A DNA stretch of 64,000 nucleotides from a virus. The stretch covers positions 32,001 to 96,000 of IMG/VR virus record IMGVR_UViG_3300032288_004815. One strand, written 5' to 3'. Shown here in pieces: positions 1 through 64,000 of this stretch. The notes below the pieces were generated by a model that had not been told where the DNA came from, made no database searches, and saw nothing but the letters and a program-made list of their open reading frames with translations. How positions within the stretch are numbered: position 1 is the stretch's first letter; the number at the start of each line of letters is the position of its first letter. The position numbers and the translations under genes are program-made.

Positions 1-649
1 AATTTTTGTAGTCTTCAACTAGTGCTTTGAAGTCTAATAGACCATTGTCGGGGTCTTGACGGTCCGCTTGTCGGGTGTCACCGGTAACAACCATTTTACT
101 ATTTTCGCCTAAACGAGTTAACAGCATTTTCATCTGATTTGGTGTCGCGTTTTGCATTTCGTCTGCAATAATCCACGCATTTTTAAATGTCCGTCCTCGC
201 ATGAATGCCAGTGGAGATATCTCTATAATTTGTTCGTCTAGCATTCGGGCTACTTCTTTTTTATCGTAATATTCATATAACACATCAAACAAAGGTCTAG
301 TCCATGGTTCCATTTTTTGATTTAAATCACCAGGCAAAAAACCGTGTCGTTCATCGTCTACACCCACAGCAGGTCTTGTAAGAACAATTTTAGTTATACT
401 GCCGTCTTTTAAGGCTTTTATTCCTGCTAACATAGCTAACATAGTTTTACCTGTACCAGCAGGGCCAGTGGCAAAAATTATTAGTTTGTTAGTGTCTGTG
501 AGAAGATTAATATAGGTTTCTTGATTAAGTGTTTTGGGTAATAATTGAACTTGTCTTTTTTTGGTGTTATAGTAAGTGTTAATACTAACTACATTGTTTT
601 CTACTTTTTGTTCAGGTTGGTAGAACAACCTACTCTTACGCTTCGACAA
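1..649 (-). CDS. phoH: PhoH-family ATPase, partial at window edge (mirror of 53018..53758)
   Basis: Reverse complement of the phoH ORF at 53018. Confidence 0.9.
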   Translation of the reverse strand, partial: MSKRKSRLFYQPEQKVENNVVSINTYYNTKKRQVQLLPKTLNQETYINLLTDTNKLIIFATGPAGTGKTMLAMLAGIKALKDGSITKIVLTRPAVGVDDERHGFLPGDLNQKMEPWTRPLFDVLYEYYDKKEVARMLDEQIIEISPLAFMRGRTFKNAWIIADEMQNATPNQMKMLLTRLGENSKMVVTGDTRQADRQDPDNGLLDFKALVEDYKN

Positions 650-775
650 TATGTCCTCCAAATGTGTAAATATGGACTCGAGTAGCGGACTCTAAACTCA
701 GTGTCCACAATATTATTTAAAAATCGGATGAGATTACAAAACGCAGTTATAATTCTTGTAATACAGGACTAAGTA

Positions 776-1498
776 TTAGGCTAACTTGCTGTAAACAAAG
801 TACAGTCTATCGTTAGCATCTTGCTTAAAAGTTTCTAATCTTAGATTATATTTGTCGGCAAACTCTTTCACTATGCTAAACGACCAGGGAAAGATATCAA
901 CATATGGGCCTGTTTTATGCGTGATTCCAGGATTAGCTCTCAAATAAAAGTTACCTCCTGGTTTTAGAACACTAATACATTTTGAAAAACGAGCTTCAAT
1001 TTCATCACGACTGTTAAAATTTATACTGCCTAAAGCAATTAAAACATCGTGCTCACCTGTATAGTCTAATATGTCTACCATATAGTCAGCACAATTATTA
1101 TATGGATCAATACCTATTAAATTTTTAATTCTACCTTTAAAAGGATGATACCCACAGCCAATGTCTAAAACACTTTGAGGATTAAGTTGATTTATTTCGT
1201 CAGCTAGCTGCCAACCAGTATAATCATAGTCATTTGTACGGGGTTTCCAGATTTCTGCAAAAAATCTGTGAATGTATCGCTCACTTAAATCATGCGTAAT
1301 ATCTTTAAGAGTACCAAAATAATCGCAAGGCAAGCTTAATTCTGCCTCAACTATATCTTTAAATTTCCTATATCTTGCAGGAGTCCAGGGTAATTGATCT
1401 ACCAGAGTTGTTTCGTCAATTGAAATATTTGCATACTTGGGCAAATTAAATGCAGACTGCAAATTTTTTTGTAAAAGAGTAAAAATTTTCGTATTCAT
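776..1498 (-). CDS. Class I SAM-dependent methyltransferase with N-terminal ACP-like helical extension
   Basis: VLDIGCG motif I, GID, LKPGG motifs. Confidence 0.85.
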   Translation of the reverse strand: MNTKIFTLLQKNLQSAFNLPKYANISIDETTLVDQLPWTPARYRKFKDIVEAELSLPCDYFGTLKDITHDLSERYIHRFFAEIWKPRTNDYDYTGWQLADEINQLNPQSVLDIGCGYHPFKGRIKNLIGIDPYNNCADYMVDILDYTGEHDVLIALGSINFNSRDEIEARFSKCISVLKPGGNFYLRANPGITHKTGPYVDIFPWSFSIVKEFADKYNLRLETFKQDANDRLYFVYSKLA

Positions 1499-1580
1499 AA
1501 TAAATTTTTTTGTTTAGACTAAATATTTTTGTATTCGAACAAAATTTTTCAAGTAAAGTATTTAATCTATAAGGAACATC

Positions 1581-2540
1581 ATGAAACAATTTTTATCATT
1601 ATTAGCTTTAGTGCCGGCCATGGCTTTGGCTTGGCAACCAACTAAACCTGTTACAGTAATATTTCCCAATGGTCCCGGAGCAGGCAATGAAATATCATTT
1701 CGTATTGTAGCAGAACAAATTGAACGAACTTCGAATGTAAAGTTTGTGTCAGAATATAAACCAGGAGCCGACGGTAATATTGCTGGCAATTATTTTAATT
1801 CGTTACTGCCCGACGGACATACTATCATGGTACCTGCCTGTCAAAGCAATTGGGTAACACCAGATATTTGGTATAGTAAAATGGTCAAATATGATGCACA
1901 AAATTGGGAGCCTGTGGCAAACATTGCAAGAAGTCCACTGGCATTTTGGGCTAATCCTAAAAGTCCAATTAATACTCCTGAAGATTTGGTCAAATTAATT
2001 AACAGTAAATCCAGACCTGTAAACATAGCAATCGGCGGTGGCGGGCATAAACTAGCAGTAGAATATCTGACTACTTATTTGTCAGTTCCAGGTGGTGACC
2101 GTGTAGAAACACCCATGTACAAAGGACCCGCACAAGCACTGTTAGATGTTATGGGAGGTTCTGTAGAATTTGGTGTAACTCCAGTAGCAGTAGGCTACCC
2201 CCATGTTCAAGCAGGAAAACTAAAACTAATTGGTATTGCAGATACTAGAGTTTTACCAGGATTAGAAAAATATCCTTTAATGACTGCTGTTGTGCCCAAT
2301 CTCAGTATACACGGCTGCTGGAACATTGTGCTGCCCCCAGGAACACCCCAAGAAATACAGTCTTGGTACAATAAAAATTTTGTACCTGTAATAAGAAATG
2401 CACAGTCTGCAGAAAAATTTAAAGAAAATATGATGTACATAACTGTCAACGAGCATTCGCCCGAAGGAGTTAGAGCCAGTATGCATAAACTTAGACAACA
2501 ATGGCAACCCATTGCAAAGAAAATTAATCCACAACAATGA
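1581..2540 (+). CDS. Bug/TctC tripartite tricarboxylate transporter substrate-binding protein
   Basis: Signal peptide, WQPTKPVTVIFPNGPG, EYKPGADGNIA, YKGPAQALLDVMGG, GKLKLIG, PPGTPQEI. Confidence 0.9.
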   Translation: MKQFLSLLALVPAMALAWQPTKPVTVIFPNGPGAGNEISFRIVAEQIERTSNVKFVSEYKPGADGNIAGNYFNSLLPDGHTIMVPACQSNWVTPDIWYSKMVKYDAQNWEPVANIARSPLAFWANPKSPINTPEDLVKLINSKSRPVNIAIGGGGHKLAVEYLTTYLSVPGGDRVETPMYKGPAQALLDVMGGSVEFGVTPVAVGYPHVQAGKLKLIGIADTRVLPGLEKYPLMTAVVPNLSIHGCWNIVLPPGTPQEIQSWYNKNFVPVIRNAQSAEKFKENMMYITVNEHSPEGVRASMHKLRQQWQPIAKKINPQQ

Positions 2541-3157
2541 AATATATTTTTGTGTCTGGCGCTCCAGGATCTAAGTGGAGCAGTGTAGTTAAAAACATTT
2601 ACTATAGTTCTAGTATTGACTCAAGTGACGCAAGCCCTAGTCGAGAATATTACCATGATGCCACTGGAGAAATGCAGCTCATGCACATGGGGGTATATTG
2701 GGGACCAGCTATGGAATTTGGAGACTGGTTTGAAAATCTTGATCAGTACTCGAAAGAAACCAACGAAGCTGAATTTGATCGTCCATTCTCGGGTAAAGGC
2801 ATAAGGATTATCAAAAGTCATGTGTTTGGTTATCATATAGATTACATTAAAAAAACTTGGCCAGACTGTCCAATTGTGCTTATAGATAGGTCAGATGATG
2901 CCTGTTTAGGCTGGTGGGTAAAGTGCGGAGAATTTAAAATTACCTATCCTTTGTATCGTGATTATTACAAAGATCTTAGACAAATGGCTGAATGTATTCG
3001 TAAGGAAAACCTGGGCAACAGGCGGGCTGCTAGAGAATGGCCCAGTAAGACTGTAGAAACAAACTTGCAGTTATCAAGATTACTGGGACTTTCGGACCCT
3101 CCACTATGTTATCGGCAAGATTACACTGCATCAGATATAAAGGTAACAGTTATATGA
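2537..3157 (+). CDS. P-loop/sulfotransferase-like protein
   Basis: YIFVSGAPGSKWS N-terminal loop, IIKSH, IVLIDR resemble sulfotransferase-fold motifs. Confidence 0.5.
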   Translation: MKYIFVSGAPGSKWSSVVKNIYYSSSIDSSDASPSREYYHDATGEMQLMHMGVYWGPAMEFGDWFENLDQYSKETNEAEFDRPFSGKGIRIIKSHVFGYHIDYIKKTWPDCPIVLIDRSDDACLGWWVKCGEFKITYPLYRDYYKDLRQMAECIRKENLGNRRAAREWPSKTVETNLQLSRLLGLSDPPLCYRQDYTASDIKVTVI

Positions 3158-3807
3158 AGTCCAATTGGGAATTGACCAAAGCTCGTAGCCAATATCATTT
3201 TGATACCGATAAGTGGAATCCTAAATGGGATCGTGTAGAAAGAATTGGGTCTATTCCAGTTACTTGGAAAAGCGAATTACTTGAAGTAATACAGTCAGCA
3301 CTGCCTGTAACTTGGCGAACAAGGGGCAGAAACAATGATCCTTTAAAACGCCAAGATATAGAGTATGATCAAGAAGATTATGATTTAGAACAACAGGGCT
3401 ACGGCAAAGATTATGTAATAACGAATTTAACATATTCATTGCCCTCAGTATTTCAGTCTATTGCAGATAAATTTTGTTTAGAAAACTGTATGGCTCGTGT
3501 GCATGTACAGCAGCCAGGGCAAGTATGGAATTTGCATTTAGACAAGTTAGAAAAATGGATGCCCGAAGACCCCACAAAAGTAGTTAGATATTTTGTACAA
3601 TTAACAGACTGGCAACAGGGTCATTTTTGGAATTTTGGCAACTATACTTGGTGGGGATGGCATGCAGGGGATGTTACAACTTTTGACTGGTTGAATGTTC
3701 CCCACAGCACCGCCAATGCAGGGCACACAGCCCGAGCAACACTACAAATTACAGGTTTAAAAACTATCAAAACTCAAGAGTATTTGAACTCTCTTGAATA
3801 TAAATAA
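3154..3807 (+). CDS. 2OG-Fe(II) oxygenase (AspH-like); start moved to ATG 3154
   Basis: HLD ... PHSTAN ... RATLQITG facial-triad pattern; ATGA overlap with upstream stop. Confidence 0.7.
   Translation: MKSNWELTKARSQYHFDTDKWNPKWDRVERIGSIPVTWKSELLEVIQSALPVTWRTRGRNNDPLKRQDIEYDQEDYDLEQQGYGKDYVITNLTYSLPSVFQSIADKFCLENCMARVHVQQPGQVWNLHLDKLEKWMPEDPTKVVRYFVQLTDWQQGHFWNFGNYTWWGWHAGDVTTFDWLNVPHSTANAGHTARATLQITGLKTIKTQEYLNSLEYK
3799..3806 (+). promoter_or_regulatory. T4-type late promoter TATAAATA
   Basis: Exact T4 late consensus 5 nt before ATG 3812. Confidence 0.65.
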
Positions 3808-3811
3808 CTAC

Positions 3812-4342
3812 ATGCCTGCAAATATTAAAAAAATATTAGATAATACCAAAGATATCTACATGACTGACAGCAGTTTAGAAACTCTGCTGGATTTTGAGCG
3901 TGTATTAGATGACATGGACTTGTACGCTTTTCCCAATTGGAAAAAAGGAGAATTAGTTGAAGGTCCTGTGTATGAAAAATATTTCGTAACTTGTACTTTT
4001 ATGTATGATTACAAAGACATGCCAGATCCTGATGGTGGTGAAAGATTATTAAACTATGGCTGCGAAATAACTTACAAAAAAGATACCTTAGAGTACCCTG
4101 TACAAGTTAAAAGCCCCGATGATTTTAAACCTGGTACAAAAGTTCCCCGACTAGTCAGTAAGCCAATTTGGCTTGTTTCTATTACTATGCCCAAACAGCT
4201 AATGACTGACATAGAACAAGGCAGTATAGAACTAGAGAACGACTTGTTAGACCAAGAAGAAATTGAACAAGCAGCTGAACAAGGTGAAACAAATGATGTG
4301 TTTCAGCAAGACATGGAGCAACAAAATGCACCCGCTATCTAA
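3812..4342 (+). CDS. Hypothetical phage protein, acidic
   Basis: Long ORF; ATG follows late-promoter motif. Confidence 0.75.
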   Translation: MPANIKKILDNTKDIYMTDSSLETLLDFERVLDDMDLYAFPNWKKGELVEGPVYEKYFVTCTFMYDYKDMPDPDGGERLLNYGCEITYKKDTLEYPVQVKSPDDFKPGTKVPRLVSKPIWLVSITMPKQLMTDIEQGSIELENDLLDQEEIEQAAEQGETNDVFQQDMEQQNAPAI

Positions 4343-4886
4343 GCTATTTGAAGGTCTTGAACAAGGAGACCTTAAAAGACTGATAATTCCTGAGCTGCAC
4401 ATTGATGAATTCAAAAGTAAAATGGGTACCGATGAAGATATCATTGTTGTTAGTTTTAAAGTTAAAGAAAAACAGCCAGCAAATGCCTTAATGGTATTCA
4501 TGGAAACAGGTTATGAATTCATATTAGACGGAGATGTAAGTTCAGGGGTCATGGATGATGGCGATTATATTGTATTTGCAGAAATAGAAAGAAACCGTGA
4601 AGCTCCAAAACTTATTATGCGTCTAATAGATGATATTTTAAATTTAACCGATCAAGATATAACAGAGTGGCAATTTCAATATAGAAAGAATGCCAAGCTA
4701 TATGATTTAACTGAAGAAAACATTGCAAACATAGTGCCTTTGGAACCAAAGATTTATAAACAAAAATTCAAAGACAGCAACAATGAAATTACAGCCATGC
4801 AAGAAGCTGCTAGAGTACCTATCAACAAAACTGCCCCAATCAATTCATGGACAGAGCACTTACGAGTAGCAGCAGGCCTGAAGTAA
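4326..4886 (+). CDS. Hypothetical phage protein; start moved to ATG 4326
   Basis: Long ORF with short overlap with upstream gene. Confidence 0.75.
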   Translation: MHPLSKLFEGLEQGDLKRLIIPELHIDEFKSKMGTDEDIIVVSFKVKEKQPANALMVFMETGYEFILDGDVSSGVMDDGDYIVFAEIERNREAPKLIMRLIDDILNLTDQDITEWQFQYRKNAKLYDLTEENIANIVPLEPKIYKQKFKDSNNEITAMQEAARVPINKTAPINSWTEHLRVAAGLK

Positions 4887-5746
4887 TTGATATAATTGTA
4901 GTTGCATATCGCAATGACATTTTTCTATTAGAACTTCAAGCTAGATCAATTTCCTTATACTTTCCACAGGAACGCATTGGCAATATTTACATATGTGTAA
5001 ATGATGAAGATCATTATTGTACAGATATAAACCTAGACTGGTGGGGCGAAAATAAAACAAAAGTAAAAATTATTGCCCGTAGCAATTTTGGGTCCGATCC
5101 TAGTTTAGATGGTTGGAGAAGTCAACAACTTTATAAATTATTACTGGCTAATCAAGCCAAATCAAACTGGAGCCTGTGTTTAGACAGTAAAACTTGTTTT
5201 GTACAAAAGTTAGACTGGAACAGTTTATTTGACCAGTTGGGACGAGTAAATTTTAAACATTTGCCAACAATTAATGCTTTTCTATCCGCACAGTATTTTA
5301 TAGAAGAATATTTTCAAATTTCTTGCCCTCAAGTGCTAGGACCAGGCGGGGTGCCTTTTATGTTTCACACAACCACAGTAAACTCTATGATCAGTGAAAT
5401 TCCAGATTTTTTTAACTTCTTTTGTCAAAATGTTAAGAGTCCCAATGAGTTAACAGAATTTATGCTGTATACTGGTTTTGTGCTTTACAAATATGGCAAA
5501 TTTGATGACTTATACACCGACAATCAATACTACAGTATTTTCAATTTAGCAGATTTTCAAGTAAAAGATTTTGATAAAACATGGAGTTGTACAAAACAAT
5601 CTAATTTACTAACTGCCAGTGTACAAGAAAGAGCTTACCCTAATTTATCCAATGAACAATTTGATATTTGGGTAGATTTTTTGCAGAACAAAAACTTACT
5701 GACCAAAGATGATGCAATAGTCCAAAAGCTAAATACTTTGAGATAA
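4847..5746 (+). CDS. Putative glycosyltransferase (GT-A-like)
   Basis: IDIIVVAY beta-strand start, GWRSQQLYKL, CLDSK degenerate DxD. Confidence 0.5.
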   Translation: MDRALTSSSRPEVIDIIVVAYRNDIFLLELQARSISLYFPQERIGNIYICVNDEDHYCTDINLDWWGENKTKVKIIARSNFGSDPSLDGWRSQQLYKLLLANQAKSNWSLCLDSKTCFVQKLDWNSLFDQLGRVNFKHLPTINAFLSAQYFIEEYFQISCPQVLGPGGVPFMFHTTTVNSMISEIPDFFNFFCQNVKSPNELTEFMLYTGFVLYKYGKFDDLYTDNQYYSIFNLADFQVKDFDKTWSCTKQSNLLTASVQERAYPNLSNEQFDIWVDFLQNKNLLTKDDAIVQKLNTLR

Positions 5747-5763
5747 TATTTCGAGGAGTTTTT

Positions 5764-6396
5764 ATGGCCAATGGATTCGATTTTGATTTCACAGTAGATA
5801 AACTTAATGAATGTGTACATGGTAACCCATACATTCAGCAATGGTATAGCGCATTTTGCAAAATACTGCCCGATTATGAAATTCATACTATTCCCCGTGT
5901 AGCAGCGTTTGTGGCACAAACAGCACACGAAAGTGGGGGATTTAAGTTTATCACAGAAAACTTAAATTACAAAGCAGCTAGTCTACGCCGAGTATGGCCT
6001 AAATATTTTCCCGACGACGAAACTGCTGCAAGATATGCAAATAAACCTGAAATGATTGCTAACCGTGCTTACGGAAATAGAATGGGCAATGGTCCTGAAG
6101 AATCTGGCGACGGTTGGCGTTATCGTGGCAAAGGCCTTATTCAGCTTACTGGCAAAGACAATTATACTCGTTATGCAGAAAGCTTAGAAATTAGCGTTGA
6201 AGAAGCAGCAGAACATTTAACAACCTTTGAAGGTTGTGTACAATCAGCAGCTTGGTTTTGGGAAGCAAATAATCTAAACACTTGGGCAGATAAAGGTGAT
6301 ATACTTACACTGACCAAACGCATTAATGGTGGCACCTTAGGTTTAGAAGATCGCATCAAACATTACAAACATGCAATGGAAGTGTTTAACAGCTGA
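5764..6396 (+). CDS. Endolysin, glycoside hydrolase family 19
   Basis: AQTAHESGGF, ENLNY, DGWRYRGKGLIQLTGKDNY, SAAWFW, TKRINGG; GAGGAG RBS. Confidence 0.93.
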   Translation: MANGFDFDFTVDKLNECVHGNPYIQQWYSAFCKILPDYEIHTIPRVAAFVAQTAHESGGFKFITENLNYKAASLRRVWPKYFPDDETAARYANKPEMIANRAYGNRMGNGPEESGDGWRYRGKGLIQLTGKDNYTRYAESLEISVEEAAEHLTTFEGCVQSAAWFWEANNLNTWADKGDILTLTKRINGGTLGLEDRIKHYKHAMEVFNS

Positions 6397-6884
6397 TGTT
6401 TTTTTTAAGTTTTGTACCCGACGCTTGGTTAGAAATGGCAGTAAATGCCATGTTAATCACGGGCGCAATCTTAACATTTTTAAGCTTTTTTATTATTAAC
6501 AGGATATTAAGTTTTTGGCCTGGACTGTCGCCTTATTATCATGTTTTACAGATAGTCAGTGCTGCCATGTTGCTTGGCGGTGTCTATTTTAAAGGTAGTT
6601 ATCACACTGAAGCGCAATGGCGTGCAAAAGTTGCAGCAGCGGAAGAAAAAGTAAAAATTGCGGAAAAGCAAGCTGCCGAAGCCACAGGCAAAATTGAAAC
6701 TAAAGTTGTGACAAAAACAAAAGTAATAAAAGACAAAGCAGAAATAATTGAAAAAGAAATTGTAAAAGAAATTGTTAAATTCGACACAAAATTTGTGCCT
6801 GGGGGCGAATGTGAAATTCCAAAAGAATTTATTCTACTGCACAATCGTTCTGCAGAATCTCCCGCAGTCAAGGATAAAAAATAA
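6396..6884 (+). CDS. Putative inner-membrane spanin (Rz-like)
   Basis: N-terminal TM helices, Ala/Lys/Glu coiled coil, C-terminal Cys; follows endolysin. Confidence 0.65.
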   Translation: MFFLSFVPDAWLEMAVNAMLITGAILTFLSFFIINRILSFWPGLSPYYHVLQIVSAAMLLGGVYFKGSYHTEAQWRAKVAAAEEKVKIAEKQAAEATGKIETKVVTKTKVIKDKAEIIEKEIVKEIVKFDTKFVPGGECEIPKEFILLHNRSAESPAVKDKK

Positions 6885-7186
6885 TGGACCATGATCAAAA
6901 TCGAAAAAGTACAATTTTTCTATCAACAATCTTTCTTTTGGTTATACTGGCCACTTGTGCGGGTTGTTCTACTCCACCTGTCAAACAAAAATGGCCCGAA
7001 GCCCCTAGTATAGCAATGCAAGCCTGTCCAGACTTAGACAAGTTAGGCAATGATGCTAAACTCAGTGATATTGCAAAAACTATAAACATTAACTACAGTA
7101 GATATTACGAATGTGCAGTTAAGGTTGATGCGTGGATAGAATGGTATAATATACAAAAAACAATTTATGAAAGTACTCACAAATGA
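6884..7186 (+). CDS. Putative outer-membrane spanin lipoprotein (Rz1-like)
   Basis: Hydrophobic signal plus lipobox CAGC, Pro-rich segment, two further Cys. Confidence 0.65.
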   Translation: MDHDQNRKSTIFLSTIFLLVILATCAGCSTPPVKQKWPEAPSIAMQACPDLDKLGNDAKLSDIAKTININYSRYYECAVKVDAWIEWYNIQKTIYESTHK

Positions 7187-7548
7187 AAAGACTTTTAATT
7201 ATATTAGGTTTAAGTTTTTCACTGTCTGCCTGTAGCGTTATAGCAGTGGTGAAAACATACTGGCCACGAAATCATGACCCTGTGATGTTTGACACACTGG
7301 TAGTTGTTGAACAAGAATTAGATGCAGTAGATTGTAAGAAACCAGATTGGTCAAAAGTACATTATCATGTTAAAAAATTAGATAGGTATGCAGCACTGCG
7401 TGATGATCCACAAAAAGAAAATATAAAAGGTCTTAATAATCATATAGAAAAGCTAAGTTCAAACACTAATCCAGTGTTTTGCGACTTAGGCAAAAGAACA
7501 GGCAAACAAAGAATTGAAGCAGCATTTTCTGCTTGGAAGGGACGATAA
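7183..7548 (+). CDS. Lipoprotein of unknown function
   Basis: MKRLLIILGLSFSLSAC canonical lipobox. Confidence 0.7.
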   Translation: MKRLLIILGLSFSLSACSVIAVVKTYWPRNHDPVMFDTLVVVEQELDAVDCKKPDWSKVHYHVKKLDRYAALRDDPQKENIKGLNNHIEKLSSNTNPVFCDLGKRTGKQRIEAAFSAWKGR

Positions 7549-7736
7549 TGACAAAGTTGGTAGATGAAATACAATTAATTGATGAACAATATAAACTTGG
7601 TAATATTGGTGCAGAAGAAAGAAATTATCTTTTAACAGAAATACGAGACATTCGTGCTGCACAAGAATGTGCTGGCAACGAAGAACTTTTTAGATATATT
7701 GTTCAATGCTGTAATGTGGCTATGTCAGTGGTATGA
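7548..7736 (+). CDS. Small hypothetical protein
   Basis: TAATG and ATGA overlaps with neighbours. Confidence 0.65.
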   Translation: MTKLVDEIQLIDEQYKLGNIGAEERNYLLTEIRDIRAAQECAGNEELFRYIVQCCNVAMSVV

Positions 7737-8029
7737 ACAAAACAGAACATTGGACCGAAAAAAAATGGCGTCCAATGATGGGTTGGATGTATATGATTAT
7801 CTGTTTTTTAGATTTCGCTGTGTTTCCAATACTTTGGTCAATTTTACAGGCTTATTACAAAGGTGAAGTTACTAATCAATGGGATCCATTGACGCTACAA
7901 GGTGCAGGTTTATTTCATGTTGCAATGGGTGCAGTTTTAGGGGTAGCTGCATGGAGTCGTGGTCAAGAAAAAATACAAGGAATGCAAAATGAACAGTCAT
8001 CCAGCTTGTCCTCAACTTATAAACCCTAA
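7733..8029 (+). CDS. Putative holin (GTA 3TM holin-like)
   Basis: WRPMMGWMY, two hydrophobic segments, LGVAAWSRGQEKI; lies in lysis cassette. Confidence 0.7.
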   Translation: MNKTEHWTEKKWRPMMGWMYMIICFLDFAVFPILWSILQAYYKGEVTNQWDPLTLQGAGLFHVAMGAVLGVAAWSRGQEKIQGMQNEQSSSLSSTYKP

Positions 8030-8147
8030 AGCGCAAACACCAGTTACTCAAGAAAAAACTAACGATTATTTGTCTGATCAGTATCGAGCAGCCTTAGTAC
8101 AAGCAGCTTTAGAGGCGTATCTTCGTAAGGATACAAAAGATAAGTAA
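7989..8147 (+). CDS. Small hypothetical protein
   Basis: Short ORF filling the gap after the holin. Confidence 0.4.
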   Translation: MNSHPACPQLINPKAQTPVTQEKTNDYLSDQYRAALVQAALEAYLRKDTKDK

Positions 8148-8185
8148 TTACAAAGGTTCTAATAATTTACACAAAGGAATATATT

Positions 8186-8404
8186 ATGAAATTATATGCA
8201 ATTATTCTAAGTTTGGCAGTTGGGTTAGGTTTAGCTAGCACCGCACAAGCCGAAGCACAAGTGAAAGAAGTTTGTAAAGAAGTAATTGGTAAAGATGGTA
8301 AACCAATGAAAGATGCTAAAGGCAAACCAGTTCAAAAATGTACAAAAATAAAAGTGCATAAAAAAGTTGAAGGCGAAAAAGTGCCTGACAACAAGAAAAA
8401 ATAA
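8186..8404 (+). CDS. Small secreted Lys-rich protein with a Cys pair
   Basis: AAGGA RBS; signal peptide ending AQA. Confidence 0.75.
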   Translation: MKLYAIILSLAVGLGLASTAQAEAQVKEVCKEVIGKDGKPMKDAKGKPVQKCTKIKVHKKVEGEKVPDNKKK

Positions 8405-8418
8405 TAGACTGGGCTGAT

Positions 8419-8453
8419 AAACCGGACTGTTGACTCTGTCCGGTTTTTCTTTT
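8419..8453 (+). terminator. Rho-independent terminator
   Basis: aaaccggac / gtccggttt stem followed by T tract, after lysis operon. Confidence 0.75.
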
Positions 8454-8458
8454 ACAAT
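8430..8458 (+). promoter_or_regulatory. Sigma70-like promoter TTGACT-17-TACAAT for dnaJ-like gene
   Basis: -35 at 8430-8435, -10 at 8453-8458, ATG at 8465. Confidence 0.55.
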
Positions 8459-8464
8459 TATAAT

Positions 8465-9295
8465 ATGAGTCATTATGACACTTTGGGCATACAAAGAACT
8501 GCTACGCCTGAGGAAATAAAAAGAGCATATAGAAAATTAGCCAGTCAGCATCACCCTGACAAAGGCGGAGATACGGGTAAATTTCAAGAAGTAGAAGAAG
8601 CATACAGAGTATTAAGCGATCCTCAAAAAAAAGCAGAATATGATAATCCAAGACAAAACAGTGTACACTTTAATTTTGGTGATGGGCAGAACTTTAATTT
8701 AGACGAAATTTTCAACAGATTTGGTTTTGGAAATCCTTTTGCCAATCACCCAAATTTTAGACAGCCCGAACGGCGCAACAAAGATATTCGCGCCGACATT
8801 CACATGTTTTTGGTTGATACACTGATAAGTCAAAGCAAGACATTAAGAATCAAAACCAGTAATGATCAAATACACACCGTGGACATTACTATTCCGGCCG
8901 GCATTACCTCTGGCACTACAATGAAATATCCCGGATTGGGCGACAATATGTTTACCAATCTTCAGCGAGGCGATCTGTATATTACTGTGCATGTAAACAA
9001 TAACACACAGTTTGAAGTAAGTGGTCTAGATCTTTCAACAACCTTGACTGTTAATTGTTTTCAAGCTATAATAGGCAGTGAGCAAACAGTTTTGGGATTA
9101 GACGGAAAACAATTTTTGATTAAAACACCTCCAGGTTGTCAACCAGACACTAAATTAAAAATTGCTGGAGAAGGGTTACCTGCATTTCAAAAAGATATCA
9201 AGGGTAATTTGTACATCAAAATTAAAATTACTATTCCAACTGATCTCGATGACAACGATCTTGAACAAATTCGTAAACTAAACTACAATTCATAA
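8465..9295 (+). CDS. dnaJ: DnaJ-class co-chaperone without zinc finger (CbpA-like)
   Basis: J domain with HPD, G/F-rich linker, C-terminal GDLYI and GNLYI repeats. Confidence 0.92.
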   Translation: MSHYDTLGIQRTATPEEIKRAYRKLASQHHPDKGGDTGKFQEVEEAYRVLSDPQKKAEYDNPRQNSVHFNFGDGQNFNLDEIFNRFGFGNPFANHPNFRQPERRNKDIRADIHMFLVDTLISQSKTLRIKTSNDQIHTVDITIPAGITSGTTMKYPGLGDNMFTNLQRGDLYITVHVNNNTQFEVSGLDLSTTLTVNCFQAIIGSEQTVLGLDGKQFLIKTPPGCQPDTKLKIAGEGLPAFQKDIKGNLYIKIKITIPTDLDDNDLEQIRKLNYNS

Positions 9296-9303
9296 ATATT
9301 TTT

Positions 9304-11598
9304 ATGCTTGAATCAGGTCCAGAAATTGATAAACTTATTTTAGCAGCAACAAAAATTGCCGCTGATAAAAATCATCAGTATTTTACATTAGAGCATTTGG
9401 CTTTGGCCATGGTCACTGATGAATCTTTCGGACAATTTTGTCGAGACTATGGAGCAGATGTCGATGCGTTGACCCGGGATCTTCAAAACTATCTAGATCA
9501 ACAAACAGAAATTTTAGTCAACAAAAACAAAACTGGTACTCCAAAGAAAACAAGAACACTGGAAAGAGTTTTTAATAGAGCGTTTACACAGGTATTGTTT
9601 AGTGGTAGAAACAATCTACAAGTGATTGATCTATTCTTGAGCATTCTTGATGAAGAAGCCAGTCATGCTGTTTATTTTCTAACAAAGTACGGTTTTGAAA
9701 AAGACAAAATTATTAACTTTTGGAATAAAAGTTTTACCAAAACACACAAGAGAAAACCCAATAATCAAATCGAAGCTATTCTAAACGAATACTGCGATAA
9801 CTTGAATGTCAAAGCACAAAAAGGCAACATTGATCCTGTTATTGGTAGAGATTCAGAAATACAAGAAATTGTAGAAGTGTTGGCCAAACGAAACAAGTCT
9901 AACATTTTAATGGTAGGCGATCCCGGTGTAGGTAAAACAGCCATAGCCGAAGGACTGGCAAGAAAAATCATTGAGCAAGAAGTACCTGAATATCTATTGA
10001 ATCACACAGTGTATAATTTAGATATTGGAAGTCTGTTAGCAGGCAGTAAATATCGGGGTGAATTTGAAGAAAAATTCAAAGATGTAATGAAGGCCTTGGC
10101 CACAAAAGAAAAATGTATTTTGTTCATTGATGAAGCACATACAATGCGTGGGGCTGGGTCAGGTAGCAGCAGTAGTTTAGATTTTAGCAACATGATTAAA
10201 CCTGCGCTTACTAAAAGTAATATTAAAGTCATAGCTTCCACAACTTGGGAAGAATACAGTCAAAGCTTTGAAAAAGATCGTGCGCTAATGCGTCGTTTTT
10301 ATCGTATGACAGTTGAAGAGCCCACACCCGTTGTGGCCAAAGAAATATTGCACGGACTTAAAGATTACTTTGAAGAATTTCATAACGGTTCTGTAAGCAA
10401 CGAAGCCATTGACGCCGCAGTGGATCTCAGCGTAAGGTTTCAAACAGATAAGAGATTGCCCGACAAAGCCATTGATCTAATTGATGCCAGCATGGCAAGA
10501 TTAAAACTTGTTGCTCCTAATTTTGTACTGCGTAAAAGTCATATTATTGACAGTCTAAGTAAATTTACCAAGATACCAGTTTATCAATTGGATAATGAAA
10601 CTACAAAAAATCTAGAAAATCTTGAACCAAATATTAAAACAAGGTTGTTTGGCCAAGACTTTGCTGTGGAAAATGTATTAGATAAAATTTATGTCAGCCG
10701 TGCAGGACTAAAGTCGCTGAATAAACCTGTGGGCAGCTTTTTATTCTTAGGACCCACAGGCACTGGTAAAACAGAACTGGCAAAATTGTTGGCAGAAAAT
10801 CTTGGCATGAAGCTGTTGAGATATGACATGAGTGAATATCAAGAAAAACATTCAGTGGCCAAGCTGATCGGAGCTCCCCCCGGATATGTTGGCTATGATG
10901 ATGGAAATCTCGGCGGCGGCTTATTGATCAGCGAAGTTGAAAAGAATCCCAACTGTATTATATTATTTGATGAAATTGAAAAAGCACACCCGGATGTCAG
11001 CAACCTTTTGTTGAGTTTAATGGACGAGGGTGTGATAACCAGCAGTAACGGTAAAAAAGCTGATTGCAGAAACAGCATTGTTATTCTTACCAGTAACTTA
11101 GGTGCTCAAGACAGCGAACGCAATAGTATTGGATTTACCAGTCTCGAACGCCAAGGCGAAGATGATCAAGCAGTAAAAGATTTTTTTAAACCTGAGTTTA
11201 GAAATAGATTAGATGGTGTTGTCAAATTCAATAAATTGAACAAAAATCATATTGAAAAAATTGTTGATAAGTTTGTTAAAGAAATTAACGATTTGCTCAG
11301 CGACAAGCACATCACTATTAAACTCAGATCCAGTGCAGTGGATGAAATTATTGAAAAAGGCTACGACAGCAAAATGGGTGCAAGACCCTTGGCTCGTAAA
11401 ATCAATGAATTAATTAAAACACCGTTAAGTAAAAAGATTTTATTTGAAAATCTGCAAAATTGTACAGTGATCATTGATTTTATTGACCAACAATTTGATT
11501 TTGATGTAAGAGAAAATGAATACATTCTTTATCCCACTAACAAAGCAATAGATGAAAATGGATATGTTGTCTTGGACGAAGTTAAATCCAACCTGTAA
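9304..11598 (+). CDS. clpA: ClpA-like AAA+ chaperone
   Basis: Clp N domain, two Walker A motifs (GDPGVGKT, GPTGTGKT), GAPPGYVG, IGF loop, no ClpB middle domain. Confidence 0.92.
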   Translation: MLESGPEIDKLILAATKIAADKNHQYFTLEHLALAMVTDESFGQFCRDYGADVDALTRDLQNYLDQQTEILVNKNKTGTPKKTRTLERVFNRAFTQVLFSGRNNLQVIDLFLSILDEEASHAVYFLTKYGFEKDKIINFWNKSFTKTHKRKPNNQIEAILNEYCDNLNVKAQKGNIDPVIGRDSEIQEIVEVLAKRNKSNILMVGDPGVGKTAIAEGLARKIIEQEVPEYLLNHTVYNLDIGSLLAGSKYRGEFEEKFKDVMKALATKEKCILFIDEAHTMRGAGSGSSSSLDFSNMIKPALTKSNIKVIASTTWEEYSQSFEKDRALMRRFYRMTVEEPTPVVAKEILHGLKDYFEEFHNGSVSNEAIDAAVDLSVRFQTDKRLPDKAIDLIDASMARLKLVAPNFVLRKSHIIDSLSKFTKIPVYQLDNETTKNLENLEPNIKTRLFGQDFAVENVLDKIYVSRAGLKSLNKPVGSFLFLGPTGTGKTELAKLLAENLGMKLLRYDMSEYQEKHSVAKLIGAPPGYVGYDDGNLGGGLLISEVEKNPNCIILFDEIEKAHPDVSNLLLSLMDEGVITSSNGKKADCRNSIVILTSNLGAQDSERNSIGFTSLERQGEDDQAVKDFFKPEFRNRLDGVVKFNKLNKNHIEKIVDKFVKEINDLLSDKHITIKLRSSAVDEIIEKGYDSKMGARPLARKINELIKTPLSKKILFENLQNCTVIIDFIDQQFDFDVRENEYILYPTNKAIDENGYVVLDEVKSNL

Positions 11599-12286
11599 GG
11601 TCAAGGATACAAAAAAAATTTTTTACAGCCGATATTTGTACAAGGCTGTGCTGTATGTACCTATGGGTCAAATAGTCAGAGACGACAACGATGACAGTAT
11701 GATAATCGAAGCACAAATTGCTGCTAGAAAATCAAATTTTATTCGTTTTGGCAATCCTGGAACTTGGGCTTATTCTAATAGACGAAAACAATATGAACAT
11801 GCACGAGTAGATCAATTGATGTATTGGAAACAAAATTTTGTAAAACACAAGGATCAACTTAGGTATAGAATTGAAGAACCTTTAATACAGTTATACAGTA
11901 ACAATGAACAATTAATTTATGATTTAGTTGCTCAAGACAGCACAGCACTGCGTGAAATATATAGACCTAATAATAATTTAGCAAAATTGGCCTTGGAATC
12001 AAATCAAATTGTTGTTTCACGGCTGCCGGAGTATGAATACAAAATTTATCTTCGTGAGGGGATAAATCTAACCAACGACATACGAATAAGTATTGGTCAG
12101 TACTTAACAAATTTAGGCAGCGAAGTAAAGATCCCCGCAGCAACTTTACATAATTTTACCACAAGAAAATTATGGTTTACAAACTGTTATCTTTATGCTA
12201 AAGATAGTCAAATTGCCACTTTTCTAACATTAATGGCCCCAGGTATCATTGCAGGAATTTTTAAACAGGTATATATAAAACCATAA
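11552..12286 (+). CDS. Hypothetical protein
   Basis: 244-aa ORF in operon orientation. Confidence 0.75.
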   Translation: MKMDMLSWTKLNPTCKVKDTKKIFYSRYLYKAVLYVPMGQIVRDDNDDSMIIEAQIAARKSNFIRFGNPGTWAYSNRRKQYEHARVDQLMYWKQNFVKHKDQLRYRIEEPLIQLYSNNEQLIYDLVAQDSTALREIYRPNNNLAKLALESNQIVVSRLPEYEYKIYLREGINLTNDIRISIGQYLTNLGSEVKIPAATLHNFTTRKLWFTNCYLYAKDSQIATFLTLMAPGIIAGIFKQVYIKP

Positions 12287-12312
12287 ATAATTTAAAATTC
12301 AAGGACTGCACT

Positions 12313-12477
12313 ATGGCCAAAATTCAAGAACAAAATATTGTAATTACCGTTAGTAAACTAGTCAAAAACGACCAAGCAGACAAGTTGGTAATTTCACAAG
12401 AAGTTGCAGATGCTCTGGCATCTGTAGCAGAAGAATTACTAGGCAACAGTGTTGTTGTCGAAGTTAACTTAGCATAA
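12313..12477 (+). CDS. Small hypothetical protein (54 aa, not in ORF track)
   Basis: AAGGA RBS; MAKIQEQNIVITVSKLVKND...VVVEVNLA; TAAATA at 12284. Confidence 0.75.
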   Translation: MAKIQEQNIVITVSKLVKNDQADKLVISQEVADALASVAEELLGNSVVVEVNLA

Positions 12478-12500
12478 TCAACCACTTAAGAAAGAAACTC

Positions 12501-13436
12501 ATGAGCGATTCAAACAAAACAGTCGAAGCTAAAGAAATTACCCCCACTGAAACTTCAACCCCAGTTCCTAAACTTACTAAAGCCATTATGCCTGTGCCTG
12601 ATTTGGCAAAAACTGCTCCTCAGATGCCACAAGGTAATCAATTTGATTTTAGTAAGGTACATGTACACTTTGCAGTACCCTGTTATGGCGGTATGGTCAG
12701 TGAACCTACTATGACCAGCTTCTTGCGTTTTACACTATTGGCACAGCGAGTAGGACTAAACTGGAGCTTGGACACTATGGTCAATGAATCATTGGTCACA
12801 AGAGCAAGAAATAACTTATGTGCTAAAATGATGACTAATGCGGCTGCTACACATTTTATGTTTATTGATGCTGATATTAGATTTGAACCCGAAGCTATTT
12901 TTGGCATGATTGCAGCAGACAAAGATGTTATTGGTGGTCTGTATCCTAAAAAATCATTACCCATTGACTATGTTATCAATTTGAAGAACGGTGGTCGCAT
13001 TGAGGGACCTATTTTCCAAGTAGACACACAGGGCACAGGTTTCTTATTGTTCAGAAAGTCAGTGTATGAACAGCTGATCAAGGCTCACCCAGAGTGCAAG
13101 TATGTAGACGACATTGGCCTGGGCAAGCAGTTTGAACCGTTTATGTACAGTATTTTTGACACTGTAATCGATGAGCGTGGTCACTATCTCAGCGAAGACT
13201 GGACTTTCTGTCGTCGCTGGCAGGCCATGGGCGGCGATATTTGGGCTGACAGCCGTGTGCTATTGAATCATATTGGACATTATGAATTCAAGGGTGATTT
13301 GGCAGCACTAGAGCGCAAAGGTCTCAAGCGAGTTGATGCTAACAGTCCTGAAGGCCAGGCTGCAATAGAAGCACAAAAGGCCGCAGCGCAAAAGGCACTG
13401 GGAACGGCCAAAGTGGCAGTAAATGAATCAGCCTAA
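12501..13436 (+). CDS. Glycosyltransferase, GT-A fold (GT2-like)
   Basis: ESLVTRARN, FIDADI (DxD), GTGFLL, LSEDWTFC, HIG. Confidence 0.8.
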   Translation: MSDSNKTVEAKEITPTETSTPVPKLTKAIMPVPDLAKTAPQMPQGNQFDFSKVHVHFAVPCYGGMVSEPTMTSFLRFTLLAQRVGLNWSLDTMVNESLVTRARNNLCAKMMTNAAATHFMFIDADIRFEPEAIFGMIAADKDVIGGLYPKKSLPIDYVINLKNGGRIEGPIFQVDTQGTGFLLFRKSVYEQLIKAHPECKYVDDIGLGKQFEPFMYSIFDTVIDERGHYLSEDWTFCRRWQAMGGDIWADSRVLLNHIGHYEFKGDLAALERKGLKRVDANSPEGQAAIEAQKAAAQKALGTAKVAVNESA

Positions 13437-13866
13437 GGAAACACTGAATTTTAAAATAACTTTAAGCGGCACTTACTGGGACAAAGTGCCTGCTTACAGT
13501 GTGTTGCTTGACTCAGTGTTATTTGCTCAAGGTTCAGCTACTAAAGAACCCATAACAGTTGAGTTTACAACTGATGTAGATGAAGACAAAGAACATATAC
13601 TGGAAATAAGACTAGAAAATAAAAAAAACAGTGACACTGTTGAAAATGAAAGTCAAACAGCAATTGTTAAAGATCTTTTGTTGAACATTGACAAGATTGA
13701 AATTGACGAAATAGACATTGCTGCACTTAAATGGTCAGCCAGTGAATTTATAGCAGACGACGCAGATAGACCCTTGCTGAAAAACTGTGTTAATTTAGGA
13801 TGGAATGGCAGCTATAAATTGAAGTTTTCAAGCCCATTTTATCTTTGGTTGTTAGAAAACATGTAA
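13423..13866 (+). CDS. Hypothetical beta-rich protein
   Basis: 147-aa ORF overlapping upstream stop. Confidence 0.75.
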   Translation: MNQPKETLNFKITLSGTYWDKVPAYSVLLDSVLFAQGSATKEPITVEFTTDVDEDKEHILEIRLENKKNSDTVENESQTAIVKDLLLNIDKIEIDEIDIAALKWSASEFIADDADRPLLKNCVNLGWNGSYKLKFSSPFYLWLLENM

Positions 13867-13869
13867 AGC

Positions 13870-13897
13870 TAAATACTGTATTAGATTTAATACAGTA
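13870..13897 (+). promoter_or_regulatory. Late-promoter motif TAAATA overlapping a 10-bp perfect hairpin that reaches the ATG
   Basis: tactgtatta-gatt-taatacagta at 13874-13897. Confidence 0.6.
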
Positions 13898-15801
13898 TGT
13901 TTGCACACGAATTATACGAACAAAACAAACCCCGTGTTATTGTAACTTATCCAGGCCGTTTTCAGCCTTTTCATCAAGGACACGCGGAAGTTTTTGCACA
14001 GTTACAAAAGAAATTTGGTGCAGACAATGTTTTTATTGTCACTAGCAATGATACCAGCAGTGCTAAAAGTCCTTTTAATTTTGCTGACAAGTATCAATTG
14101 ATCACAGCAGCAGGTATCGCTGGAAATCACATTGTTGAAGCTAACAAAATGTATGTGTTACCTGATGGCATTGATCCAGCAAACACTGTGTTTATCGCTG
14201 CTGTAGGCGGGCCGGATGCTGATAGACTGCGCCCAGACAGTGTAACCAAAAGAGATCAAAAGGACGAACAAGGTAATATAATTAAACCTGCAGGAAGTCC
14301 CGGTTATTACAAAACTTGGGGTATTGATCCAAAACCTGTAACAGCAGACAAGCACGGTTATGTTATTGTTATTCCCGAAGTTCGAAAATCAATAACAATA
14401 AAAGGCAAAGAATATGATGTAAGTCATGGCACCGAATGCCGTAATTTATGGAACGCAATTAGAAATGATCAAAAATCAAGACAAGAATTTTTAGGTCAAA
14501 TGTATCGAAGACCTAGCGCAGAAATTGCAGCTATTTACGATAAAATTCCACAGAGCGCCACTGAAGATATTGTAGGTGTAAGTTCAGACACCAGCAGTCC
14601 TATTCCAGGCAGATTAGAAGAAATGGGTGGAGTTGGTGTTATTGCTAGCAAACGACAGGCAAAAGATCCAAGATATAGTAACAGTCTTACAAAAGATGTT
14701 AGACCAGGTGCAATAGAAAAAAATCTCAAAGCTTTTAGATTAGCTGAAGACGAAGACAGCAATAAGCTTGCATTGGCTGCTTTAGACTTTTACAAGAACC
14801 AAGTAGGCAATATTCAAGCTCAGCCCGTTGACAACTATACTAATCAAGCTAAACAATTACTTGCTCGTGCAGATTCAGACATTAAGCCTAAAGTATTAGA
14901 CATTCTTAAAAAAGGACAAAAGAATCCTTATCTGCAAGGTGGCATTATTACCACTGTGGGTGCATTATTAGCCGGTGGCTTACTGGCCAGTGCCCAGCAA
15001 ATGAATTTAAATCCTACACAAACTAACATGTTGTTACAGGCTGTGTTAAACACAGTTATTCCAACAATGGTCAGTCGTGTCAATGGAAAAAGTTGGATAG
15101 ATACTATTAAATATACTTTGGCCAGTGCTGGCATCGGGACTGGCATTGCAGCAGTAACGGAACAACAACCCACACTGACTGGCAAATTGCCTATGGTTAC
15201 ACCACCTGGCCTAAAAAGTCCTCAACAACAGGCAGCAGCACAGTTAGGCCATGGCGAAGAAGAACTTGAAGAAAAATGGACAAAAAAATATAAACAAGCC
15301 ATCAACTGCAATAATCCCAAAGGTTTCAGCCAGCGAGCTCACTGTGCTGGTCGTCGTGCAAGACAAGCAGGTCATAGTACAAAAAGTAAATCTGTAAGTG
15401 AAGATCAAAATAACAGCATCAGTAAAGAAGAAATTATACAAATGCTGTCAGACTTTTTGCCAATGGCCGCAGAACAACTGAACCTTAAAAAATTACCGCA
15501 AATCATAATTCAAAAACATGTTGAAACACATGACGGTCAAGCAACTTTCGGTCGTTTTGTCAATGATGAAGTTAAAATATATATAAGCATAGCAGACAGG
15601 CACCCTGTAGACATACTGCGTACATTAGCTCATGAACTAGTACATTTTAAACAATTTATAGATGGAAAAATGTATCAGGGTGCAGGTGAAACTGGTACTC
15701 CTATTGAAAATCAAGCCAATGCAGTTGCTGGCATAATCATGCGTAACTTTAACAAAAAGTATCCAGATGCAGTAAAAAGTAAACCCTTGGAGTTGCAATG
15801 A
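13897..15801 (+). CDS. Modular protein: HUP-fold nucleotidyltransferase-like N-terminus, small modules, C-terminal HEXXH metallopeptidase-like domain
   Basis: YPGRFQPFHQGH (HxGH); LAHELVHFKQ...ENQANA. Confidence 0.75.
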   Translation: MFAHELYEQNKPRVIVTYPGRFQPFHQGHAEVFAQLQKKFGADNVFIVTSNDTSSAKSPFNFADKYQLITAAGIAGNHIVEANKMYVLPDGIDPANTVFIAAVGGPDADRLRPDSVTKRDQKDEQGNIIKPAGSPGYYKTWGIDPKPVTADKHGYVIVIPEVRKSITIKGKEYDVSHGTECRNLWNAIRNDQKSRQEFLGQMYRRPSAEIAAIYDKIPQSATEDIVGVSSDTSSPIPGRLEEMGGVGVIASKRQAKDPRYSNSLTKDVRPGAIEKNLKAFRLAEDEDSNKLALAALDFYKNQVGNIQAQPVDNYTNQAKQLLARADSDIKPKVLDILKKGQKNPYLQGGIITTVGALLAGGLLASAQQMNLNPTQTNMLLQAVLNTVIPTMVSRVNGKSWIDTIKYTLASAGIGTGIAAVTEQQPTLTGKLPMVTPPGLKSPQQQAAAQLGHGEEELEEKWTKKYKQAINCNNPKGFSQRAHCAGRRARQAGHSTKSKSVSEDQNNSISKEEIIQMLSDFLPMAAEQLNLKKLPQIIIQKHVETHDGQATFGRFVNDEVKIYISIADRHPVDILRTLAHELVHFKQFIDGKMYQGAGETGTPIENQANAVAGIIMRNFNKKYPDAVKSKPLELQ

Positions 15802-16898
15802 GAGCTCGTGAATTTGTTAGAGTCCAGCCGCAAGGCACTTTGACTATATTTGATATAGACGATACACTGATGCATACCACTGCCAAGATTCGTGTAGTGC
15901 GTGATGGCAAAACTGTTAAAGAATTAACTAATCAGCAATTTAACAATTATCGACTCCAACCTGGTGAAGAATTTGATTTCGGTGAATTTAGAGACGCAGA
16001 AAAATTTGCTCAAGAAAGCACACCAATTAAACCAATGATTCGCGAACTCAAAGCTATACTAGCTTATACTCGTGGCCGTGTTATCATGTTGACTGCTAGG
16101 GCTGATTTTGATGATCGCGACACTTTTATTGACACTTTCCAACGATTAGGCATTGACATGAGTCGTGTGCATGTTCATCGTGCAGGCAATTTGCCTGGTA
16201 ATGAAAATCCTGCTTATAAAAAGGCAGTTTGGGTTCGTAGATACTTGGACACTGGCAAATATCGTCAGGTAAGTTTGTATGACGACAGCATGACCAATCT
16301 TCGTGTGTTTAAAGAACTGGCTGCAGAATATCCCCAAGTAACTTTTAATGCTTACTATATTGGGCCCAAAGGTGCTGCCACTGAAGTTGAAGAAGATTAT
16401 CATCCAAATGATACGCCTCCGGGTCCAGAATTTAAACCTACCATGCCCAAAGGAACAGTGAGAGTTGATGTGTCGGATGTGTATGACTGGTACAAACTAG
16501 GGCAGCATATCAGCAATTTAAAGGGACTAGGTCGCCATGACTTTGGACAAGGGCCGCCAAGCACTATTTTTTCTTTTGGCAGTGAAGATGAAGAACATGA
16601 GTATATCAAAGACCTTGAAAAAACAGGACTCACTACCACAGACATAGATCCAGTTGACCCCAATCAACCAAAAGGCATGAAGCGTCAAAAAACTGATCCC
16701 ACATACAATGTGGGCGAAAACTTTGCTGACGGCCGCAACCCTGGACGCAAAGGACTAAGCCAGCGTGTGGGAATTCCCAAAGGTGCTTCCATAGCACAAC
16801 TTGAAAAACTTAAGAACGCTGAAGGCGAACGAGGTCGTATGGCTCGCTGGCAATTGAACATGCGTCGAGGTAAAAATCGTGCAGGATCTAAGAATTGA
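15798..16898 (+). CDS. Modular protein: HAD-superfamily phosphatase plus two C-terminal modules
   Basis: IFDIDDTL, MLTAR, K, LYDDS (HAD motifs I-IV). Confidence 0.8.
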   Translation: MRAREFVRVQPQGTLTIFDIDDTLMHTTAKIRVVRDGKTVKELTNQQFNNYRLQPGEEFDFGEFRDAEKFAQESTPIKPMIRELKAILAYTRGRVIMLTARADFDDRDTFIDTFQRLGIDMSRVHVHRAGNLPGNENPAYKKAVWVRRYLDTGKYRQVSLYDDSMTNLRVFKELAAEYPQVTFNAYYIGPKGAATEVEEDYHPNDTPPGPEFKPTMPKGTVRVDVSDVYDWYKLGQHISNLKGLGRHDFGQGPPSTIFSFGSEDEEHEYIKDLEKTGLTTTDIDPVDPNQPKGMKRQKTDPTYNVGENFADGRNPGRKGLSQRVGIPKGASIAQLEKLKNAEGERGRMARWQLNMRRGKNRAGSKN

Positions 16899-17157
16899 AG
16901 TTGATGTCTATTGCAACTGGCAAACTGAGCCACAGGCCTATAGACTATACATAGACAACGATTTATACACTGAACGCACTTATATTTGGCGCAACCCTCA
17001 TCAGTGGGTGCGTGAAATACTGATAGCAGAACTGACCCCAGGTTCACACTCTATTACTTTGCAGCCTGTAAACAATCAATTCAATGGATTTACACTGGTA
17101 AACTTTGCTGTTGACAACAAGTTTCAAATGTTAGAAAATGGCAAGTTTACAATTTAA
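16879..17157 (+). CDS. Small hypothetical beta-rich protein
   Basis: 92-aa ORF, GTG start. Confidence 0.65.
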   Translation: MQDLRIEVDVYCNWQTEPQAYRLYIDNDLYTERTYIWRNPHQWVREILIAELTPGSHSITLQPVNNQFNGFTLVNFAVDNKFQMLENGKFTI

Positions 17158-17186
17158 ACTAAATATACAATATCTGGGATAAAAAT

Positions 17187-18077
17187 ATGAAAAGTTCACA
17201 ATTTTTAGGCGAAAATTTTGTTGAAGACGCACATTCAGTTCATCAAGATCACGAAGTACAAATGGCTCGTGAAGAATTATATCACTCAGCAGAATACGCA
17301 TTAAGATTACACAAGTTATTACGCAATGTTGATGAACAACAAGGTTTAGAAGGGTGGGTCAGCAGTAAAATTACATTGGCCAGCGACTATCTGAAAACTG
17401 TGTTGGAATACATGGAATACGAACTAATGACTGCGGCTAATCAGCAAACTATGTTACCTATAGCCGAAAATATGCAGCAAGGTGTGGCGGAAGGCTCCGA
17501 ACAAGATGATCGTTATAAAGGTATAACACCTGGAAATGGCAGGAGTGCCGCAAGAAATGCTCATAGATTAGGAAAAACTTATAATAATCCGCACAACCCT
17601 AAGTACCATAAAGCAGCACATGCGGAATGGGAAAAAGAGTATAACAACGAAATAGCACGCCTAAAGAAGAAAAGTGTGGCGGAAGACATGTCTCGAAGAG
17701 TAGCAATTGGACCCGATGGTCAAGTGACAGGAGGTTATCAACCAAGCACTTCTGGTGAACCTGTAGCAACTCAACCAAAAAGTCCTGAAGAAATTGAATT
17801 TGATAAAAAACAAGCAGACTGGCAAAAGCAAAAACAAGAAAATTTATATCAACAAAAATTAAACAATTACATGCGTGGTGATAATAGAGGCGCAGGCTTT
17901 GGTTTTCAACCGAGACCAGAAGATATAGAAAAAGCCAATGCAGCGAGATCAAAATTAGGGATAAACGAAATGTCTGCTGGCAGTGTTGCAACTGTAGTTA
18001 ATCCAACGCCCAAAAACAAAGCAAAAACAGGCACACTGTTTGGTGGTACTTATAAACAACCTAAGGCTAAAAAGTAA
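17187..18077 (+). CDS. Modular hypothetical protein with QGVAEG/SVAED junctions; putative capsid-internal protein
   Basis: N-terminus MKSSQFLGE; TAAATA at 17160; internal repeat junctions. Confidence 0.75.
   Translation: MKSSQFLGENFVEDAHSVHQDHEVQMAREELYHSAEYALRLHKLLRNVDEQQGLEGWVSSKITLASDYLKTVLEYMEYELMTAANQQTMLPIAENMQQGVAEGSEQDDRYKGITPGNGRSAARNAHRLGKTYNNPHNPKYHKAAHAEWEKEYNNEIARLKKKSVAEDMSRRVAIGPDGQVTGGYQPSTSGEPVATQPKSPEEIEFDKKQADWQKQKQENLYQQKLNNYMRGDNRGAGFGFQPRPEDIEKANAARSKLGINEMSAGSVATVVNPTPKNKAKTGTLFGGTYKQPKAKK
17478..17495 (+). repeat. 18-bp junction repeat caaggtgtggcggaaggc (QGVAEG)
   Basis: Variants at 17670, 22989, 23292, 23568 and 23733. Confidence 0.8.
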
Positions 18078-21000
18078 TGCAGGATAAAAATAATCAAGAT
18101 TTTAAAAAAAAATCTTTTAGTGATTATTTTAAAACTTTAGAATCCAGTCACGAGTTTACAAATGAGCAGGCAAGACCGAAGCCCAGCACAGTAGATCAAC
18201 CTAGACCGGGCACTGCACCAACTAGACCTTCACAACCAATACAGGGTCCAAGTCAAGTAAGACCTCCAGGAACAACAGCAGCACCTTCTACGGCTGTAGT
18301 TAGACCTGTACCTACTGCAACCGCACCTGCTCCAGCCGCTGCCCCAGCTGCCGCTGCACCAGCTGGTCAATCTACTAGCACTTTAGGTAGAATTGCTCAG
18401 TCTGTGGCACCTTATGTGGCCAGAGCTGGCGCAGCAATAACCGGTGCATTAACACCAGGTAATGTGGGTCAGCAATACGATTTTCCTCAACAGGGTCCAC
18501 TGCGAGGGTCTGAACTTAATCCGTTAACTAATAAACCGTGGACTAAACAAGAGTTAGACTTATACAAAGCTGATCCCACAAAGTTCCTAAGACCACCTCA
18601 GCAACAACCATCAGCTGATGTCAGAAGACCAGAGCTAGACGATCCATTAAGAAGACAGCCTGCAACTAGACCAGCTGCGCCACAATCTGTGCCTACTTCC
18701 AGTGCAGAAATTAAAGCATTGCAAGATAGATTAAGACAAGCAGGTGCAAATATTAGAACAGATGGAATAATGGGCCCACAAACACGACTGGCCATGCAAC
18801 AGTTTCCGCAAGCTGTTCAACCAGCAGTATCTCAACCTGCTGGATCAGCTACTAGTGCAAGAAGACCAGAACTAGATGATCCATTAAGAAGGCAACCAGT
18901 TAGGCAACCTGTAATTGAGCCAGAACAAAGAGCAGATGTCAGAAGACCAGAACTAGATGATCCATTAAGAAGGCAACCAGTTGCTGTACAAAGTCCAACA
19001 ACCGCAGTTTCTCAAGTAACAGTACCGTCAGACGGTATAGTCCCAACAGGATTACCTATGCCTAGGCCGCCTATAGTGAGACCAGGGCCGTTAACTCCAC
19101 AACCTCCGCCAGGCACACCTGTACCTCCTATTAAGCCTGTCCCTGGCACACCAATACCGCCAAGGCCCGTAGAACAACCAGTACCAGAGCCAAGACCACC
19201 AATAACACCTGTGCCTGGAACACCAATTCCCCCAAGACCGCAACCCGCTCCAGCACCCGCTCCAGCACCAGGTCCTGCACCAGCACCAAGGCCACCAATT
19301 CCTTTACCTGAGCCGGTTACACCTCCAGGACCTCCTACTAGGCCGCAACCAGCGCCGGCTCCTGCTCCAGCACCAAGACCAGAACCAGTAAAACCAACAG
19401 AACCGGTGCCAGCGGCGCCCAGTCCACCATCTGAGTCACCGCCACAAGCTCCTCCTGTGGCGCCACCTAGACCTCTTAGAGTTCCAACAGAAAGACCTGC
19501 AGAACAACCTGCTCCAGCACCTGCTCCGGCTCCAGCACCTGCAGGACCTAAACCACAACCTATGCCAACAGGAGAAACGCCTGCACCTGCTGCTCCTCCT
19601 GTGCCCCCTGCTCCACCAGCTCCACCACTTCCCCCTGAGCCAGGTCCTGTCCCTCCTATTAAGCCTGTACCTCCACCAGAACCAGGCCCGCCTCCTGCCA
19701 CACAACAACCGCCAGCATCTGCGCCCCCAGTTAGACCAGTGCCTGTACCTGTTACACCCGGTGAACCTGAACAGCGCAGAAATTTAGATTTTTGGCGCTG
19801 GGGCGGGCAAAAATCAGGGCCTCCAGGTGCTTATAGGTCTGACAAAGAAATGGGCTATAGAGAAAGTTTTGAACACATGACCGACATGCAGAAAAGCATT
19901 TACATAGTTGAATCTATGTCAAAAGCTGAACAAAAATCAACAGGACCAAAGTTTCCAGGTTATTGGAAAGGCACAGATCCTGCCAGTATGAGTCGCAATA
20001 GAATGGTGGGCGGCAGCGAACAACAGCAAGAAAATATACTCAGTGATTTAGAAAGCACAATGAAAAAAACTAGGACACTGAAACAGTTAAAAGAAAAATG
20101 GCAAAAATTTAAAGAAGGCGATGTAATTTCCTTTCCAAGTAGCTCCTCCAATGATCCCAAATTTAAAAATTTAAGTATAGTTCCCACTGAGCCTGCAACT
20201 GCCGGCACTACATCACCACCGTTGGCAGAACCATCAGGTGTTCAATCAGCAACTGGCAAACCCACAACAAGTTCTACAACTGGCCAATCGACTGTAAAAC
20301 CAGAGATGTCTGTGGGAGATCGATATAGACAAAATTTAGGAGCTGTGCCTAATACACAATCAAGTGCTGCTCAATCAAGTGCTGTTCAAACTACAGGGAA
20401 ACCTAGTAATGTTGTTGAATTACCTAAAAGCACAGTATCTACTTCTACCACAACAGGAGCGGCGCCTGCTCAATCCAGTAATGTTGTGCAGATGCCTAGA
20501 TCAGCCCCGGCTGCTGCCGGCTCTTCAATTTTAAAAGGTATTGGGCAAACTGCATCAAAAGTTCTCGGGCCATTGGGAGTAGTGGGATTGGCAACAAACG
20601 CAGCGGCCGTGGCAGATTATGTGCAAAGTCCTGAAGTAGATTTAGGCCGCAGACTAGCTTCTGGTGAAGGATCGGCAGCAGAAAAACACGCTGCCTGGCT
20701 TCAAAAAAGTACAAACATAAGTCAGTACACCCCAACAGCACAGGAAGCTGCAAATTTACTGGCCAGCGGTGATAAAAGAACCATTGATATCTTTGGTGGA
20801 CAAGATAAATTAAAGCAACTGGCGGGCACAACAAAAGCTGCTGAACCCAGTGCTGGTAGTGTAGATAAGATTGTACAAAAAGCCGTTGATGTTGTAAATC
20901 CAAAACAATATCAATACAATCAATTGACTCCAGCGCAACTTGAATACATAAAAAAACGATATGCTGAAGCAGGACAAGGCGCAGGTAGTGATGCACAAAG

Positions 21001-22456
21001 AGTAATTTCAAATGCATTAGACTTTAATAACTTACCAGCAAATAACAGAGAAGCAATTTTTAAATCTTTAGAAGATCCTCGCATTAAACAAGAAATTCAA
21101 CAGTTAGAAAAATCAATGCCACAAAGACCTGGAAGCATAACTAGCACGCAGCCAGGAGCTAAACCATATGGCAACACTGTATTGGATGTAACAGATTCCA
21201 ATTCTGTGGCTGAATACAATAGAATAATTGGTGGTAGGGAGGGAGGAGCAAAAGGATATGATGCTGCATTTATAGCTCCAGGTTATAAAACTCCTGAACA
21301 ATGGTCTAAACAAACATTGGGAGTAGCAAAGAAATTATCTGACATGACATTAGATGAAGTTTTGCGATATCAAAAATTCAGAGGACCTCAGGACAATGCA
21401 GCTGGCAAATATGGTATGGTGCAAAGCACAGTGTTTGGAGAACTTAGAAACGGCAAATTTACCGGTTTAATAAATGATTTGGGAATAACTCCAGAAAATC
21501 TAAAAAGTCAAAAGTTTAGTTCTGATTTTCAAGAACGCCTCCAAGCTGCATTATTCCAAAGACAACAGGCTTCACTTCGACAAAATGGATTAGAATTAAC
21601 TCCTGCAAACCTATATGGATCACATAGTATAGGTGCTGGAGGTCATGCTCAGGTAATGCAAGCAGCAAAAACACAACCCAATACACCAGTAGTTGAAATA
21701 TTAGCTAATAATGCAGCAACAGCTAGAAATTTACAACCAGGATCTCGAGCATACAATGAATTTGTTAAGAAGCACAGCGAGTTTCTAACTAAAAGAAATC
21801 CACACCTACTTACTCCAGCAGGACAGTGGTATAATAGAATGGTGCAGATAGTTGATAATAAAACTGCGGTAAGGGAAACAAGAATGACAAACAAAAAAGA
21901 TGTGGCTGACAGATATAGTTTTGATGAGTTTGACGATTTAGTAAGAAGATTAGGTCAACGGGCTAAAGAACAAGAACGCCGATATGGTCCGGTGGATATC
22001 AAACAATTAGCACAAAGACTGCGCGACATTGCCGACAAGGATGACAAGCCTATCAAAGAACAAGACCCGGCAACTGATCCCACTCGTCAGTCAACTTCAC
22101 CAACTTTACAGGCTACTAGTGCCAACCAACAGGACACTAATCCAAATCAACAGATCACAAGCCAGACTGGCACTAGTCAAGAGCGTAAAGAAAAACAAGC
22201 ACAAGCACAAGACACTGCCACTGCTAAAACCATGGCCAGTAGTTTGACCACAGTTGTTCCTCCTGGAACTAACACAAACGCATTGGCGCAGGCCATAGTA
22301 AATACAAATGACGGTAGACCTTTAAGTGCCGACCAACAAAAAGCTATCAGTGTATTACAACCATTGGTTTTAAAAGCAGCAGAAACTCCAACAACTGCTA
22401 GCGCATTAGGTAGTGCTTTGCAAAAAGCTGGTATGTTAAGTAAACAAGGAAAATAA
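18077..22456 (+). CDS. 1459-aa Pro-rich modular protein with peptidoglycan-binding and lysozyme-like domains
   Basis: IKALQDRL...DGIMGPQT (PG-binding); GGREGG...MTLDEV...AAGKYGM...QERL (lysozyme-like); long PAPAP tract. Confidence 0.7.
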   Translation: MQDKNNQDFKKKSFSDYFKTLESSHEFTNEQARPKPSTVDQPRPGTAPTRPSQPIQGPSQVRPPGTTAAPSTAVVRPVPTATAPAPAAAPAAAAPAGQSTSTLGRIAQSVAPYVARAGAAITGALTPGNVGQQYDFPQQGPLRGSELNPLTNKPWTKQELDLYKADPTKFLRPPQQQPSADVRRPELDDPLRRQPATRPAAPQSVPTSSAEIKALQDRLRQAGANIRTDGIMGPQTRLAMQQFPQAVQPAVSQPAGSATSARRPELDDPLRRQPVRQPVIEPEQRADVRRPELDDPLRRQPVAVQSPTTAVSQVTVPSDGIVPTGLPMPRPPIVRPGPLTPQPPPGTPVPPIKPVPGTPIPPRPVEQPVPEPRPPITPVPGTPIPPRPQPAPAPAPAPGPAPAPRPPIPLPEPVTPPGPPTRPQPAPAPAPAPRPEPVKPTEPVPAAPSPPSESPPQAPPVAPPRPLRVPTERPAEQPAPAPAPAPAPAGPKPQPMPTGETPAPAAPPVPPAPPAPPLPPEPGPVPPIKPVPPPEPGPPPATQQPPASAPPVRPVPVPVTPGEPEQRRNLDFWRWGGQKSGPPGAYRSDKEMGYRESFEHMTDMQKSIYIVESMSKAEQKSTGPKFPGYWKGTDPASMSRNRMVGGSEQQQENILSDLESTMKKTRTLKQLKEKWQKFKEGDVISFPSSSSNDPKFKNLSIVPTEPATAGTTSPPLAEPSGVQSATGKPTTSSTTGQSTVKPEMSVGDRYRQNLGAVPNTQSSAAQSSAVQTTGKPSNVVELPKSTVSTSTTTGAAPAQSSNVVQMPRSAPAAAGSSILKGIGQTASKVLGPLGVVGLATNAAAVADYVQSPEVDLGRRLASGEGSAAEKHAAWLQKSTNISQYTPTAQEAANLLASGDKRTIDIFGGQDKLKQLAGTTKAAEPSAGSVDKIVQKAVDVVNPKQYQYNQLTPAQLEYIKKRYAEAGQGAGSDAQRVISNALDFNNLPANNREAIFKSLEDPRIKQEIQQLEKSMPQRPGSITSTQPGAKPYGNTVLDVTDSNSVAEYNRIIGGREGGAKGYDAAFIAPGYKTPEQWSKQTLGVAKKLSDMTLDEVLRYQKFRGPQDNAAGKYGMVQSTVFGELRNGKFTGLINDLGITPENLKSQKFSSDFQERLQAALFQRQQASLRQNGLELTPANLYGSHSIGAGGHAQVMQAAKTQPNTPVVEILANNAATARNLQPGSRAYNEFVKKHSEFLTKRNPHLLTPAGQWYNRMVQIVDNKTAVRETRMTNKKDVADRYSFDEFDDLVRRLGQRAKEQERRYGPVDIKQLAQRLRDIADKDDKPIKEQDPATDPTRQSTSPTLQATSANQQDTNPNQQITSQTGTSQERKEKQAQAQDTATAKTMASSLTTVVPPGTNTNALAQAIVNTNDGRPLSADQQKAISVLQPLVLKAAETPTTASALGSALQKAGMLSKQGK
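18623..18978 (+). repeat. Three in-frame ~38-bp repeats encoding RRPELDDPLRRQP
   Basis: Copies start at 18623, 18860 and 18941. Confidence 0.9.
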
Positions 22457-22460
22457 AATT

Positions 22461-24416
22461 ATGTTTCTCTCGGATTTATACAATAAAAGAAATGTAAATG
22501 AAAACATAAGTCCCATTGATTTGGCAGAACTGTTGTTTAATGCAGTGCTGAAAAACTTTCCTGAAGCAATCACTCGCTATGGTCACGAAGTAGTAGGTGA
22601 TGCTGTGTTAGATTATGCCGAAGAAGCCACAGATTTGCGTAGCATGAGTGACATTGATATTGCTGCACAAGAAATATTAGACGACTTAGCAAACTATCAA
22701 GGAGATCGTACTAACGAACTAGAACCTGAAAAAAATAATGCTATTTCTGAAAATCTACGCAAATGGTTCAAAGAAAAATGGGTTCGTTTTGGTCCTGATG
22801 GTAAGATACGGGGAGCTTGTGCAAGGGGCGACGACAGCGAAGGCAAACCAAAGTGTTTACCACAAAGTAAAGCCCATGCATTAGGTAAAGCAGGTCGTGC
22901 CAGTGCAGCGGCAAGAAAACGCAGACAAGATCCAAATCCTGAACGCAGTGGTGCAGCTATCAATGTTGCCACTAAAAAGAAATCAAACGAAGGTGTGGCG
23001 GAGGGCTTCAGTGTAGTAAAAAGTGACTATGACTTAGATCAGATGGTGCTGACTTTTGACATTGAAGGTCCGCGTAAAGGCAAACCTTTACAGTTCACCT
23101 ACTGGGACTATGACGAAGATTTCGCCAACGCTGAACGCCGAGATGTGTTCGATCAACTGCAACAACAATCCTGGTATGCGGGTCTGGATCATCCTACCAA
23201 GATGGAAATACTTGATGCATCATACAAGGCTATCAGAGGTGAAGAACCCAGCGAATACAAACCTACAGTAGATGATGAACCTTTGGACGAACAAGGTGTG
23301 TCGGAAGGCTCTCTAGATGAACTACATGCTGACATGTCAAATGTATATAATAAACTTGCTCCCGGAATTGAAAAATACAAAGATAAATCTGGTGCCGATA
23401 AATTATATCAATCATTATTTTCAGTGGCACAACAACACGGTGCTAGCGCCATATTTGAATTCAAAAGAATGTTAAATAACGCCAGAAATAGTGCTCATAT
23501 GGACTATGATACTAATCCCGGTGGGTTCGAAAATTGGTTCTGGTATTTGCCATTCGCAGATGACGAGCAAGGTGTAGCAGAAGGCTTACAGCAGACTTTA
23601 CGCAAGATTGTCCCTGGATATGCCAAGCGTGAGATTGATAAAAAGATGGACACTGGAAAGTTTGGTAAGACTGATGCAGATAAAGATGCAAACTTCTATC
23701 GTTATAAAAAGATCCAAGACAAGATCAAAGGGCAAGGTATAGTGGAAGAAAAATGTCCACATTGTGGTGGCCCTTCCTTTAACAATTTAATTTTAGCAGA
23801 AAAACAGGATGCTTGTTATCACAAGGTAAAAAGTAGATACAAAGTATGGCCCAGTGCTTACGCTAGTGGTGCATTGGTTCAGTGTCGCAAAAAAGGTGCA
23901 GCCAATTGGGGCAAAAAGAAAACCAATGAGACTAAACAGCCGAGCTTGGATTCAGACACAGTTAAAAGATTACAAAATTACCTTAATATTAAGTTTGGAG
24001 CAAATTTAGATGTAGATGGCGTATTAGGCAATCTTACAAAAAAATCTATCAAGAAATTTATGAAAAAAACAAAAACTAAACTTGCTCCTGAGCCAGATAG
24101 AACCACCGCAGTACAGGGTAAGACAAAAAAAGTAAATGAAACAAGATTTTATTTTTATCCAAAAGCCACAGATGCCAGCACACTGGTCAACGAGTTTAAG
24201 TTAACCAAAGACAACCAAGGTTGGTACTTAACTGAATCACAAGGACCTGCAGCAGTGCTAGAAGCACAACGAGCATTTGGTATTCCAAAAATCAAAGAAG
24301 TCAAATTAAAAGAATTTAATCTGGCAGCTTTCAGTGGCAGTGCTGCAATTAAAGGCGATGACAATGTACTAAGTCCCATTGGCAGCAAGGCATTGAAAGG
24401 TCGTAAACATGCGTAA
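22461..24416 (+). CDS. Modular hypothetical polyprotein-like protein with four (Q/E)GVAEG-type junctions and a PG-binding module
   Basis: EGVAEG, QGVSEG, QGVAEG, QGIVEE; VKRLQNYLN...VDGVLGNLT. Confidence 0.75.
   Translation: MFLSDLYNKRNVNENISPIDLAELLFNAVLKNFPEAITRYGHEVVGDAVLDYAEEATDLRSMSDIDIAAQEILDDLANYQGDRTNELEPEKNNAISENLRKWFKEKWVRFGPDGKIRGACARGDDSEGKPKCLPQSKAHALGKAGRASAAARKRRQDPNPERSGAAINVATKKKSNEGVAEGFSVVKSDYDLDQMVLTFDIEGPRKGKPLQFTYWDYDEDFANAERRDVFDQLQQQSWYAGLDHPTKMEILDASYKAIRGEEPSEYKPTVDDEPLDEQGVSEGSLDELHADMSNVYNKLAPGIEKYKDKSGADKLYQSLFSVAQQHGASAIFEFKRMLNNARNSAHMDYDTNPGGFENWFWYLPFADDEQGVAEGLQQTLRKIVPGYAKREIDKKMDTGKFGKTDADKDANFYRYKKIQDKIKGQGIVEEKCPHCGGPSFNNLILAEKQDACYHKVKSRYKVWPSAYASGALVQCRKKGAANWGKKKTNETKQPSLDSDTVKRLQNYLNIKFGANLDVDGVLGNLTKKSIKKFMKKTKTKLAPEPDRTTAVQGKTKKVNETRFYFYPKATDASTLVNEFKLTKDNQGWYLTESQGPAAVLEAQRAFGIPKIKEVKLKEFNLAAFSGSAAIKGDDNVLSPIGSKALKGRKHA
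22989..23750 (+). repeat. Array of four 18-bp junction repeats separating unrelated in-frame modules
   Basis: gaaggtgtggcggagggc 22989, caaggtgtgtcggaaggc 23292, caaggtgtagcagaaggc 23568, caaggtatagtggaagaa 23733; periods 303, 276 and 165 bp. Confidence 0.8.
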
Positions 24417-24837
24417 CTTTATTAATATCATGGAGGCAGCAGCAAAAAACTGTCCTGTGGCCACACACAACATTGATGTTAATCTTAAAAATAGGCAAAA
24501 AGCTATAGATTCTTATCATTATGGTCCAGCTAATCCCGACAAACCCGACAACTACTGGCGGCAAGCAGCTAAAAGATTCAAAGTTTCTGAAGCAGTGGCC
24601 AAGACCATGCAGTGCGCTAACTGTGCAGCTTTTGATGTCAGTGACAGTATGCGTGAATGCATTGCCAGCGGTATTCGTGGCAGCGAAACAAACATTGATG
24701 CTAATGCTAGTATAAATATTGCAGACATAGGCTATTGTAATTTCCTGCATTTCAAATGTGCAGGAGCAAGAAGTTGTGCTGCATGGATCACCGGCGGACC
24801 AATTACAGAAAAAGACAAAAATAAAAAGGCAGCATAA
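24409..24837 (+). CDS. Cys-rich protein, possible HiPIP-like Fe-S or Zn binder
   Basis: CANC...GYC...C...SCAAW. Confidence 0.55.
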   Translation: MRNFINIMEAAAKNCPVATHNIDVNLKNRQKAIDSYHYGPANPDKPDNYWRQAAKRFKVSEAVAKTMQCANCAAFDVSDSMRECIASGIRGSETNIDANASINIADIGYCNFLHFKCAGARSCAAWITGGPITEKDKNKKAA

Positions 24838-24838
24838 A

Positions 24839-25273
24839 ATGGAAGAATTAATTAAAGCTACGAAAATAGGATTCAGCAGTACTTTTAGTTTTTATTTAAA
24901 AGCACACTACTTTCACTGGAATGTTGAAGGATCTGACTTTTTAGAATATCATGAGTTGTTTGGTAAAATCTACGAAGAAGTATATGGCAGCATCGATGAT
25001 TTTGCCGAAAATATTCGTAAACTAGGCAGCTATACTCCTGGCAGTTACACAAGACTCAGTATGCTTAGTCAAATTGAAGATGAAACAGCAGTGCTGCCCA
25101 AAGATGCCATGGTAACTGAATTATTGGCAGACAATGATAAAATTCTTAAAATCATTAAACTTGTCTATGATTTAGCCGAACGCGAAGGACAACACGGGCT
25201 CAGCAACTTTTTAGCCGAGAGGCTAGATGCACATCAAAAGCATGGTTGGATGCTAAGAGCCAGTCTTAAATAA
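24839..25273 (+). CDS. dps: Dps/ferritin-like DNA protection protein; start moved to ATG 24839
   Basis: KAHYFHWNVEGSDFLEYHELF, IDDFAENIRKLG, HQKHGWML. Confidence 0.92.
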   Translation: MEELIKATKIGFSSTFSFYLKAHYFHWNVEGSDFLEYHELFGKIYEEVYGSIDDFAENIRKLGSYTPGSYTRLSMLSQIEDETAVLPKDAMVTELLADNDKILKIIKLVYDLAEREGQHGLSNFLAERLDAHQKHGWMLRASLK

Positions 25274-26392
25274 TTGATGAAAGACTATTACTGTAGTGCA
25301 ATAGACACAGGTCTATTTGTGTCTGTCAACGGCGGCGTGGGTCTATGTTGTAGCGGCGACGGTTTTTTTGGTTCTGTAAGACAGCAACCAATACAGGAAA
25401 TTTTTACCGCGAATAAATTTACACAACTACAACAAGACCTGCATACAGGGCAGTCGAATGATTATTGCAAAGGTTGTTATAAAATTGAAAATACTGCTCC
25501 AGGCAGTAGTCAATGGTCTGCATTCAACGACCAATTTCAAAGGCAAACACAAAGACAACTTAAACTTATAGATATTCGCTGGAGCAATGTTTGTAATTTG
25601 ACCTGTAGATACTGTAACACACATGACAGCAGTGAATGGCGAAAAATAAGAAATTTACCCATCGAGTCAGTGAATAGGGATTATACAGAGTCGTTGTTTG
25701 ACTTAGTTGAAGAAAATTTACACAGTATAGAAGTTGTTTATCTATTAGGCGGAGAACCTCTGTTACAAAAACACAATATAAGATTATTAGACATGCTGCC
25801 CAAACATGTTAAGATTGATATATTAACCAACGGCAGTGTTGATTTGATAAACAACAAAGTATATGAAAAACTAACTGAATTTAAAAATACTTATTGGAAT
25901 TTAAGTTTCGATAATGTTGCCGATAGGTTTGAATATGTGCGAGCAGGCAGCAATTGGAATTTGCTGTGCAATAATATCAATATACTCAAACAAGACTTTA
26001 CAGCTAACAATGTAACTTTTCATCCTGTTTACAGTATTTTTAATGCCACAAGACTTAAAGAATTATATGACTTTTCAGACAGGTGCGGCAGTTTAAGAAT
26101 TAATTGGCAACTGGCTTTAGCCACTGTCGATCCTTATAATTTACCCACTGACAGTTTTTTAATTTTTGGACACAATCGTGAAATAATTAATTTGGCCTTG
26201 GAAGAAATTGATCAGTTAGATTTTGATGATTATTTCTTAAGCGGTGTTAAAACCAGTTTACAAGACAACATTACAGATCCCACAAAATCTCAAAAATTTT
26301 TAAATTGGATAGATCAAATGGAGCAAACAATTGTTCCAAAATATAGTTTCCAAGCACTGTGGCCTGAATTAAATACATTATTGAACAAATAA
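25274..26392 (+). CDS. Radical SAM protein with N-terminal Cys-rich (SPASM/twitch-like) domain; likely start ATG 25277
   Basis: CNLTCRYC, GGEP, N-terminal C...CC...CxxC. Confidence 0.88.
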   Translation: MMKDYYCSAIDTGLFVSVNGGVGLCCSGDGFFGSVRQQPIQEIFTANKFTQLQQDLHTGQSNDYCKGCYKIENTAPGSSQWSAFNDQFQRQTQRQLKLIDIRWSNVCNLTCRYCNTHDSSEWRKIRNLPIESVNRDYTESLFDLVEENLHSIEVVYLLGGEPLLQKHNIRLLDMLPKHVKIDILTNGSVDLINNKVYEKLTEFKNTYWNLSFDNVADRFEYVRAGSNWNLLCNNINILKQDFTANNVTFHPVYSIFNATRLKELYDFSDRCGSLRINWQLALATVDPYNLPTDSFLIFGHNREIINLALEEIDQLDFDDYFLSGVKTSLQDNITDPTKSQKFLNWIDQMEQTIVPKYSFQALWPELNTLLNK

Positions 26393-26427
26393 ACCTTGGC
26401 CTTAGGACCGGGTGGGCGGCTACTGCC

Positions 26428-26456
26428 TTGACTTATGCGATTCGCTACCGTATAAT
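26428..26456 (+). promoter_or_regulatory. Sigma70-like promoter TTGACT-17-TATAAT
   Basis: Near-consensus hexamers with 17-bp spacer upstream of AGGAGA RBS and ATG 26490. Confidence 0.6.
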
Positions 26457-26489
26457 CTAGAGTGTAGCACATTTCAATTAGGAGATTCC

Positions 26490-26756
26490 ATGACAGACTA
26501 CAATCGCAGCTTCAACGGTGAAGCTAAAATTAAACTTACCCAACTTATTAACGAAGGCATGCAAGTAATGGCCGAAGTCGACGATTTAAACGCAGGACTC
26601 AATGACACCATCAAAGCCATTGCCGAAGAACTAGAAATAAAACCTGCAACTCTTAAAAAAGCAATTAAAATTGCACACAAAGCCAAATTAGGCGAGACTA
26701 ATCGCGATCACGATGAGCTGAATACTATTTTAGAAACTGTAGGAAAAACTTTGTGA
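26490..26756 (+). CDS. Small helical DNA-binding protein (T4 DsbA/GapR-like); start moved to ATG 26490
   Basis: AGGAGA RBS; coiled coil then IKAIAEELEIKPATLKKAIKIAHK. Confidence 0.6.
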   Translation: MTDYNRSFNGEAKIKLTQLINEGMQVMAEVDDLNAGLNDTIKAIAEELEIKPATLKKAIKIAHKAKLGETNRDHDELNTILETVGKTL

Positions 26757-26842
26757 CAAACATTGTTGTGTGTTTTCCGGGCGGAGCAAGCGGGCATTTT
26801 ATAGCAAATTTATGTAGCTTGTTATTATTTAATATTAAATAA
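26753..26842 (+). pseudogene. Truncated ORF cut at the palindrome axis (MTNIVVCFPGGASGHFIANL...)
   Basis: GTGA overlap start; N-terminus resembles IFYTGGSGGFFL of 54789..55646; stop two codons past the axis. Confidence 0.65.
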
Positions 26843-26910
26843 TAACAAGCTACATAAATTTGCTATAAAATGCCCGCTTGCTCCGCCCGGAAAACACACA
26901 ACAATGTTTG

Positions 26911-27177
26911 TCACAAAGTTTTTCCTACAGTTTCTAAAATAGTATTCAGCTCATCGTGATCGCGATTAGTCTCGCCTAATTTGGCTTTGTGTGCAATTTT
27001 AATTGCTTTTTTAAGAGTTGCAGGTTTTATTTCTAGTTCTTCGGCAATGGCTTTGATGGTGTCATTGAGTCCTGCGTTTAAATCGTCGACTTCGGCCATT
27101 ACTTGCATGCCTTCGTTAATAAGTTGGGTAAGTTTAATTTTAGCTTCACCGTTGAAGCTGCGATTGTAGTCTGTCAT
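26911..27177 (-). CDS. Small helical DNA-binding protein (mirror copy)
   Basis: Identical to 26490..26756. Confidence 0.6.
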   Translation of the reverse strand: MTDYNRSFNGEAKIKLTQLINEGMQVMAEVDDLNAGLNDTIKAIAEELEIKPATLKKAIKIAHKAKLGETNRDHDELNTILETVGKTL

Positions 27178-27274
27178 GGAATCTCCTAATTGAAATGTGC
27201 TACACTCTAGATTATACGGTAGCGAATCGCATAAGTCAAGGCAGTAGCCGCCCACCCGGTCCTAAGGCCAAGGT

Positions 27275-28393
27275 TTATTTGTTCAATAATGTATTTAATT
27301 CAGGCCACAGTGCTTGGAAACTATATTTTGGAACAATTGTTTGCTCCATTTGATCTATCCAATTTAAAAATTTTTGAGATTTTGTGGGATCTGTAATGTT
27401 GTCTTGTAAACTGGTTTTAACACCGCTTAAGAAATAATCATCAAAATCTAACTGATCAATTTCTTCCAAGGCCAAATTAATTATTTCACGATTGTGTCCA
27501 AAAATTAAAAAACTGTCAGTGGGTAAATTATAAGGATCGACAGTGGCTAAAGCCAGTTGCCAATTAATTCTTAAACTGCCGCACCTGTCTGAAAAGTCAT
27601 ATAATTCTTTAAGTCTTGTGGCATTAAAAATACTGTAAACAGGATGAAAAGTTACATTGTTAGCTGTAAAGTCTTGTTTGAGTATATTGATATTATTGCA
27701 CAGCAAATTCCAATTGCTGCCTGCTCGCACATATTCAAACCTATCGGCAACATTATCGAAACTTAAATTCCAATAAGTATTTTTAAATTCAGTTAGTTTT
27801 TCATATACTTTGTTGTTTATCAAATCAACACTGCCGTTGGTTAATATATCAATCTTAACATGTTTGGGCAGCATGTCTAATAATCTTATATTGTGTTTTT
27901 GTAACAGAGGTTCTCCGCCTAATAGATAAACAACTTCTATACTGTGTAAATTTTCTTCAACTAAGTCAAACAACGACTCTGTATAATCCCTATTCACTGA
28001 CTCGATGGGTAAATTTCTTATTTTTCGCCATTCACTGCTGTCATGTGTGTTACAGTATCTACAGGTCAAATTACAAACATTGCTCCAGCGAATATCTATA
28101 AGTTTAAGTTGTCTTTGTGTTTGCCTTTGAAATTGGTCGTTGAATGCAGACCATTGACTACTGCCTGGAGCAGTATTTTCAATTTTATAACAACCTTTGC
28201 AATAATCATTCGACTGCCCTGTATGCAGGTCTTGTTGTAGTTGTGTAAATTTATTCGCGGTAAAAATTTCCTGTATTGGTTGCTGTCTTACAGAACCAAA
28301 AAAACCGTCGCCGCTACAACATAGACCCACGCCGCCGTTGACAGACACAAATAGACCTGTGTCTATTGCACTACAGTAATAGTCTTTCATCAA
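27275..28393 (-). CDS. Radical SAM protein (mirror copy)
   Basis: Identical to 25274..26392. Confidence 0.88.
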   Translation of the reverse strand: MMKDYYCSAIDTGLFVSVNGGVGLCCSGDGFFGSVRQQPIQEIFTANKFTQLQQDLHTGQSNDYCKGCYKIENTAPGSSQWSAFNDQFQRQTQRQLKLIDIRWSNVCNLTCRYCNTHDSSEWRKIRNLPIESVNRDYTESLFDLVEENLHSIEVVYLLGGEPLLQKHNIRLLDMLPKHVKIDILTNGSVDLINNKVYEKLTEFKNTYWNLSFDNVADRFEYVRAGSNWNLLCNNINILKQDFTANNVTFHPVYSIFNATRLKELYDFSDRCGSLRINWQLALATVDPYNLPTDSFLIFGHNREIINLALEEIDQLDFDDYFLSGVKTSLQDNITDPTKSQKFLNWIDQMEQTIVPKYSFQALWPELNTLLNK

Positions 28394-28828
28394 TTATTTA
28401 AGACTGGCTCTTAGCATCCAACCATGCTTTTGATGTGCATCTAGCCTCTCGGCTAAAAAGTTGCTGAGCCCGTGTTGTCCTTCGCGTTCGGCTAAATCAT
28501 AGACAAGTTTAATGATTTTAAGAATTTTATCATTGTCTGCCAATAATTCAGTTACCATGGCATCTTTGGGCAGCACTGCTGTTTCATCTTCAATTTGACT
28601 AAGCATACTGAGTCTTGTGTAACTGCCAGGAGTATAGCTGCCTAGTTTACGAATATTTTCGGCAAAATCATCGATGCTGCCATATACTTCTTCGTAGATT
28701 TTACCAAACAACTCATGATATTCTAAAAAGTCAGATCCTTCAACATTCCAGTGAAAGTAGTGTGCTTTTAAATAAAAACTAAAAGTACTGCTGAATCCTA
28801 TTTTCGTAGCTTTAATTAATTCTTCCAT
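28394..28828 (-). CDS. dps: Dps/ferritin-like protein (mirror copy)
   Basis: Identical to 24839..25273. Confidence 0.92.
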   Translation of the reverse strand: MEELIKATKIGFSSTFSFYLKAHYFHWNVEGSDFLEYHELFGKIYEEVYGSIDDFAENIRKLGSYTPGSYTRLSMLSQIEDETAVLPKDAMVTELLADNDKILKIIKLVYDLAEREGQHGLSNFLAERLDAHQKHGWMLRASLK

Positions 28829-28829
28829 T

Positions 28830-29258
28830 TTATGCTGCCTTTTTATTTTTGTCTTTTTCTGTAATTGGTCCGCCGGTGATCCATGCAGCACAACTTCTTG
28901 CTCCTGCACATTTGAAATGCAGGAAATTACAATAGCCTATGTCTGCAATATTTATACTAGCATTAGCATCAATGTTTGTTTCGCTGCCACGAATACCGCT
29001 GGCAATGCATTCACGCATACTGTCACTGACATCAAAAGCTGCACAGTTAGCGCACTGCATGGTCTTGGCCACTGCTTCAGAAACTTTGAATCTTTTAGCT
29101 GCTTGCCGCCAGTAGTTGTCGGGTTTGTCGGGATTAGCTGGACCATAATGATAAGAATCTATAGCTTTTTGCCTATTTTTAAGATTAACATCAATGTTGT
29201 GTGTGGCCACAGGACAGTTTTTTGCTGCTGCCTCCATGATATTAATAAAGTTACGCAT
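28830..29258 (-). CDS. Cys-rich protein (mirror copy)
   Basis: Identical to 24409..24837. Confidence 0.55.
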   Translation of the reverse strand: MRNFINIMEAAAKNCPVATHNIDVNLKNRQKAIDSYHYGPANPDKPDNYWRQAAKRFKVSEAVAKTMQCANCAAFDVSDSMRECIASGIRGSETNIDANASINIADIGYCNFLHFKCAGARSCAAWITGGPITEKDKNKKAA

Positions 29259-31206
29259 GTTTACGACCTTTCAATGCCTTGCTGCCAATGGGACTTAGTA
29301 CATTGTCATCGCCTTTAATTGCAGCACTGCCACTGAAAGCTGCCAGATTAAATTCTTTTAATTTGACTTCTTTGATTTTTGGAATACCAAATGCTCGTTG
29401 TGCTTCTAGCACTGCTGCAGGTCCTTGTGATTCAGTTAAGTACCAACCTTGGTTGTCTTTGGTTAACTTAAACTCGTTGACCAGTGTGCTGGCATCTGTG
29501 GCTTTTGGATAAAAATAAAATCTTGTTTCATTTACTTTTTTTGTCTTACCCTGTACTGCGGTGGTTCTATCTGGCTCAGGAGCAAGTTTAGTTTTTGTTT
29601 TTTTCATAAATTTCTTGATAGATTTTTTTGTAAGATTGCCTAATACGCCATCTACATCTAAATTTGCTCCAAACTTAATATTAAGGTAATTTTGTAATCT
29701 TTTAACTGTGTCTGAATCCAAGCTCGGCTGTTTAGTCTCATTGGTTTTCTTTTTGCCCCAATTGGCTGCACCTTTTTTGCGACACTGAACCAATGCACCA
29801 CTAGCGTAAGCACTGGGCCATACTTTGTATCTACTTTTTACCTTGTGATAACAAGCATCCTGTTTTTCTGCTAAAATTAAATTGTTAAAGGAAGGGCCAC
29901 CACAATGTGGACATTTTTCTTCCACTATACCTTGCCCTTTGATCTTGTCTTGGATCTTTTTATAACGATAGAAGTTTGCATCTTTATCTGCATCAGTCTT
30001 ACCAAACTTTCCAGTGTCCATCTTTTTATCAATCTCACGCTTGGCATATCCAGGGACAATCTTGCGTAAAGTCTGCTGTAAGCCTTCTGCTACACCTTGC
30101 TCGTCATCTGCGAATGGCAAATACCAGAACCAATTTTCGAACCCACCGGGATTAGTATCATAGTCCATATGAGCACTATTTCTGGCGTTATTTAACATTC
30201 TTTTGAATTCAAATATGGCGCTAGCACCGTGTTGTTGTGCCACTGAAAATAATGATTGATATAATTTATCGGCACCAGATTTATCTTTGTATTTTTCAAT
30301 TCCGGGAGCAAGTTTATTATATACATTTGACATGTCAGCATGTAGTTCATCTAGAGAGCCTTCCGACACACCTTGTTCGTCCAAAGGTTCATCATCTACT
30401 GTAGGTTTGTATTCGCTGGGTTCTTCACCTCTGATAGCCTTGTATGATGCATCAAGTATTTCCATCTTGGTAGGATGATCCAGACCCGCATACCAGGATT
30501 GTTGTTGCAGTTGATCGAACACATCTCGGCGTTCAGCGTTGGCGAAATCTTCGTCATAGTCCCAGTAGGTGAACTGTAAAGGTTTGCCTTTACGCGGACC
30601 TTCAATGTCAAAAGTCAGCACCATCTGATCTAAGTCATAGTCACTTTTTACTACACTGAAGCCCTCCGCCACACCTTCGTTTGATTTCTTTTTAGTGGCA
30701 ACATTGATAGCTGCACCACTGCGTTCAGGATTTGGATCTTGTCTGCGTTTTCTTGCCGCTGCACTGGCACGACCTGCTTTACCTAATGCATGGGCTTTAC
30801 TTTGTGGTAAACACTTTGGTTTGCCTTCGCTGTCGTCGCCCCTTGCACAAGCTCCCCGTATCTTACCATCAGGACCAAAACGAACCCATTTTTCTTTGAA
30901 CCATTTGCGTAGATTTTCAGAAATAGCATTATTTTTTTCAGGTTCTAGTTCGTTAGTACGATCTCCTTGATAGTTTGCTAAGTCGTCTAATATTTCTTGT
31001 GCAGCAATATCAATGTCACTCATGCTACGCAAATCTGTGGCTTCTTCGGCATAATCTAACACAGCATCACCTACTACTTCGTGACCATAGCGAGTGATTG
31101 CTTCAGGAAAGTTTTTCAGCACTGCATTAAACAACAGTTCTGCCAAATCAATGGGACTTATGTTTTCATTTACATTTCTTTTATTGTATAAATCCGAGAG
31201 AAACAT
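29251..31206 (-). CDS. Modular QGVAEG-junction protein (mirror copy)
   Basis: Identical to 22461..24416. Confidence 0.75.
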   Translation of the reverse strand: MFLSDLYNKRNVNENISPIDLAELLFNAVLKNFPEAITRYGHEVVGDAVLDYAEEATDLRSMSDIDIAAQEILDDLANYQGDRTNELEPEKNNAISENLRKWFKEKWVRFGPDGKIRGACARGDDSEGKPKCLPQSKAHALGKAGRASAAARKRRQDPNPERSGAAINVATKKKSNEGVAEGFSVVKSDYDLDQMVLTFDIEGPRKGKPLQFTYWDYDEDFANAERRDVFDQLQQQSWYAGLDHPTKMEILDASYKAIRGEEPSEYKPTVDDEPLDEQGVSEGSLDELHADMSNVYNKLAPGIEKYKDKSGADKLYQSLFSVAQQHGASAIFEFKRMLNNARNSAHMDYDTNPGGFENWFWYLPFADDEQGVAEGLQQTLRKIVPGYAKREIDKKMDTGKFGKTDADKDANFYRYKKIQDKIKGQGIVEEKCPHCGGPSFNNLILAEKQDACYHKVKSRYKVWPSAYASGALVQCRKKGAANWGKKKTNETKQPSLDSDTVKRLQNYLNIKFGANLDVDGVLGNLTKKSIKKFMKKTKTKLAPEPDRTTAVQGKTKKVNETRFYFYPKATDASTLVNEFKLTKDNQGWYLTESQGPAAVLEAQRAFGIPKIKEVKLKEFNLAAFSGSAAIKGDDNVLSPIGSKALKGRKHA

Positions 31207-31210
31207 AATT

Positions 31211-34200
31211 TTATTTTCCTTGTTTACTTAACATACCAGCTTTTTGCAAAGCACTACCTAATGCGCTAGCAGTTGTTGGAGTTTCTGCTGCTTTTAAAAC
31301 CAATGGTTGTAATACACTGATAGCTTTTTGTTGGTCGGCACTTAAAGGTCTACCGTCATTTGTATTTACTATGGCCTGCGCCAATGCGTTTGTGTTAGTT
31401 CCAGGAGGAACAACTGTGGTCAAACTACTGGCCATGGTTTTAGCAGTGGCAGTGTCTTGTGCTTGTGCTTGTTTTTCTTTACGCTCTTGACTAGTGCCAG
31501 TCTGGCTTGTGATCTGTTGATTTGGATTAGTGTCCTGTTGGTTGGCACTAGTAGCCTGTAAAGTTGGTGAAGTTGACTGACGAGTGGGATCAGTTGCCGG
31601 GTCTTGTTCTTTGATAGGCTTGTCATCCTTGTCGGCAATGTCGCGCAGTCTTTGTGCTAATTGTTTGATATCCACCGGACCATATCGGCGTTCTTGTTCT
31701 TTAGCCCGTTGACCTAATCTTCTTACTAAATCGTCAAACTCATCAAAACTATATCTGTCAGCCACATCTTTTTTGTTTGTCATTCTTGTTTCCCTTACCG
31801 CAGTTTTATTATCAACTATCTGCACCATTCTATTATACCACTGTCCTGCTGGAGTAAGTAGGTGTGGATTTCTTTTAGTTAGAAACTCGCTGTGCTTCTT
31901 AACAAATTCATTGTATGCTCGAGATCCTGGTTGTAAATTTCTAGCTGTTGCTGCATTATTAGCTAATATTTCAACTACTGGTGTATTGGGTTGTGTTTTT
32001 GCTGCTTGCATTACCTGAGCATGACCTCCAGCACCTATACTATGTGATCCATATAGGTTTGCAGGAGTTAATTCTAATCCATTTTGTCGAAGTGAAGCCT
32101 GTTGTCTTTGGAATAATGCAGCTTGGAGGCGTTCTTGAAAATCAGAACTAAACTTTTGACTTTTTAGATTTTCTGGAGTTATTCCCAAATCATTTATTAA
32201 ACCGGTAAATTTGCCGTTTCTAAGTTCTCCAAACACTGTGCTTTGCACCATACCATATTTGCCAGCTGCATTGTCCTGAGGTCCTCTGAATTTTTGATAT
32301 CGCAAAACTTCATCTAATGTCATGTCAGATAATTTCTTTGCTACTCCCAATGTTTGTTTAGACCATTGTTCAGGAGTTTTATAACCTGGAGCTATAAATG
32401 CAGCATCATATCCTTTTGCTCCTCCCTCCCTACCACCAATTATTCTATTGTATTCAGCCACAGAATTGGAATCTGTTACATCCAATACAGTGTTGCCATA
32501 TGGTTTAGCTCCTGGCTGCGTGCTAGTTATGCTTCCAGGTCTTTGTGGCATTGATTTTTCTAACTGTTGAATTTCTTGTTTAATGCGAGGATCTTCTAAA
32601 GATTTAAAAATTGCTTCTCTGTTATTTGCTGGTAAGTTATTAAAGTCTAATGCATTTGAAATTACTCTTTGTGCATCACTACCTGCGCCTTGTCCTGCTT
32701 CAGCATATCGTTTTTTTATGTATTCAAGTTGCGCTGGAGTCAATTGATTGTATTGATATTGTTTTGGATTTACAACATCAACGGCTTTTTGTACAATCTT
32801 ATCTACACTACCAGCACTGGGTTCAGCAGCTTTTGTTGTGCCCGCCAGTTGCTTTAATTTATCTTGTCCACCAAAGATATCAATGGTTCTTTTATCACCG
32901 CTGGCCAGTAAATTTGCAGCTTCCTGTGCTGTTGGGGTGTACTGACTTATGTTTGTACTTTTTTGAAGCCAGGCAGCGTGTTTTTCTGCTGCCGATCCTT
33001 CACCAGAAGCTAGTCTGCGGCCTAAATCTACTTCAGGACTTTGCACATAATCTGCCACGGCCGCTGCGTTTGTTGCCAATCCCACTACTCCCAATGGCCC
33101 GAGAACTTTTGATGCAGTTTGCCCAATACCTTTTAAAATTGAAGAGCCGGCAGCAGCCGGGGCTGATCTAGGCATCTGCACAACATTACTGGATTGAGCA
33201 GGCGCCGCTCCTGTTGTGGTAGAAGTAGATACTGTGCTTTTAGGTAATTCAACAACATTACTAGGTTTCCCTGTAGTTTGAACAGCACTTGATTGAGCAG
33301 CACTTGATTGTGTATTAGGCACAGCTCCTAAATTTTGTCTATATCGATCTCCCACAGACATCTCTGGTTTTACAGTCGATTGGCCAGTTGTAGAACTTGT
33401 TGTGGGTTTGCCAGTTGCTGATTGAACACCTGATGGTTCTGCCAACGGTGGTGATGTAGTGCCGGCAGTTGCAGGCTCAGTGGGAACTATACTTAAATTT
33501 TTAAATTTGGGATCATTGGAGGAGCTACTTGGAAAGGAAATTACATCGCCTTCTTTAAATTTTTGCCATTTTTCTTTTAACTGTTTCAGTGTCCTAGTTT
33601 TTTTCATTGTGCTTTCTAAATCACTGAGTATATTTTCTTGCTGTTGTTCGCTGCCGCCCACCATTCTATTGCGACTCATACTGGCAGGATCTGTGCCTTT
33701 CCAATAACCTGGAAACTTTGGTCCTGTTGATTTTTGTTCAGCTTTTGACATAGATTCAACTATGTAAATGCTTTTCTGCATGTCGGTCATGTGTTCAAAA
33801 CTTTCTCTATAGCCCATTTCTTTGTCAGACCTATAAGCACCTGGAGGCCCTGATTTTTGCCCGCCCCAGCGCCAAAAATCTAAATTTCTGCGCTGTTCAG
33901 GTTCACCGGGTGTAACAGGTACAGGCACTGGTCTAACTGGGGGCGCAGATGCTGGCGGTTGTTGTGTGGCAGGAGGCGGGCCTGGTTCTGGTGGAGGTAC
34001 AGGCTTAATAGGAGGGACAGGACCTGGCTCAGGGGGAAGTGGTGGAGCTGGTGGAGCAGGGGGCACAGGAGGAGCAGCAGGTGCAGGCGTTTCTCCTGTT
34101 GGCATAGGTTGTGGTTTAGGTCCTGCAGGTGCTGGAGCCGGAGCAGGTGCTGGAGCAGGTTGTTCTGCAGGTCTTTCTGTTGGAACTCTAAGAGGTCTAG

Positions 34201-35590
34201 GTGGCGCCACAGGAGGAGCTTGTGGCGGTGACTCAGATGGTGGACTGGGCGCCGCTGGCACCGGTTCTGTTGGTTTTACTGGTTCTGGTCTTGGTGCTGG
34301 AGCAGGAGCCGGCGCTGGTTGCGGCCTAGTAGGAGGTCCTGGAGGTGTAACCGGCTCAGGTAAAGGAATTGGTGGCCTTGGTGCTGGTGCAGGACCTGGT
34401 GCTGGAGCGGGTGCTGGAGCGGGTTGCGGTCTTGGGGGAATTGGTGTTCCAGGCACAGGTGTTATTGGTGGTCTTGGCTCTGGTACTGGTTGTTCTACGG
34501 GCCTTGGCGGTATTGGTGTGCCAGGGACAGGCTTAATAGGAGGTACAGGTGTGCCTGGCGGAGGTTGTGGAGTTAACGGCCCTGGTCTCACTATAGGCGG
34601 CCTAGGCATAGGTAATCCTGTTGGGACTATACCGTCTGACGGTACTGTTACTTGAGAAACTGCGGTTGTTGGACTTTGTACAGCAACTGGTTGCCTTCTT
34701 AATGGATCATCTAGTTCTGGTCTTCTGACATCTGCTCTTTGTTCTGGCTCAATTACAGGTTGCCTAACTGGTTGCCTTCTTAATGGATCATCTAGTTCTG
34801 GTCTTCTTGCACTAGTAGCTGATCCAGCAGGTTGAGATACTGCTGGTTGAACAGCTTGCGGAAACTGTTGCATGGCCAGTCGTGTTTGTGGGCCCATTAT
34901 TCCATCTGTTCTAATATTTGCACCTGCTTGTCTTAATCTATCTTGCAATGCTTTAATTTCTGCACTGGAAGTAGGCACAGATTGTGGCGCAGCTGGTCTA
35001 GTTGCAGGCTGTCTTCTTAATGGATCGTCTAGCTCTGGTCTTCTGACATCAGCTGATGGTTGTTGCTGAGGTGGTCTTAGGAACTTTGTGGGATCAGCTT
35101 TGTATAAGTCTAACTCTTGTTTAGTCCACGGTTTATTAGTTAACGGATTAAGTTCAGACCCTCGCAGTGGACCCTGTTGAGGAAAATCGTATTGCTGACC
35201 CACATTACCTGGTGTTAATGCACCGGTTATTGCTGCGCCAGCTCTGGCCACATAAGGTGCCACAGACTGAGCAATTCTACCTAAAGTGCTAGTAGATTGA
35301 CCAGCTGGTGCAGCGGCAGCTGGGGCAGCGGCTGGAGCAGGTGCGGTTGCAGTAGGTACAGGTCTAACTACAGCCGTAGAAGGTGCTGCTGTTGTTCCTG
35401 GAGGTCTTACTTGACTTGGACCCTGTATTGGTTGTGAAGGTCTAGTTGGTGCAGTGCCCGGTCTAGGTTGATCTACTGTGCTGGGCTTCGGTCTTGCCTG
35501 CTCATTTGTAAACTCGTGACTGGATTCTAAAGTTTTAAAATAATCACTAAAAGATTTTTTTTTAAAATCTTGATTATTTTTATCCTGCAT
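31211..35590 (-). CDS. Pro-rich PG-binding/lysozyme-like protein (mirror copy)
   Basis: Identical to 18077..22456. Confidence 0.7.
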   Translation of the reverse strand: MQDKNNQDFKKKSFSDYFKTLESSHEFTNEQARPKPSTVDQPRPGTAPTRPSQPIQGPSQVRPPGTTAAPSTAVVRPVPTATAPAPAAAPAAAAPAGQSTSTLGRIAQSVAPYVARAGAAITGALTPGNVGQQYDFPQQGPLRGSELNPLTNKPWTKQELDLYKADPTKFLRPPQQQPSADVRRPELDDPLRRQPATRPAAPQSVPTSSAEIKALQDRLRQAGANIRTDGIMGPQTRLAMQQFPQAVQPAVSQPAGSATSARRPELDDPLRRQPVRQPVIEPEQRADVRRPELDDPLRRQPVAVQSPTTAVSQVTVPSDGIVPTGLPMPRPPIVRPGPLTPQPPPGTPVPPIKPVPGTPIPPRPVEQPVPEPRPPITPVPGTPIPPRPQPAPAPAPAPGPAPAPRPPIPLPEPVTPPGPPTRPQPAPAPAPAPRPEPVKPTEPVPAAPSPPSESPPQAPPVAPPRPLRVPTERPAEQPAPAPAPAPAPAGPKPQPMPTGETPAPAAPPVPPAPPAPPLPPEPGPVPPIKPVPPPEPGPPPATQQPPASAPPVRPVPVPVTPGEPEQRRNLDFWRWGGQKSGPPGAYRSDKEMGYRESFEHMTDMQKSIYIVESMSKAEQKSTGPKFPGYWKGTDPASMSRNRMVGGSEQQQENILSDLESTMKKTRTLKQLKEKWQKFKEGDVISFPSSSSNDPKFKNLSIVPTEPATAGTTSPPLAEPSGVQSATGKPTTSSTTGQSTVKPEMSVGDRYRQNLGAVPNTQSSAAQSSAVQTTGKPSNVVELPKSTVSTSTTTGAAPAQSSNVVQMPRSAPAAAGSSILKGIGQTASKVLGPLGVVGLATNAAAVADYVQSPEVDLGRRLASGEGSAAEKHAAWLQKSTNISQYTPTAQEAANLLASGDKRTIDIFGGQDKLKQLAGTTKAAEPSAGSVDKIVQKAVDVVNPKQYQYNQLTPAQLEYIKKRYAEAGQGAGSDAQRVISNALDFNNLPANNREAIFKSLEDPRIKQEIQQLEKSMPQRPGSITSTQPGAKPYGNTVLDVTDSNSVAEYNRIIGGREGGAKGYDAAFIAPGYKTPEQWSKQTLGVAKKLSDMTLDEVLRYQKFRGPQDNAAGKYGMVQSTVFGELRNGKFTGLINDLGITPENLKSQKFSSDFQERLQAALFQRQQASLRQNGLELTPANLYGSHSIGAGGHAQVMQAAKTQPNTPVVEILANNAATARNLQPGSRAYNEFVKKHSEFLTKRNPHLLTPAGQWYNRMVQIVDNKTAVRETRMTNKKDVADRYSFDEFDDLVRRLGQRAKEQERRYGPVDIKQLAQRLRDIADKDDKPIKEQDPATDPTRQSTSPTLQATSANQQDTNPNQQITSQTGTSQERKEKQAQAQDTATAKTMASSLTTVVPPGTNTNALAQAIVNTNDGRPLSADQQKAISVLQPLVLKAAETPTTASALGSALQKAGMLSKQGK

Positions 35591-36480
35591 TACTTTTTAG
35601 CCTTAGGTTGTTTATAAGTACCACCAAACAGTGTGCCTGTTTTTGCTTTGTTTTTGGGCGTTGGATTAACTACAGTTGCAACACTGCCAGCAGACATTTC
35701 GTTTATCCCTAATTTTGATCTCGCTGCATTGGCTTTTTCTATATCTTCTGGTCTCGGTTGAAAACCAAAGCCTGCGCCTCTATTATCACCACGCATGTAA
35801 TTGTTTAATTTTTGTTGATATAAATTTTCTTGTTTTTGCTTTTGCCAGTCTGCTTGTTTTTTATCAAATTCAATTTCTTCAGGACTTTTTGGTTGAGTTG
35901 CTACAGGTTCACCAGAAGTGCTTGGTTGATAACCTCCTGTCACTTGACCATCGGGTCCAATTGCTACTCTTCGAGACATGTCTTCCGCCACACTTTTCTT
36001 CTTTAGGCGTGCTATTTCGTTGTTATACTCTTTTTCCCATTCCGCATGTGCTGCTTTATGGTACTTAGGGTTGTGCGGATTATTATAAGTTTTTCCTAAT
36101 CTATGAGCATTTCTTGCGGCACTCCTGCCATTTCCAGGTGTTATACCTTTATAACGATCATCTTGTTCGGAGCCTTCCGCCACACCTTGCTGCATATTTT
36201 CGGCTATAGGTAACATAGTTTGCTGATTAGCCGCAGTCATTAGTTCGTATTCCATGTATTCCAACACAGTTTTCAGATAGTCGCTGGCCAATGTAATTTT
36301 ACTGCTGACCCACCCTTCTAAACCTTGTTGTTCATCAACATTGCGTAATAACTTGTGTAATCTTAATGCGTATTCTGCTGAGTGATATAATTCTTCACGA
36401 GCCATTTGTACTTCGTGATCTTGATGAACTGAATGTGCGTCTTCAACAAAATTTTCGCCTAAAAATTGTGAACTTTTCAT
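35590..36480 (-). CDS. Modular hypothetical protein (mirror copy)
   Basis: Identical to 17187..18077. Confidence 0.75.
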   Translation of the reverse strand: MKSSQFLGENFVEDAHSVHQDHEVQMAREELYHSAEYALRLHKLLRNVDEQQGLEGWVSSKITLASDYLKTVLEYMEYELMTAANQQTMLPIAENMQQGVAEGSEQDDRYKGITPGNGRSAARNAHRLGKTYNNPHNPKYHKAAHAEWEKEYNNEIARLKKKSVAEDMSRRVAIGPDGQVTGGYQPSTSGEPVATQPKSPEEIEFDKKQADWQKQKQENLYQQKLNNYMRGDNRGAGFGFQPRPEDIEKANAARSKLGINEMSAGSVATVVNPTPKNKAKTGTLFGGTYKQPKAKK

Positions 36481-36509
36481 ATTTTTATCCCAGATATTGT
36501 ATATTTAGT

Positions 36510-36788
36510 TTAAATTGTAAACTTGCCATTTTCTAACATTTGAAACTTGTTGTCAACAGCAAAGTTTACCAGTGTAAATCCATTGAATTGATTGTTTACA
36601 GGCTGCAAAGTAATAGAGTGTGAACCTGGGGTCAGTTCTGCTATCAGTATTTCACGCACCCACTGATGAGGGTTGCGCCAAATATAAGTGCGTTCAGTGT
36701 ATAAATCGTTGTCTATGTATAGTCTATAGGCCTGTGGCTCAGTTTGCCAGTTGCAATAGACATCAACTTCAATTCTTAGATCCTGCAC
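36510..36788 (-). CDS. Small hypothetical protein (mirror copy)
   Basis: Identical to 16879..17157. Confidence 0.65.
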   Translation of the reverse strand: MQDLRIEVDVYCNWQTEPQAYRLYIDNDLYTERTYIWRNPHQWVREILIAELTPGSHSITLQPVNNQFNGFTLVNFAVDNKFQMLENGKFTI

Positions 36789-37869
36789 GATTTTTACCTC
36801 GACGCATGTTCAATTGCCAGCGAGCCATACGACCTCGTTCGCCTTCAGCGTTCTTAAGTTTTTCAAGTTGTGCTATGGAAGCACCTTTGGGAATTCCCAC
36901 ACGCTGGCTTAGTCCTTTGCGTCCAGGGTTGCGGCCGTCAGCAAAGTTTTCGCCCACATTGTATGTGGGATCAGTTTTTTGACGCTTCATGCCTTTTGGT
37001 TGATTGGGGTCAACTGGATCTATGTCTGTGGTAGTGAGTCCTGTTTTTTCAAGGTCTTTGATATACTCATGTTCTTCATCTTCACTGCCAAAAGAAAAAA
37101 TAGTGCTTGGCGGCCCTTGTCCAAAGTCATGGCGACCTAGTCCCTTTAAATTGCTGATATGCTGCCCTAGTTTGTACCAGTCATACACATCCGACACATC
37201 AACTCTCACTGTTCCTTTGGGCATGGTAGGTTTAAATTCTGGACCCGGAGGCGTATCATTTGGATGATAATCTTCTTCAACTTCAGTGGCAGCACCTTTG
37301 GGCCCAATATAGTAAGCATTAAAAGTTACTTGGGGATATTCTGCAGCCAGTTCTTTAAACACACGAAGATTGGTCATGCTGTCGTCATACAAACTTACCT
37401 GACGATATTTGCCAGTGTCCAAGTATCTACGAACCCAAACTGCCTTTTTATAAGCAGGATTTTCATTACCAGGCAAATTGCCTGCACGATGAACATGCAC
37501 ACGACTCATGTCAATGCCTAATCGTTGGAAAGTGTCAATAAAAGTGTCGCGATCATCAAAATCAGCCCTAGCAGTCAACATGATAACACGGCCACGAGTA
37601 TAAGCTAGTATAGCTTTGAGTTCGCGAATCATTGGTTTAATTGGTGTGCTTTCTTGAGCAAATTTTTCTGCGTCTCTAAATTCACCGAAATCAAATTCTT
37701 CACCAGGTTGGAGTCGATAATTGTTAAATTGCTGATTAGTTAATTCTTTAACAGTTTTGCCATCACGCACTACACGAATCTTGGCAGTGGTATGCATCAG
37801 TGTATCGTCTATATCAAATATAGTCAAAGTGCCTTGCGGCTGGACTCTAACAAATTCACGAGCTCTCAT
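36769..37869 (-). CDS. HAD phosphatase modular protein (mirror copy)
   Basis: Identical to 15798..16898. Confidence 0.8.
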   Translation of the reverse strand: MRAREFVRVQPQGTLTIFDIDDTLMHTTAKIRVVRDGKTVKELTNQQFNNYRLQPGEEFDFGEFRDAEKFAQESTPIKPMIRELKAILAYTRGRVIMLTARADFDDRDTFIDTFQRLGIDMSRVHVHRAGNLPGNENPAYKKAVWVRRYLDTGKYRQVSLYDDSMTNLRVFKELAAEYPQVTFNAYYIGPKGAATEVEEDYHPNDTPPGPEFKPTMPKGTVRVDVSDVYDWYKLGQHISNLKGLGRHDFGQGPPSTIFSFGSEDEEHEYIKDLEKTGLTTTDIDPVDPNQPKGMKRQKTDPTYNVGENFADGRNPGRKGLSQRVGIPKGASIAQLEKLKNAEGERGRMARWQLNMRRGKNRAGSKN

Positions 37870-39770
37870 TGCAACTCCAAGGGTTTACTTTTTACTGCAT
37901 CTGGATACTTTTTGTTAAAGTTACGCATGATTATGCCAGCAACTGCATTGGCTTGATTTTCAATAGGAGTACCAGTTTCACCTGCACCCTGATACATTTT
38001 TCCATCTATAAATTGTTTAAAATGTACTAGTTCATGAGCTAATGTACGCAGTATGTCTACAGGGTGCCTGTCTGCTATGCTTATATATATTTTAACTTCA
38101 TCATTGACAAAACGACCGAAAGTTGCTTGACCGTCATGTGTTTCAACATGTTTTTGAATTATGATTTGCGGTAATTTTTTAAGGTTCAGTTGTTCTGCGG
38201 CCATTGGCAAAAAGTCTGACAGCATTTGTATAATTTCTTCTTTACTGATGCTGTTATTTTGATCTTCACTTACAGATTTACTTTTTGTACTATGACCTGC
38301 TTGTCTTGCACGACGACCAGCACAGTGAGCTCGCTGGCTGAAACCTTTGGGATTATTGCAGTTGATGGCTTGTTTATATTTTTTTGTCCATTTTTCTTCA
38401 AGTTCTTCTTCGCCATGGCCTAACTGTGCTGCTGCCTGTTGTTGAGGACTTTTTAGGCCAGGTGGTGTAACCATAGGCAATTTGCCAGTCAGTGTGGGTT
38501 GTTGTTCCGTTACTGCTGCAATGCCAGTCCCGATGCCAGCACTGGCCAAAGTATATTTAATAGTATCTATCCAACTTTTTCCATTGACACGACTGACCAT
38601 TGTTGGAATAACTGTGTTTAACACAGCCTGTAACAACATGTTAGTTTGTGTAGGATTTAAATTCATTTGCTGGGCACTGGCCAGTAAGCCACCGGCTAAT
38701 AATGCACCCACAGTGGTAATAATGCCACCTTGCAGATAAGGATTCTTTTGTCCTTTTTTAAGAATGTCTAATACTTTAGGCTTAATGTCTGAATCTGCAC
38801 GAGCAAGTAATTGTTTAGCTTGATTAGTATAGTTGTCAACGGGCTGAGCTTGAATATTGCCTACTTGGTTCTTGTAAAAGTCTAAAGCAGCCAATGCAAG
38901 CTTATTGCTGTCTTCGTCTTCAGCTAATCTAAAAGCTTTGAGATTTTTTTCTATTGCACCTGGTCTAACATCTTTTGTAAGACTGTTACTATATCTTGGA
39001 TCTTTTGCCTGTCGTTTGCTAGCAATAACACCAACTCCACCCATTTCTTCTAATCTGCCTGGAATAGGACTGCTGGTGTCTGAACTTACACCTACAATAT
39101 CTTCAGTGGCGCTCTGTGGAATTTTATCGTAAATAGCTGCAATTTCTGCGCTAGGTCTTCGATACATTTGACCTAAAAATTCTTGTCTTGATTTTTGATC
39201 ATTTCTAATTGCGTTCCATAAATTACGGCATTCGGTGCCATGACTTACATCATATTCTTTGCCTTTTATTGTTATTGATTTTCGAACTTCGGGAATAACA
39301 ATAACATAACCGTGCTTGTCTGCTGTTACAGGTTTTGGATCAATACCCCAAGTTTTGTAATAACCGGGACTTCCTGCAGGTTTAATTATATTACCTTGTT
39401 CGTCCTTTTGATCTCTTTTGGTTACACTGTCTGGGCGCAGTCTATCAGCATCCGGCCCGCCTACAGCAGCGATAAACACAGTGTTTGCTGGATCAATGCC
39501 ATCAGGTAACACATACATTTTGTTAGCTTCAACAATGTGATTTCCAGCGATACCTGCTGCTGTGATCAATTGATACTTGTCAGCAAAATTAAAAGGACTT
39601 TTAGCACTGCTGGTATCATTGCTAGTGACAATAAAAACATTGTCTGCACCAAATTTCTTTTGTAACTGTGCAAAAACTTCCGCGTGTCCTTGATGAAAAG
39701 GCTGAAAACGGCCTGGATAAGTTACAATAACACGGGGTTTGTTTTGTTCGTATAATTCGTGTGCAAACAT
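37866..39770 (-). CDS. Nucleotidyltransferase-like/HEXXH modular protein (mirror copy)
   Basis: Identical to 13897..15801. Confidence 0.75.
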   Translation of the reverse strand: MFAHELYEQNKPRVIVTYPGRFQPFHQGHAEVFAQLQKKFGADNVFIVTSNDTSSAKSPFNFADKYQLITAAGIAGNHIVEANKMYVLPDGIDPANTVFIAAVGGPDADRLRPDSVTKRDQKDEQGNIIKPAGSPGYYKTWGIDPKPVTADKHGYVIVIPEVRKSITIKGKEYDVSHGTECRNLWNAIRNDQKSRQEFLGQMYRRPSAEIAAIYDKIPQSATEDIVGVSSDTSSPIPGRLEEMGGVGVIASKRQAKDPRYSNSLTKDVRPGAIEKNLKAFRLAEDEDSNKLALAALDFYKNQVGNIQAQPVDNYTNQAKQLLARADSDIKPKVLDILKKGQKNPYLQGGIITTVGALLAGGLLASAQQMNLNPTQTNMLLQAVLNTVIPTMVSRVNGKSWIDTIKYTLASAGIGTGIAAVTEQQPTLTGKLPMVTPPGLKSPQQQAAAQLGHGEEELEEKWTKKYKQAINCNNPKGFSQRAHCAGRRARQAGHSTKSKSVSEDQNNSISKEEIIQMLSDFLPMAAEQLNLKKLPQIIIQKHVETHDGQATFGRFVNDEVKIYISIADRHPVDILRTLAHELVHFKQFIDGKMYQGAGETGTPIENQANAVAGIIMRNFNKKYPDAVKSKPLELQ

Positions 39771-39800
39771 ACTGTATTAAATCTAATACAGTATTTAGCT

Positions 39801-40244
39801 TTACATGTTTTCTAACAACCAAAGATAAAATGGGCTTGAAAACTTCAATTTATAGCTGCCATTCCATCCTAAATTAACACAGTTTTTCAGCAAGGGTCTA
39901 TCTGCGTCGTCTGCTATAAATTCACTGGCTGACCATTTAAGTGCAGCAATGTCTATTTCGTCAATTTCAATCTTGTCAATGTTCAACAAAAGATCTTTAA
40001 CAATTGCTGTTTGACTTTCATTTTCAACAGTGTCACTGTTTTTTTTATTTTCTAGTCTTATTTCCAGTATATGTTCTTTGTCTTCATCTACATCAGTTGT
40101 AAACTCAACTGTTATGGGTTCTTTAGTAGCTGAACCTTGAGCAAATAACACTGAGTCAAGCAACACACTGTAAGCAGGCACTTTGTCCCAGTAAGTGCCG
40201 CTTAAAGTTATTTTAAAATTCAGTGTTTCCTTAGGCTGATTCAT
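39801..40244 (-). CDS. Hypothetical protein (mirror copy)
   Basis: Identical to 13423..13866. Confidence 0.75.
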   Translation of the reverse strand: MNQPKETLNFKITLSGTYWDKVPAYSVLLDSVLFAQGSATKEPITVEFTTDVDEDKEHILEIRLENKKNSDTVENESQTAIVKDLLLNIDKIEIDEIDIAALKWSASEFIADDADRPLLKNCVNLGWNGSYKLKFSSPFYLWLLENM

Positions 40245-41166
40245 TTACTGCCACTTTGGCCGTTCCCAGTGCCTTTTGCGCTGCGGCCTTTTGTGCTTCT
40301 ATTGCAGCCTGGCCTTCAGGACTGTTAGCATCAACTCGCTTGAGACCTTTGCGCTCTAGTGCTGCCAAATCACCCTTGAATTCATAATGTCCAATATGAT
40401 TCAATAGCACACGGCTGTCAGCCCAAATATCGCCGCCCATGGCCTGCCAGCGACGACAGAAAGTCCAGTCTTCGCTGAGATAGTGACCACGCTCATCGAT
40501 TACAGTGTCAAAAATACTGTACATAAACGGTTCAAACTGCTTGCCCAGGCCAATGTCGTCTACATACTTGCACTCTGGGTGAGCCTTGATCAGCTGTTCA
40601 TACACTGACTTTCTGAACAATAAGAAACCTGTGCCCTGTGTGTCTACTTGGAAAATAGGTCCCTCAATGCGACCACCGTTCTTCAAATTGATAACATAGT
40701 CAATGGGTAATGATTTTTTAGGATACAGACCACCAATAACATCTTTGTCTGCTGCAATCATGCCAAAAATAGCTTCGGGTTCAAATCTAATATCAGCATC
40801 AATAAACATAAAATGTGTAGCAGCCGCATTAGTCATCATTTTAGCACATAAGTTATTTCTTGCTCTTGTGACCAATGATTCATTGACCATAGTGTCCAAG
40901 CTCCAGTTTAGTCCTACTCGCTGTGCCAATAGTGTAAAACGCAAGAAGCTGGTCATAGTAGGTTCACTGACCATACCGCCATAACAGGGTACTGCAAAGT
41001 GTACATGTACCTTACTAAAATCAAATTGATTACCTTGTGGCATCTGAGGAGCAGTTTTTGCCAAATCAGGCACAGGCATAATGGCTTTAGTAAGTTTAGG
41101 AACTGGGGTTGAAGTTTCAGTGGGGGTAATTTCTTTAGCTTCGACTGTTTTGTTTGAATCGCTCAT
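40231..41166 (-). CDS. GT-A glycosyltransferase (mirror copy)
   Basis: Identical to 12501..13436. Confidence 0.8.
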   Translation of the reverse strand: MSDSNKTVEAKEITPTETSTPVPKLTKAIMPVPDLAKTAPQMPQGNQFDFSKVHVHFAVPCYGGMVSEPTMTSFLRFTLLAQRVGLNWSLDTMVNESLVTRARNNLCAKMMTNAAATHFMFIDADIRFEPEAIFGMIAADKDVIGGLYPKKSLPIDYVINLKNGGRIEGPIFQVDTQGTGFLLFRKSVYEQLIKAHPECKYVDDIGLGKQFEPFMYSIFDTVIDERGHYLSEDWTFCRRWQAMGGDIWADSRVLLNHIGHYEFKGDLAALERKGLKRVDANSPEGQAAIEAQKAAAQKALGTAKVAVNESA

Positions 41167-41189
41167 GAGTTTCTTTCTTAAGTGGTTGA

Positions 41190-41354
41190 TTATGCTAAGT
41201 TAACTTCGACAACAACACTGTTGCCTAGTAATTCTTCTGCTACAGATGCCAGAGCATCTGCAACTTCTTGTGAAATTACCAACTTGTCTGCTTGGTCGTT
41301 TTTGACTAGTTTACTAACGGTAATTACAATATTTTGTTCTTGAATTTTGGCCAT
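41190..41354 (-). CDS. Small hypothetical protein (mirror copy)
   Basis: Mirror of 12313..12477. Confidence 0.75.
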   Translation of the reverse strand: MAKIQEQNIVITVSKLVKNDQADKLVISQEVADALASVAEELLGNSVVVEVNLA

Positions 41355-41380
41355 AGTGCAGTCCTTGAATTTTAAATTAT

Positions 41381-42115
41381 TTATGGTTTTATATATACCT
41401 GTTTAAAAATTCCTGCAATGATACCTGGGGCCATTAATGTTAGAAAAGTGGCAATTTGACTATCTTTAGCATAAAGATAACAGTTTGTAAACCATAATTT
41501 TCTTGTGGTAAAATTATGTAAAGTTGCTGCGGGGATCTTTACTTCGCTGCCTAAATTTGTTAAGTACTGACCAATACTTATTCGTATGTCGTTGGTTAGA
41601 TTTATCCCCTCACGAAGATAAATTTTGTATTCATACTCCGGCAGCCGTGAAACAACAATTTGATTTGATTCCAAGGCCAATTTTGCTAAATTATTATTAG
41701 GTCTATATATTTCACGCAGTGCTGTGCTGTCTTGAGCAACTAAATCATAAATTAATTGTTCATTGTTACTGTATAACTGTATTAAAGGTTCTTCAATTCT
41801 ATACCTAAGTTGATCCTTGTGTTTTACAAAATTTTGTTTCCAATACATCAATTGATCTACTCGTGCATGTTCATATTGTTTTCGTCTATTAGAATAAGCC
41901 CAAGTTCCAGGATTGCCAAAACGAATAAAATTTGATTTTCTAGCAGCAATTTGTGCTTCGATTATCATACTGTCATCGTTGTCGTCTCTGACTATTTGAC
42001 CCATAGGTACATACAGCACAGCCTTGTACAAATATCGGCTGTAAAAAATTTTTTTTGTATCCTTGACCTTACAGGTTGGATTTAACTTCGTCCAAGACAA
42101 CATATCCATTTTCAT
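41381..42115 (-). CDS. Hypothetical protein (mirror copy)
   Basis: Identical to 11552..12286. Confidence 0.75.
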   Translation of the reverse strand: MKMDMLSWTKLNPTCKVKDTKKIFYSRYLYKAVLYVPMGQIVRDDNDDSMIIEAQIAARKSNFIRFGNPGTWAYSNRRKQYEHARVDQLMYWKQNFVKHKDQLRYRIEEPLIQLYSNNEQLIYDLVAQDSTALREIYRPNNNLAKLALESNQIVVSRLPEYEYKIYLREGINLTNDIRISIGQYLTNLGSEVKIPAATLHNFTTRKLWFTNCYLYAKDSQIATFLTLMAPGIIAGIFKQVYIKP

Positions 42116-44363
42116 CTATTGCTTTGTTAGTGGGATAAAGAATGTATTCATTTTCTCTTACATCAAAATCAAATTGTTGGTCAATAAAATCAATGATCAC
42201 TGTACAATTTTGCAGATTTTCAAATAAAATCTTTTTACTTAACGGTGTTTTAATTAATTCATTGATTTTACGAGCCAAGGGTCTTGCACCCATTTTGCTG
42301 TCGTAGCCTTTTTCAATAATTTCATCCACTGCACTGGATCTGAGTTTAATAGTGATGTGCTTGTCGCTGAGCAAATCGTTAATTTCTTTAACAAACTTAT
42401 CAACAATTTTTTCAATATGATTTTTGTTCAATTTATTGAATTTGACAACACCATCTAATCTATTTCTAAACTCAGGTTTAAAAAAATCTTTTACTGCTTG
42501 ATCATCTTCGCCTTGGCGTTCGAGACTGGTAAATCCAATACTATTGCGTTCGCTGTCTTGAGCACCTAAGTTACTGGTAAGAATAACAATGCTGTTTCTG
42601 CAATCAGCTTTTTTACCGTTACTGCTGGTTATCACACCCTCGTCCATTAAACTCAACAAAAGGTTGCTGACATCCGGGTGTGCTTTTTCAATTTCATCAA
42701 ATAATATAATACAGTTGGGATTCTTTTCAACTTCGCTGATCAATAAGCCGCCGCCGAGATTTCCATCATCATAGCCAACATATCCGGGGGGAGCTCCGAT
42801 CAGCTTGGCCACTGAATGTTTTTCTTGATATTCACTCATGTCATATCTCAACAGCTTCATGCCAAGATTTTCTGCCAACAATTTTGCCAGTTCTGTTTTA
42901 CCAGTGCCTGTGGGTCCTAAGAATAAAAAGCTGCCCACAGGTTTATTCAGCGACTTTAGTCCTGCACGGCTGACATAAATTTTATCTAATACATTTTCCA
43001 CAGCAAAGTCTTGGCCAAACAACCTTGTTTTAATATTTGGTTCAAGATTTTCTAGATTTTTTGTAGTTTCATTATCCAATTGATAAACTGGTATCTTGGT
43101 AAATTTACTTAGACTGTCAATAATATGACTTTTACGCAGTACAAAATTAGGAGCAACAAGTTTTAATCTTGCCATGCTGGCATCAATTAGATCAATGGCT
43201 TTGTCGGGCAATCTCTTATCTGTTTGAAACCTTACGCTGAGATCCACTGCGGCGTCAATGGCTTCGTTGCTTACAGAACCGTTATGAAATTCTTCAAAGT
43301 AATCTTTAAGTCCGTGCAATATTTCTTTGGCCACAACGGGTGTGGGCTCTTCAACTGTCATACGATAAAAACGACGCATTAGCGCACGATCTTTTTCAAA
43401 GCTTTGACTGTATTCTTCCCAAGTTGTGGAAGCTATGACTTTAATATTACTTTTAGTAAGCGCAGGTTTAATCATGTTGCTAAAATCTAAACTACTGCTG
43501 CTACCTGACCCAGCCCCACGCATTGTATGTGCTTCATCAATGAACAAAATACATTTTTCTTTTGTGGCCAAGGCCTTCATTACATCTTTGAATTTTTCTT
43601 CAAATTCACCCCGATATTTACTGCCTGCTAACAGACTTCCAATATCTAAATTATACACTGTGTGATTCAATAGATATTCAGGTACTTCTTGCTCAATGAT
43701 TTTTCTTGCCAGTCCTTCGGCTATGGCTGTTTTACCTACACCGGGATCGCCTACCATTAAAATGTTAGACTTGTTTCGTTTGGCCAACACTTCTACAATT
43801 TCTTGTATTTCTGAATCTCTACCAATAACAGGATCAATGTTGCCTTTTTGTGCTTTGACATTCAAGTTATCGCAGTATTCGTTTAGAATAGCTTCGATTT
43901 GATTATTGGGTTTTCTCTTGTGTGTTTTGGTAAAACTTTTATTCCAAAAGTTAATAATTTTGTCTTTTTCAAAACCGTACTTTGTTAGAAAATAAACAGC
44001 ATGACTGGCTTCTTCATCAAGAATGCTCAAGAATAGATCAATCACTTGTAGATTGTTTCTACCACTAAACAATACCTGTGTAAACGCTCTATTAAAAACT
44101 CTTTCCAGTGTTCTTGTTTTCTTTGGAGTACCAGTTTTGTTTTTGTTGACTAAAATTTCTGTTTGTTGATCTAGATAGTTTTGAAGATCCCGGGTCAACG
44201 CATCGACATCTGCTCCATAGTCTCGACAAAATTGTCCGAAAGATTCATCAGTGACCATGGCCAAAGCCAAATGCTCTAATGTAAAATACTGATGATTTTT
44301 ATCAGCGGCAATTTTTGTTGCTGCTAAAATAAGTTTATCAATTTCTGGACCTGATTCAAGCAT
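42069..44363 (-). CDS. clpA: ClpA-like AAA+ chaperone (mirror copy)
   Basis: Identical to 9304..11598. Confidence 0.92.
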   Translation of the reverse strand: MLESGPEIDKLILAATKIAADKNHQYFTLEHLALAMVTDESFGQFCRDYGADVDALTRDLQNYLDQQTEILVNKNKTGTPKKTRTLERVFNRAFTQVLFSGRNNLQVIDLFLSILDEEASHAVYFLTKYGFEKDKIINFWNKSFTKTHKRKPNNQIEAILNEYCDNLNVKAQKGNIDPVIGRDSEIQEIVEVLAKRNKSNILMVGDPGVGKTAIAEGLARKIIEQEVPEYLLNHTVYNLDIGSLLAGSKYRGEFEEKFKDVMKALATKEKCILFIDEAHTMRGAGSGSSSSLDFSNMIKPALTKSNIKVIASTTWEEYSQSFEKDRALMRRFYRMTVEEPTPVVAKEILHGLKDYFEEFHNGSVSNEAIDAAVDLSVRFQTDKRLPDKAIDLIDASMARLKLVAPNFVLRKSHIIDSLSKFTKIPVYQLDNETTKNLENLEPNIKTRLFGQDFAVENVLDKIYVSRAGLKSLNKPVGSFLFLGPTGTGKTELAKLLAENLGMKLLRYDMSEYQEKHSVAKLIGAPPGYVGYDDGNLGGGLLISEVEKNPNCIILFDEIEKAHPDVSNLLLSLMDEGVITSSNGKKADCRNSIVILTSNLGAQDSERNSIGFTSLERQGEDDQAVKDFFKPEFRNRLDGVVKFNKLNKNHIEKIVDKFVKEINDLLSDKHITIKLRSSAVDEIIEKGYDSKMGARPLARKINELIKTPLSKKILFENLQNCTVIIDFIDQQFDFDVRENEYILYPTNKAIDENGYVVLDEVKSNL

Positions 44364-44371
44364 AAAAATAT

Positions 44372-45202
44372 TTATGAATTGTAGTTTAGTTTACGAATTT
44401 GTTCAAGATCGTTGTCATCGAGATCAGTTGGAATAGTAATTTTAATTTTGATGTACAAATTACCCTTGATATCTTTTTGAAATGCAGGTAACCCTTCTCC
44501 AGCAATTTTTAATTTAGTGTCTGGTTGACAACCTGGAGGTGTTTTAATCAAAAATTGTTTTCCGTCTAATCCCAAAACTGTTTGCTCACTGCCTATTATA
44601 GCTTGAAAACAATTAACAGTCAAGGTTGTTGAAAGATCTAGACCACTTACTTCAAACTGTGTGTTATTGTTTACATGCACAGTAATATACAGATCGCCTC
44701 GCTGAAGATTGGTAAACATATTGTCGCCCAATCCGGGATATTTCATTGTAGTGCCAGAGGTAATGCCGGCCGGAATAGTAATGTCCACGGTGTGTATTTG
44801 ATCATTACTGGTTTTGATTCTTAATGTCTTGCTTTGACTTATCAGTGTATCAACCAAAAACATGTGAATGTCGGCGCGAATATCTTTGTTGCGCCGTTCG
44901 GGCTGTCTAAAATTTGGGTGATTGGCAAAAGGATTTCCAAAACCAAATCTGTTGAAAATTTCGTCTAAATTAAAGTTCTGCCCATCACCAAAATTAAAGT
45001 GTACACTGTTTTGTCTTGGATTATCATATTCTGCTTTTTTTTGAGGATCGCTTAATACTCTGTATGCTTCTTCTACTTCTTGAAATTTACCCGTATCTCC
45101 GCCTTTGTCAGGGTGATGCTGACTGGCTAATTTTCTATATGCTCTTTTTATTTCCTCAGGCGTAGCAGTTCTTTGTATGCCCAAAGTGTCATAATGACTC
45201 AT
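44372..45202 (-). CDS. dnaJ: DnaJ-class co-chaperone (mirror copy)
   Basis: Identical to 8465..9295. Confidence 0.92.
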   Translation of the reverse strand: MSHYDTLGIQRTATPEEIKRAYRKLASQHHPDKGGDTGKFQEVEEAYRVLSDPQKKAEYDNPRQNSVHFNFGDGQNFNLDEIFNRFGFGNPFANHPNFRQPERRNKDIRADIHMFLVDTLISQSKTLRIKTSNDQIHTVDITIPAGITSGTTMKYPGLGDNMFTNLQRGDLYITVHVNNNTQFEVSGLDLSTTLTVNCFQAIIGSEQTVLGLDGKQFLIKTPPGCQPDTKLKIAGEGLPAFQKDIKGNLYIKIKITIPTDLDDNDLEQIRKLNYNS

Positions 45203-45213
45203 ATTATAATTGT

Positions 45214-45248
45214 AAAAGAAAAACCGGACAGAGTCAACAGTCCGGTTT
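45214..45248 (-). terminator. Rho-independent terminator (mirror copy)
   Basis: Mirror of 8419..8453. Confidence 0.75.
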
Positions 45249-45262
45249 ATCAGCCCAGTCTA

Positions 45263-45481
45263 TTATTTTTTCTTGTTGTCAGGCACTTTTTCGCCTTCAA
45301 CTTTTTTATGCACTTTTATTTTTGTACATTTTTGAACTGGTTTGCCTTTAGCATCTTTCATTGGTTTACCATCTTTACCAATTACTTCTTTACAAACTTC
45401 TTTCACTTGTGCTTCGGCTTGTGCGGTGCTAGCTAAACCTAACCCAACTGCCAAACTTAGAATAATTGCATATAATTTCAT
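45263..45481 (-). CDS. Small secreted protein (mirror copy)
   Basis: Identical to 8186..8404. Confidence 0.75.
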   Translation of the reverse strand: MKLYAIILSLAVGLGLASTAQAEAQVKEVCKEVIGKDGKPMKDAKGKPVQKCTKIKVHKKVEGEKVPDNKKK

Positions 45482-45637
45482 AATATATTCCTTTGTGTAA
45501 ATTATTAGAACCTTTGTAATTACTTATCTTTTGTATCCTTACGAAGATACGCCTCTAAAGCTGCTTGTACTAAGGCTGCTCGATACTGATCAGACAAATA
45601 ATCGTTAGTTTTTTCTTGAGTAACTGGTGTTTGCGCT

Positions 45638-45934
45638 TTAGGGTTTATAAGTTGAGGACAAGCTGGATGACTGTTCATTTTGCATTCCTTGTATTTTTTC
45701 TTGACCACGACTCCATGCAGCTACCCCTAAAACTGCACCCATTGCAACATGAAATAAACCTGCACCTTGTAGCGTCAATGGATCCCATTGATTAGTAACT
45801 TCACCTTTGTAATAAGCCTGTAAAATTGACCAAAGTATTGGAAACACAGCGAAATCTAAAAAACAGATAATCATATACATCCAACCCATCATTGGACGCC
45901 ATTTTTTTTCGGTCCAATGTTCTGTTTTGTTCAT
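45638..45934 (-). CDS. Putative holin (mirror copy)
   Basis: Identical to 7733..8029. Confidence 0.7.
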   Translation of the reverse strand: MNKTEHWTEKKWRPMMGWMYMIICFLDFAVFPILWSILQAYYKGEVTNQWDPLTLQGAGLFHVAMGAVLGVAAWSRGQEKIQGMQNEQSSSLSSTYKP

Positions 45935-46119
45935 ACCACTGACATAGCCACATTACAGCATTGAACAATATATCTAAAAAGTTCTTCGTTGCCAGCACAT
46001 TCTTGTGCAGCACGAATGTCTCGTATTTCTGTTAAAAGATAATTTCTTTCTTCTGCACCAATATTACCAAGTTTATATTGTTCATCAATTAATTGTATTT
46101 CATCTACCAACTTTGTCAT
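45931..46119 (-). CDS. Small hypothetical protein (mirror copy)
   Basis: Mirror of 7548..7736. Confidence 0.65.
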   Translation of the reverse strand: MTKLVDEIQLIDEQYKLGNIGAEERNYLLTEIRDIRAAQECAGNEELFRYIVQCCNVAMSVV

Positions 46120-46484
46120 TATCGTCCCTTCCAAGCAGAAAATGCTGCTTCAATTCTTTGTTTGCCTGTTCTTTTGCCTAAGTCGCAAAACACTGGATTA
46201 GTGTTTGAACTTAGCTTTTCTATATGATTATTAAGACCTTTTATATTTTCTTTTTGTGGATCATCACGCAGTGCTGCATACCTATCTAATTTTTTAACAT
46301 GATAATGTACTTTTGACCAATCTGGTTTCTTACAATCTACTGCATCTAATTCTTGTTCAACAACTACCAGTGTGTCAAACATCACAGGGTCATGATTTCG
46401 TGGCCAGTATGTTTTCACCACTGCTATAACGCTACAGGCAGACAGTGAAAAACTTAAACCTAATATAATTAAAAGTCTTTTCAT
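46119..46484 (-). CDS. Lipoprotein (mirror copy)
   Basis: Identical to 7183..7548. Confidence 0.7.
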   Translation of the reverse strand: MKRLLIILGLSFSLSACSVIAVVKTYWPRNHDPVMFDTLVVVEQELDAVDCKKPDWSKVHYHVKKLDRYAALRDDPQKENIKGLNNHIEKLSSNTNPVFCDLGKRTGKQRIEAAFSAWKGR

Positions 46485-46783
46485 TTGTGAGTACTTTCAT
46501 AAATTGTTTTTTGTATATTATACCATTCTATCCACGCATCAACCTTAACTGCACATTCGTAATATCTACTGTAGTTAATGTTTATAGTTTTTGCAATATC
46601 ACTGAGTTTAGCATCATTGCCTAACTTGTCTAAGTCTGGACAGGCTTGCATTGCTATACTAGGGGCTTCGGGCCATTTTTGTTTGACAGGTGGAGTAGAA
46701 CAACCCGCACAAGTGGCCAGTATAACCAAAAGAAAGATTGTTGATAGAAAAATTGTACTTTTTCGATTTTGATCATGGTCCAT
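46481..46783 (-). CDS. Putative o-spanin (mirror copy)
   Basis: Identical to 6884..7186. Confidence 0.65.
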   Translation of the reverse strand: MDHDQNRKSTIFLSTIFLLVILATCAGCSTPPVKQKWPEAPSIAMQACPDLDKLGNDAKLSDIAKTININYSRYYECAVKVDAWIEWYNIQKTIYESTHK

Positions 46784-47271
46784 TATTTTTTATCCTTGAC
46801 TGCGGGAGATTCTGCAGAACGATTGTGCAGTAGAATAAATTCTTTTGGAATTTCACATTCGCCCCCAGGCACAAATTTTGTGTCGAATTTAACAATTTCT
46901 TTTACAATTTCTTTTTCAATTATTTCTGCTTTGTCTTTTATTACTTTTGTTTTTGTCACAACTTTAGTTTCAATTTTGCCTGTGGCTTCGGCAGCTTGCT
47001 TTTCCGCAATTTTTACTTTTTCTTCCGCTGCTGCAACTTTTGCACGCCATTGCGCTTCAGTGTGATAACTACCTTTAAAATAGACACCGCCAAGCAACAT
47101 GGCAGCACTGACTATCTGTAAAACATGATAATAAGGCGACAGTCCAGGCCAAAAACTTAATATCCTGTTAATAATAAAAAAGCTTAAAAATGTTAAGATT
47201 GCGCCCGTGATTAACATGGCATTTACTGCCATTTCTAACCAAGCGTCGGGTACAAAACTTAAAAAAAACAT
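46783..47271 (-). CDS. Putative i-spanin (mirror copy)
   Basis: Identical to 6396..6884. Confidence 0.65.
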   Translation of the reverse strand: MFFLSFVPDAWLEMAVNAMLITGAILTFLSFFIINRILSFWPGLSPYYHVLQIVSAAMLLGGVYFKGSYHTEAQWRAKVAAAEEKVKIAEKQAAEATGKIETKVVTKTKVIKDKAEIIEKEIVKEIVKFDTKFVPGGECEIPKEFILLHNRSAESPAVKDKK

Positions 47272-47903
47272 CAGCTGTTAAACACTTCCATTGCATGTTT
47301 GTAATGTTTGATGCGATCTTCTAAACCTAAGGTGCCACCATTAATGCGTTTGGTCAGTGTAAGTATATCACCTTTATCTGCCCAAGTGTTTAGATTATTT
47401 GCTTCCCAAAACCAAGCTGCTGATTGTACACAACCTTCAAAGGTTGTTAAATGTTCTGCTGCTTCTTCAACGCTAATTTCTAAGCTTTCTGCATAACGAG
47501 TATAATTGTCTTTGCCAGTAAGCTGAATAAGGCCTTTGCCACGATAACGCCAACCGTCGCCAGATTCTTCAGGACCATTGCCCATTCTATTTCCGTAAGC
47601 ACGGTTAGCAATCATTTCAGGTTTATTTGCATATCTTGCAGCAGTTTCGTCGTCGGGAAAATATTTAGGCCATACTCGGCGTAGACTAGCTGCTTTGTAA
47701 TTTAAGTTTTCTGTGATAAACTTAAATCCCCCACTTTCGTGTGCTGTTTGTGCCACAAACGCTGCTACACGGGGAATAGTATGAATTTCATAATCGGGCA
47801 GTATTTTGCAAAATGCGCTATACCATTGCTGAATGTATGGGTTACCATGTACACATTCATTAAGTTTATCTACTGTGAAATCAAAATCGAATCCATTGGC
47901 CAT
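47271..47903 (-). CDS. GH19 endolysin (mirror copy)
   Basis: Identical to 5764..6396. Confidence 0.93.
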   Translation of the reverse strand: MANGFDFDFTVDKLNECVHGNPYIQQWYSAFCKILPDYEIHTIPRVAAFVAQTAHESGGFKFITENLNYKAASLRRVWPKYFPDDETAARYANKPEMIANRAYGNRMGNGPEESGDGWRYRGKGLIQLTGKDNYTRYAESLEISVEEAAEHLTTFEGCVQSAAWFWEANNLNTWADKGDILTLTKRINGGTLGLEDRIKHYKHAMEVFNS

Positions 47904-47920
47904 AAAAACTCCTCGAAATA

Positions 47921-48820
47921 TTATCTCAAAGTATTTAGCTTTTGGACTATTGCATCATCTTTGGTCAGTAAGTTTTTGTTCTGCAAAAAATCTACCCAAA
48001 TATCAAATTGTTCATTGGATAAATTAGGGTAAGCTCTTTCTTGTACACTGGCAGTTAGTAAATTAGATTGTTTTGTACAACTCCATGTTTTATCAAAATC
48101 TTTTACTTGAAAATCTGCTAAATTGAAAATACTGTAGTATTGATTGTCGGTGTATAAGTCATCAAATTTGCCATATTTGTAAAGCACAAAACCAGTATAC
48201 AGCATAAATTCTGTTAACTCATTGGGACTCTTAACATTTTGACAAAAGAAGTTAAAAAAATCTGGAATTTCACTGATCATAGAGTTTACTGTGGTTGTGT
48301 GAAACATAAAAGGCACCCCGCCTGGTCCTAGCACTTGAGGGCAAGAAATTTGAAAATATTCTTCTATAAAATACTGTGCGGATAGAAAAGCATTAATTGT
48401 TGGCAAATGTTTAAAATTTACTCGTCCCAACTGGTCAAATAAACTGTTCCAGTCTAACTTTTGTACAAAACAAGTTTTACTGTCTAAACACAGGCTCCAG
48501 TTTGATTTGGCTTGATTAGCCAGTAATAATTTATAAAGTTGTTGACTTCTCCAACCATCTAAACTAGGATCGGACCCAAAATTGCTACGGGCAATAATTT
48601 TTACTTTTGTTTTATTTTCGCCCCACCAGTCTAGGTTTATATCTGTACAATAATGATCTTCATCATTTACACATATGTAAATATTGCCAATGCGTTCCTG
48701 TGGAAAGTATAAGGAAATTGATCTAGCTTGAAGTTCTAATAGAAAAATGTCATTGCGATATGCAACTACAATTATATCAATTACTTCAGGCCTGCTGCTA
48801 CTCGTAAGTGCTCTGTCCAT
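47921..48820 (-). CDS. Putative glycosyltransferase (mirror copy)
   Basis: Identical to 4847..5746. Confidence 0.5.
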   Translation of the reverse strand: MDRALTSSSRPEVIDIIVVAYRNDIFLLELQARSISLYFPQERIGNIYICVNDEDHYCTDINLDWWGENKTKVKIIARSNFGSDPSLDGWRSQQLYKLLLANQAKSNWSLCLDSKTCFVQKLDWNSLFDQLGRVNFKHLPTINAFLSAQYFIEEYFQISCPQVLGPGGVPFMFHTTTVNSMISEIPDFFNFFCQNVKSPNELTEFMLYTGFVLYKYGKFDDLYTDNQYYSIFNLADFQVKDFDKTWSCTKQSNLLTASVQERAYPNLSNEQFDIWVDFLQNKNLLTKDDAIVQKLNTLR

Positions 48821-49341
48821 GAATTGATTGGGGCAGTTTTGTTGATAGGTACTCTAGCAGCTTCTTGCATGGCTGTAATTTCATTGTTGCTGTCTTTGAA
48901 TTTTTGTTTATAAATCTTTGGTTCCAAAGGCACTATGTTTGCAATGTTTTCTTCAGTTAAATCATATAGCTTGGCATTCTTTCTATATTGAAATTGCCAC
49001 TCTGTTATATCTTGATCGGTTAAATTTAAAATATCATCTATTAGACGCATAATAAGTTTTGGAGCTTCACGGTTTCTTTCTATTTCTGCAAATACAATAT
49101 AATCGCCATCATCCATGACCCCTGAACTTACATCTCCGTCTAATATGAATTCATAACCTGTTTCCATGAATACCATTAAGGCATTTGCTGGCTGTTTTTC
49201 TTTAACTTTAAAACTAACAACAATGATATCTTCATCGGTACCCATTTTACTTTTGAATTCATCAATGTGCAGCTCAGGAATTATCAGTCTTTTAAGGTCT
49301 CCTTGTTCAAGACCTTCAAATAGCTTAGATAGCGGGTGCAT
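48781..49341 (-). CDS. Hypothetical protein (mirror copy)
   Basis: Mirror of 4326..4886. Confidence 0.75.
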   Translation of the reverse strand: MHPLSKLFEGLEQGDLKRLIIPELHIDEFKSKMGTDEDIIVVSFKVKEKQPANALMVFMETGYEFILDGDVSSGVMDDGDYIVFAEIERNREAPKLIMRLIDDILNLTDQDITEWQFQYRKNAKLYDLTEENIANIVPLEPKIYKQKFKDSNNEITAMQEAARVPINKTAPINSWTEHLRVAAGLK

Positions 49342-49855
49342 TTTGTTGCTCCATGTCTTGCTGAAACACATCATTTGTTTCACCTTGTTCAGCTGCTTGT
49401 TCAATTTCTTCTTGGTCTAACAAGTCGTTCTCTAGTTCTATACTGCCTTGTTCTATGTCAGTCATTAGCTGTTTGGGCATAGTAATAGAAACAAGCCAAA
49501 TTGGCTTACTGACTAGTCGGGGAACTTTTGTACCAGGTTTAAAATCATCGGGGCTTTTAACTTGTACAGGGTACTCTAAGGTATCTTTTTTGTAAGTTAT
49601 TTCGCAGCCATAGTTTAATAATCTTTCACCACCATCAGGATCTGGCATGTCTTTGTAATCATACATAAAAGTACAAGTTACGAAATATTTTTCATACACA
49701 GGACCTTCAACTAATTCTCCTTTTTTCCAATTGGGAAAAGCGTACAAGTCCATGTCATCTAATACACGCTCAAAATCCAGCAGAGTTTCTAAACTGCTGT
49801 CAGTCATGTAGATATCTTTGGTATTATCTAATATTTTTTTAATATTTGCAGGCAT
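49325..49855 (-). CDS. Hypothetical protein (mirror copy)
   Basis: Mirror of 3812..4342. Confidence 0.75.
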   Translation of the reverse strand: MPANIKKILDNTKDIYMTDSSLETLLDFERVLDDMDLYAFPNWKKGELVEGPVYEKYFVTCTFMYDYKDMPDPDGGERLLNYGCEITYKKDTLEYPVQVKSPDDFKPGTKVPRLVSKPIWLVSITMPKQLMTDIEQGSIELENDLLDQEEIEQAAEQGETNDVFQQDMEQQNAPAI

Positions 49856-49859
49856 GTAG

Positions 49860-50513
49860 TTATTTATATTCAAGAGAGTTCAAATACTCTTGAGTTTTGA
49901 TAGTTTTTAAACCTGTAATTTGTAGTGTTGCTCGGGCTGTGTGCCCTGCATTGGCGGTGCTGTGGGGAACATTCAACCAGTCAAAAGTTGTAACATCCCC
50001 TGCATGCCATCCCCACCAAGTATAGTTGCCAAAATTCCAAAAATGACCCTGTTGCCAGTCTGTTAATTGTACAAAATATCTAACTACTTTTGTGGGGTCT
50101 TCGGGCATCCATTTTTCTAACTTGTCTAAATGCAAATTCCATACTTGCCCTGGCTGCTGTACATGCACACGAGCCATACAGTTTTCTAAACAAAATTTAT
50201 CTGCAATAGACTGAAATACTGAGGGCAATGAATATGTTAAATTCGTTATTACATAATCTTTGCCGTAGCCCTGTTGTTCTAAATCATAATCTTCTTGATC
50301 ATACTCTATATCTTGGCGTTTTAAAGGATCATTGTTTCTGCCCCTTGTTCGCCAAGTTACAGGCAGTGCTGACTGTATTACTTCAAGTAATTCGCTTTTC
50401 CAAGTAACTGGAATAGACCCAATTCTTTCTACACGATCCCATTTAGGATTCCACTTATCGGTATCAAAATGATATTGGCTACGAGCTTTGGTCAATTCCC
50501 AATTGGACTTCAT
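49860..50513 (-). CDS. 2OG-Fe(II) oxygenase (mirror copy)
   Basis: Mirror of 3154..3807. Confidence 0.7.
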   Translation of the reverse strand: MKSNWELTKARSQYHFDTDKWNPKWDRVERIGSIPVTWKSELLEVIQSALPVTWRTRGRNNDPLKRQDIEYDQEDYDLEQQGYGKDYVITNLTYSLPSVFQSIADKFCLENCMARVHVQQPGQVWNLHLDKLEKWMPEDPTKVVRYFVQLTDWQQGHFWNFGNYTWWGWHAGDVTTFDWLNVPHSTANAGHTARATLQITGLKTIKTQEYLNSLEYK

Positions 50514-51130
50514 ATAACTGTTACCTTTATATCTGATGCAGTGTAATCTTGCCGATAACATAGTGGAGGGTCCGAAAGTCCCAGTAATCTTGATAACTGC
50601 AAGTTTGTTTCTACAGTCTTACTGGGCCATTCTCTAGCAGCCCGCCTGTTGCCCAGGTTTTCCTTACGAATACATTCAGCCATTTGTCTAAGATCTTTGT
50701 AATAATCACGATACAAAGGATAGGTAATTTTAAATTCTCCGCACTTTACCCACCAGCCTAAACAGGCATCATCTGACCTATCTATAAGCACAATTGGACA
50801 GTCTGGCCAAGTTTTTTTAATGTAATCTATATGATAACCAAACACATGACTTTTGATAATCCTTATGCCTTTACCCGAGAATGGACGATCAAATTCAGCT
50901 TCGTTGGTTTCTTTCGAGTACTGATCAAGATTTTCAAACCAGTCTCCAAATTCCATAGCTGGTCCCCAATATACCCCCATGTGCATGAGCTGCATTTCTC
51001 CAGTGGCATCATGGTAATATTCTCGACTAGGGCTTGCGTCACTTGAGTCAATACTAGAACTATAGTAAATGTTTTTAACTACACTGCTCCACTTAGATCC
51101 TGGAGCGCCAGACACAAAAATATATTTCAT
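50510..51130 (-). CDS. Sulfotransferase-like protein (mirror copy)
   Basis: Identical to 2537..3157. Confidence 0.5.
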   Translation of the reverse strand: MKYIFVSGAPGSKWSSVVKNIYYSSSIDSSDASPSREYYHDATGEMQLMHMGVYWGPAMEFGDWFENLDQYSKETNEAEFDRPFSGKGIRIIKSHVFGYHIDYIKKTWPDCPIVLIDRSDDACLGWWVKCGEFKITYPLYRDYYKDLRQMAECIRKENLGNRRAAREWPSKTVETNLQLSRLLGLSDPPLCYRQDYTASDIKVTVI

Positions 51131-52086
51131 TGTTGTGGATTAATTTTCTTTGCAATGGGTTGCCATTGTTGTCTAAGTTTATGCATACTGGCTCTAACTC
51201 CTTCGGGCGAATGCTCGTTGACAGTTATGTACATCATATTTTCTTTAAATTTTTCTGCAGACTGTGCATTTCTTATTACAGGTACAAAATTTTTATTGTA
51301 CCAAGACTGTATTTCTTGGGGTGTTCCTGGGGGCAGCACAATGTTCCAGCAGCCGTGTATACTGAGATTGGGCACAACAGCAGTCATTAAAGGATATTTT
51401 TCTAATCCTGGTAAAACTCTAGTATCTGCAATACCAATTAGTTTTAGTTTTCCTGCTTGAACATGGGGGTAGCCTACTGCTACTGGAGTTACACCAAATT
51501 CTACAGAACCTCCCATAACATCTAACAGTGCTTGTGCGGGTCCTTTGTACATGGGTGTTTCTACACGGTCACCACCTGGAACTGACAAATAAGTAGTCAG
51601 ATATTCTACTGCTAGTTTATGCCCGCCACCGCCGATTGCTATGTTTACAGGTCTGGATTTACTGTTAATTAATTTGACCAAATCTTCAGGAGTATTAATT
51701 GGACTTTTAGGATTAGCCCAAAATGCCAGTGGACTTCTTGCAATGTTTGCCACAGGCTCCCAATTTTGTGCATCATATTTGACCATTTTACTATACCAAA
51801 TATCTGGTGTTACCCAATTGCTTTGACAGGCAGGTACCATGATAGTATGTCCGTCGGGCAGTAACGAATTAAAATAATTGCCAGCAATATTACCGTCGGC
51901 TCCTGGTTTATATTCTGACACAAACTTTACATTCGAAGTTCGTTCAATTTGTTCTGCTACAATACGAAATGATATTTCATTGCCTGCTCCGGGACCATTG
52001 GGAAATATTACTGTAACAGGTTTAGTTGGTTGCCAAGCCAAAGCCATGGCCGGCACTAAAGCTAATAATGATAAAAATTGTTTCAT
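51127..52086 (-). CDS. Bug/TctC substrate-binding protein (mirror copy)
   Basis: Identical to 1581..2540. Confidence 0.9.
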   Translation of the reverse strand: MKQFLSLLALVPAMALAWQPTKPVTVIFPNGPGAGNEISFRIVAEQIERTSNVKFVSEYKPGADGNIAGNYFNSLLPDGHTIMVPACQSNWVTPDIWYSKMVKYDAQNWEPVANIARSPLAFWANPKSPINTPEDLVKLINSKSRPVNIAIGGGGHKLAVEYLTTYLSVPGGDRVETPMYKGPAQALLDVMGGSVEFGVTPVAVGYPHVQAGKLKLIGIADTRVLPGLEKYPLMTAVVPNLSIHGCWNIVLPPGTPQEIQSWYNKNFVPVIRNAQSAEKFKENMMYITVNEHSPEGVRASMHKLRQQWQPIAKKINPQQ

Positions 52087-52168
52087 GATGTTCCTTATAG
52101 ATTAAATACTTTACTTGAAAAATTTTGTTCGAATACAAAAATATTTAGTCTAAACAAAAAAATTTATT

Positions 52169-52891
52169 ATGAATACGAAAATTTTTACTCTTTTACAAAA
52201 AAATTTGCAGTCTGCATTTAATTTGCCCAAGTATGCAAATATTTCAATTGACGAAACAACTCTGGTAGATCAATTACCCTGGACTCCTGCAAGATATAGG
52301 AAATTTAAAGATATAGTTGAGGCAGAATTAAGCTTGCCTTGCGATTATTTTGGTACTCTTAAAGATATTACGCATGATTTAAGTGAGCGATACATTCACA
52401 GATTTTTTGCAGAAATCTGGAAACCCCGTACAAATGACTATGATTATACTGGTTGGCAGCTAGCTGACGAAATAAATCAACTTAATCCTCAAAGTGTTTT
52501 AGACATTGGCTGTGGGTATCATCCTTTTAAAGGTAGAATTAAAAATTTAATAGGTATTGATCCATATAATAATTGTGCTGACTATATGGTAGACATATTA
52601 GACTATACAGGTGAGCACGATGTTTTAATTGCTTTAGGCAGTATAAATTTTAACAGTCGTGATGAAATTGAAGCTCGTTTTTCAAAATGTATTAGTGTTC
52701 TAAAACCAGGAGGTAACTTTTATTTGAGAGCTAATCCTGGAATCACGCATAAAACAGGCCCATATGTTGATATCTTTCCCTGGTCGTTTAGCATAGTGAA
52801 AGAGTTTGCCGACAAATATAATCTAAGATTAGAAACTTTTAAGCAAGATGCTAACGATAGACTGTACTTTGTTTACAGCAAGTTAGCCTAA
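52169..52891 (+). CDS. SAM-dependent methyltransferase (mirror copy)
   Basis: Identical to 776..1498. Confidence 0.85.
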   Translation: MNTKIFTLLQKNLQSAFNLPKYANISIDETTLVDQLPWTPARYRKFKDIVEAELSLPCDYFGTLKDITHDLSERYIHRFFAEIWKPRTNDYDYTGWQLADEINQLNPQSVLDIGCGYHPFKGRIKNLIGIDPYNNCADYMVDILDYTGEHDVLIALGSINFNSRDEIEARFSKCISVLKPGGNFYLRANPGITHKTGPYVDIFPWSFSIVKEFADKYNLRLETFKQDANDRLYFVYSKLA

Positions 52892-53017
52892 TACTTAGTC
52901 CTGTATTACAAGAATTATAACTGCGTTTTGTAATCTCATCCGATTTTTAAATAATATTGTGGACACTGAGTTTAGAGTCCGCTACTCGAGTCCATATTTA
53001 CACATTTGGAGGACATA

Positions 53018-53758
53018 TTGTCGAAGCGTAAGAGTAGGTTGTTCTACCAACCTGAACAAAAAGTAGAAAACAATGTAGTTAGTATTAACACTTACTATAA
53101 CACCAAAAAAAGACAAGTTCAATTATTACCCAAAACACTTAATCAAGAAACCTATATTAATCTTCTCACAGACACTAACAAACTAATAATTTTTGCCACT
53201 GGCCCTGCTGGTACAGGTAAAACTATGTTAGCTATGTTAGCAGGAATAAAAGCCTTAAAAGACGGCAGTATAACTAAAATTGTTCTTACAAGACCTGCTG
53301 TGGGTGTAGACGATGAACGACACGGTTTTTTGCCTGGTGATTTAAATCAAAAAATGGAACCATGGACTAGACCTTTGTTTGATGTGTTATATGAATATTA
53401 CGATAAAAAAGAAGTAGCCCGAATGCTAGACGAACAAATTATAGAGATATCTCCACTGGCATTCATGCGAGGACGGACATTTAAAAATGCGTGGATTATT
53501 GCAGACGAAATGCAAAACGCGACACCAAATCAGATGAAAATGCTGTTAACTCGTTTAGGCGAAAATAGTAAAATGGTTGTTACCGGTGACACCCGACAAG
53601 CGGACCGTCAAGACCCCGACAATGGTCTATTAGACTTCAAAGCACTAGTTGAAGACTACAAAAATTGTCAATATATAGCAGGAGTAGAGCTTACCGGAAG
53701 AGATATCCAAAGACATCCTGCTGTAAAAGAAGTATTAAAGGTATATCGAGAGATATAA
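53018..53758 (+). CDS. phoH: PhoH-family ATPase; probable TTG start at 53018
   Basis: GPAGTGKT, GFLPGD, PLAFMRGRTF, DEMQN, GD, RHP; GGAGG RBS 5 nt before TTG. Confidence 0.95.
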   Translation: MSKRKSRLFYQPEQKVENNVVSINTYYNTKKRQVQLLPKTLNQETYINLLTDTNKLIIFATGPAGTGKTMLAMLAGIKALKDGSITKIVLTRPAVGVDDERHGFLPGDLNQKMEPWTRPLFDVLYEYYDKKEVARMLDEQIIEISPLAFMRGRTFKNAWIIADEMQNATPNQMKMLLTRLGENSKMVVTGDTRQADRQDPDNGLLDFKALVEDYKNCQYIAGVELTGRDIQRHPAVKEVLKVYREI

Positions 53759-53767
53759 CTGTTAAAG

Positions 53768-53799
53768 TAGTCGATCGTAAATAACAATATGATCGACTA
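53768..53799 (+). promoter_or_regulatory. Hairpin containing late-promoter motif TAAATA and hiding the ATG of the radical SAM gene
   Basis: tagtcgatcgta-aataacaa-tatgatcgacta, 12-bp stem with one G-U. Confidence 0.65.
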
Positions 53800-54820
53800 T
53801 AATAACATTCGCAGTGTACATTTAGAAATCAGTACACGATGTAATGCTGCCTGTCCAATGTGTCCAAGAAATTCTTCAGGTTACGACGAAGACTTAGGTT
53901 ATCCAGTAACTGACATGACTCTAGTTCAAGCCAAAAAAATATTTACACCTGATTTTTTGAATCAACTAGATCATATATTAATAAACGGTAATTTCGGCGA
54001 TTTCATTACTGCCAAAGATAATTTGGCTATAGTTCAATATTTTAGCATGTGTAACCCACAACTGCGAATAGAAATTAGCACAAATGCATCGGGCGGCCGA
54101 ATCGGGCTATGGGAACAACTGGGTAAAATACCTAACATACAAATAGGATTTGCAATAGATGGATTAGAAGATACTCATACTATATACAGACGAAATACAA
54201 ATTGGAAAACCGTAATAACTAATGCTAAAAAATTTATTGAAGCAGGTGGTACCGCAATATGGCGTATGATTAAATTTGACCACAACAAACATCAGATTGA
54301 TCGTTGTAGACAAATGAGTAGAGAGTTAGGTTTTCAACGGTTTGATTTGCTTGATGATGGTAGAGATTCGGGCCCAGTTTATGATAGACATGGTAATTTT
54401 GTATACCATATAGGTAATTTGCCTAACATGATTAATTTTGAATATCCAAAAAGAATTGAAATTTGGAAAGAATGGGGTAAAAACGGCGATTTGCCTGATA
54501 CGAGATTAATACAGTATAAAATATTGCCTGTGAAAAAACAAGTAAATTGTGCAGCAAAACAATCACAGCAAATTTATGTAACTGCCACTGGTGAAGTTTA
54601 TCCTTGTTGTTGGTTAGGATTTTATCCAAAATTAGATTATCAATATCCTTGGCAACATGATAACATGTTTCTACAGACTATGGCAAAAAATAATAACGCA
54701 CTGGAACAAGGTTTAGAAACTGCCATTGGTTGGTTTAATGCAGTTGAACAAAGCTGGTTAAAATCTTCTTACTTAAATGGTAGGTTATTTAAATGCGATA
54801 ATCAATGTGGCATTTCTTGA
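53789..54820 (+). CDS. Radical SAM protein with C-terminal SPASM/twitch domain
   Basis: CNAACPMC; C...IYVTATGEVYPCC...CxxxC. Confidence 0.9.
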   Translation: MIDYNNIRSVHLEISTRCNAACPMCPRNSSGYDEDLGYPVTDMTLVQAKKIFTPDFLNQLDHILINGNFGDFITAKDNLAIVQYFSMCNPQLRIEISTNASGGRIGLWEQLGKIPNIQIGFAIDGLEDTHTIYRRNTNWKTVITNAKKFIEAGGTAIWRMIKFDHNKHQIDRCRQMSRELGFQRFDLLDDGRDSGPVYDRHGNFVYHIGNLPNMINFEYPKRIEIWKEWGKNGDLPDTRLIQYKILPVKKQVNCAAKQSQQIYVTATGEVYPCCWLGFYPKLDYQYPWQHDNMFLQTMAKNNNALEQGLETAIGWFNAVEQSWLKSSYLNGRLFKCDNQCGIS

Positions 54821-55646
54821 GTAAATGGTTGGGATGATTTTGCAACCATCTAAATTTTAGATCTTTATGAGCCTGTGTGACAAAGTGGAATTTATCCGGG
54901 CTGTGAATGATATCTTGTAATTTAATAGCATAATCGCAAATATTAATAGCTTTTTTTGTTAAAGTGTGAATTTGATTTTGAATATCATGAGTTTGTATTA
55001 GATGTTTAATCATTTTTTTAGTTTCTATCATTTTGTGAAAATGTTTATCACAGAACCAATTAGCTTTCTTGTACCAAGCTAATCTAATTTGTGACTTTAA
55101 GTCTGTATACAAAACAATTTTAGTGCCAGGATAAGTCACCCATTGATCAATATCGTTGCAAGTAAAATATATTTTAAATTTTCTATGATTATGAAAATAA
55201 GTTTCTAATGTTTTTAGATTATCTGGCCATATTTCACTCCACTTCCATTTCGATCCTGTTTCTGTCCATTGATTTTTAATTAAAAAATCAATTACAAAAT
55301 CCATATAGTCTTGTAAATGATGACCTATTGATCCATTTATTTTTTCAACTGTTGATATTTCCTGCAAAGTGTAGTCGTTTATTTTACTAATATAATTTTT
55401 ATTCCAAACATTAAGATTATAGTATTCTTCATATGACGGCCAGCCTAATCTTTTAAATGTATCGAAATTATCTTTATCTAAAAGTAAAGTTCCTTTTGAA
55501 TTGATATAACTTTGATTCATTGCCTGTGAATGAACGCATATATTATGTTTATTCAAAAGTAAAATATTGTGTAATAAAAAAAATCCACCGCTGCCGCCCG
55601 TGTAAAAGATATTTACATCATTATTAAACATGTTTACAATTGGCAA
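54789..55646 (-). CDS. Hypothetical protein with Gly-rich N-terminal loop (P-loop/sulfotransferase-like?)
   Basis: IFYTGGSGGFFL; internal GWPSYEEY motif. Confidence 0.55.
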   Translation of the reverse strand: MPIVNMFNNDVNIFYTGGSGGFFLLHNILLLNKHNICVHSQAMNQSYINSKGTLLLDKDNFDTFKRLGWPSYEEYYNLNVWNKNYISKINDYTLQEISTVEKINGSIGHHLQDYMDFVIDFLIKNQWTETGSKWKWSEIWPDNLKTLETYFHNHRKFKIYFTCNDIDQWVTYPGTKIVLYTDLKSQIRLAWYKKANWFCDKHFHKMIETKKMIKHLIQTHDIQNQIHTLTKKAINICDYAIKLQDIIHSPDKFHFVTQAHKDLKFRWLQNHPNHLLKKCHIDYRI

Positions 55647-56220
55647 CTATTTCATAAATTTCACGCCAATTTTTTACAATTGGAAATTCAACATCGGCAT
55701 TCATGTTATGCCCGTGTTCCATTAATAAACTATTAAGACCTAAATTATACCCAACTTGAGCGTTAATAATTTTATCTTCAATCCAATAGTAGCCACTGTT
55801 TCTGTATGGTTCTAGTGCATGATCTTTGTCTGCGCCGGTTTCCAAAAATACAAACTTTTCAAATGCTGTTGTTCCAAAGAGCTTTCTTAGATTCATTTTT
55901 CTAAGTTCTTGAGCATTTTCATCTGTGGTCAATGAAGTAATACAGTGAAATATAAAACCATGTTCTTCGTGCAATCGTTTAACATAGTACATGGCATCAC
56001 GGAGAGGAGGTAAAAAACCCATGTGAGCAGATTCATTAAATATTTTAATGAGTTTTCGGCCTTGATCGTGGTCAATTCCATATCTGGTTCCTATATTATA
56101 TTTTAAGTTTCCTCCATCTACTTTATTAAATCCGTGTTGCTGCATCCACACATCAAAACTATACTCCCAGTCTAACAAGACGCCATCACAATCAACTAAT
56201 ATAATTTTTTTATTCATCAT
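55624..56220 (-). CDS. HAD-family 5'(3')-deoxyribonucleotidase-like protein
   Basis: LVDCDGVL, CITS, K, WIEDK, HGHN. Confidence 0.8.
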   Translation of the reverse strand: MMNKKIILVDCDGVLLDWEYSFDVWMQQHGFNKVDGGNLKYNIGTRYGIDHDQGRKLIKIFNESAHMGFLPPLRDAMYYVKRLHEEHGFIFHCITSLTTDENAQELRKMNLRKLFGTTAFEKFVFLETGADKDHALEPYRNSGYYWIEDKIINAQVGYNLGLNSLLMEHGHNMNADVEFPIVKNWREIYEIVANCKHV

Positions 56221-56744
56221 TTTTTAAAAATCCACCCTTTATGTGTTTTATAGATACCGACAACAAGTTTCCACGCTTCTGCTCCTTGTGATCCAGTTAT
56301 TTTGACTAAGTCGCCTGTAGTTCCAGTAAATGTTCTTCCGTCCTTATGTTCAAATGTATACTTTTTTGCCTGAGCTTTTCTTCTTTCACTTATTTTCTTT
56401 TTATGCTCGTCTGACTTTGGAATTCCCTTATTATACGAATGTCCTTTATTCTTTTCTGATATTTTTCTTTTTGTTTCGTCTGTGTGCTTCATACCATAAA
56501 AAGTGTTAAGTTCTCCGGGTCTTGATGAATTCAATGAACATTTCAATTTGACCATCTCGTCTTTGCCGATTAATCCATCAAGACCTTTCCATGCTAAAAA
56601 ATCTTCCTGTCTGCCATATTGTTCAAACAATTTTTTATGTGCGTTAGCGTGTTCTTCAATTGTTAGATATACTAAATTAGATGGGTCGTCTGTGCCGCCT
56701 GCGTGTCTGGGAATAATATGATGTTTGTGTAATACTTGTTTCAT
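56217..56744 (-). CDS. HNH homing endonuclease with NUMOD3-type repeats
   Basis: HHIIPRHAGGTDDPSNLVYLTIEEHANAH; GMKHTDETKRKIS, KSDEHKKKIS. Confidence 0.9.
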   Translation of the reverse strand: MKQVLHKHHIIPRHAGGTDDPSNLVYLTIEEHANAHKKLFEQYGRQEDFLAWKGLDGLIGKDEMVKLKCSLNSSRPGELNTFYGMKHTDETKRKISEKNKGHSYNKGIPKSDEHKKKISERRKAQAKKYTFEHKDGRTFTGTTGDLVKITGSQGAEAWKLVVGIYKTHKGWIFKK

Positions 56745-56757
56745 ACAAGTATTTATA
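56731..56757 (-). promoter_or_regulatory. Late promoter TATAAATA overlapping a 9-bp hairpin with the HNH ATG in its loop
   Basis: Minus strand tataAATACTTGT-atgaa-ACAAGTATT. Confidence 0.65.
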
Positions 56758-56780
56758 CAAGGTACTCCTAAACTGGGATA

Positions 56781-57068
56781 TTATCTTCTTTGTTGTTGAA
56801 GTCTTTGAACAACACCAATTGTTGCTTCAAGTTGATTTTCAAGTCTGTTTAATTTTCTACGAAGAAACGCTATCTCCATAGCTTGATCTGTATTTGTTTG
56901 AGCTAATTTAGTAAACTGTTCACGCCAAGATTTCATTTCTTTTTCGTGTCCCAACAATGTAGGCCTTGGGGGCGCATTGGGGTCAACAACCTTCTTTTTC
57001 TTGGGTTTGAACATTCCTGGAATCATATAATATTTATTTTTGATTGAAATCAAATCCCAAGTAATCAC
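56781..57068 (-). CDS. Small coiled-coil hypothetical protein; true start probably an internal Met
   Basis: ORF with C-terminal heptads. Confidence 0.6.
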   Translation of the reverse strand: MITWDLISIKNKYYMIPGMFKPKKKKVVDPNAPPRPTLLGHEKEMKSWREQFTKLAQTNTDQAMEIAFLRRKLNRLENQLEATIGVVQRLQQQRR

Positions 57069-58116
57069 TGTGATTGATATTTCGTCTCATATCCAATTCT
57101 GTGATTTTATCAATGAAAAGTTTTTTATCGCCTATTTCTTTTATTTCTTTTTGAATTTGATTTATTTTAGATTTAAAATCTAAACTATTTGAATAAAATT
57201 TATTATCAGTTGAAAATTTTTGCACTGCATCTAACGCCAAAGATTTATAATTTTCTGGAATATTTTTAAGCACTAACCAATTTGGTTTTTGTAACACTGT
57301 TAGATTCCAAGTTATAGGAATATCCTGCAATTTTTTTAAATCTGCTAGTCCAAAAACGGACACTGCGTCTACTACAGTATTAAAATGTATAACGGCATCT
57401 TTTGTTAACAATAAGTTTAAATTATTGTAAAATTTATCCCATGAAATTGGATATCTATGATATTCATTTACTTTTTTATATGCATCAATTGACACCATAA
57501 ATGAAATATTATCAATTTGACTAATAGCATTTAAAAACCTGTCAGATAAACTACTTAAATTTGTGTTTATTACTACTTCAATTTCTGGGTAATCTTTTGC
57601 AATAGTTTCTAATATATCTATGTATTTTTTTATTATTAACGGCTCGCCACCTGCAAAATAGATTTTTTTAATACCTTCTAAATTAAAATCAATTTTTCTG
57701 ACTTTATTTACTATAGGTATTGTAAGTTCTTTAGCCCAAAAACTACTATCGTCTGCATTGCAAGAAATACAAGCTAAATTACATTTATTGTCGAATCTTA
57801 AATCGTAAAATTTTACTTTTGGCTCGGGGCACTGCGATGCTTCAAAATGTAATTTTATATCTTTATCTTGCAGCCATCTTGCACTTTCTTTTTGTCGCGG
57901 ACTTATAACTTTTTTTAATTCTAAACTATAGCAATAGCTACAATCTGGTATTTTAATACCTTGCCAAATTTGATGCCGCAAATTATTAGCTGTTTCTTCA
58001 GAATCTAAAGTTTGGTTAGAGTGACAACAAAATCTTTTTTGGCCTTTAATATCAATATGCTGCTCGATCCAAGGCAAAACACAAAAAGTATCACCAAATT
58101 TTAATCTTGAATTCAA
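57034..58116 (-). CDS. Radical SAM protein with N-terminal Cys-rich domain
   Basis: FCVLPW...CC...CxxC; CNLACISC; FAGGEP. Confidence 0.88.
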   Translation of the reverse strand: MNSRLKFGDTFCVLPWIEQHIDIKGQKRFCCHSNQTLDSEETANNLRHQIWQGIKIPDCSYCYSLELKKVISPRQKESARWLQDKDIKLHFEASQCPEPKVKFYDLRFDNKCNLACISCNADDSSFWAKELTIPIVNKVRKIDFNLEGIKKIYFAGGEPLIIKKYIDILETIAKDYPEIEVVINTNLSSLSDRFLNAISQIDNISFMVSIDAYKKVNEYHRYPISWDKFYNNLNLLLTKDAVIHFNTVVDAVSVFGLADLKKLQDIPITWNLTVLQKPNWLVLKNIPENYKSLALDAVQKFSTDNKFYSNSLDFKSKINQIQKEIKEIGDKKLFIDKITELDMRRNINHSDYLGFDFNQK

Positions 58117-59036
58117 GATCGAATTCCCGCCAGTTCAGTAATAGTCGCACTTAAATTAATTTCTGGATCCGCACATTGACTATGCCATACAATGCCTTTA
58201 CGAATAATCATAATAGCTTCATCTCGGCCTTCTTCAGTAGCGGACCATAAATCTAGATTATCATACATCCACCGAAAAATTTCTTCCATTTCTTCAGGCC
58301 TGGCCTGTTCGCACAATAGTTTTCTTGCTTCGCGGATTCGGCGTTGTTTGAACAAGTCTACCATGGTCAATCTGTAATCTGCAGTACTGTTCTGTTCTTC
58401 TCGGGGACTGATCAGTTTGCCAGTATTGCTGTTTTGCTGTACTAGTTTTAAACAATTACGAAGATCTGGGTAAGTGGCTTTGACATAGCTGTCTAGTGTG
58501 TCTAAGTCAAACTCTATATTTTCAGTCATTAACACAGTTGCTACGCGAGCAGTGAACTCTGTTGGATCAGTTTTATTAATTTGTAAATCTACACAACGGC
58601 TTTTGATAGGAGTAATGATTTTGTGTACTAAGTTACAAGTTAAAATAAATCTAGCCTGTGCTTGATAAGTTTCCATGAGTCCACGCAGCAGGCCTTGTGC
58701 GTTTGGACTCAAGTAATCTGCTTCGTCCAGTAGCACTATTTTAAGATGTCCAAATGGCAAAGTACTGACAAATCCTTCAATTTTAGTTTTAAGAAAGTCT
58801 ACACCGTTGTCTCGACTAGCGTTTACTTGTAAAAAGTCAAAGTTGTCTATACCAAGTTGATTTACTAACACCTTGGCCAATGTAGTTTTACCTGTACCCG
58901 CAGGTCCATGTAACAGTAGATGCGGACAAGCGCCTTCTTCGATCCAGCCCTGTACTTGTTCCTTTACTGATTGATCAGTGAACACATATTCATCAACTGT
59001 TTTGGGCCTATACAACTCCGTCCATAACTCTCGCAT
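58113..59036 (-). CDS. Clamp loader AAA+ subunit (RFC small/T4 gp44-like)
   Basis: LWTELYRP, GPAGTGKTT, NAS, LDEAD, SRC, DLR. Confidence 0.93.
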   Translation of the reverse strand: MRELWTELYRPKTVDEYVFTDQSVKEQVQGWIEEGACPHLLLHGPAGTGKTTLAKVLVNQLGIDNFDFLQVNASRDNGVDFLKTKIEGFVSTLPFGHLKIVLLDEADYLSPNAQGLLRGLMETYQAQARFILTCNLVHKIITPIKSRCVDLQINKTDPTEFTARVATVLMTENIEFDLDTLDSYVKATYPDLRNCLKLVQQNSNTGKLISPREEQNSTADYRLTMVDLFKQRRIREARKLLCEQARPEEMEEIFRWMYDNLDLWSATEEGRDEAIMIIRKGIVWHSQCADPEINLSATITELAGIRS

Positions 59037-59706
59037 ACTCTATCCTTTTTTGATTTAATACTAATACTACGTTATATTTTTGATTAATACATTCAGTCAG
59101 TTTTGCTTTATTTTTTCGTTCAAGATTAATGTCAGTACCATTCTTATTCCAAGTCCACGATGATTTAATCTCGTACACTGTATTGTGTATTAAAAAGTCG
59201 CTGATGTAAAGTTTTTTGACATTATCCGTAGGATCGTCAAACCAAACACTTGGCCCGCGAGTGACATTTTTAGTGATCCATTCTAATCCGTATTCTGCTT
59301 CCAATTCTTCAAGAAACTCAAATTCATAAGTGCCTTGATATACTACGCCTGTATTTTTAAATTCGGTAATAGGACATTGAGCATTGTTGTCCCAAGGATT
59401 CTTAGCCCAGTGGTCTCGCATTGTATGCGCCAATTTTTCGTAATGATTATTTTCTTTACGAGTGGCGGCCCCTTTGATTTGCGAAGTTTTCGTGATACCT
59501 TTTTCGATTCGAGTAGCAAGTGATTTAGAAGTTCTTTCTGTATGATCTAACTTAGAAAAAGCCTCACGCTTGCCTTTGCAGGAGTTGTGATGTTTAGAAC
59601 AGCATACTTTTCCGTTCCAGAACTTATATCGTGCGTGTGTCCCGCAACCGTATTCGCAGAGTTCAGTTGTATCGATTTCTTCAGCTTGTGGTTTCTTGTA
59701 GGACAT
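59008..59706 (-). CDS. Putative free-standing homing endonuclease (PD-(D/E)xK-like, Cys-rich N-terminus)
   Basis: CEYGCG...CC...C; GTYEFEF; YISDF...YEIKSSWT. Confidence 0.65.
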   Translation of the reverse strand: MSYKKPQAEEIDTTELCEYGCGTHARYKFWNGKVCCSKHHNSCKGKREAFSKLDHTERTSKSLATRIEKGITKTSQIKGAATRKENNHYEKLAHTMRDHWAKNPWDNNAQCPITEFKNTGVVYQGTYEFEFLEELEAEYGLEWITKNVTRGPSVWFDDPTDNVKKLYISDFLIHNTVYEIKSSWTWNKNGTDINLERKNKAKLTECINQKYNVVLVLNQKRIEYARVMDGVV

Positions 59707-59710
59707 TTTT

Positions 59711-59742
59711 CTCTCCGTATATAGTTATTTATACACAGAGAG
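59711..59742 (-). promoter_or_regulatory. Hairpin containing TATAAATA and sequestering the GGAGAG RBS
   Basis: Minus strand ctctctgtgtata-aataac-tatatacggagag, 13-bp stem with two G-U. Confidence 0.7.
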
Positions 59743-59748
59743 CATTTT

Positions 59749-59940
59749 TCAGTCCATAATTTGTTTCCGAAACAATGGTACGCCATCAGTTAAATGGCGG
59801 ATGTATTCTAGTTCAGGAAAAGTATCAATTGTGCCTTTGTGGCTCTTTACTTCGACTCGAGTTTGATCTACATTTTCAAGTGCATAGAAAAACATTTCTG
59901 TAGCACCCTGTTCAATTTGATTTTTAAAGTGTTCTTTCAT
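59749..59940 (-). CDS. Small hypothetical protein
   Basis: ATGA overlap in tightly packed operon. Confidence 0.6.
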   Translation of the reverse strand: MKEHFKNQIEQGATEMFFYALENVDQTRVEVKSHKGTIDTFPELEYIRHLTDGVPLFRKQIMD

Positions 59941-60125
59941 ATGTTTTTCAATCCAATACGACTATAACCTAATTTGTGTTTTGTTTCTCTTCGAGACTCT
60001 CGAAGTTCTTTATTGTATTCTTCAATGATTAATTTTGCAAATTTTTCGGCATTGTCCACGCTGATCCATTTGCCGCTGGTATCTGTGCCTACTTGTTCTA
60101 TCAGTTTTTTAATTTGTTCGTTCAT
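59937..60125 (-). CDS. Small hypothetical protein
   Basis: TAATG overlap in operon. Confidence 0.65.
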   Translation of the reverse strand: MNEQIKKLIEQVGTDTSGKWISVDNAEKFAKLIIEEYNKELRESRRETKHKLGYSRIGLKNI

Positions 60126-60424
60126 TAATATCTACTTCCTGGTTGGCCAGGATCATTGCTATTGGTACAAGCAAAGCTATGATCGGTAGCATGTGGACAG
60201 CGTTTGTTTCCGCACATAGGACAAACAATCATCCTGGTCATTACATACGGAAAGTGAAACCCTGGTTCGGCATAATTCTTGTTGCAATTATAGCAATAAC
60301 AATCTGGTTTTCCTGCAGTTTTACTTTTGCTGCCAAAAATTAAGTCCCAATTGTCGCTGAAAGTTTTTTGATCAACACTGAATGGTCTAGGTGCTGATCC
60401 TTTTCCCCCGGAATTTTCAGTCAT
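60125..60424 (-). CDS. Small Cys-rich (Zn-finger-like) protein
   Basis: CYCYNC, CPMCGNKRCPHATDHSFAC. Confidence 0.7.
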   Translation of the reverse strand: MTENSGGKGSAPRPFSVDQKTFSDNWDLIFGSKSKTAGKPDCYCYNCNKNYAEPGFHFPYVMTRMIVCPMCGNKRCPHATDHSFACTNSNDPGQPGSRY

Positions 60425-60594
60425 TTTATTTCTAGACGACCACTTTTAAGTTCTTCTTTGATTATGTTTTTTATTCTTGTTTTCCATAACAAAGCTTGTT
60501 GTTCTTCATCAAATTCAGGACTTAATGGTATGTTGTGGTCGTTGGGTTCAACCCAAACATAAACATCATCGTATTCGTTGTATATTAGGATCAT
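60421..60594 (-). CDS. Small hypothetical protein (57 aa, not in ORF track)
   Basis: MILIYNEYDDVYVWVEP...; ATGA overlap downstream. Confidence 0.55.
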   Translation of the reverse strand: MILIYNEYDDVYVWVEPNDHNIPLSPEFDEEQQALLWKTRIKNIIKEELKSGRLEIK

Positions 60595-61069
60595 TGTACA
60601 AACTGCTATGTTTTTGTGCTTCTGCTTCGGCCACTCGTTTACGCAAACTACTGCTGCTAAAACTGTGATCGCGCTTATTGTAAACTATATCAATACCTCT
60701 GTCAAGACAAATATTACGCCCTGTAAAATCTTTGTGCTCGTATTCAATGCCCAAAATTCTTACATCAATTGGCAAGGTTAGTAAAATATCTTCCAGATCT
60801 TTTTCAGTCTGATACACTACGATTTCATCAACATATCTAGTGGCATTTAATTGTATTTGCCTTTCGACAATACTTTGTACTGGTGGATTTTTTGTGTCGG
60901 GTCTATCAATAGTAGGATCAGTCTGAAGCCCTGCAATTAAATAATCGCAATGGTTTTTACATTCACTTAACATAGCTACATGCCCAGCATGTAATAAATC
61001 AAATGTGCTAAAAGTTATTCCAATCCGCAGACCTTTGTCTTTAAGTTCTCTTACTTTATTGAATATCAT
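60566..61069 (-). CDS. Glycerol-3-phosphate cytidylyltransferase-like (TagD family)
   Basis: STFDLLHAGH, IVER, YVDEI, RDHSFSSS. Confidence 0.85.
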   Translation of the reverse strand: MIFNKVRELKDKGLRIGITFSTFDLLHAGHVAMLSECKNHCDYLIAGLQTDPTIDRPDTKNPPVQSIVERQIQLNATRYVDEIVVYQTEKDLEDILLTLPIDVRILGIEYEHKDFTGRNICLDRGIDIVYNKRDHSFSSSSLRKRVAEAEAQKHSSLYNDPNIQRIR

Positions 61070-61236
61070 TAAAACATTTCCTCTGCAATGCCTAGTAATT
61101 CGGCTGCTATAAACAATATACCCGCAGCCAGTAAATCACCCTGAATAAGCCTCCAAGCGGCAATAATTCTAATGCCACTTTTTATTAAACTGATTCTAAA
61201 ATGCCATTTACTAGGATCTTTTGGTTGAATTTCCAC
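61069..61236 (-). CDS. Small membrane protein (55 aa, not in ORF track)
   Basis: AAGGAG RBS, GTG start, hydrophobic C-half ...AAELLGIAEEMF; TAATG overlap. Confidence 0.65.
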   Translation of the reverse strand: MEIQPKDPSKWHFRISLIKSGIRIIAAWRLIQGDLLAAGILFIAAELLGIAEEMF

Positions 61237-61364
61237 TGATCCACTCCTTTAAAGTACGAAATAAATTTAAAAATCTAAACGAGTGTGAATTTATTATAGG
61301 TGGATGATGCGGACAACGACCTTGATTATAATCACAGGTTACACTATAATCTTTATTACAAACA

Positions 61365-61577
61365 TTACACCGCATTGATAAGATCCTTAAGTTTTAAAAA
61401 TTCTTGTTGTGTTAAAAATAACTGATATTTGGTTTGTTCTGCAGCAGGTTCTTTGGCATTACTAAAAGTAGTGCTAAACTTTAAAGCATAACAACCTCGG
61501 TGGCTTTCAATTGACAGTTTTTTAATTTCAAGAAAAGTGCAGAAACTATCTTGATTAATTATTGCTTGTTTTGTCAT
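61365..61577 (-). CDS. Small hypothetical protein
   Basis: ORF in operon orientation. Confidence 0.6.
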   Translation of the reverse strand: MTKQAIINQDSFCTFLEIKKLSIESHRGCYALKFSTTFSNAKEPAAEQTKYQLFLTQQEFLKLKDLINAV

Positions 61578-61809
61578 TTAATATTTTCCAAGTTTTTTTC
61601 TTTTCTAACTCATTTATAAAGTTAGATTCGGTATCGCCAAAGGTATATGATTTTGATATTAGTTCATGTAATAAGAATTCAATTTCTAATAGATCTTTTT
61701 TTATGGCCCAGGCTGAAAAACCGTCATTCAATGGGTTATTTAATTCCCCCGACATTCTCATCAACTGCCGTTCTATATCGGCCTTGTCCCATGAAATTTT
61801 AAAACCCAT
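61555..61809 (-). CDS. Small hypothetical protein
   Basis: ORF in operon orientation. Confidence 0.65.
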   Translation of the reverse strand: MGFKISWDKADIERQLMRMSGELNNPLNDGFSAWAIKKDLLEIEFLLHELISKSYTFGDTESNFINELEKKKTWKILNDKTSNN

Positions 61810-61819
61810 TTGATATCTA

Positions 61820-62005
61820 TTATTTGTCTAAGTCAGATTTCTTTTTTAAAATCCACGATCCTAGAGAGTCTTGACTCCATGCTATAGTGTCGCCTGCTGC
61901 CCACCCTGCTGCAATTAACAAATCCATAGGAAAAGTAAACAACAGTTCACCTGGCGTTTCTGGATCTTCTTCAAGTTGAACCGTCCAGATTTTTTTATTC
62001 TCCAT
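61820..62005 (-). CDS. AbrB/MazE-like small protein; start moved to ATG 62005
   Basis: ELLFTFPMDLLIAAGWAAGDTIAW swapped-hairpin pattern. Confidence 0.55.
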   Translation of the reverse strand: MENKKIWTVQLEEDPETPGELLFTFPMDLLIAAGWAAGDTIAWSQDSLGSWILKKKSDLDK

Positions 62006-62417
62006 AGTATTCTCTTGATCGTCTTTCGGCATGAAGTGCTGTACTAATAGTATCAATTGAATTAGGTTCTTCGTCGGAAACCATCATAATCGCCGCAGCG
62101 TCTATTCTACGCACAGTGAATTGTTTACCTTCTATTTCAACTTCAATACCTCTAGTCCAACGACCGTGTTCTACTAGAATCCACTGGCCAGGTTTTACAT
62201 CTTGTTGAGTAGGGCCAACTGCGTACACGCGACACCAACGAGGTCTAATACCGTCAGTTTTTCCGTCATCGCCCATTAAGATAATACCACTGGTCAGTGT
62301 TCTTTGGCCAAAATTCATGTCTGTGGCTAGAACATGGTCGTTTAATGGAATTAATTTCTTTACTTTGTTAGCAAATTTGTAGCCTATTTTTTGATCATAA
62401 GGATTTTCGATTGGCAT
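61995..62417 (-). CDS. groES: GroES-like co-chaperonin
   Basis: LIPLNDHVL, TLTSGIIL mobile loop, VYAVGP, VKPGQWIL, GIEVEIEG. Confidence 0.8.
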   Translation of the reverse strand: MPIENPYDQKIGYKFANKVKKLIPLNDHVLATDMNFGQRTLTSGIILMGDDGKTDGIRPRWCRVYAVGPTQQDVKPGQWILVEHGRWTRGIEVEIEGKQFTVRRIDAAAIMMVSDEEPNSIDTISTALHAERRSREYYGE

Positions 62418-62641
62418 TATTTTCCTCGTCGTAATTGATTTAAGTTAACTGGTGGCCTGTGTTGATATTGTTCATGCATTCTTTGGTTGCGACCTTTGAC
62501 CACTGATCCATCTGCGGCCACAATATCACCACGAGCGTTGGCATTCATGTTGCCTACAGCTTTTGTATTTTCGTGCATTAATCTCAATTGATCTAAATTA
62601 ACAGTTTTTCCAAATGCTGTTCTATATATTCCGTTTGGCAT
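62417..62641 (-). CDS. Small hypothetical protein
   Basis: AAGGA RBS; TAAATA upstream at 62660-62665. Confidence 0.7.
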   Translation of the reverse strand: MPNGIYRTAFGKTVNLDQLRLMHENTKAVGNMNANARGDIVAADGSVVKGRNQRMHEQYQHRPPVNLNQLRRGK

Positions 62642-62658
62642 GTTATTATCCTTTACAC

Positions 62659-63174
62659 TTATTTAAGGAATTCTTCGATGTCTAACTGATAATATATTGA
62701 ATCAATTTTGTGTACACCAATTAAGTACAAAACATAACTGGCCACACTTGATCCTCGACCAACACCCCATACTATATTATTCTTTCTCATGTTGTCTACT
62801 AGATATTTCATAAACTTTAGTAGATCAAATAAGTTACGATCCTGATACATAATTAATTCTTGACCAACTCGCTGTAGTTGTTCTTCTGTTGTGCATTGAT
62901 CCAACAACCACGCTGCAATGTCAAATTTTTTATATTCATCAGGCATGATCCATTGAGTTTGATGTTGATGATCGAAATCTTCAATGTTTGCATAGTCTAC
63001 TGGATGATATTCAGTTAGTTTGTCTAATTCTGCATGTAAAGTTTTAACAGCACTGTTATACAACGAAGGGTCTTGTACTCGAAATCTAGTCAAGTCTAGA
63101 TTTGGATTTGTGTATAACAAATCGAATAAGTCATGCTCATCGACAATTAATTCGCCGTAATTGTTATATTTCAC
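62659..63174 (-). CDS. Stand-alone fragment of DNA polymerase III alpha (DnaE) palm region
   Basis: VWGVGRGSSVASYVLYLIGVHKIDSIYYQLDIEEFL matches the DnaE GRGS block; 171 aa only. Confidence 0.75.
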   Translation of the reverse strand: MKYNNYGELIVDEHDLFDLLYTNPNLDLTRFRVQDPSLYNSAVKTLHAELDKLTEYHPVDYANIEDFDHQHQTQWIMPDEYKKFDIAAWLLDQCTTEEQLQRVGQELIMYQDRNLFDLLKFMKYLVDNMRKNNIVWGVGRGSSVASYVLYLIGVHKIDSIYYQLDIEEFLK

Positions 63175-63407
63175 TTTATATCGATTATTTTATCAAACTT
63201 GTCGTTTTTCTTGAGAATTTCTTCTAATTCTTTTTGCCGTCTGCGATTAATTTCTTGAGTGTAATCATCTAGGATCATTTGCAGTTGATTTATCAGTGAG
63301 CCGTTATTCATTCTGTAAGCAGCATTCAATTTTGTCATAAGTTCGCTGTGTTTTTTAGTTAACTCAGCATCACTGGTCTGAGACAAATCCGGAGTAAATG
63401 GATGCAT
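63171..63407 (-). CDS. Small helical hypothetical protein
   Basis: GTGA overlap with downstream gene. Confidence 0.7.
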   Translation of the reverse strand: MHPFTPDLSQTSDAELTKKHSELMTKLNAAYRMNNGSLINQLQMILDDYTQEINRRRQKELEEILKKNDKFDKIIDIK

Positions 63408-63529
63408 TATGCTCGATCCTTTTGTTCTGTGCCTAACAATTTTTCCAACATTTCTCTTGCAGCAAAAATTTTACCACAAGCCATTAATTGCAAAACTTTT
63501 GTTAGTTCTCGGTAAAGCTCGTCACTCAT
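63407..63529 (-). CDS. Small hypothetical protein (40 aa, not in ORF track)
   Basis: MSDELYRELTKVLQLMACG...; TAATG overlap. Confidence 0.45.
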   Translation of the reverse strand: MSDELYRELTKVLQLMACGKIFAAREMLEKLLGTEQKDRA

Positions 63530-63544
63530 AACAGTATAGAGCAA

Positions 63545-63573
63545 ATTATACAGAATTAATTTCAAATAATCAA
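63545..63573 (-). promoter_or_regulatory. Sigma70-like promoter TTGATT-17-TATAAT
   Basis: Minus-strand hexamers with 17-bp spacer at head of leftward operon. Confidence 0.5.
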
Positions 63574-63580
63574 ATTAATT

Positions 63581-64000
63581 TTAACCAACTCTGTACCAAG
63601 CATTGGTACTAGATTCGTAAACCCAAGTTGCACCAAAACTTGTATTAGCAGTGGTAAATGCGCCATTTACAGTCTGTGAACCAGACCCGCTTTGAGTCAA
63701 TGCTGTTACTGTATTTGCAAAACCAATTTGGATGGCTTGGCCATTCATTGGTGTTGCTGGCATAATAATTGTATGAGTAGCAATTGTACCAACGCCTGCT
63801 CCTGTTCTCAACAATGCAAATCCGATATTACTGAAAATTTGAGTGCTACCACCATTGACCATTGTGGCATTTTGTACACCATAAGTGGTACCCCCGCACA
63901 TGTCAGTCATGCCAGTAACTGTAAGATTGCCCACATTAGCATTACCACTTACACTTAAAGAAGTTTGAGTGCCTAGTAAAGTAATTCCAGTTTGTACTGC
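63581..64000 (-). CDS. C-terminus of a virion structural/tail-fibre-like protein, 5' end outside window
   Basis: Gly/Thr/Asn-rich, GNLTVTG, ends TWVYESSTNAWYRVG; frame open to window edge. Confidence 0.6.
   Translation of the reverse strand, partial: AVQTGITLLGTQTSLSVSGNANVGNLTVTGMTDMCGGTTYGVQNATMVNGGSTQIFSNIGFALLRTGAGVGTIATHTIIMPATPMNGQAIQIGFANTVTALTQSGSGSQTVNGAFTTANTSFGATWVYESSTNAWYRVG

Follow-up and report, generated by a model that had tools for sequence, protein, structure and literature searches.

The internal proteins of T4 (Ip1-3 and relatives) have only a leader in common; after packaging and injection they inhibit distinct GmrSD restriction enzymes, and the locus encoding them is a hotspot (PMC3012670, PMC12373910). 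In T4-type phages, the short repeats called PeSLs, located in a hyperplastic region, drive the insertion, deletion and replacement of small genes among close relatives (Arbiol et al. 2010, PMC2839356; PMC4122927), and exchange between neighbouring repeats also yields mini-circles (PMC2839356). The glycine-rich motifs of the gp38 adhesin make up the core of a single folded domain in structural terms; their order is fixed, and deletions are not viable (PMC3157838). In SPN3US, phiKZ and 201phi2-1, a gp21-related protease (gp245 in SPN3US) cuts many head-internal proteins after x-x-Glu, with multiple cuts per precursor (PMC10052503).

We describe a short repeat that separates protein modules in two genes of an uncultivated virus. 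The DNA analysed, hereafter the window, is a 64,000-nucleotide stretch of the IMG/VR record IMGVR_UViG_3300032288_004815. The virus is probably a giant freshwater phage of ~350 kb with a T4-type head, in which module shuffling would reshape proteins that are probably injected into the host.

Results

Junction repeats in the window

The 18-mer CAAGGTGTGGCGGAAGGC, which encodes QGVAEG, is found in 10 copies in the window at ≤3 mismatches, compared with 0.01 expected by chance, and none of 100 shuffles reached 10 copies. The plus-strand copies start at 17478, 17670, 22989, 23292 and 23568, with 0, 3, 2, 1 and 2 mismatches, respectively. Positions 1-26833 and 26834-53666 of the window form a perfect inverted repeat with zero spacer, and the entire 117,666-bp contig is palindromic, its unique sequence being 58,833 bp long. 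Because the contig is an assembly palindrome, the junction copies amount to five independent ones, not 10. The palindromic nature of the window had been missed in the earlier note on this DNA. The two genes, their junctions and their cassettes are as follows.

17187..18077, plus strand: 296-aa carrier gene, with a conserved N-terminal module, one cassette and a conserved C-terminal part
17478..17495, plus strand: junction copy 1, CAAGGTGTGGCGGAAGGC, QGVAEG, canonical, 0 mismatches
17493..17684, plus strand: 64-aa cassette between junctions 1 and 2, counted from the residue past the first junction Glu up to the second junction Glu
17670..17687, plus strand: junction copy 2, AAAAGTGTGGCGGAAGAC, KSVAED, 3 mismatches
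22461..24416, plus strand: 651-aa multi-module gene (open reading frame)
22989..23006, plus strand: junction copy 3, GAAGGTGTGGCGGAGGGC, EGVAEG, 2 mismatches, after module A
23004..23306, plus strand: 101-aa cassette between junctions 3 and 4, containing DYDLDQ
23292..23309, plus strand: junction copy 4, CAAGGTGTGTCGGAAGGC, QGVSEG, 1 mismatch
23307..23582, plus strand: 92-aa cassette, with a homologous cassette in a different protein at locus L060
23568..23585, plus strand: junction copy 5, CAAGGTGTAGCAGAAGGC, QGVAEG, 2 mismatches, both synonymous
23583..23747, plus strand: 55-aa cassette, swapped in record 6 of metagenome run X10
23733..23750, plus strand: degenerate junction copy 6, CAAGGTATAGTGGAAGAA, QGIVEE, 5 mismatches
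30082..36189, minus strand: mirror images of copies 1-5 (assembly palindrome, not independent)

The earlier note had counted six copies. Five of them stand at 0-3 mismatches; the sixth, at 23733, is degenerate and has no significance by sequence alone, though it is still the right-hand breakpoint of a replacement in X10. As the note had stated, all six copies share the frame of the ORF in which they lie (17187-18077 or 22461-24416), and their spacings (192, 303, 276 and 165 bp) are multiples of 3. The mismatches of copy 2 all occur in first or second codon positions, the wobble bases being retained. Copies 1 and 2 have a 12-nt core in common, and the joint of the deletion described below lies inside this core, where 11-12 letters fit both copies. 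Direct reading of the 17-mer reveals neither dyad symmetry nor self-complementarity, and Rfam gave no match at E ≤ 1 over 13800-24900.

The codons of the repeat are unusual for this genome, as had also been claimed. GTG is used in four of the five copies and GCG for three of the four Ala residues, and the single Ser is encoded by TCG, whereas in this genome GTG accounts for 20% of Val codons, GCG for 7% of Ala codons and TCG for 4% of Ser codons.

Carrier genes and cassettes

Loci L001-L100 were selected from IMG/VR on the basis of similarity elsewhere in the proteins, the motif not being used. The 296-aa protein has 357 relatives, none of which is named; it has no match in Pfam or among cultured phages. 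In 120 of these relatives, 71 distinct cassette architectures are found between the same N- and C-terminal parts, and 84 segment clusters were counted. The 651-aa protein comprises, in order, an N-terminal helical domain, module A, three cassettes, a DUF5872-like module, a PG_binding-like module and a C-terminal domain. Its orthologues at L002 (885 aa) and L003 (1215 aa) have the same ends but different internal cassettes. The 101-aa cassette also occurs, bounded by junction motifs, in unrelated proteins at L005, L006 and L008. Cassettes have a median length of ~79 aa. Segments between the window junctions are mutually unrelated, as had been noted, the best pairwise BLASTP E-value being 0.07.

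In an AlphaFold2 model of the 651-aa protein, predicted low-confidence linkers at or beside the junctions part folded units. All four junctions but the third fall inside, or border on, segments with pLDDT <50 that separate folded units; the third junction (aa 370-375) is at the start of a predicted helix, adjoining such a segment. The model is weak for residues 95-180, because the MAFFT alignment used for the fold put many module-A fragments in the wrong place.

Among the window ORFs, the 651-aa ORF has only sub-threshold Pfam matches to DUF5872 and PG_binding_1. The protein matches 365 cultured-phage records, mostly of cyanophages, only at residues ~437-521, which correspond to the DUF5872-like module; window proteins match cultured phages by this module only, and no cultured relative of the phage was found. 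ORF 13897-15801 carries an HExxH module at its C-terminus, where weak PHROG matches are found. Pfam searches of 68 polyproteins matched 15 families, including GNAT (4), Sigma70_r4, SutA-RBD, CTP_transf and NT5C (1 each), DUF6321 and DUF5872; no peptidase family is among the 15. In the literature searched, DUF5872 or DUF6321 is mentioned only in work on an algal virus.

Conservation at the nucleotide level

The motif is conserved at the nucleotide level, not as a peptide alone. In the motif-blind loci, GVAEG (92 cases) is encoded by GGT, GTG, GCG, GAA and GGC, each codon being used in 74-97% of cases. At the 97 distinct G-V-[A/S]-E-G sites of L001-L100, CAA is found 64 times, GGT 91, GTG 83, GCG 80, GAA 94 and GGC 72, the background codon frequencies being.43 for GGT,.19 for GTG,.08 for GCG,.81 for GAA and.28 for GGC. 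Conservation has sharp edges, as the ±36 nt around the junction contain almost no information. Invariant peptides of the same proteins (n = 65-66 each), in contrast, exhibit free synonymous variation. At the orthologous junction after module A, the codons GGT, GTG, GCG and GAA are kept while adjacent codons vary, and amino-acid variants at this junction retain the third-position G (ACG, TCG, ATG, GTG). The constraint on DNA that the earlier note had suspected is thus borne out, and the comparison with the codon table that it had proposed reveals that the repeat keeps the rare GTG and GCG.

A search of related phages, likewise proposed, detected the exact 17-mer in at least 120 IMG/VR stretches. 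Among the matches listed, QGVAEG lies in the longest open frame in 165 of 168 exact copies (median open frame, 601 aa); another frame is longer in the remaining ones, at L148, L188 and L200. Of 465 copies at ≤3 mismatches, 451 are in frame within open reading frames at least 150 aa long. In bacterial genomes (median GC 0.63, mostly GC-rich), the QGVAEG frame is used in only 46 of 120 single 17-mer matches; these look like chance matches and therefore served as a control only. Copies per record, on plus and minus strands, number 7/0, 8/0, 0/3 and 0/4, so all are direct, and they are clustered within ~10 kb.

Glu and the hydrophobic P3 residue are protected at the protein level too. In the copies with ≤3 mismatches, the Glu codon has changed 3 times in its first two bases versus 27 times at the wobble base, and the second base of the Val codon has changed only twice. 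Among the 451 in-frame copies, position 17 has changed 89 times and position 18 124 times.

Breakpoints between strains and cassette mobility

Strain-level comparisons were based on contigs assembled from freshwater metagenomes. In contigs of runs X10 and X11, which come from two studies, exactly 192 bp are skipped, from 17481/2 to 17674/5, and 11-12 letters fit both sides. In a contig of X2, positions 17498-17663 are replaced by 460 nt, with the breakpoint at junction copy 1, and in record 6 of X10 positions 23587-23732 are exchanged for 209 other nucleotides, between junctions 5 and 6. The flanks of these deletions and replacements are 98.4-99.7% identical to the window. Other contigs break or branch at junction 4 (X2 records 18 and 19; the match of X10 record 6 starts at 23304); past junction 5, an X10 contig diverges at once and a contig of X4 is unlike the window from 23583. 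Joints with a short side (≤33 nt), namely 17495 to 23286, 17496 to 23592 and 17508 to 23724, were left out; they possibly represent other phages that have the junction alone in common. The 12-nt core is shorter than what we take to be the word size of the assembler, which would argue against chimeric joins.

Alleles of the 296-aa protein with identical ends carry no cassette (P0004), another cassette (P0002) or three other cassettes (P0003), although P0002 and P0003 stem from assemblies of the same type as the contigs, so that their independence of the contig breakpoints is incomplete.

Cassettes travel without their surroundings: 313 of 338 cassette pairs show no similarity in either 50-aa flank. 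A [VILM]xE is found at the two projected cassette ends in 313 and 332 of 382 pairs, compared with 0.18-0.21 at random positions. This cassette-level test, from which 440 partial matches (<80% of the cassette) were dropped, took over from a crude test of HSP ends, in which 8-16% of internal BLAST HSP ends fell ≤5 aa from a junction versus 4% at random, an enrichment of only 2-4-fold. A junction at ≤3 mismatches is missing at both ends of 92 of the 382 full-length cassette matches, and many module boundaries have no recognisable junction. At other loci, module A joins more than 30 different partners at the same position; it often continues into something else or a stop codon rather than a junction.

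The repeat as a breakpoint of cassette loss, gain and replacement is supported both by near-identical strains and by hundreds of viral contigs. The earlier note had proposed the repeat as a crossover point and had suggested looking there for the limits of module gain and loss in orthologues; this is where they fall in contigs of X2, X10 and X11 and in alleles P0002-P0004.

Protease, leaders and recombinases in related phages

T4 gp21 cuts after L/I-x-E, and T4 leaders are short N-terminal targeting sequences ending in hydrophobic-x-Glu. Two near-complete relatives of the phage, G003 and G004 (342-352 kb, 95-100% complete), both encode a gp21-family protease (Peptidase_S77, E = 6e-25 and 9e-28), a gp23-type capsid protein (E = 1e-100) and a RecA/UvsX-like protein (PF00154). 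Neither S77 nor gp23 was found on the record of the window itself (~33% complete) or on two other fragments (17-33% complete). The presumed maturation site of the capsid protein in the relatives, read by eye, is L-K-E, not V-A-E; the junction therefore fits the class of site and is not a demonstrated site.

An N-terminal [LIVMF]xE is found in 100 of 137 junction-bearing proteins versus 467 of 1439 other ORFs (odds ratio 5.6, p = 3e-20). The leader Glu mostly falls at residue 8-9. Leu occupies P3 in 51 of 84 leaders and Ile in 20. In the window, ORF 17187 starts with MKSSQFLGEN and ORF 13897 with MFAHELYEQ. A protease-site role of the junction is plausible.

Tyrosine and serine recombinases (PF00589, PF00239) were found in none of five records, two of which are 95-100% complete; in the controls, the profiles matched 12-14 of 14 genomes (PF00589, 14 of 14).

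Discussion

The repeat is conserved at the nucleotide level, is kept in a constant frame and coincides with breakpoints in strains and across phages. We consider it probable that it is a dual-purpose in-frame junction, which would act as a crossover seam for general recombination and as a protease-site linker in putatively cleaved, prohead-packaged polyproteins. A DNA core of 15-17 nt, AAGGTGTGGCGGAAGG[C], would be common to the seams between small coding cassettes in a multi-module gene cluster. As the cassette flanks are unrelated, two copies can exchange only by crossing over within the core; such a crossover would keep the frame and result in the precise deletion, insertion or replacement of a cassette, within one genome or between co-infecting phages. 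The agent would most likely be general recombination or replication, through UvsX/RecA-type strand exchange, annealing or template switching at microhomology, rather than a dedicated site-specific recombinase. Seventeen nucleotides are short for exchange of the RecA/UvsX type. Wobble bases would be fixed because turnover is frequent and near-identity is needed to recombine; selection for recombinability is a second-order effect, inseparable here from homogenisation by frequent exchange.

The same codons spell [Q/E/K]-G-[V/M]-A-E-[G/small], which would be an exposed linker and fits the hydrophobic-x-Glu specificity of gp21-family prohead proteases. The N-terminal leaders of the polyproteins end in L/I-x-E, and these proteins are therefore most likely targeted into the prohead. 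We infer from these features that they would be packaged, that cleavage at each of the junctions would yield products of 6-12 kDa, and that these would be delivered with the DNA, as T4 internal proteins are. The earlier note had combined a protease site and a crossover point in one repeat; the crossover is supported, and the protease half is made plausible by the protection of Glu and P3, the gp21-family protease and the leaders.

The DNA-level and breakpoint evidence fits equally well a junction used for recombination only. QGVAEG would then be a tolerated flexible linker, and the proteins would act uncut or depend on a different enzyme for cleavage, for instance the HExxH module of ORF 13897-15801, to which the PHROG matches at that end lend some weight. 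Polyvalent phage proteins, which have 2-15 domains, are described as being delivered unprocessed in some cases and predicted to process themselves via metallopeptidase domains in others (PMC5512222). However, Glu and the hydrophobic P3 are protected far beyond the needs of a spacer, most polyproteins have no peptidase module, and the L/I-x-E leaders, together with the gp21-family protease of the relatives, point to one proteolytic system; we regard this explanation as rather doubtful. The converse, a protease site that plays no part in recombination, the identity of its DNA following passively from the recent shared ancestry of the linkers, appears very improbable. The peptide does fit Glu-specific prohead proteases, and gp245 of SPN3US cuts after A-X-E with Val preferred at P4 (PMC10052503), but strain-level deletions and replacements have their breakpoints inside the repeat, and the junction retains rare codons between flanks saturated at synonymous sites. 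A convergent protein motif would track codon usage. The breakpoint and codon evidence already speaks against the protease-only reading.

The length of the site, its sharp conservation edges and the precise crossover in a 12-nt core resemble the core site of a recombinase, and the copies are direct and clustered in each genome. An unrecognised recombinase or nuclease could thus bind the 15-17-nt core and move cassettes, possibly as circles, in a dedicated integron- or shufflon-like system, and for the majority of genes in these phages no function is known. The absence of tyrosine and serine recombinases from the five records, the lack of dyad symmetry and flanks devoid of conserved accessory sequence render such a system quite unlikely. 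As a mechanism, the integron-like array put forward in the earlier note fails: neither recombinase type was found in those records, the site is not palindromic, and the near-complete relatives encode a RecA/UvsX-type recombinase instead. A larger scheme, in which the 17-mer is the core site of dedicated cassette-exchange machinery (an “integron inside a gene”), cassettes move in frame, perhaps as circles between co-infecting giant phages, and the word has been co-opted as a protease site releasing products in the capsid or host, is unlikely. The word is also G-rich, containing AGGTG and four GG runs, two of which are completed by the wobble G of GTG and GCG. It might therefore be an RNA or translation signal at domain boundaries that aids co-translational folding, as a Shine-Dalgarno-like pause, a two-tetrad G-quadruplex (GG-N-GG-N-GG-N-GG) or an RNA- or protein-binding site. 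Such a signal seems extremely improbable, since the fourth GG run (positions 17 and 18) is the most variable, the least variable bases are “loop” bases accounted for by the protein code, Rfam is silent over 13800-24900 (E ≤ 1) and the breakpoints at the site are left unaccounted for. The G-quadruplex and Shine-Dalgarno-pause versions were rejected on the substitution pattern, given that positions 17 and 18 are variable and positions 9 and 12 do not co-vary.

As a dual-purpose seam, the junction would amount to a natural standard for in-frame assembly, a short word that holds the frame, serves as a crossover point and probably marks a protease cut. This would account for the rapid recombination, in very large phages, of a stock of small proteins for host takeover or anti-defence that are probably injected, and the long-standing notion of linkers between phage modules would reach beyond genes to protein domains. 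Each segment between junctions may be treated as an autonomous domain, and the 17-mer consequently provides a handle for mining metagenomes for the many small phage domains still uncharacterised. A further use suggested by the carrier-plus-cassette layout is the loading of cargo proteins into T4-type capsids. Within limited literature coverage, no published account of such a junction was found, and GVAEG appears in print only outside phages.

Comparison with known systems

Like polyvalent proteins (Iyer et al. 2017, PMC5512222), the polyproteins combine unrelated effector-like domains, presumably delivered with the DNA, and are mosaic among relatives. In contrast, their domain repertoire consists mostly of unknown small modules, with few Pfam matches and one weak HExxH module, whereas polyvalent proteins have characteristic domains such as metallopeptidase and ParB. 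Linkers and shuffling are not mentioned in the available text of that paper, and a conserved junction is therefore not part of the concept as presented there. SPN3US-type giant phages are similarly large and have multiple x-x-Glu sites per protein, the cleavage being putative here; their sites (A-X-E) are loose propeptide motifs rather than a fixed hexapeptide and 17-mer delimiting exchangeable cassettes. In the gp38 adhesin of T-even phages, conserved in-frame motifs also part variable segments, and no DNA-level conservation is described in the text of the report (PMC3157838). Unlike gp38 segments, the modules separated here are autonomous domains, free in order and number.

Integron arrays and the R64 shufflon likewise consist of exchangeable units between short repeated sites, whose loss, gain and reordering generate diversity. 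However, no IntI- or Rci-type recombinase was found in the five records, there is no counterpart of attC, an imperfect palindrome that folds as a single strand, and shufflon-like inversion is excluded because all copies in each record are direct. Integron cassettes are promoterless genes, whereas those described here are protein domains in one open reading frame.

The T4 internal proteins resemble the present proteins in the T4-type head of the relatives, in being encoded by diverse, fast-evolving, non-conserved genes and in having a leader that ends in hydrophobic-x-Glu. They are products of single small genes, cleaved once after the leader, whereas here many cargo modules occupy one reading frame and the repeated internal site is conserved as DNA. 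As with PeSLs, insertions, deletions and replacements between close relatives (the contigs and P alleles) are bounded by a repeat. PeSLs, however, are intergenic promoter-plus-terminator stem-loops that move whole genes; the present repeat is a 17-nt word with no stem-loop, lies in a fixed frame inside coding sequence and moves protein domains.

Junction copies in the window

The 18-mer CAAGGTGTGGCGGAAGGC and its close variants match the window ten times at ≤3 mismatches (0.01 expected; ten matches were reached in 0 of 100 shuffles). Five copies are independent, all located on the plus strand (17478, 17670, 22989, 23292 and 23568, numbered 1 to 5), and the five minus-strand matches are their mirror images. 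Positions 26834-53666 are a perfect inverted repeat of positions 1-26833, with no spacer and an axis at 26833/26834. The whole 117,666-bp record, assigned by IMG/VR to the class 'inverted terminal repeats', is a perfect palindrome of 58,833 unique bases and their reverse complement, again with no spacer. Its likeliest origin is a fold-back artefact of assembly or amplification. Owing to this palindrome, each feature of positions 1-26833 recurs on the opposite strand.

The earlier note had counted six copies of this in-frame word, which encodes QGVAEG or variants and is called the junction here. Five are found at ≤3 mismatches; the sixth, at 23733 (QGIVEE), has five mismatches. The shared reading phase is confirmed, as every copy is in frame with either ORF 17187-18077 (296 aa) or ORF 22461-24416 (651 aa), and the measured spacings equal the periods of 192, 303, 276 and 165 bp. 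The modules described as mutually unrelated are indeed so, the segments between copies showing no similarity to each other (best pairwise E-value 0.07). The rare G-ending codons are also present: GTG in four of the five copies, GCG for three of four Ala residues and TCG for the single Ser, codons which in this genome account for 20% of Val, 7% of Ala and 4% of Ser, respectively.

Spread and reading frame

The exact 17-mer AAGGTGTGGCGGAAGGC is present in at least 120 IMG/VR stretches, where QGVAEG is the longest-open-frame reading of 165 of 168 copies (median open length 601 aa). The three others, in viral loci L148, L188 and L200, could reflect chance, decayed genes or another use of the word. 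In 220 viral loci (2.63 Mb), 451 of 465 matches at ≤3 mismatches are in frame within ORFs of ≥150 aa. These in-frame copies correspond to 198 distinct proteins featuring 1-9 junctions each, spaced by a median of 79 aa (range 22-386). In bacterial genomes (596 billion bases), the 17-mer occurs as single matches, mostly in GC-rich genomes, and the QGVAEG frame is used in 46 of the 120 matches listed, which is the chance level. The near-complete relatives, two records of 342 and 352 kb, carry 7 and 8 copies, on one strand only and mostly within ~10 kb; no match was obtained with the reversed-pattern control.

One of these relatives, G003, has an outlier, a single exact junction in an 820-aa ORF distant from the main cluster (L345 2119-4581; G003:C1:270618-273080). 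This ORF contains a long Gly/Ala-rich zipper-like stretch and is flanked by ORFs resembling, by eye, a large terminase subunit and an ssDNA-binding protein.

Codon-level conservation

IMG/VR searches returned 542 confirmed relatives of the 651-aa protein, 80 of which were kept, and 20 of the 296-aa protein. Loci for the codon test were chosen via peptides elsewhere in the proteins, independently of the junction motif. Long ORFs in these loci contain 97 distinct G-V-[A/S]-E-G sites, at which the codons used are CAA 64, GGT 91, GTG 83, GCG 80, GAA 94 and GGC 72, against background frequencies of.43 for GGT,.19 for GTG,.08 for GCG,.81 for GAA and.28 for GGC. Information content is about zero beyond 3 nt to each side. 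Synonymous sites vary freely in three invariant control peptides of the same proteins (WPSAYASGALV, KWVRFGPDG and GKPKCLP; n=65-66 each); for instance, the Val codon of WPSAYASGALV is GTT in 35, GTA in 22, GTC in 5 and GTG in 4.

In the 651-aa protein, junction 3 follows module A; at this orthologous seam, GGT GTG GCG GAA is retained, while adjoining codons differ among loci. Replacements of the Ala codon (ACG, TCG, ATG and GTG) are single-base changes that leave the third-position G intact. Evolution at the junction is therefore slower than at nearby synonymous sites, and rare codons are retained. Taken together, the codon patterns show that the junction constraint acts on nucleotides.

Cassette exchange across phages and strains

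The junction is a place of cassette exchange, a cassette being the coding segment between two junctions; confidence is high in both the DNA-level junction and this exchange. The closest orthologues of the 651-aa protein, L002 (885 aa) and L003 (1215 aa), have the same ends but other internal cassettes between junction motifs. Full-length matches in a different protein were found for 158 of 264 inter-junction cassettes. Among 382 full-length cassette pairs, a ≤3-mismatch junction lies at both projected ends in 166, at one end in 124 and at neither in 92; the looser [VILM]xE pattern marks the projected ends in 313/382 and 332/382 (0.18-0.21 in random windows). Of 338 evaluable pairs, 313 show no similarity in either 50-aa flank. 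The best 120 relatives of the 296-aa protein display 71 architectures built from 84 segment clusters. Since no junction can be recognised at many module boundaries, it is the most frequent seam and not the sole one. Relatives of the 296-aa protein (P0002-P0040) share a basic C-terminal tail (...AGSVA.VVNP.PKNKAK.GTLFGGTYKQ...), regardless of the cassettes between.

Exchanges are also seen among strains. Contigs from four metagenome runs of freshwater or aquatic origin (four studies) were aligned to window positions 16800-24600.

Cassette changes in metagenome contigs and in protein-database alleles of the 296-aa gene
X10 record 1 and X11 record 7: 17481/2 joined to 17674/5, exactly 192 bp skipped; 11-12 letters match both sides
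X2 record 13: 17498-17663 (166 nt) exchanged for 460 nt; +98 codons
X10 record 6: 23587-23732 (146 nt) exchanged for 209 nt; +21 codons; match begins only at junction 4
P0004: 232 aa, no cassette
P0002: 311 aa, one different cassette
P0003: 394 aa, three different cassettes

The 11-12 letters shared at the 192-bp deletion joint are the common core of junctions 1 and 2. Entries of the protein database mirror these strain alleles of the 296-aa gene, with identical N- and C-terminal parts and differing cassettes. Cassette turnover is fast, because several changes accrued while the flanks diverged by 0.3-1.6% (98.4-99.7% identity). The remaining length changes in the 7.8 kb are only small indels within Pro/Ala-rich repeats of a 1459-aa ORF.

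In metagenomes, module A (window 22740-22900; KWFKEKWVRFGPDG...CLP...) reaches a summed contig depth of up to 271, versus ~12 for the rest of the gene. Some loci have a stop codon after module A, which thus also forms the C-terminus of other proteins.

Exchange mechanism

The integron-like array proposed in the earlier note is not upheld as to mechanism, as the junctions group with neither integrons nor shufflons: no tyrosine or serine recombinase was found in the five records searched (control genomes matched), and the site has no dyad symmetry, no conserved flanks and only direct copies. Both near-complete relatives carry a RecA/UvsX-like gene. Lack of such recombinases, the RecA/UvsX-like gene and the direct, asymmetric sites favour general recombination, annealing or template switching, by any of which crossover would occur inside the shared 12-17 nt. 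Wobble bases would be preserved by a filter, exchanges continuing only for near-canonical copies. A dedicated exchange enzyme of another family is a less likely alternative. RNA-level roles, either an SD-like pause or a two-tetrad G-quadruplex, were rejected, given that variability peaks in the fourth GG run and that changes at positions 9 and 12 occur without covariation; the junction region has no Rfam match, which also counts against them.

Peptide constraint and proposed proteolysis

The encoded peptide is constrained as well. Within the in-frame set of 451, substitutions hit the first two positions of the Glu codon 3 times and its wobble base 27 times; the second base of the Val codon changed twice, and first-base changes lead mostly to Met. 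Bordering codons are loose (Q/E/K before, G/D/A/E/S after). This substitution pattern defines a constraint for hydrophobic-x-Glu followed by a small residue.

T4 gp21 cleaves after Leu/Ile-x-Glu. A Peptidase_S77 gene, of the gp21 family, adjoins a scaffold-like ORF and a gp23-type capsid protein in both near-complete relatives; no head gene was found on the window's own record, which is ~33% complete. In phage SPN3US, a related protease cleaves after A-X-E, with Val favoured at P4 and several cuts per precursor (PMC10052503).

A short N-terminal leader ending in L/I-x-E is found in 100 of 137 junction-bearing proteins versus 467 of 1439 other ORFs (odds ratio 5.6, p = 3e-20), the Glu being mostly residue 8-9. 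The leader resembles the capsid targeting sequence of T-even internal proteins, which is the sole feature common to these diverse, injected anti-restriction proteins (PMC3012670, PMC12373910). Modelled by AlphaFold2 (mean pLDDT 62.8, pTM 0.31), the 651-aa protein has low-confidence coil between folded units at residues 163-182, 263-280, 351-367 and 425-429; junctions lie at residues 177-182, 278-283, 370-375 and 425-430. With moderate confidence, these sequence features suggest that the proteins are cut at junctions and their products packaged.

Cassette content and neighbouring genes

Pfam searches of 68 non-redundant polyproteins detected DUF6321 in five, GNAT acetyltransferases in four, DUF5872 in three, and Sigma70_r4, the SutA RNAP-binding domain, cytidylyltransferase and NT5C in one each. 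These matches hint at transcription and modification as possible targets, with Sigma70_r4, SutA and GNAT pointing to transcription and acetylation.

Further genes of the window
1581-2540, plus strand: TctC/Bug-family periplasmic solute receptor (E = 4.5e-21)
8465-11598, plus strand: DnaJ (DnaJ + DnaJ_C), then directly a ClpA/ClpB-type two-ring AAA+ protein (Clp_N, AAA, AAA_2, ClpB_D2-small)
13897-15801: ORF with a cytidylyltransferase N-terminus and a weak HExxH C-terminus
15798-16898: ORF with a weak phosphatase or kinase-like N-terminus
18077-22456, plus strand: 1459-aa ORF with a Pro/Ala-rich low-complexity centre (50% GC), motif RRPELDDPLRRQP three times, PG_binding_1 just below threshold
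24758-25273, plus strand: ferritin/Dps-like protein, directly downstream of the polyprotein genes
25274-26392, plus strand: radical SAM + SPASM enzyme, after the ferritin/Dps-like gene

The adjoining ORFs 13897-15801 and 15798-16898 have similar N-termini and mixed modules, and contain no junction copy at ≤5 mismatches. The 1459-aa product may be an ejected cell-wall-targeting protein; metagenome strains differ in this ORF by in-frame indels of 15, 6, 12, 81 and 219 bp. Together, the DnaJ and Clp-type genes make up a chaperone or unfoldase pair that shortly precedes the polyprotein cluster. As the TctC/Bug family is expanded in Betaproteobacteria, the receptor gene may hint at the host.

Comparison with known systems

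The nearest known systems, which include polyvalent proteins (PMC5512222), each share some features with the junctions. T4 internal proteins, whose diverse cargo is injected, are alike in leader and, judging from both near-complete relatives, in protease; cleavage and injection are predicted in the present case. PeSL shuffling in T4-type phages is similar in that short repeats bound indels; the PeSL repeats also generate mini-circles (PMC2839356). The glycine-rich motifs of gp38 adhesins are likewise conserved, in-frame sites of exchange (PMC3157838), and giant-phage ejection proteins undergo comparable Glu-specific processing. A limited literature search, restricted to main texts, found no published description of such a junction. 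The systems compared do not combine a nucleotide-fixed in-frame word with freely ordered cassettes and a probable role in cleavage. The junction system is real and widespread.
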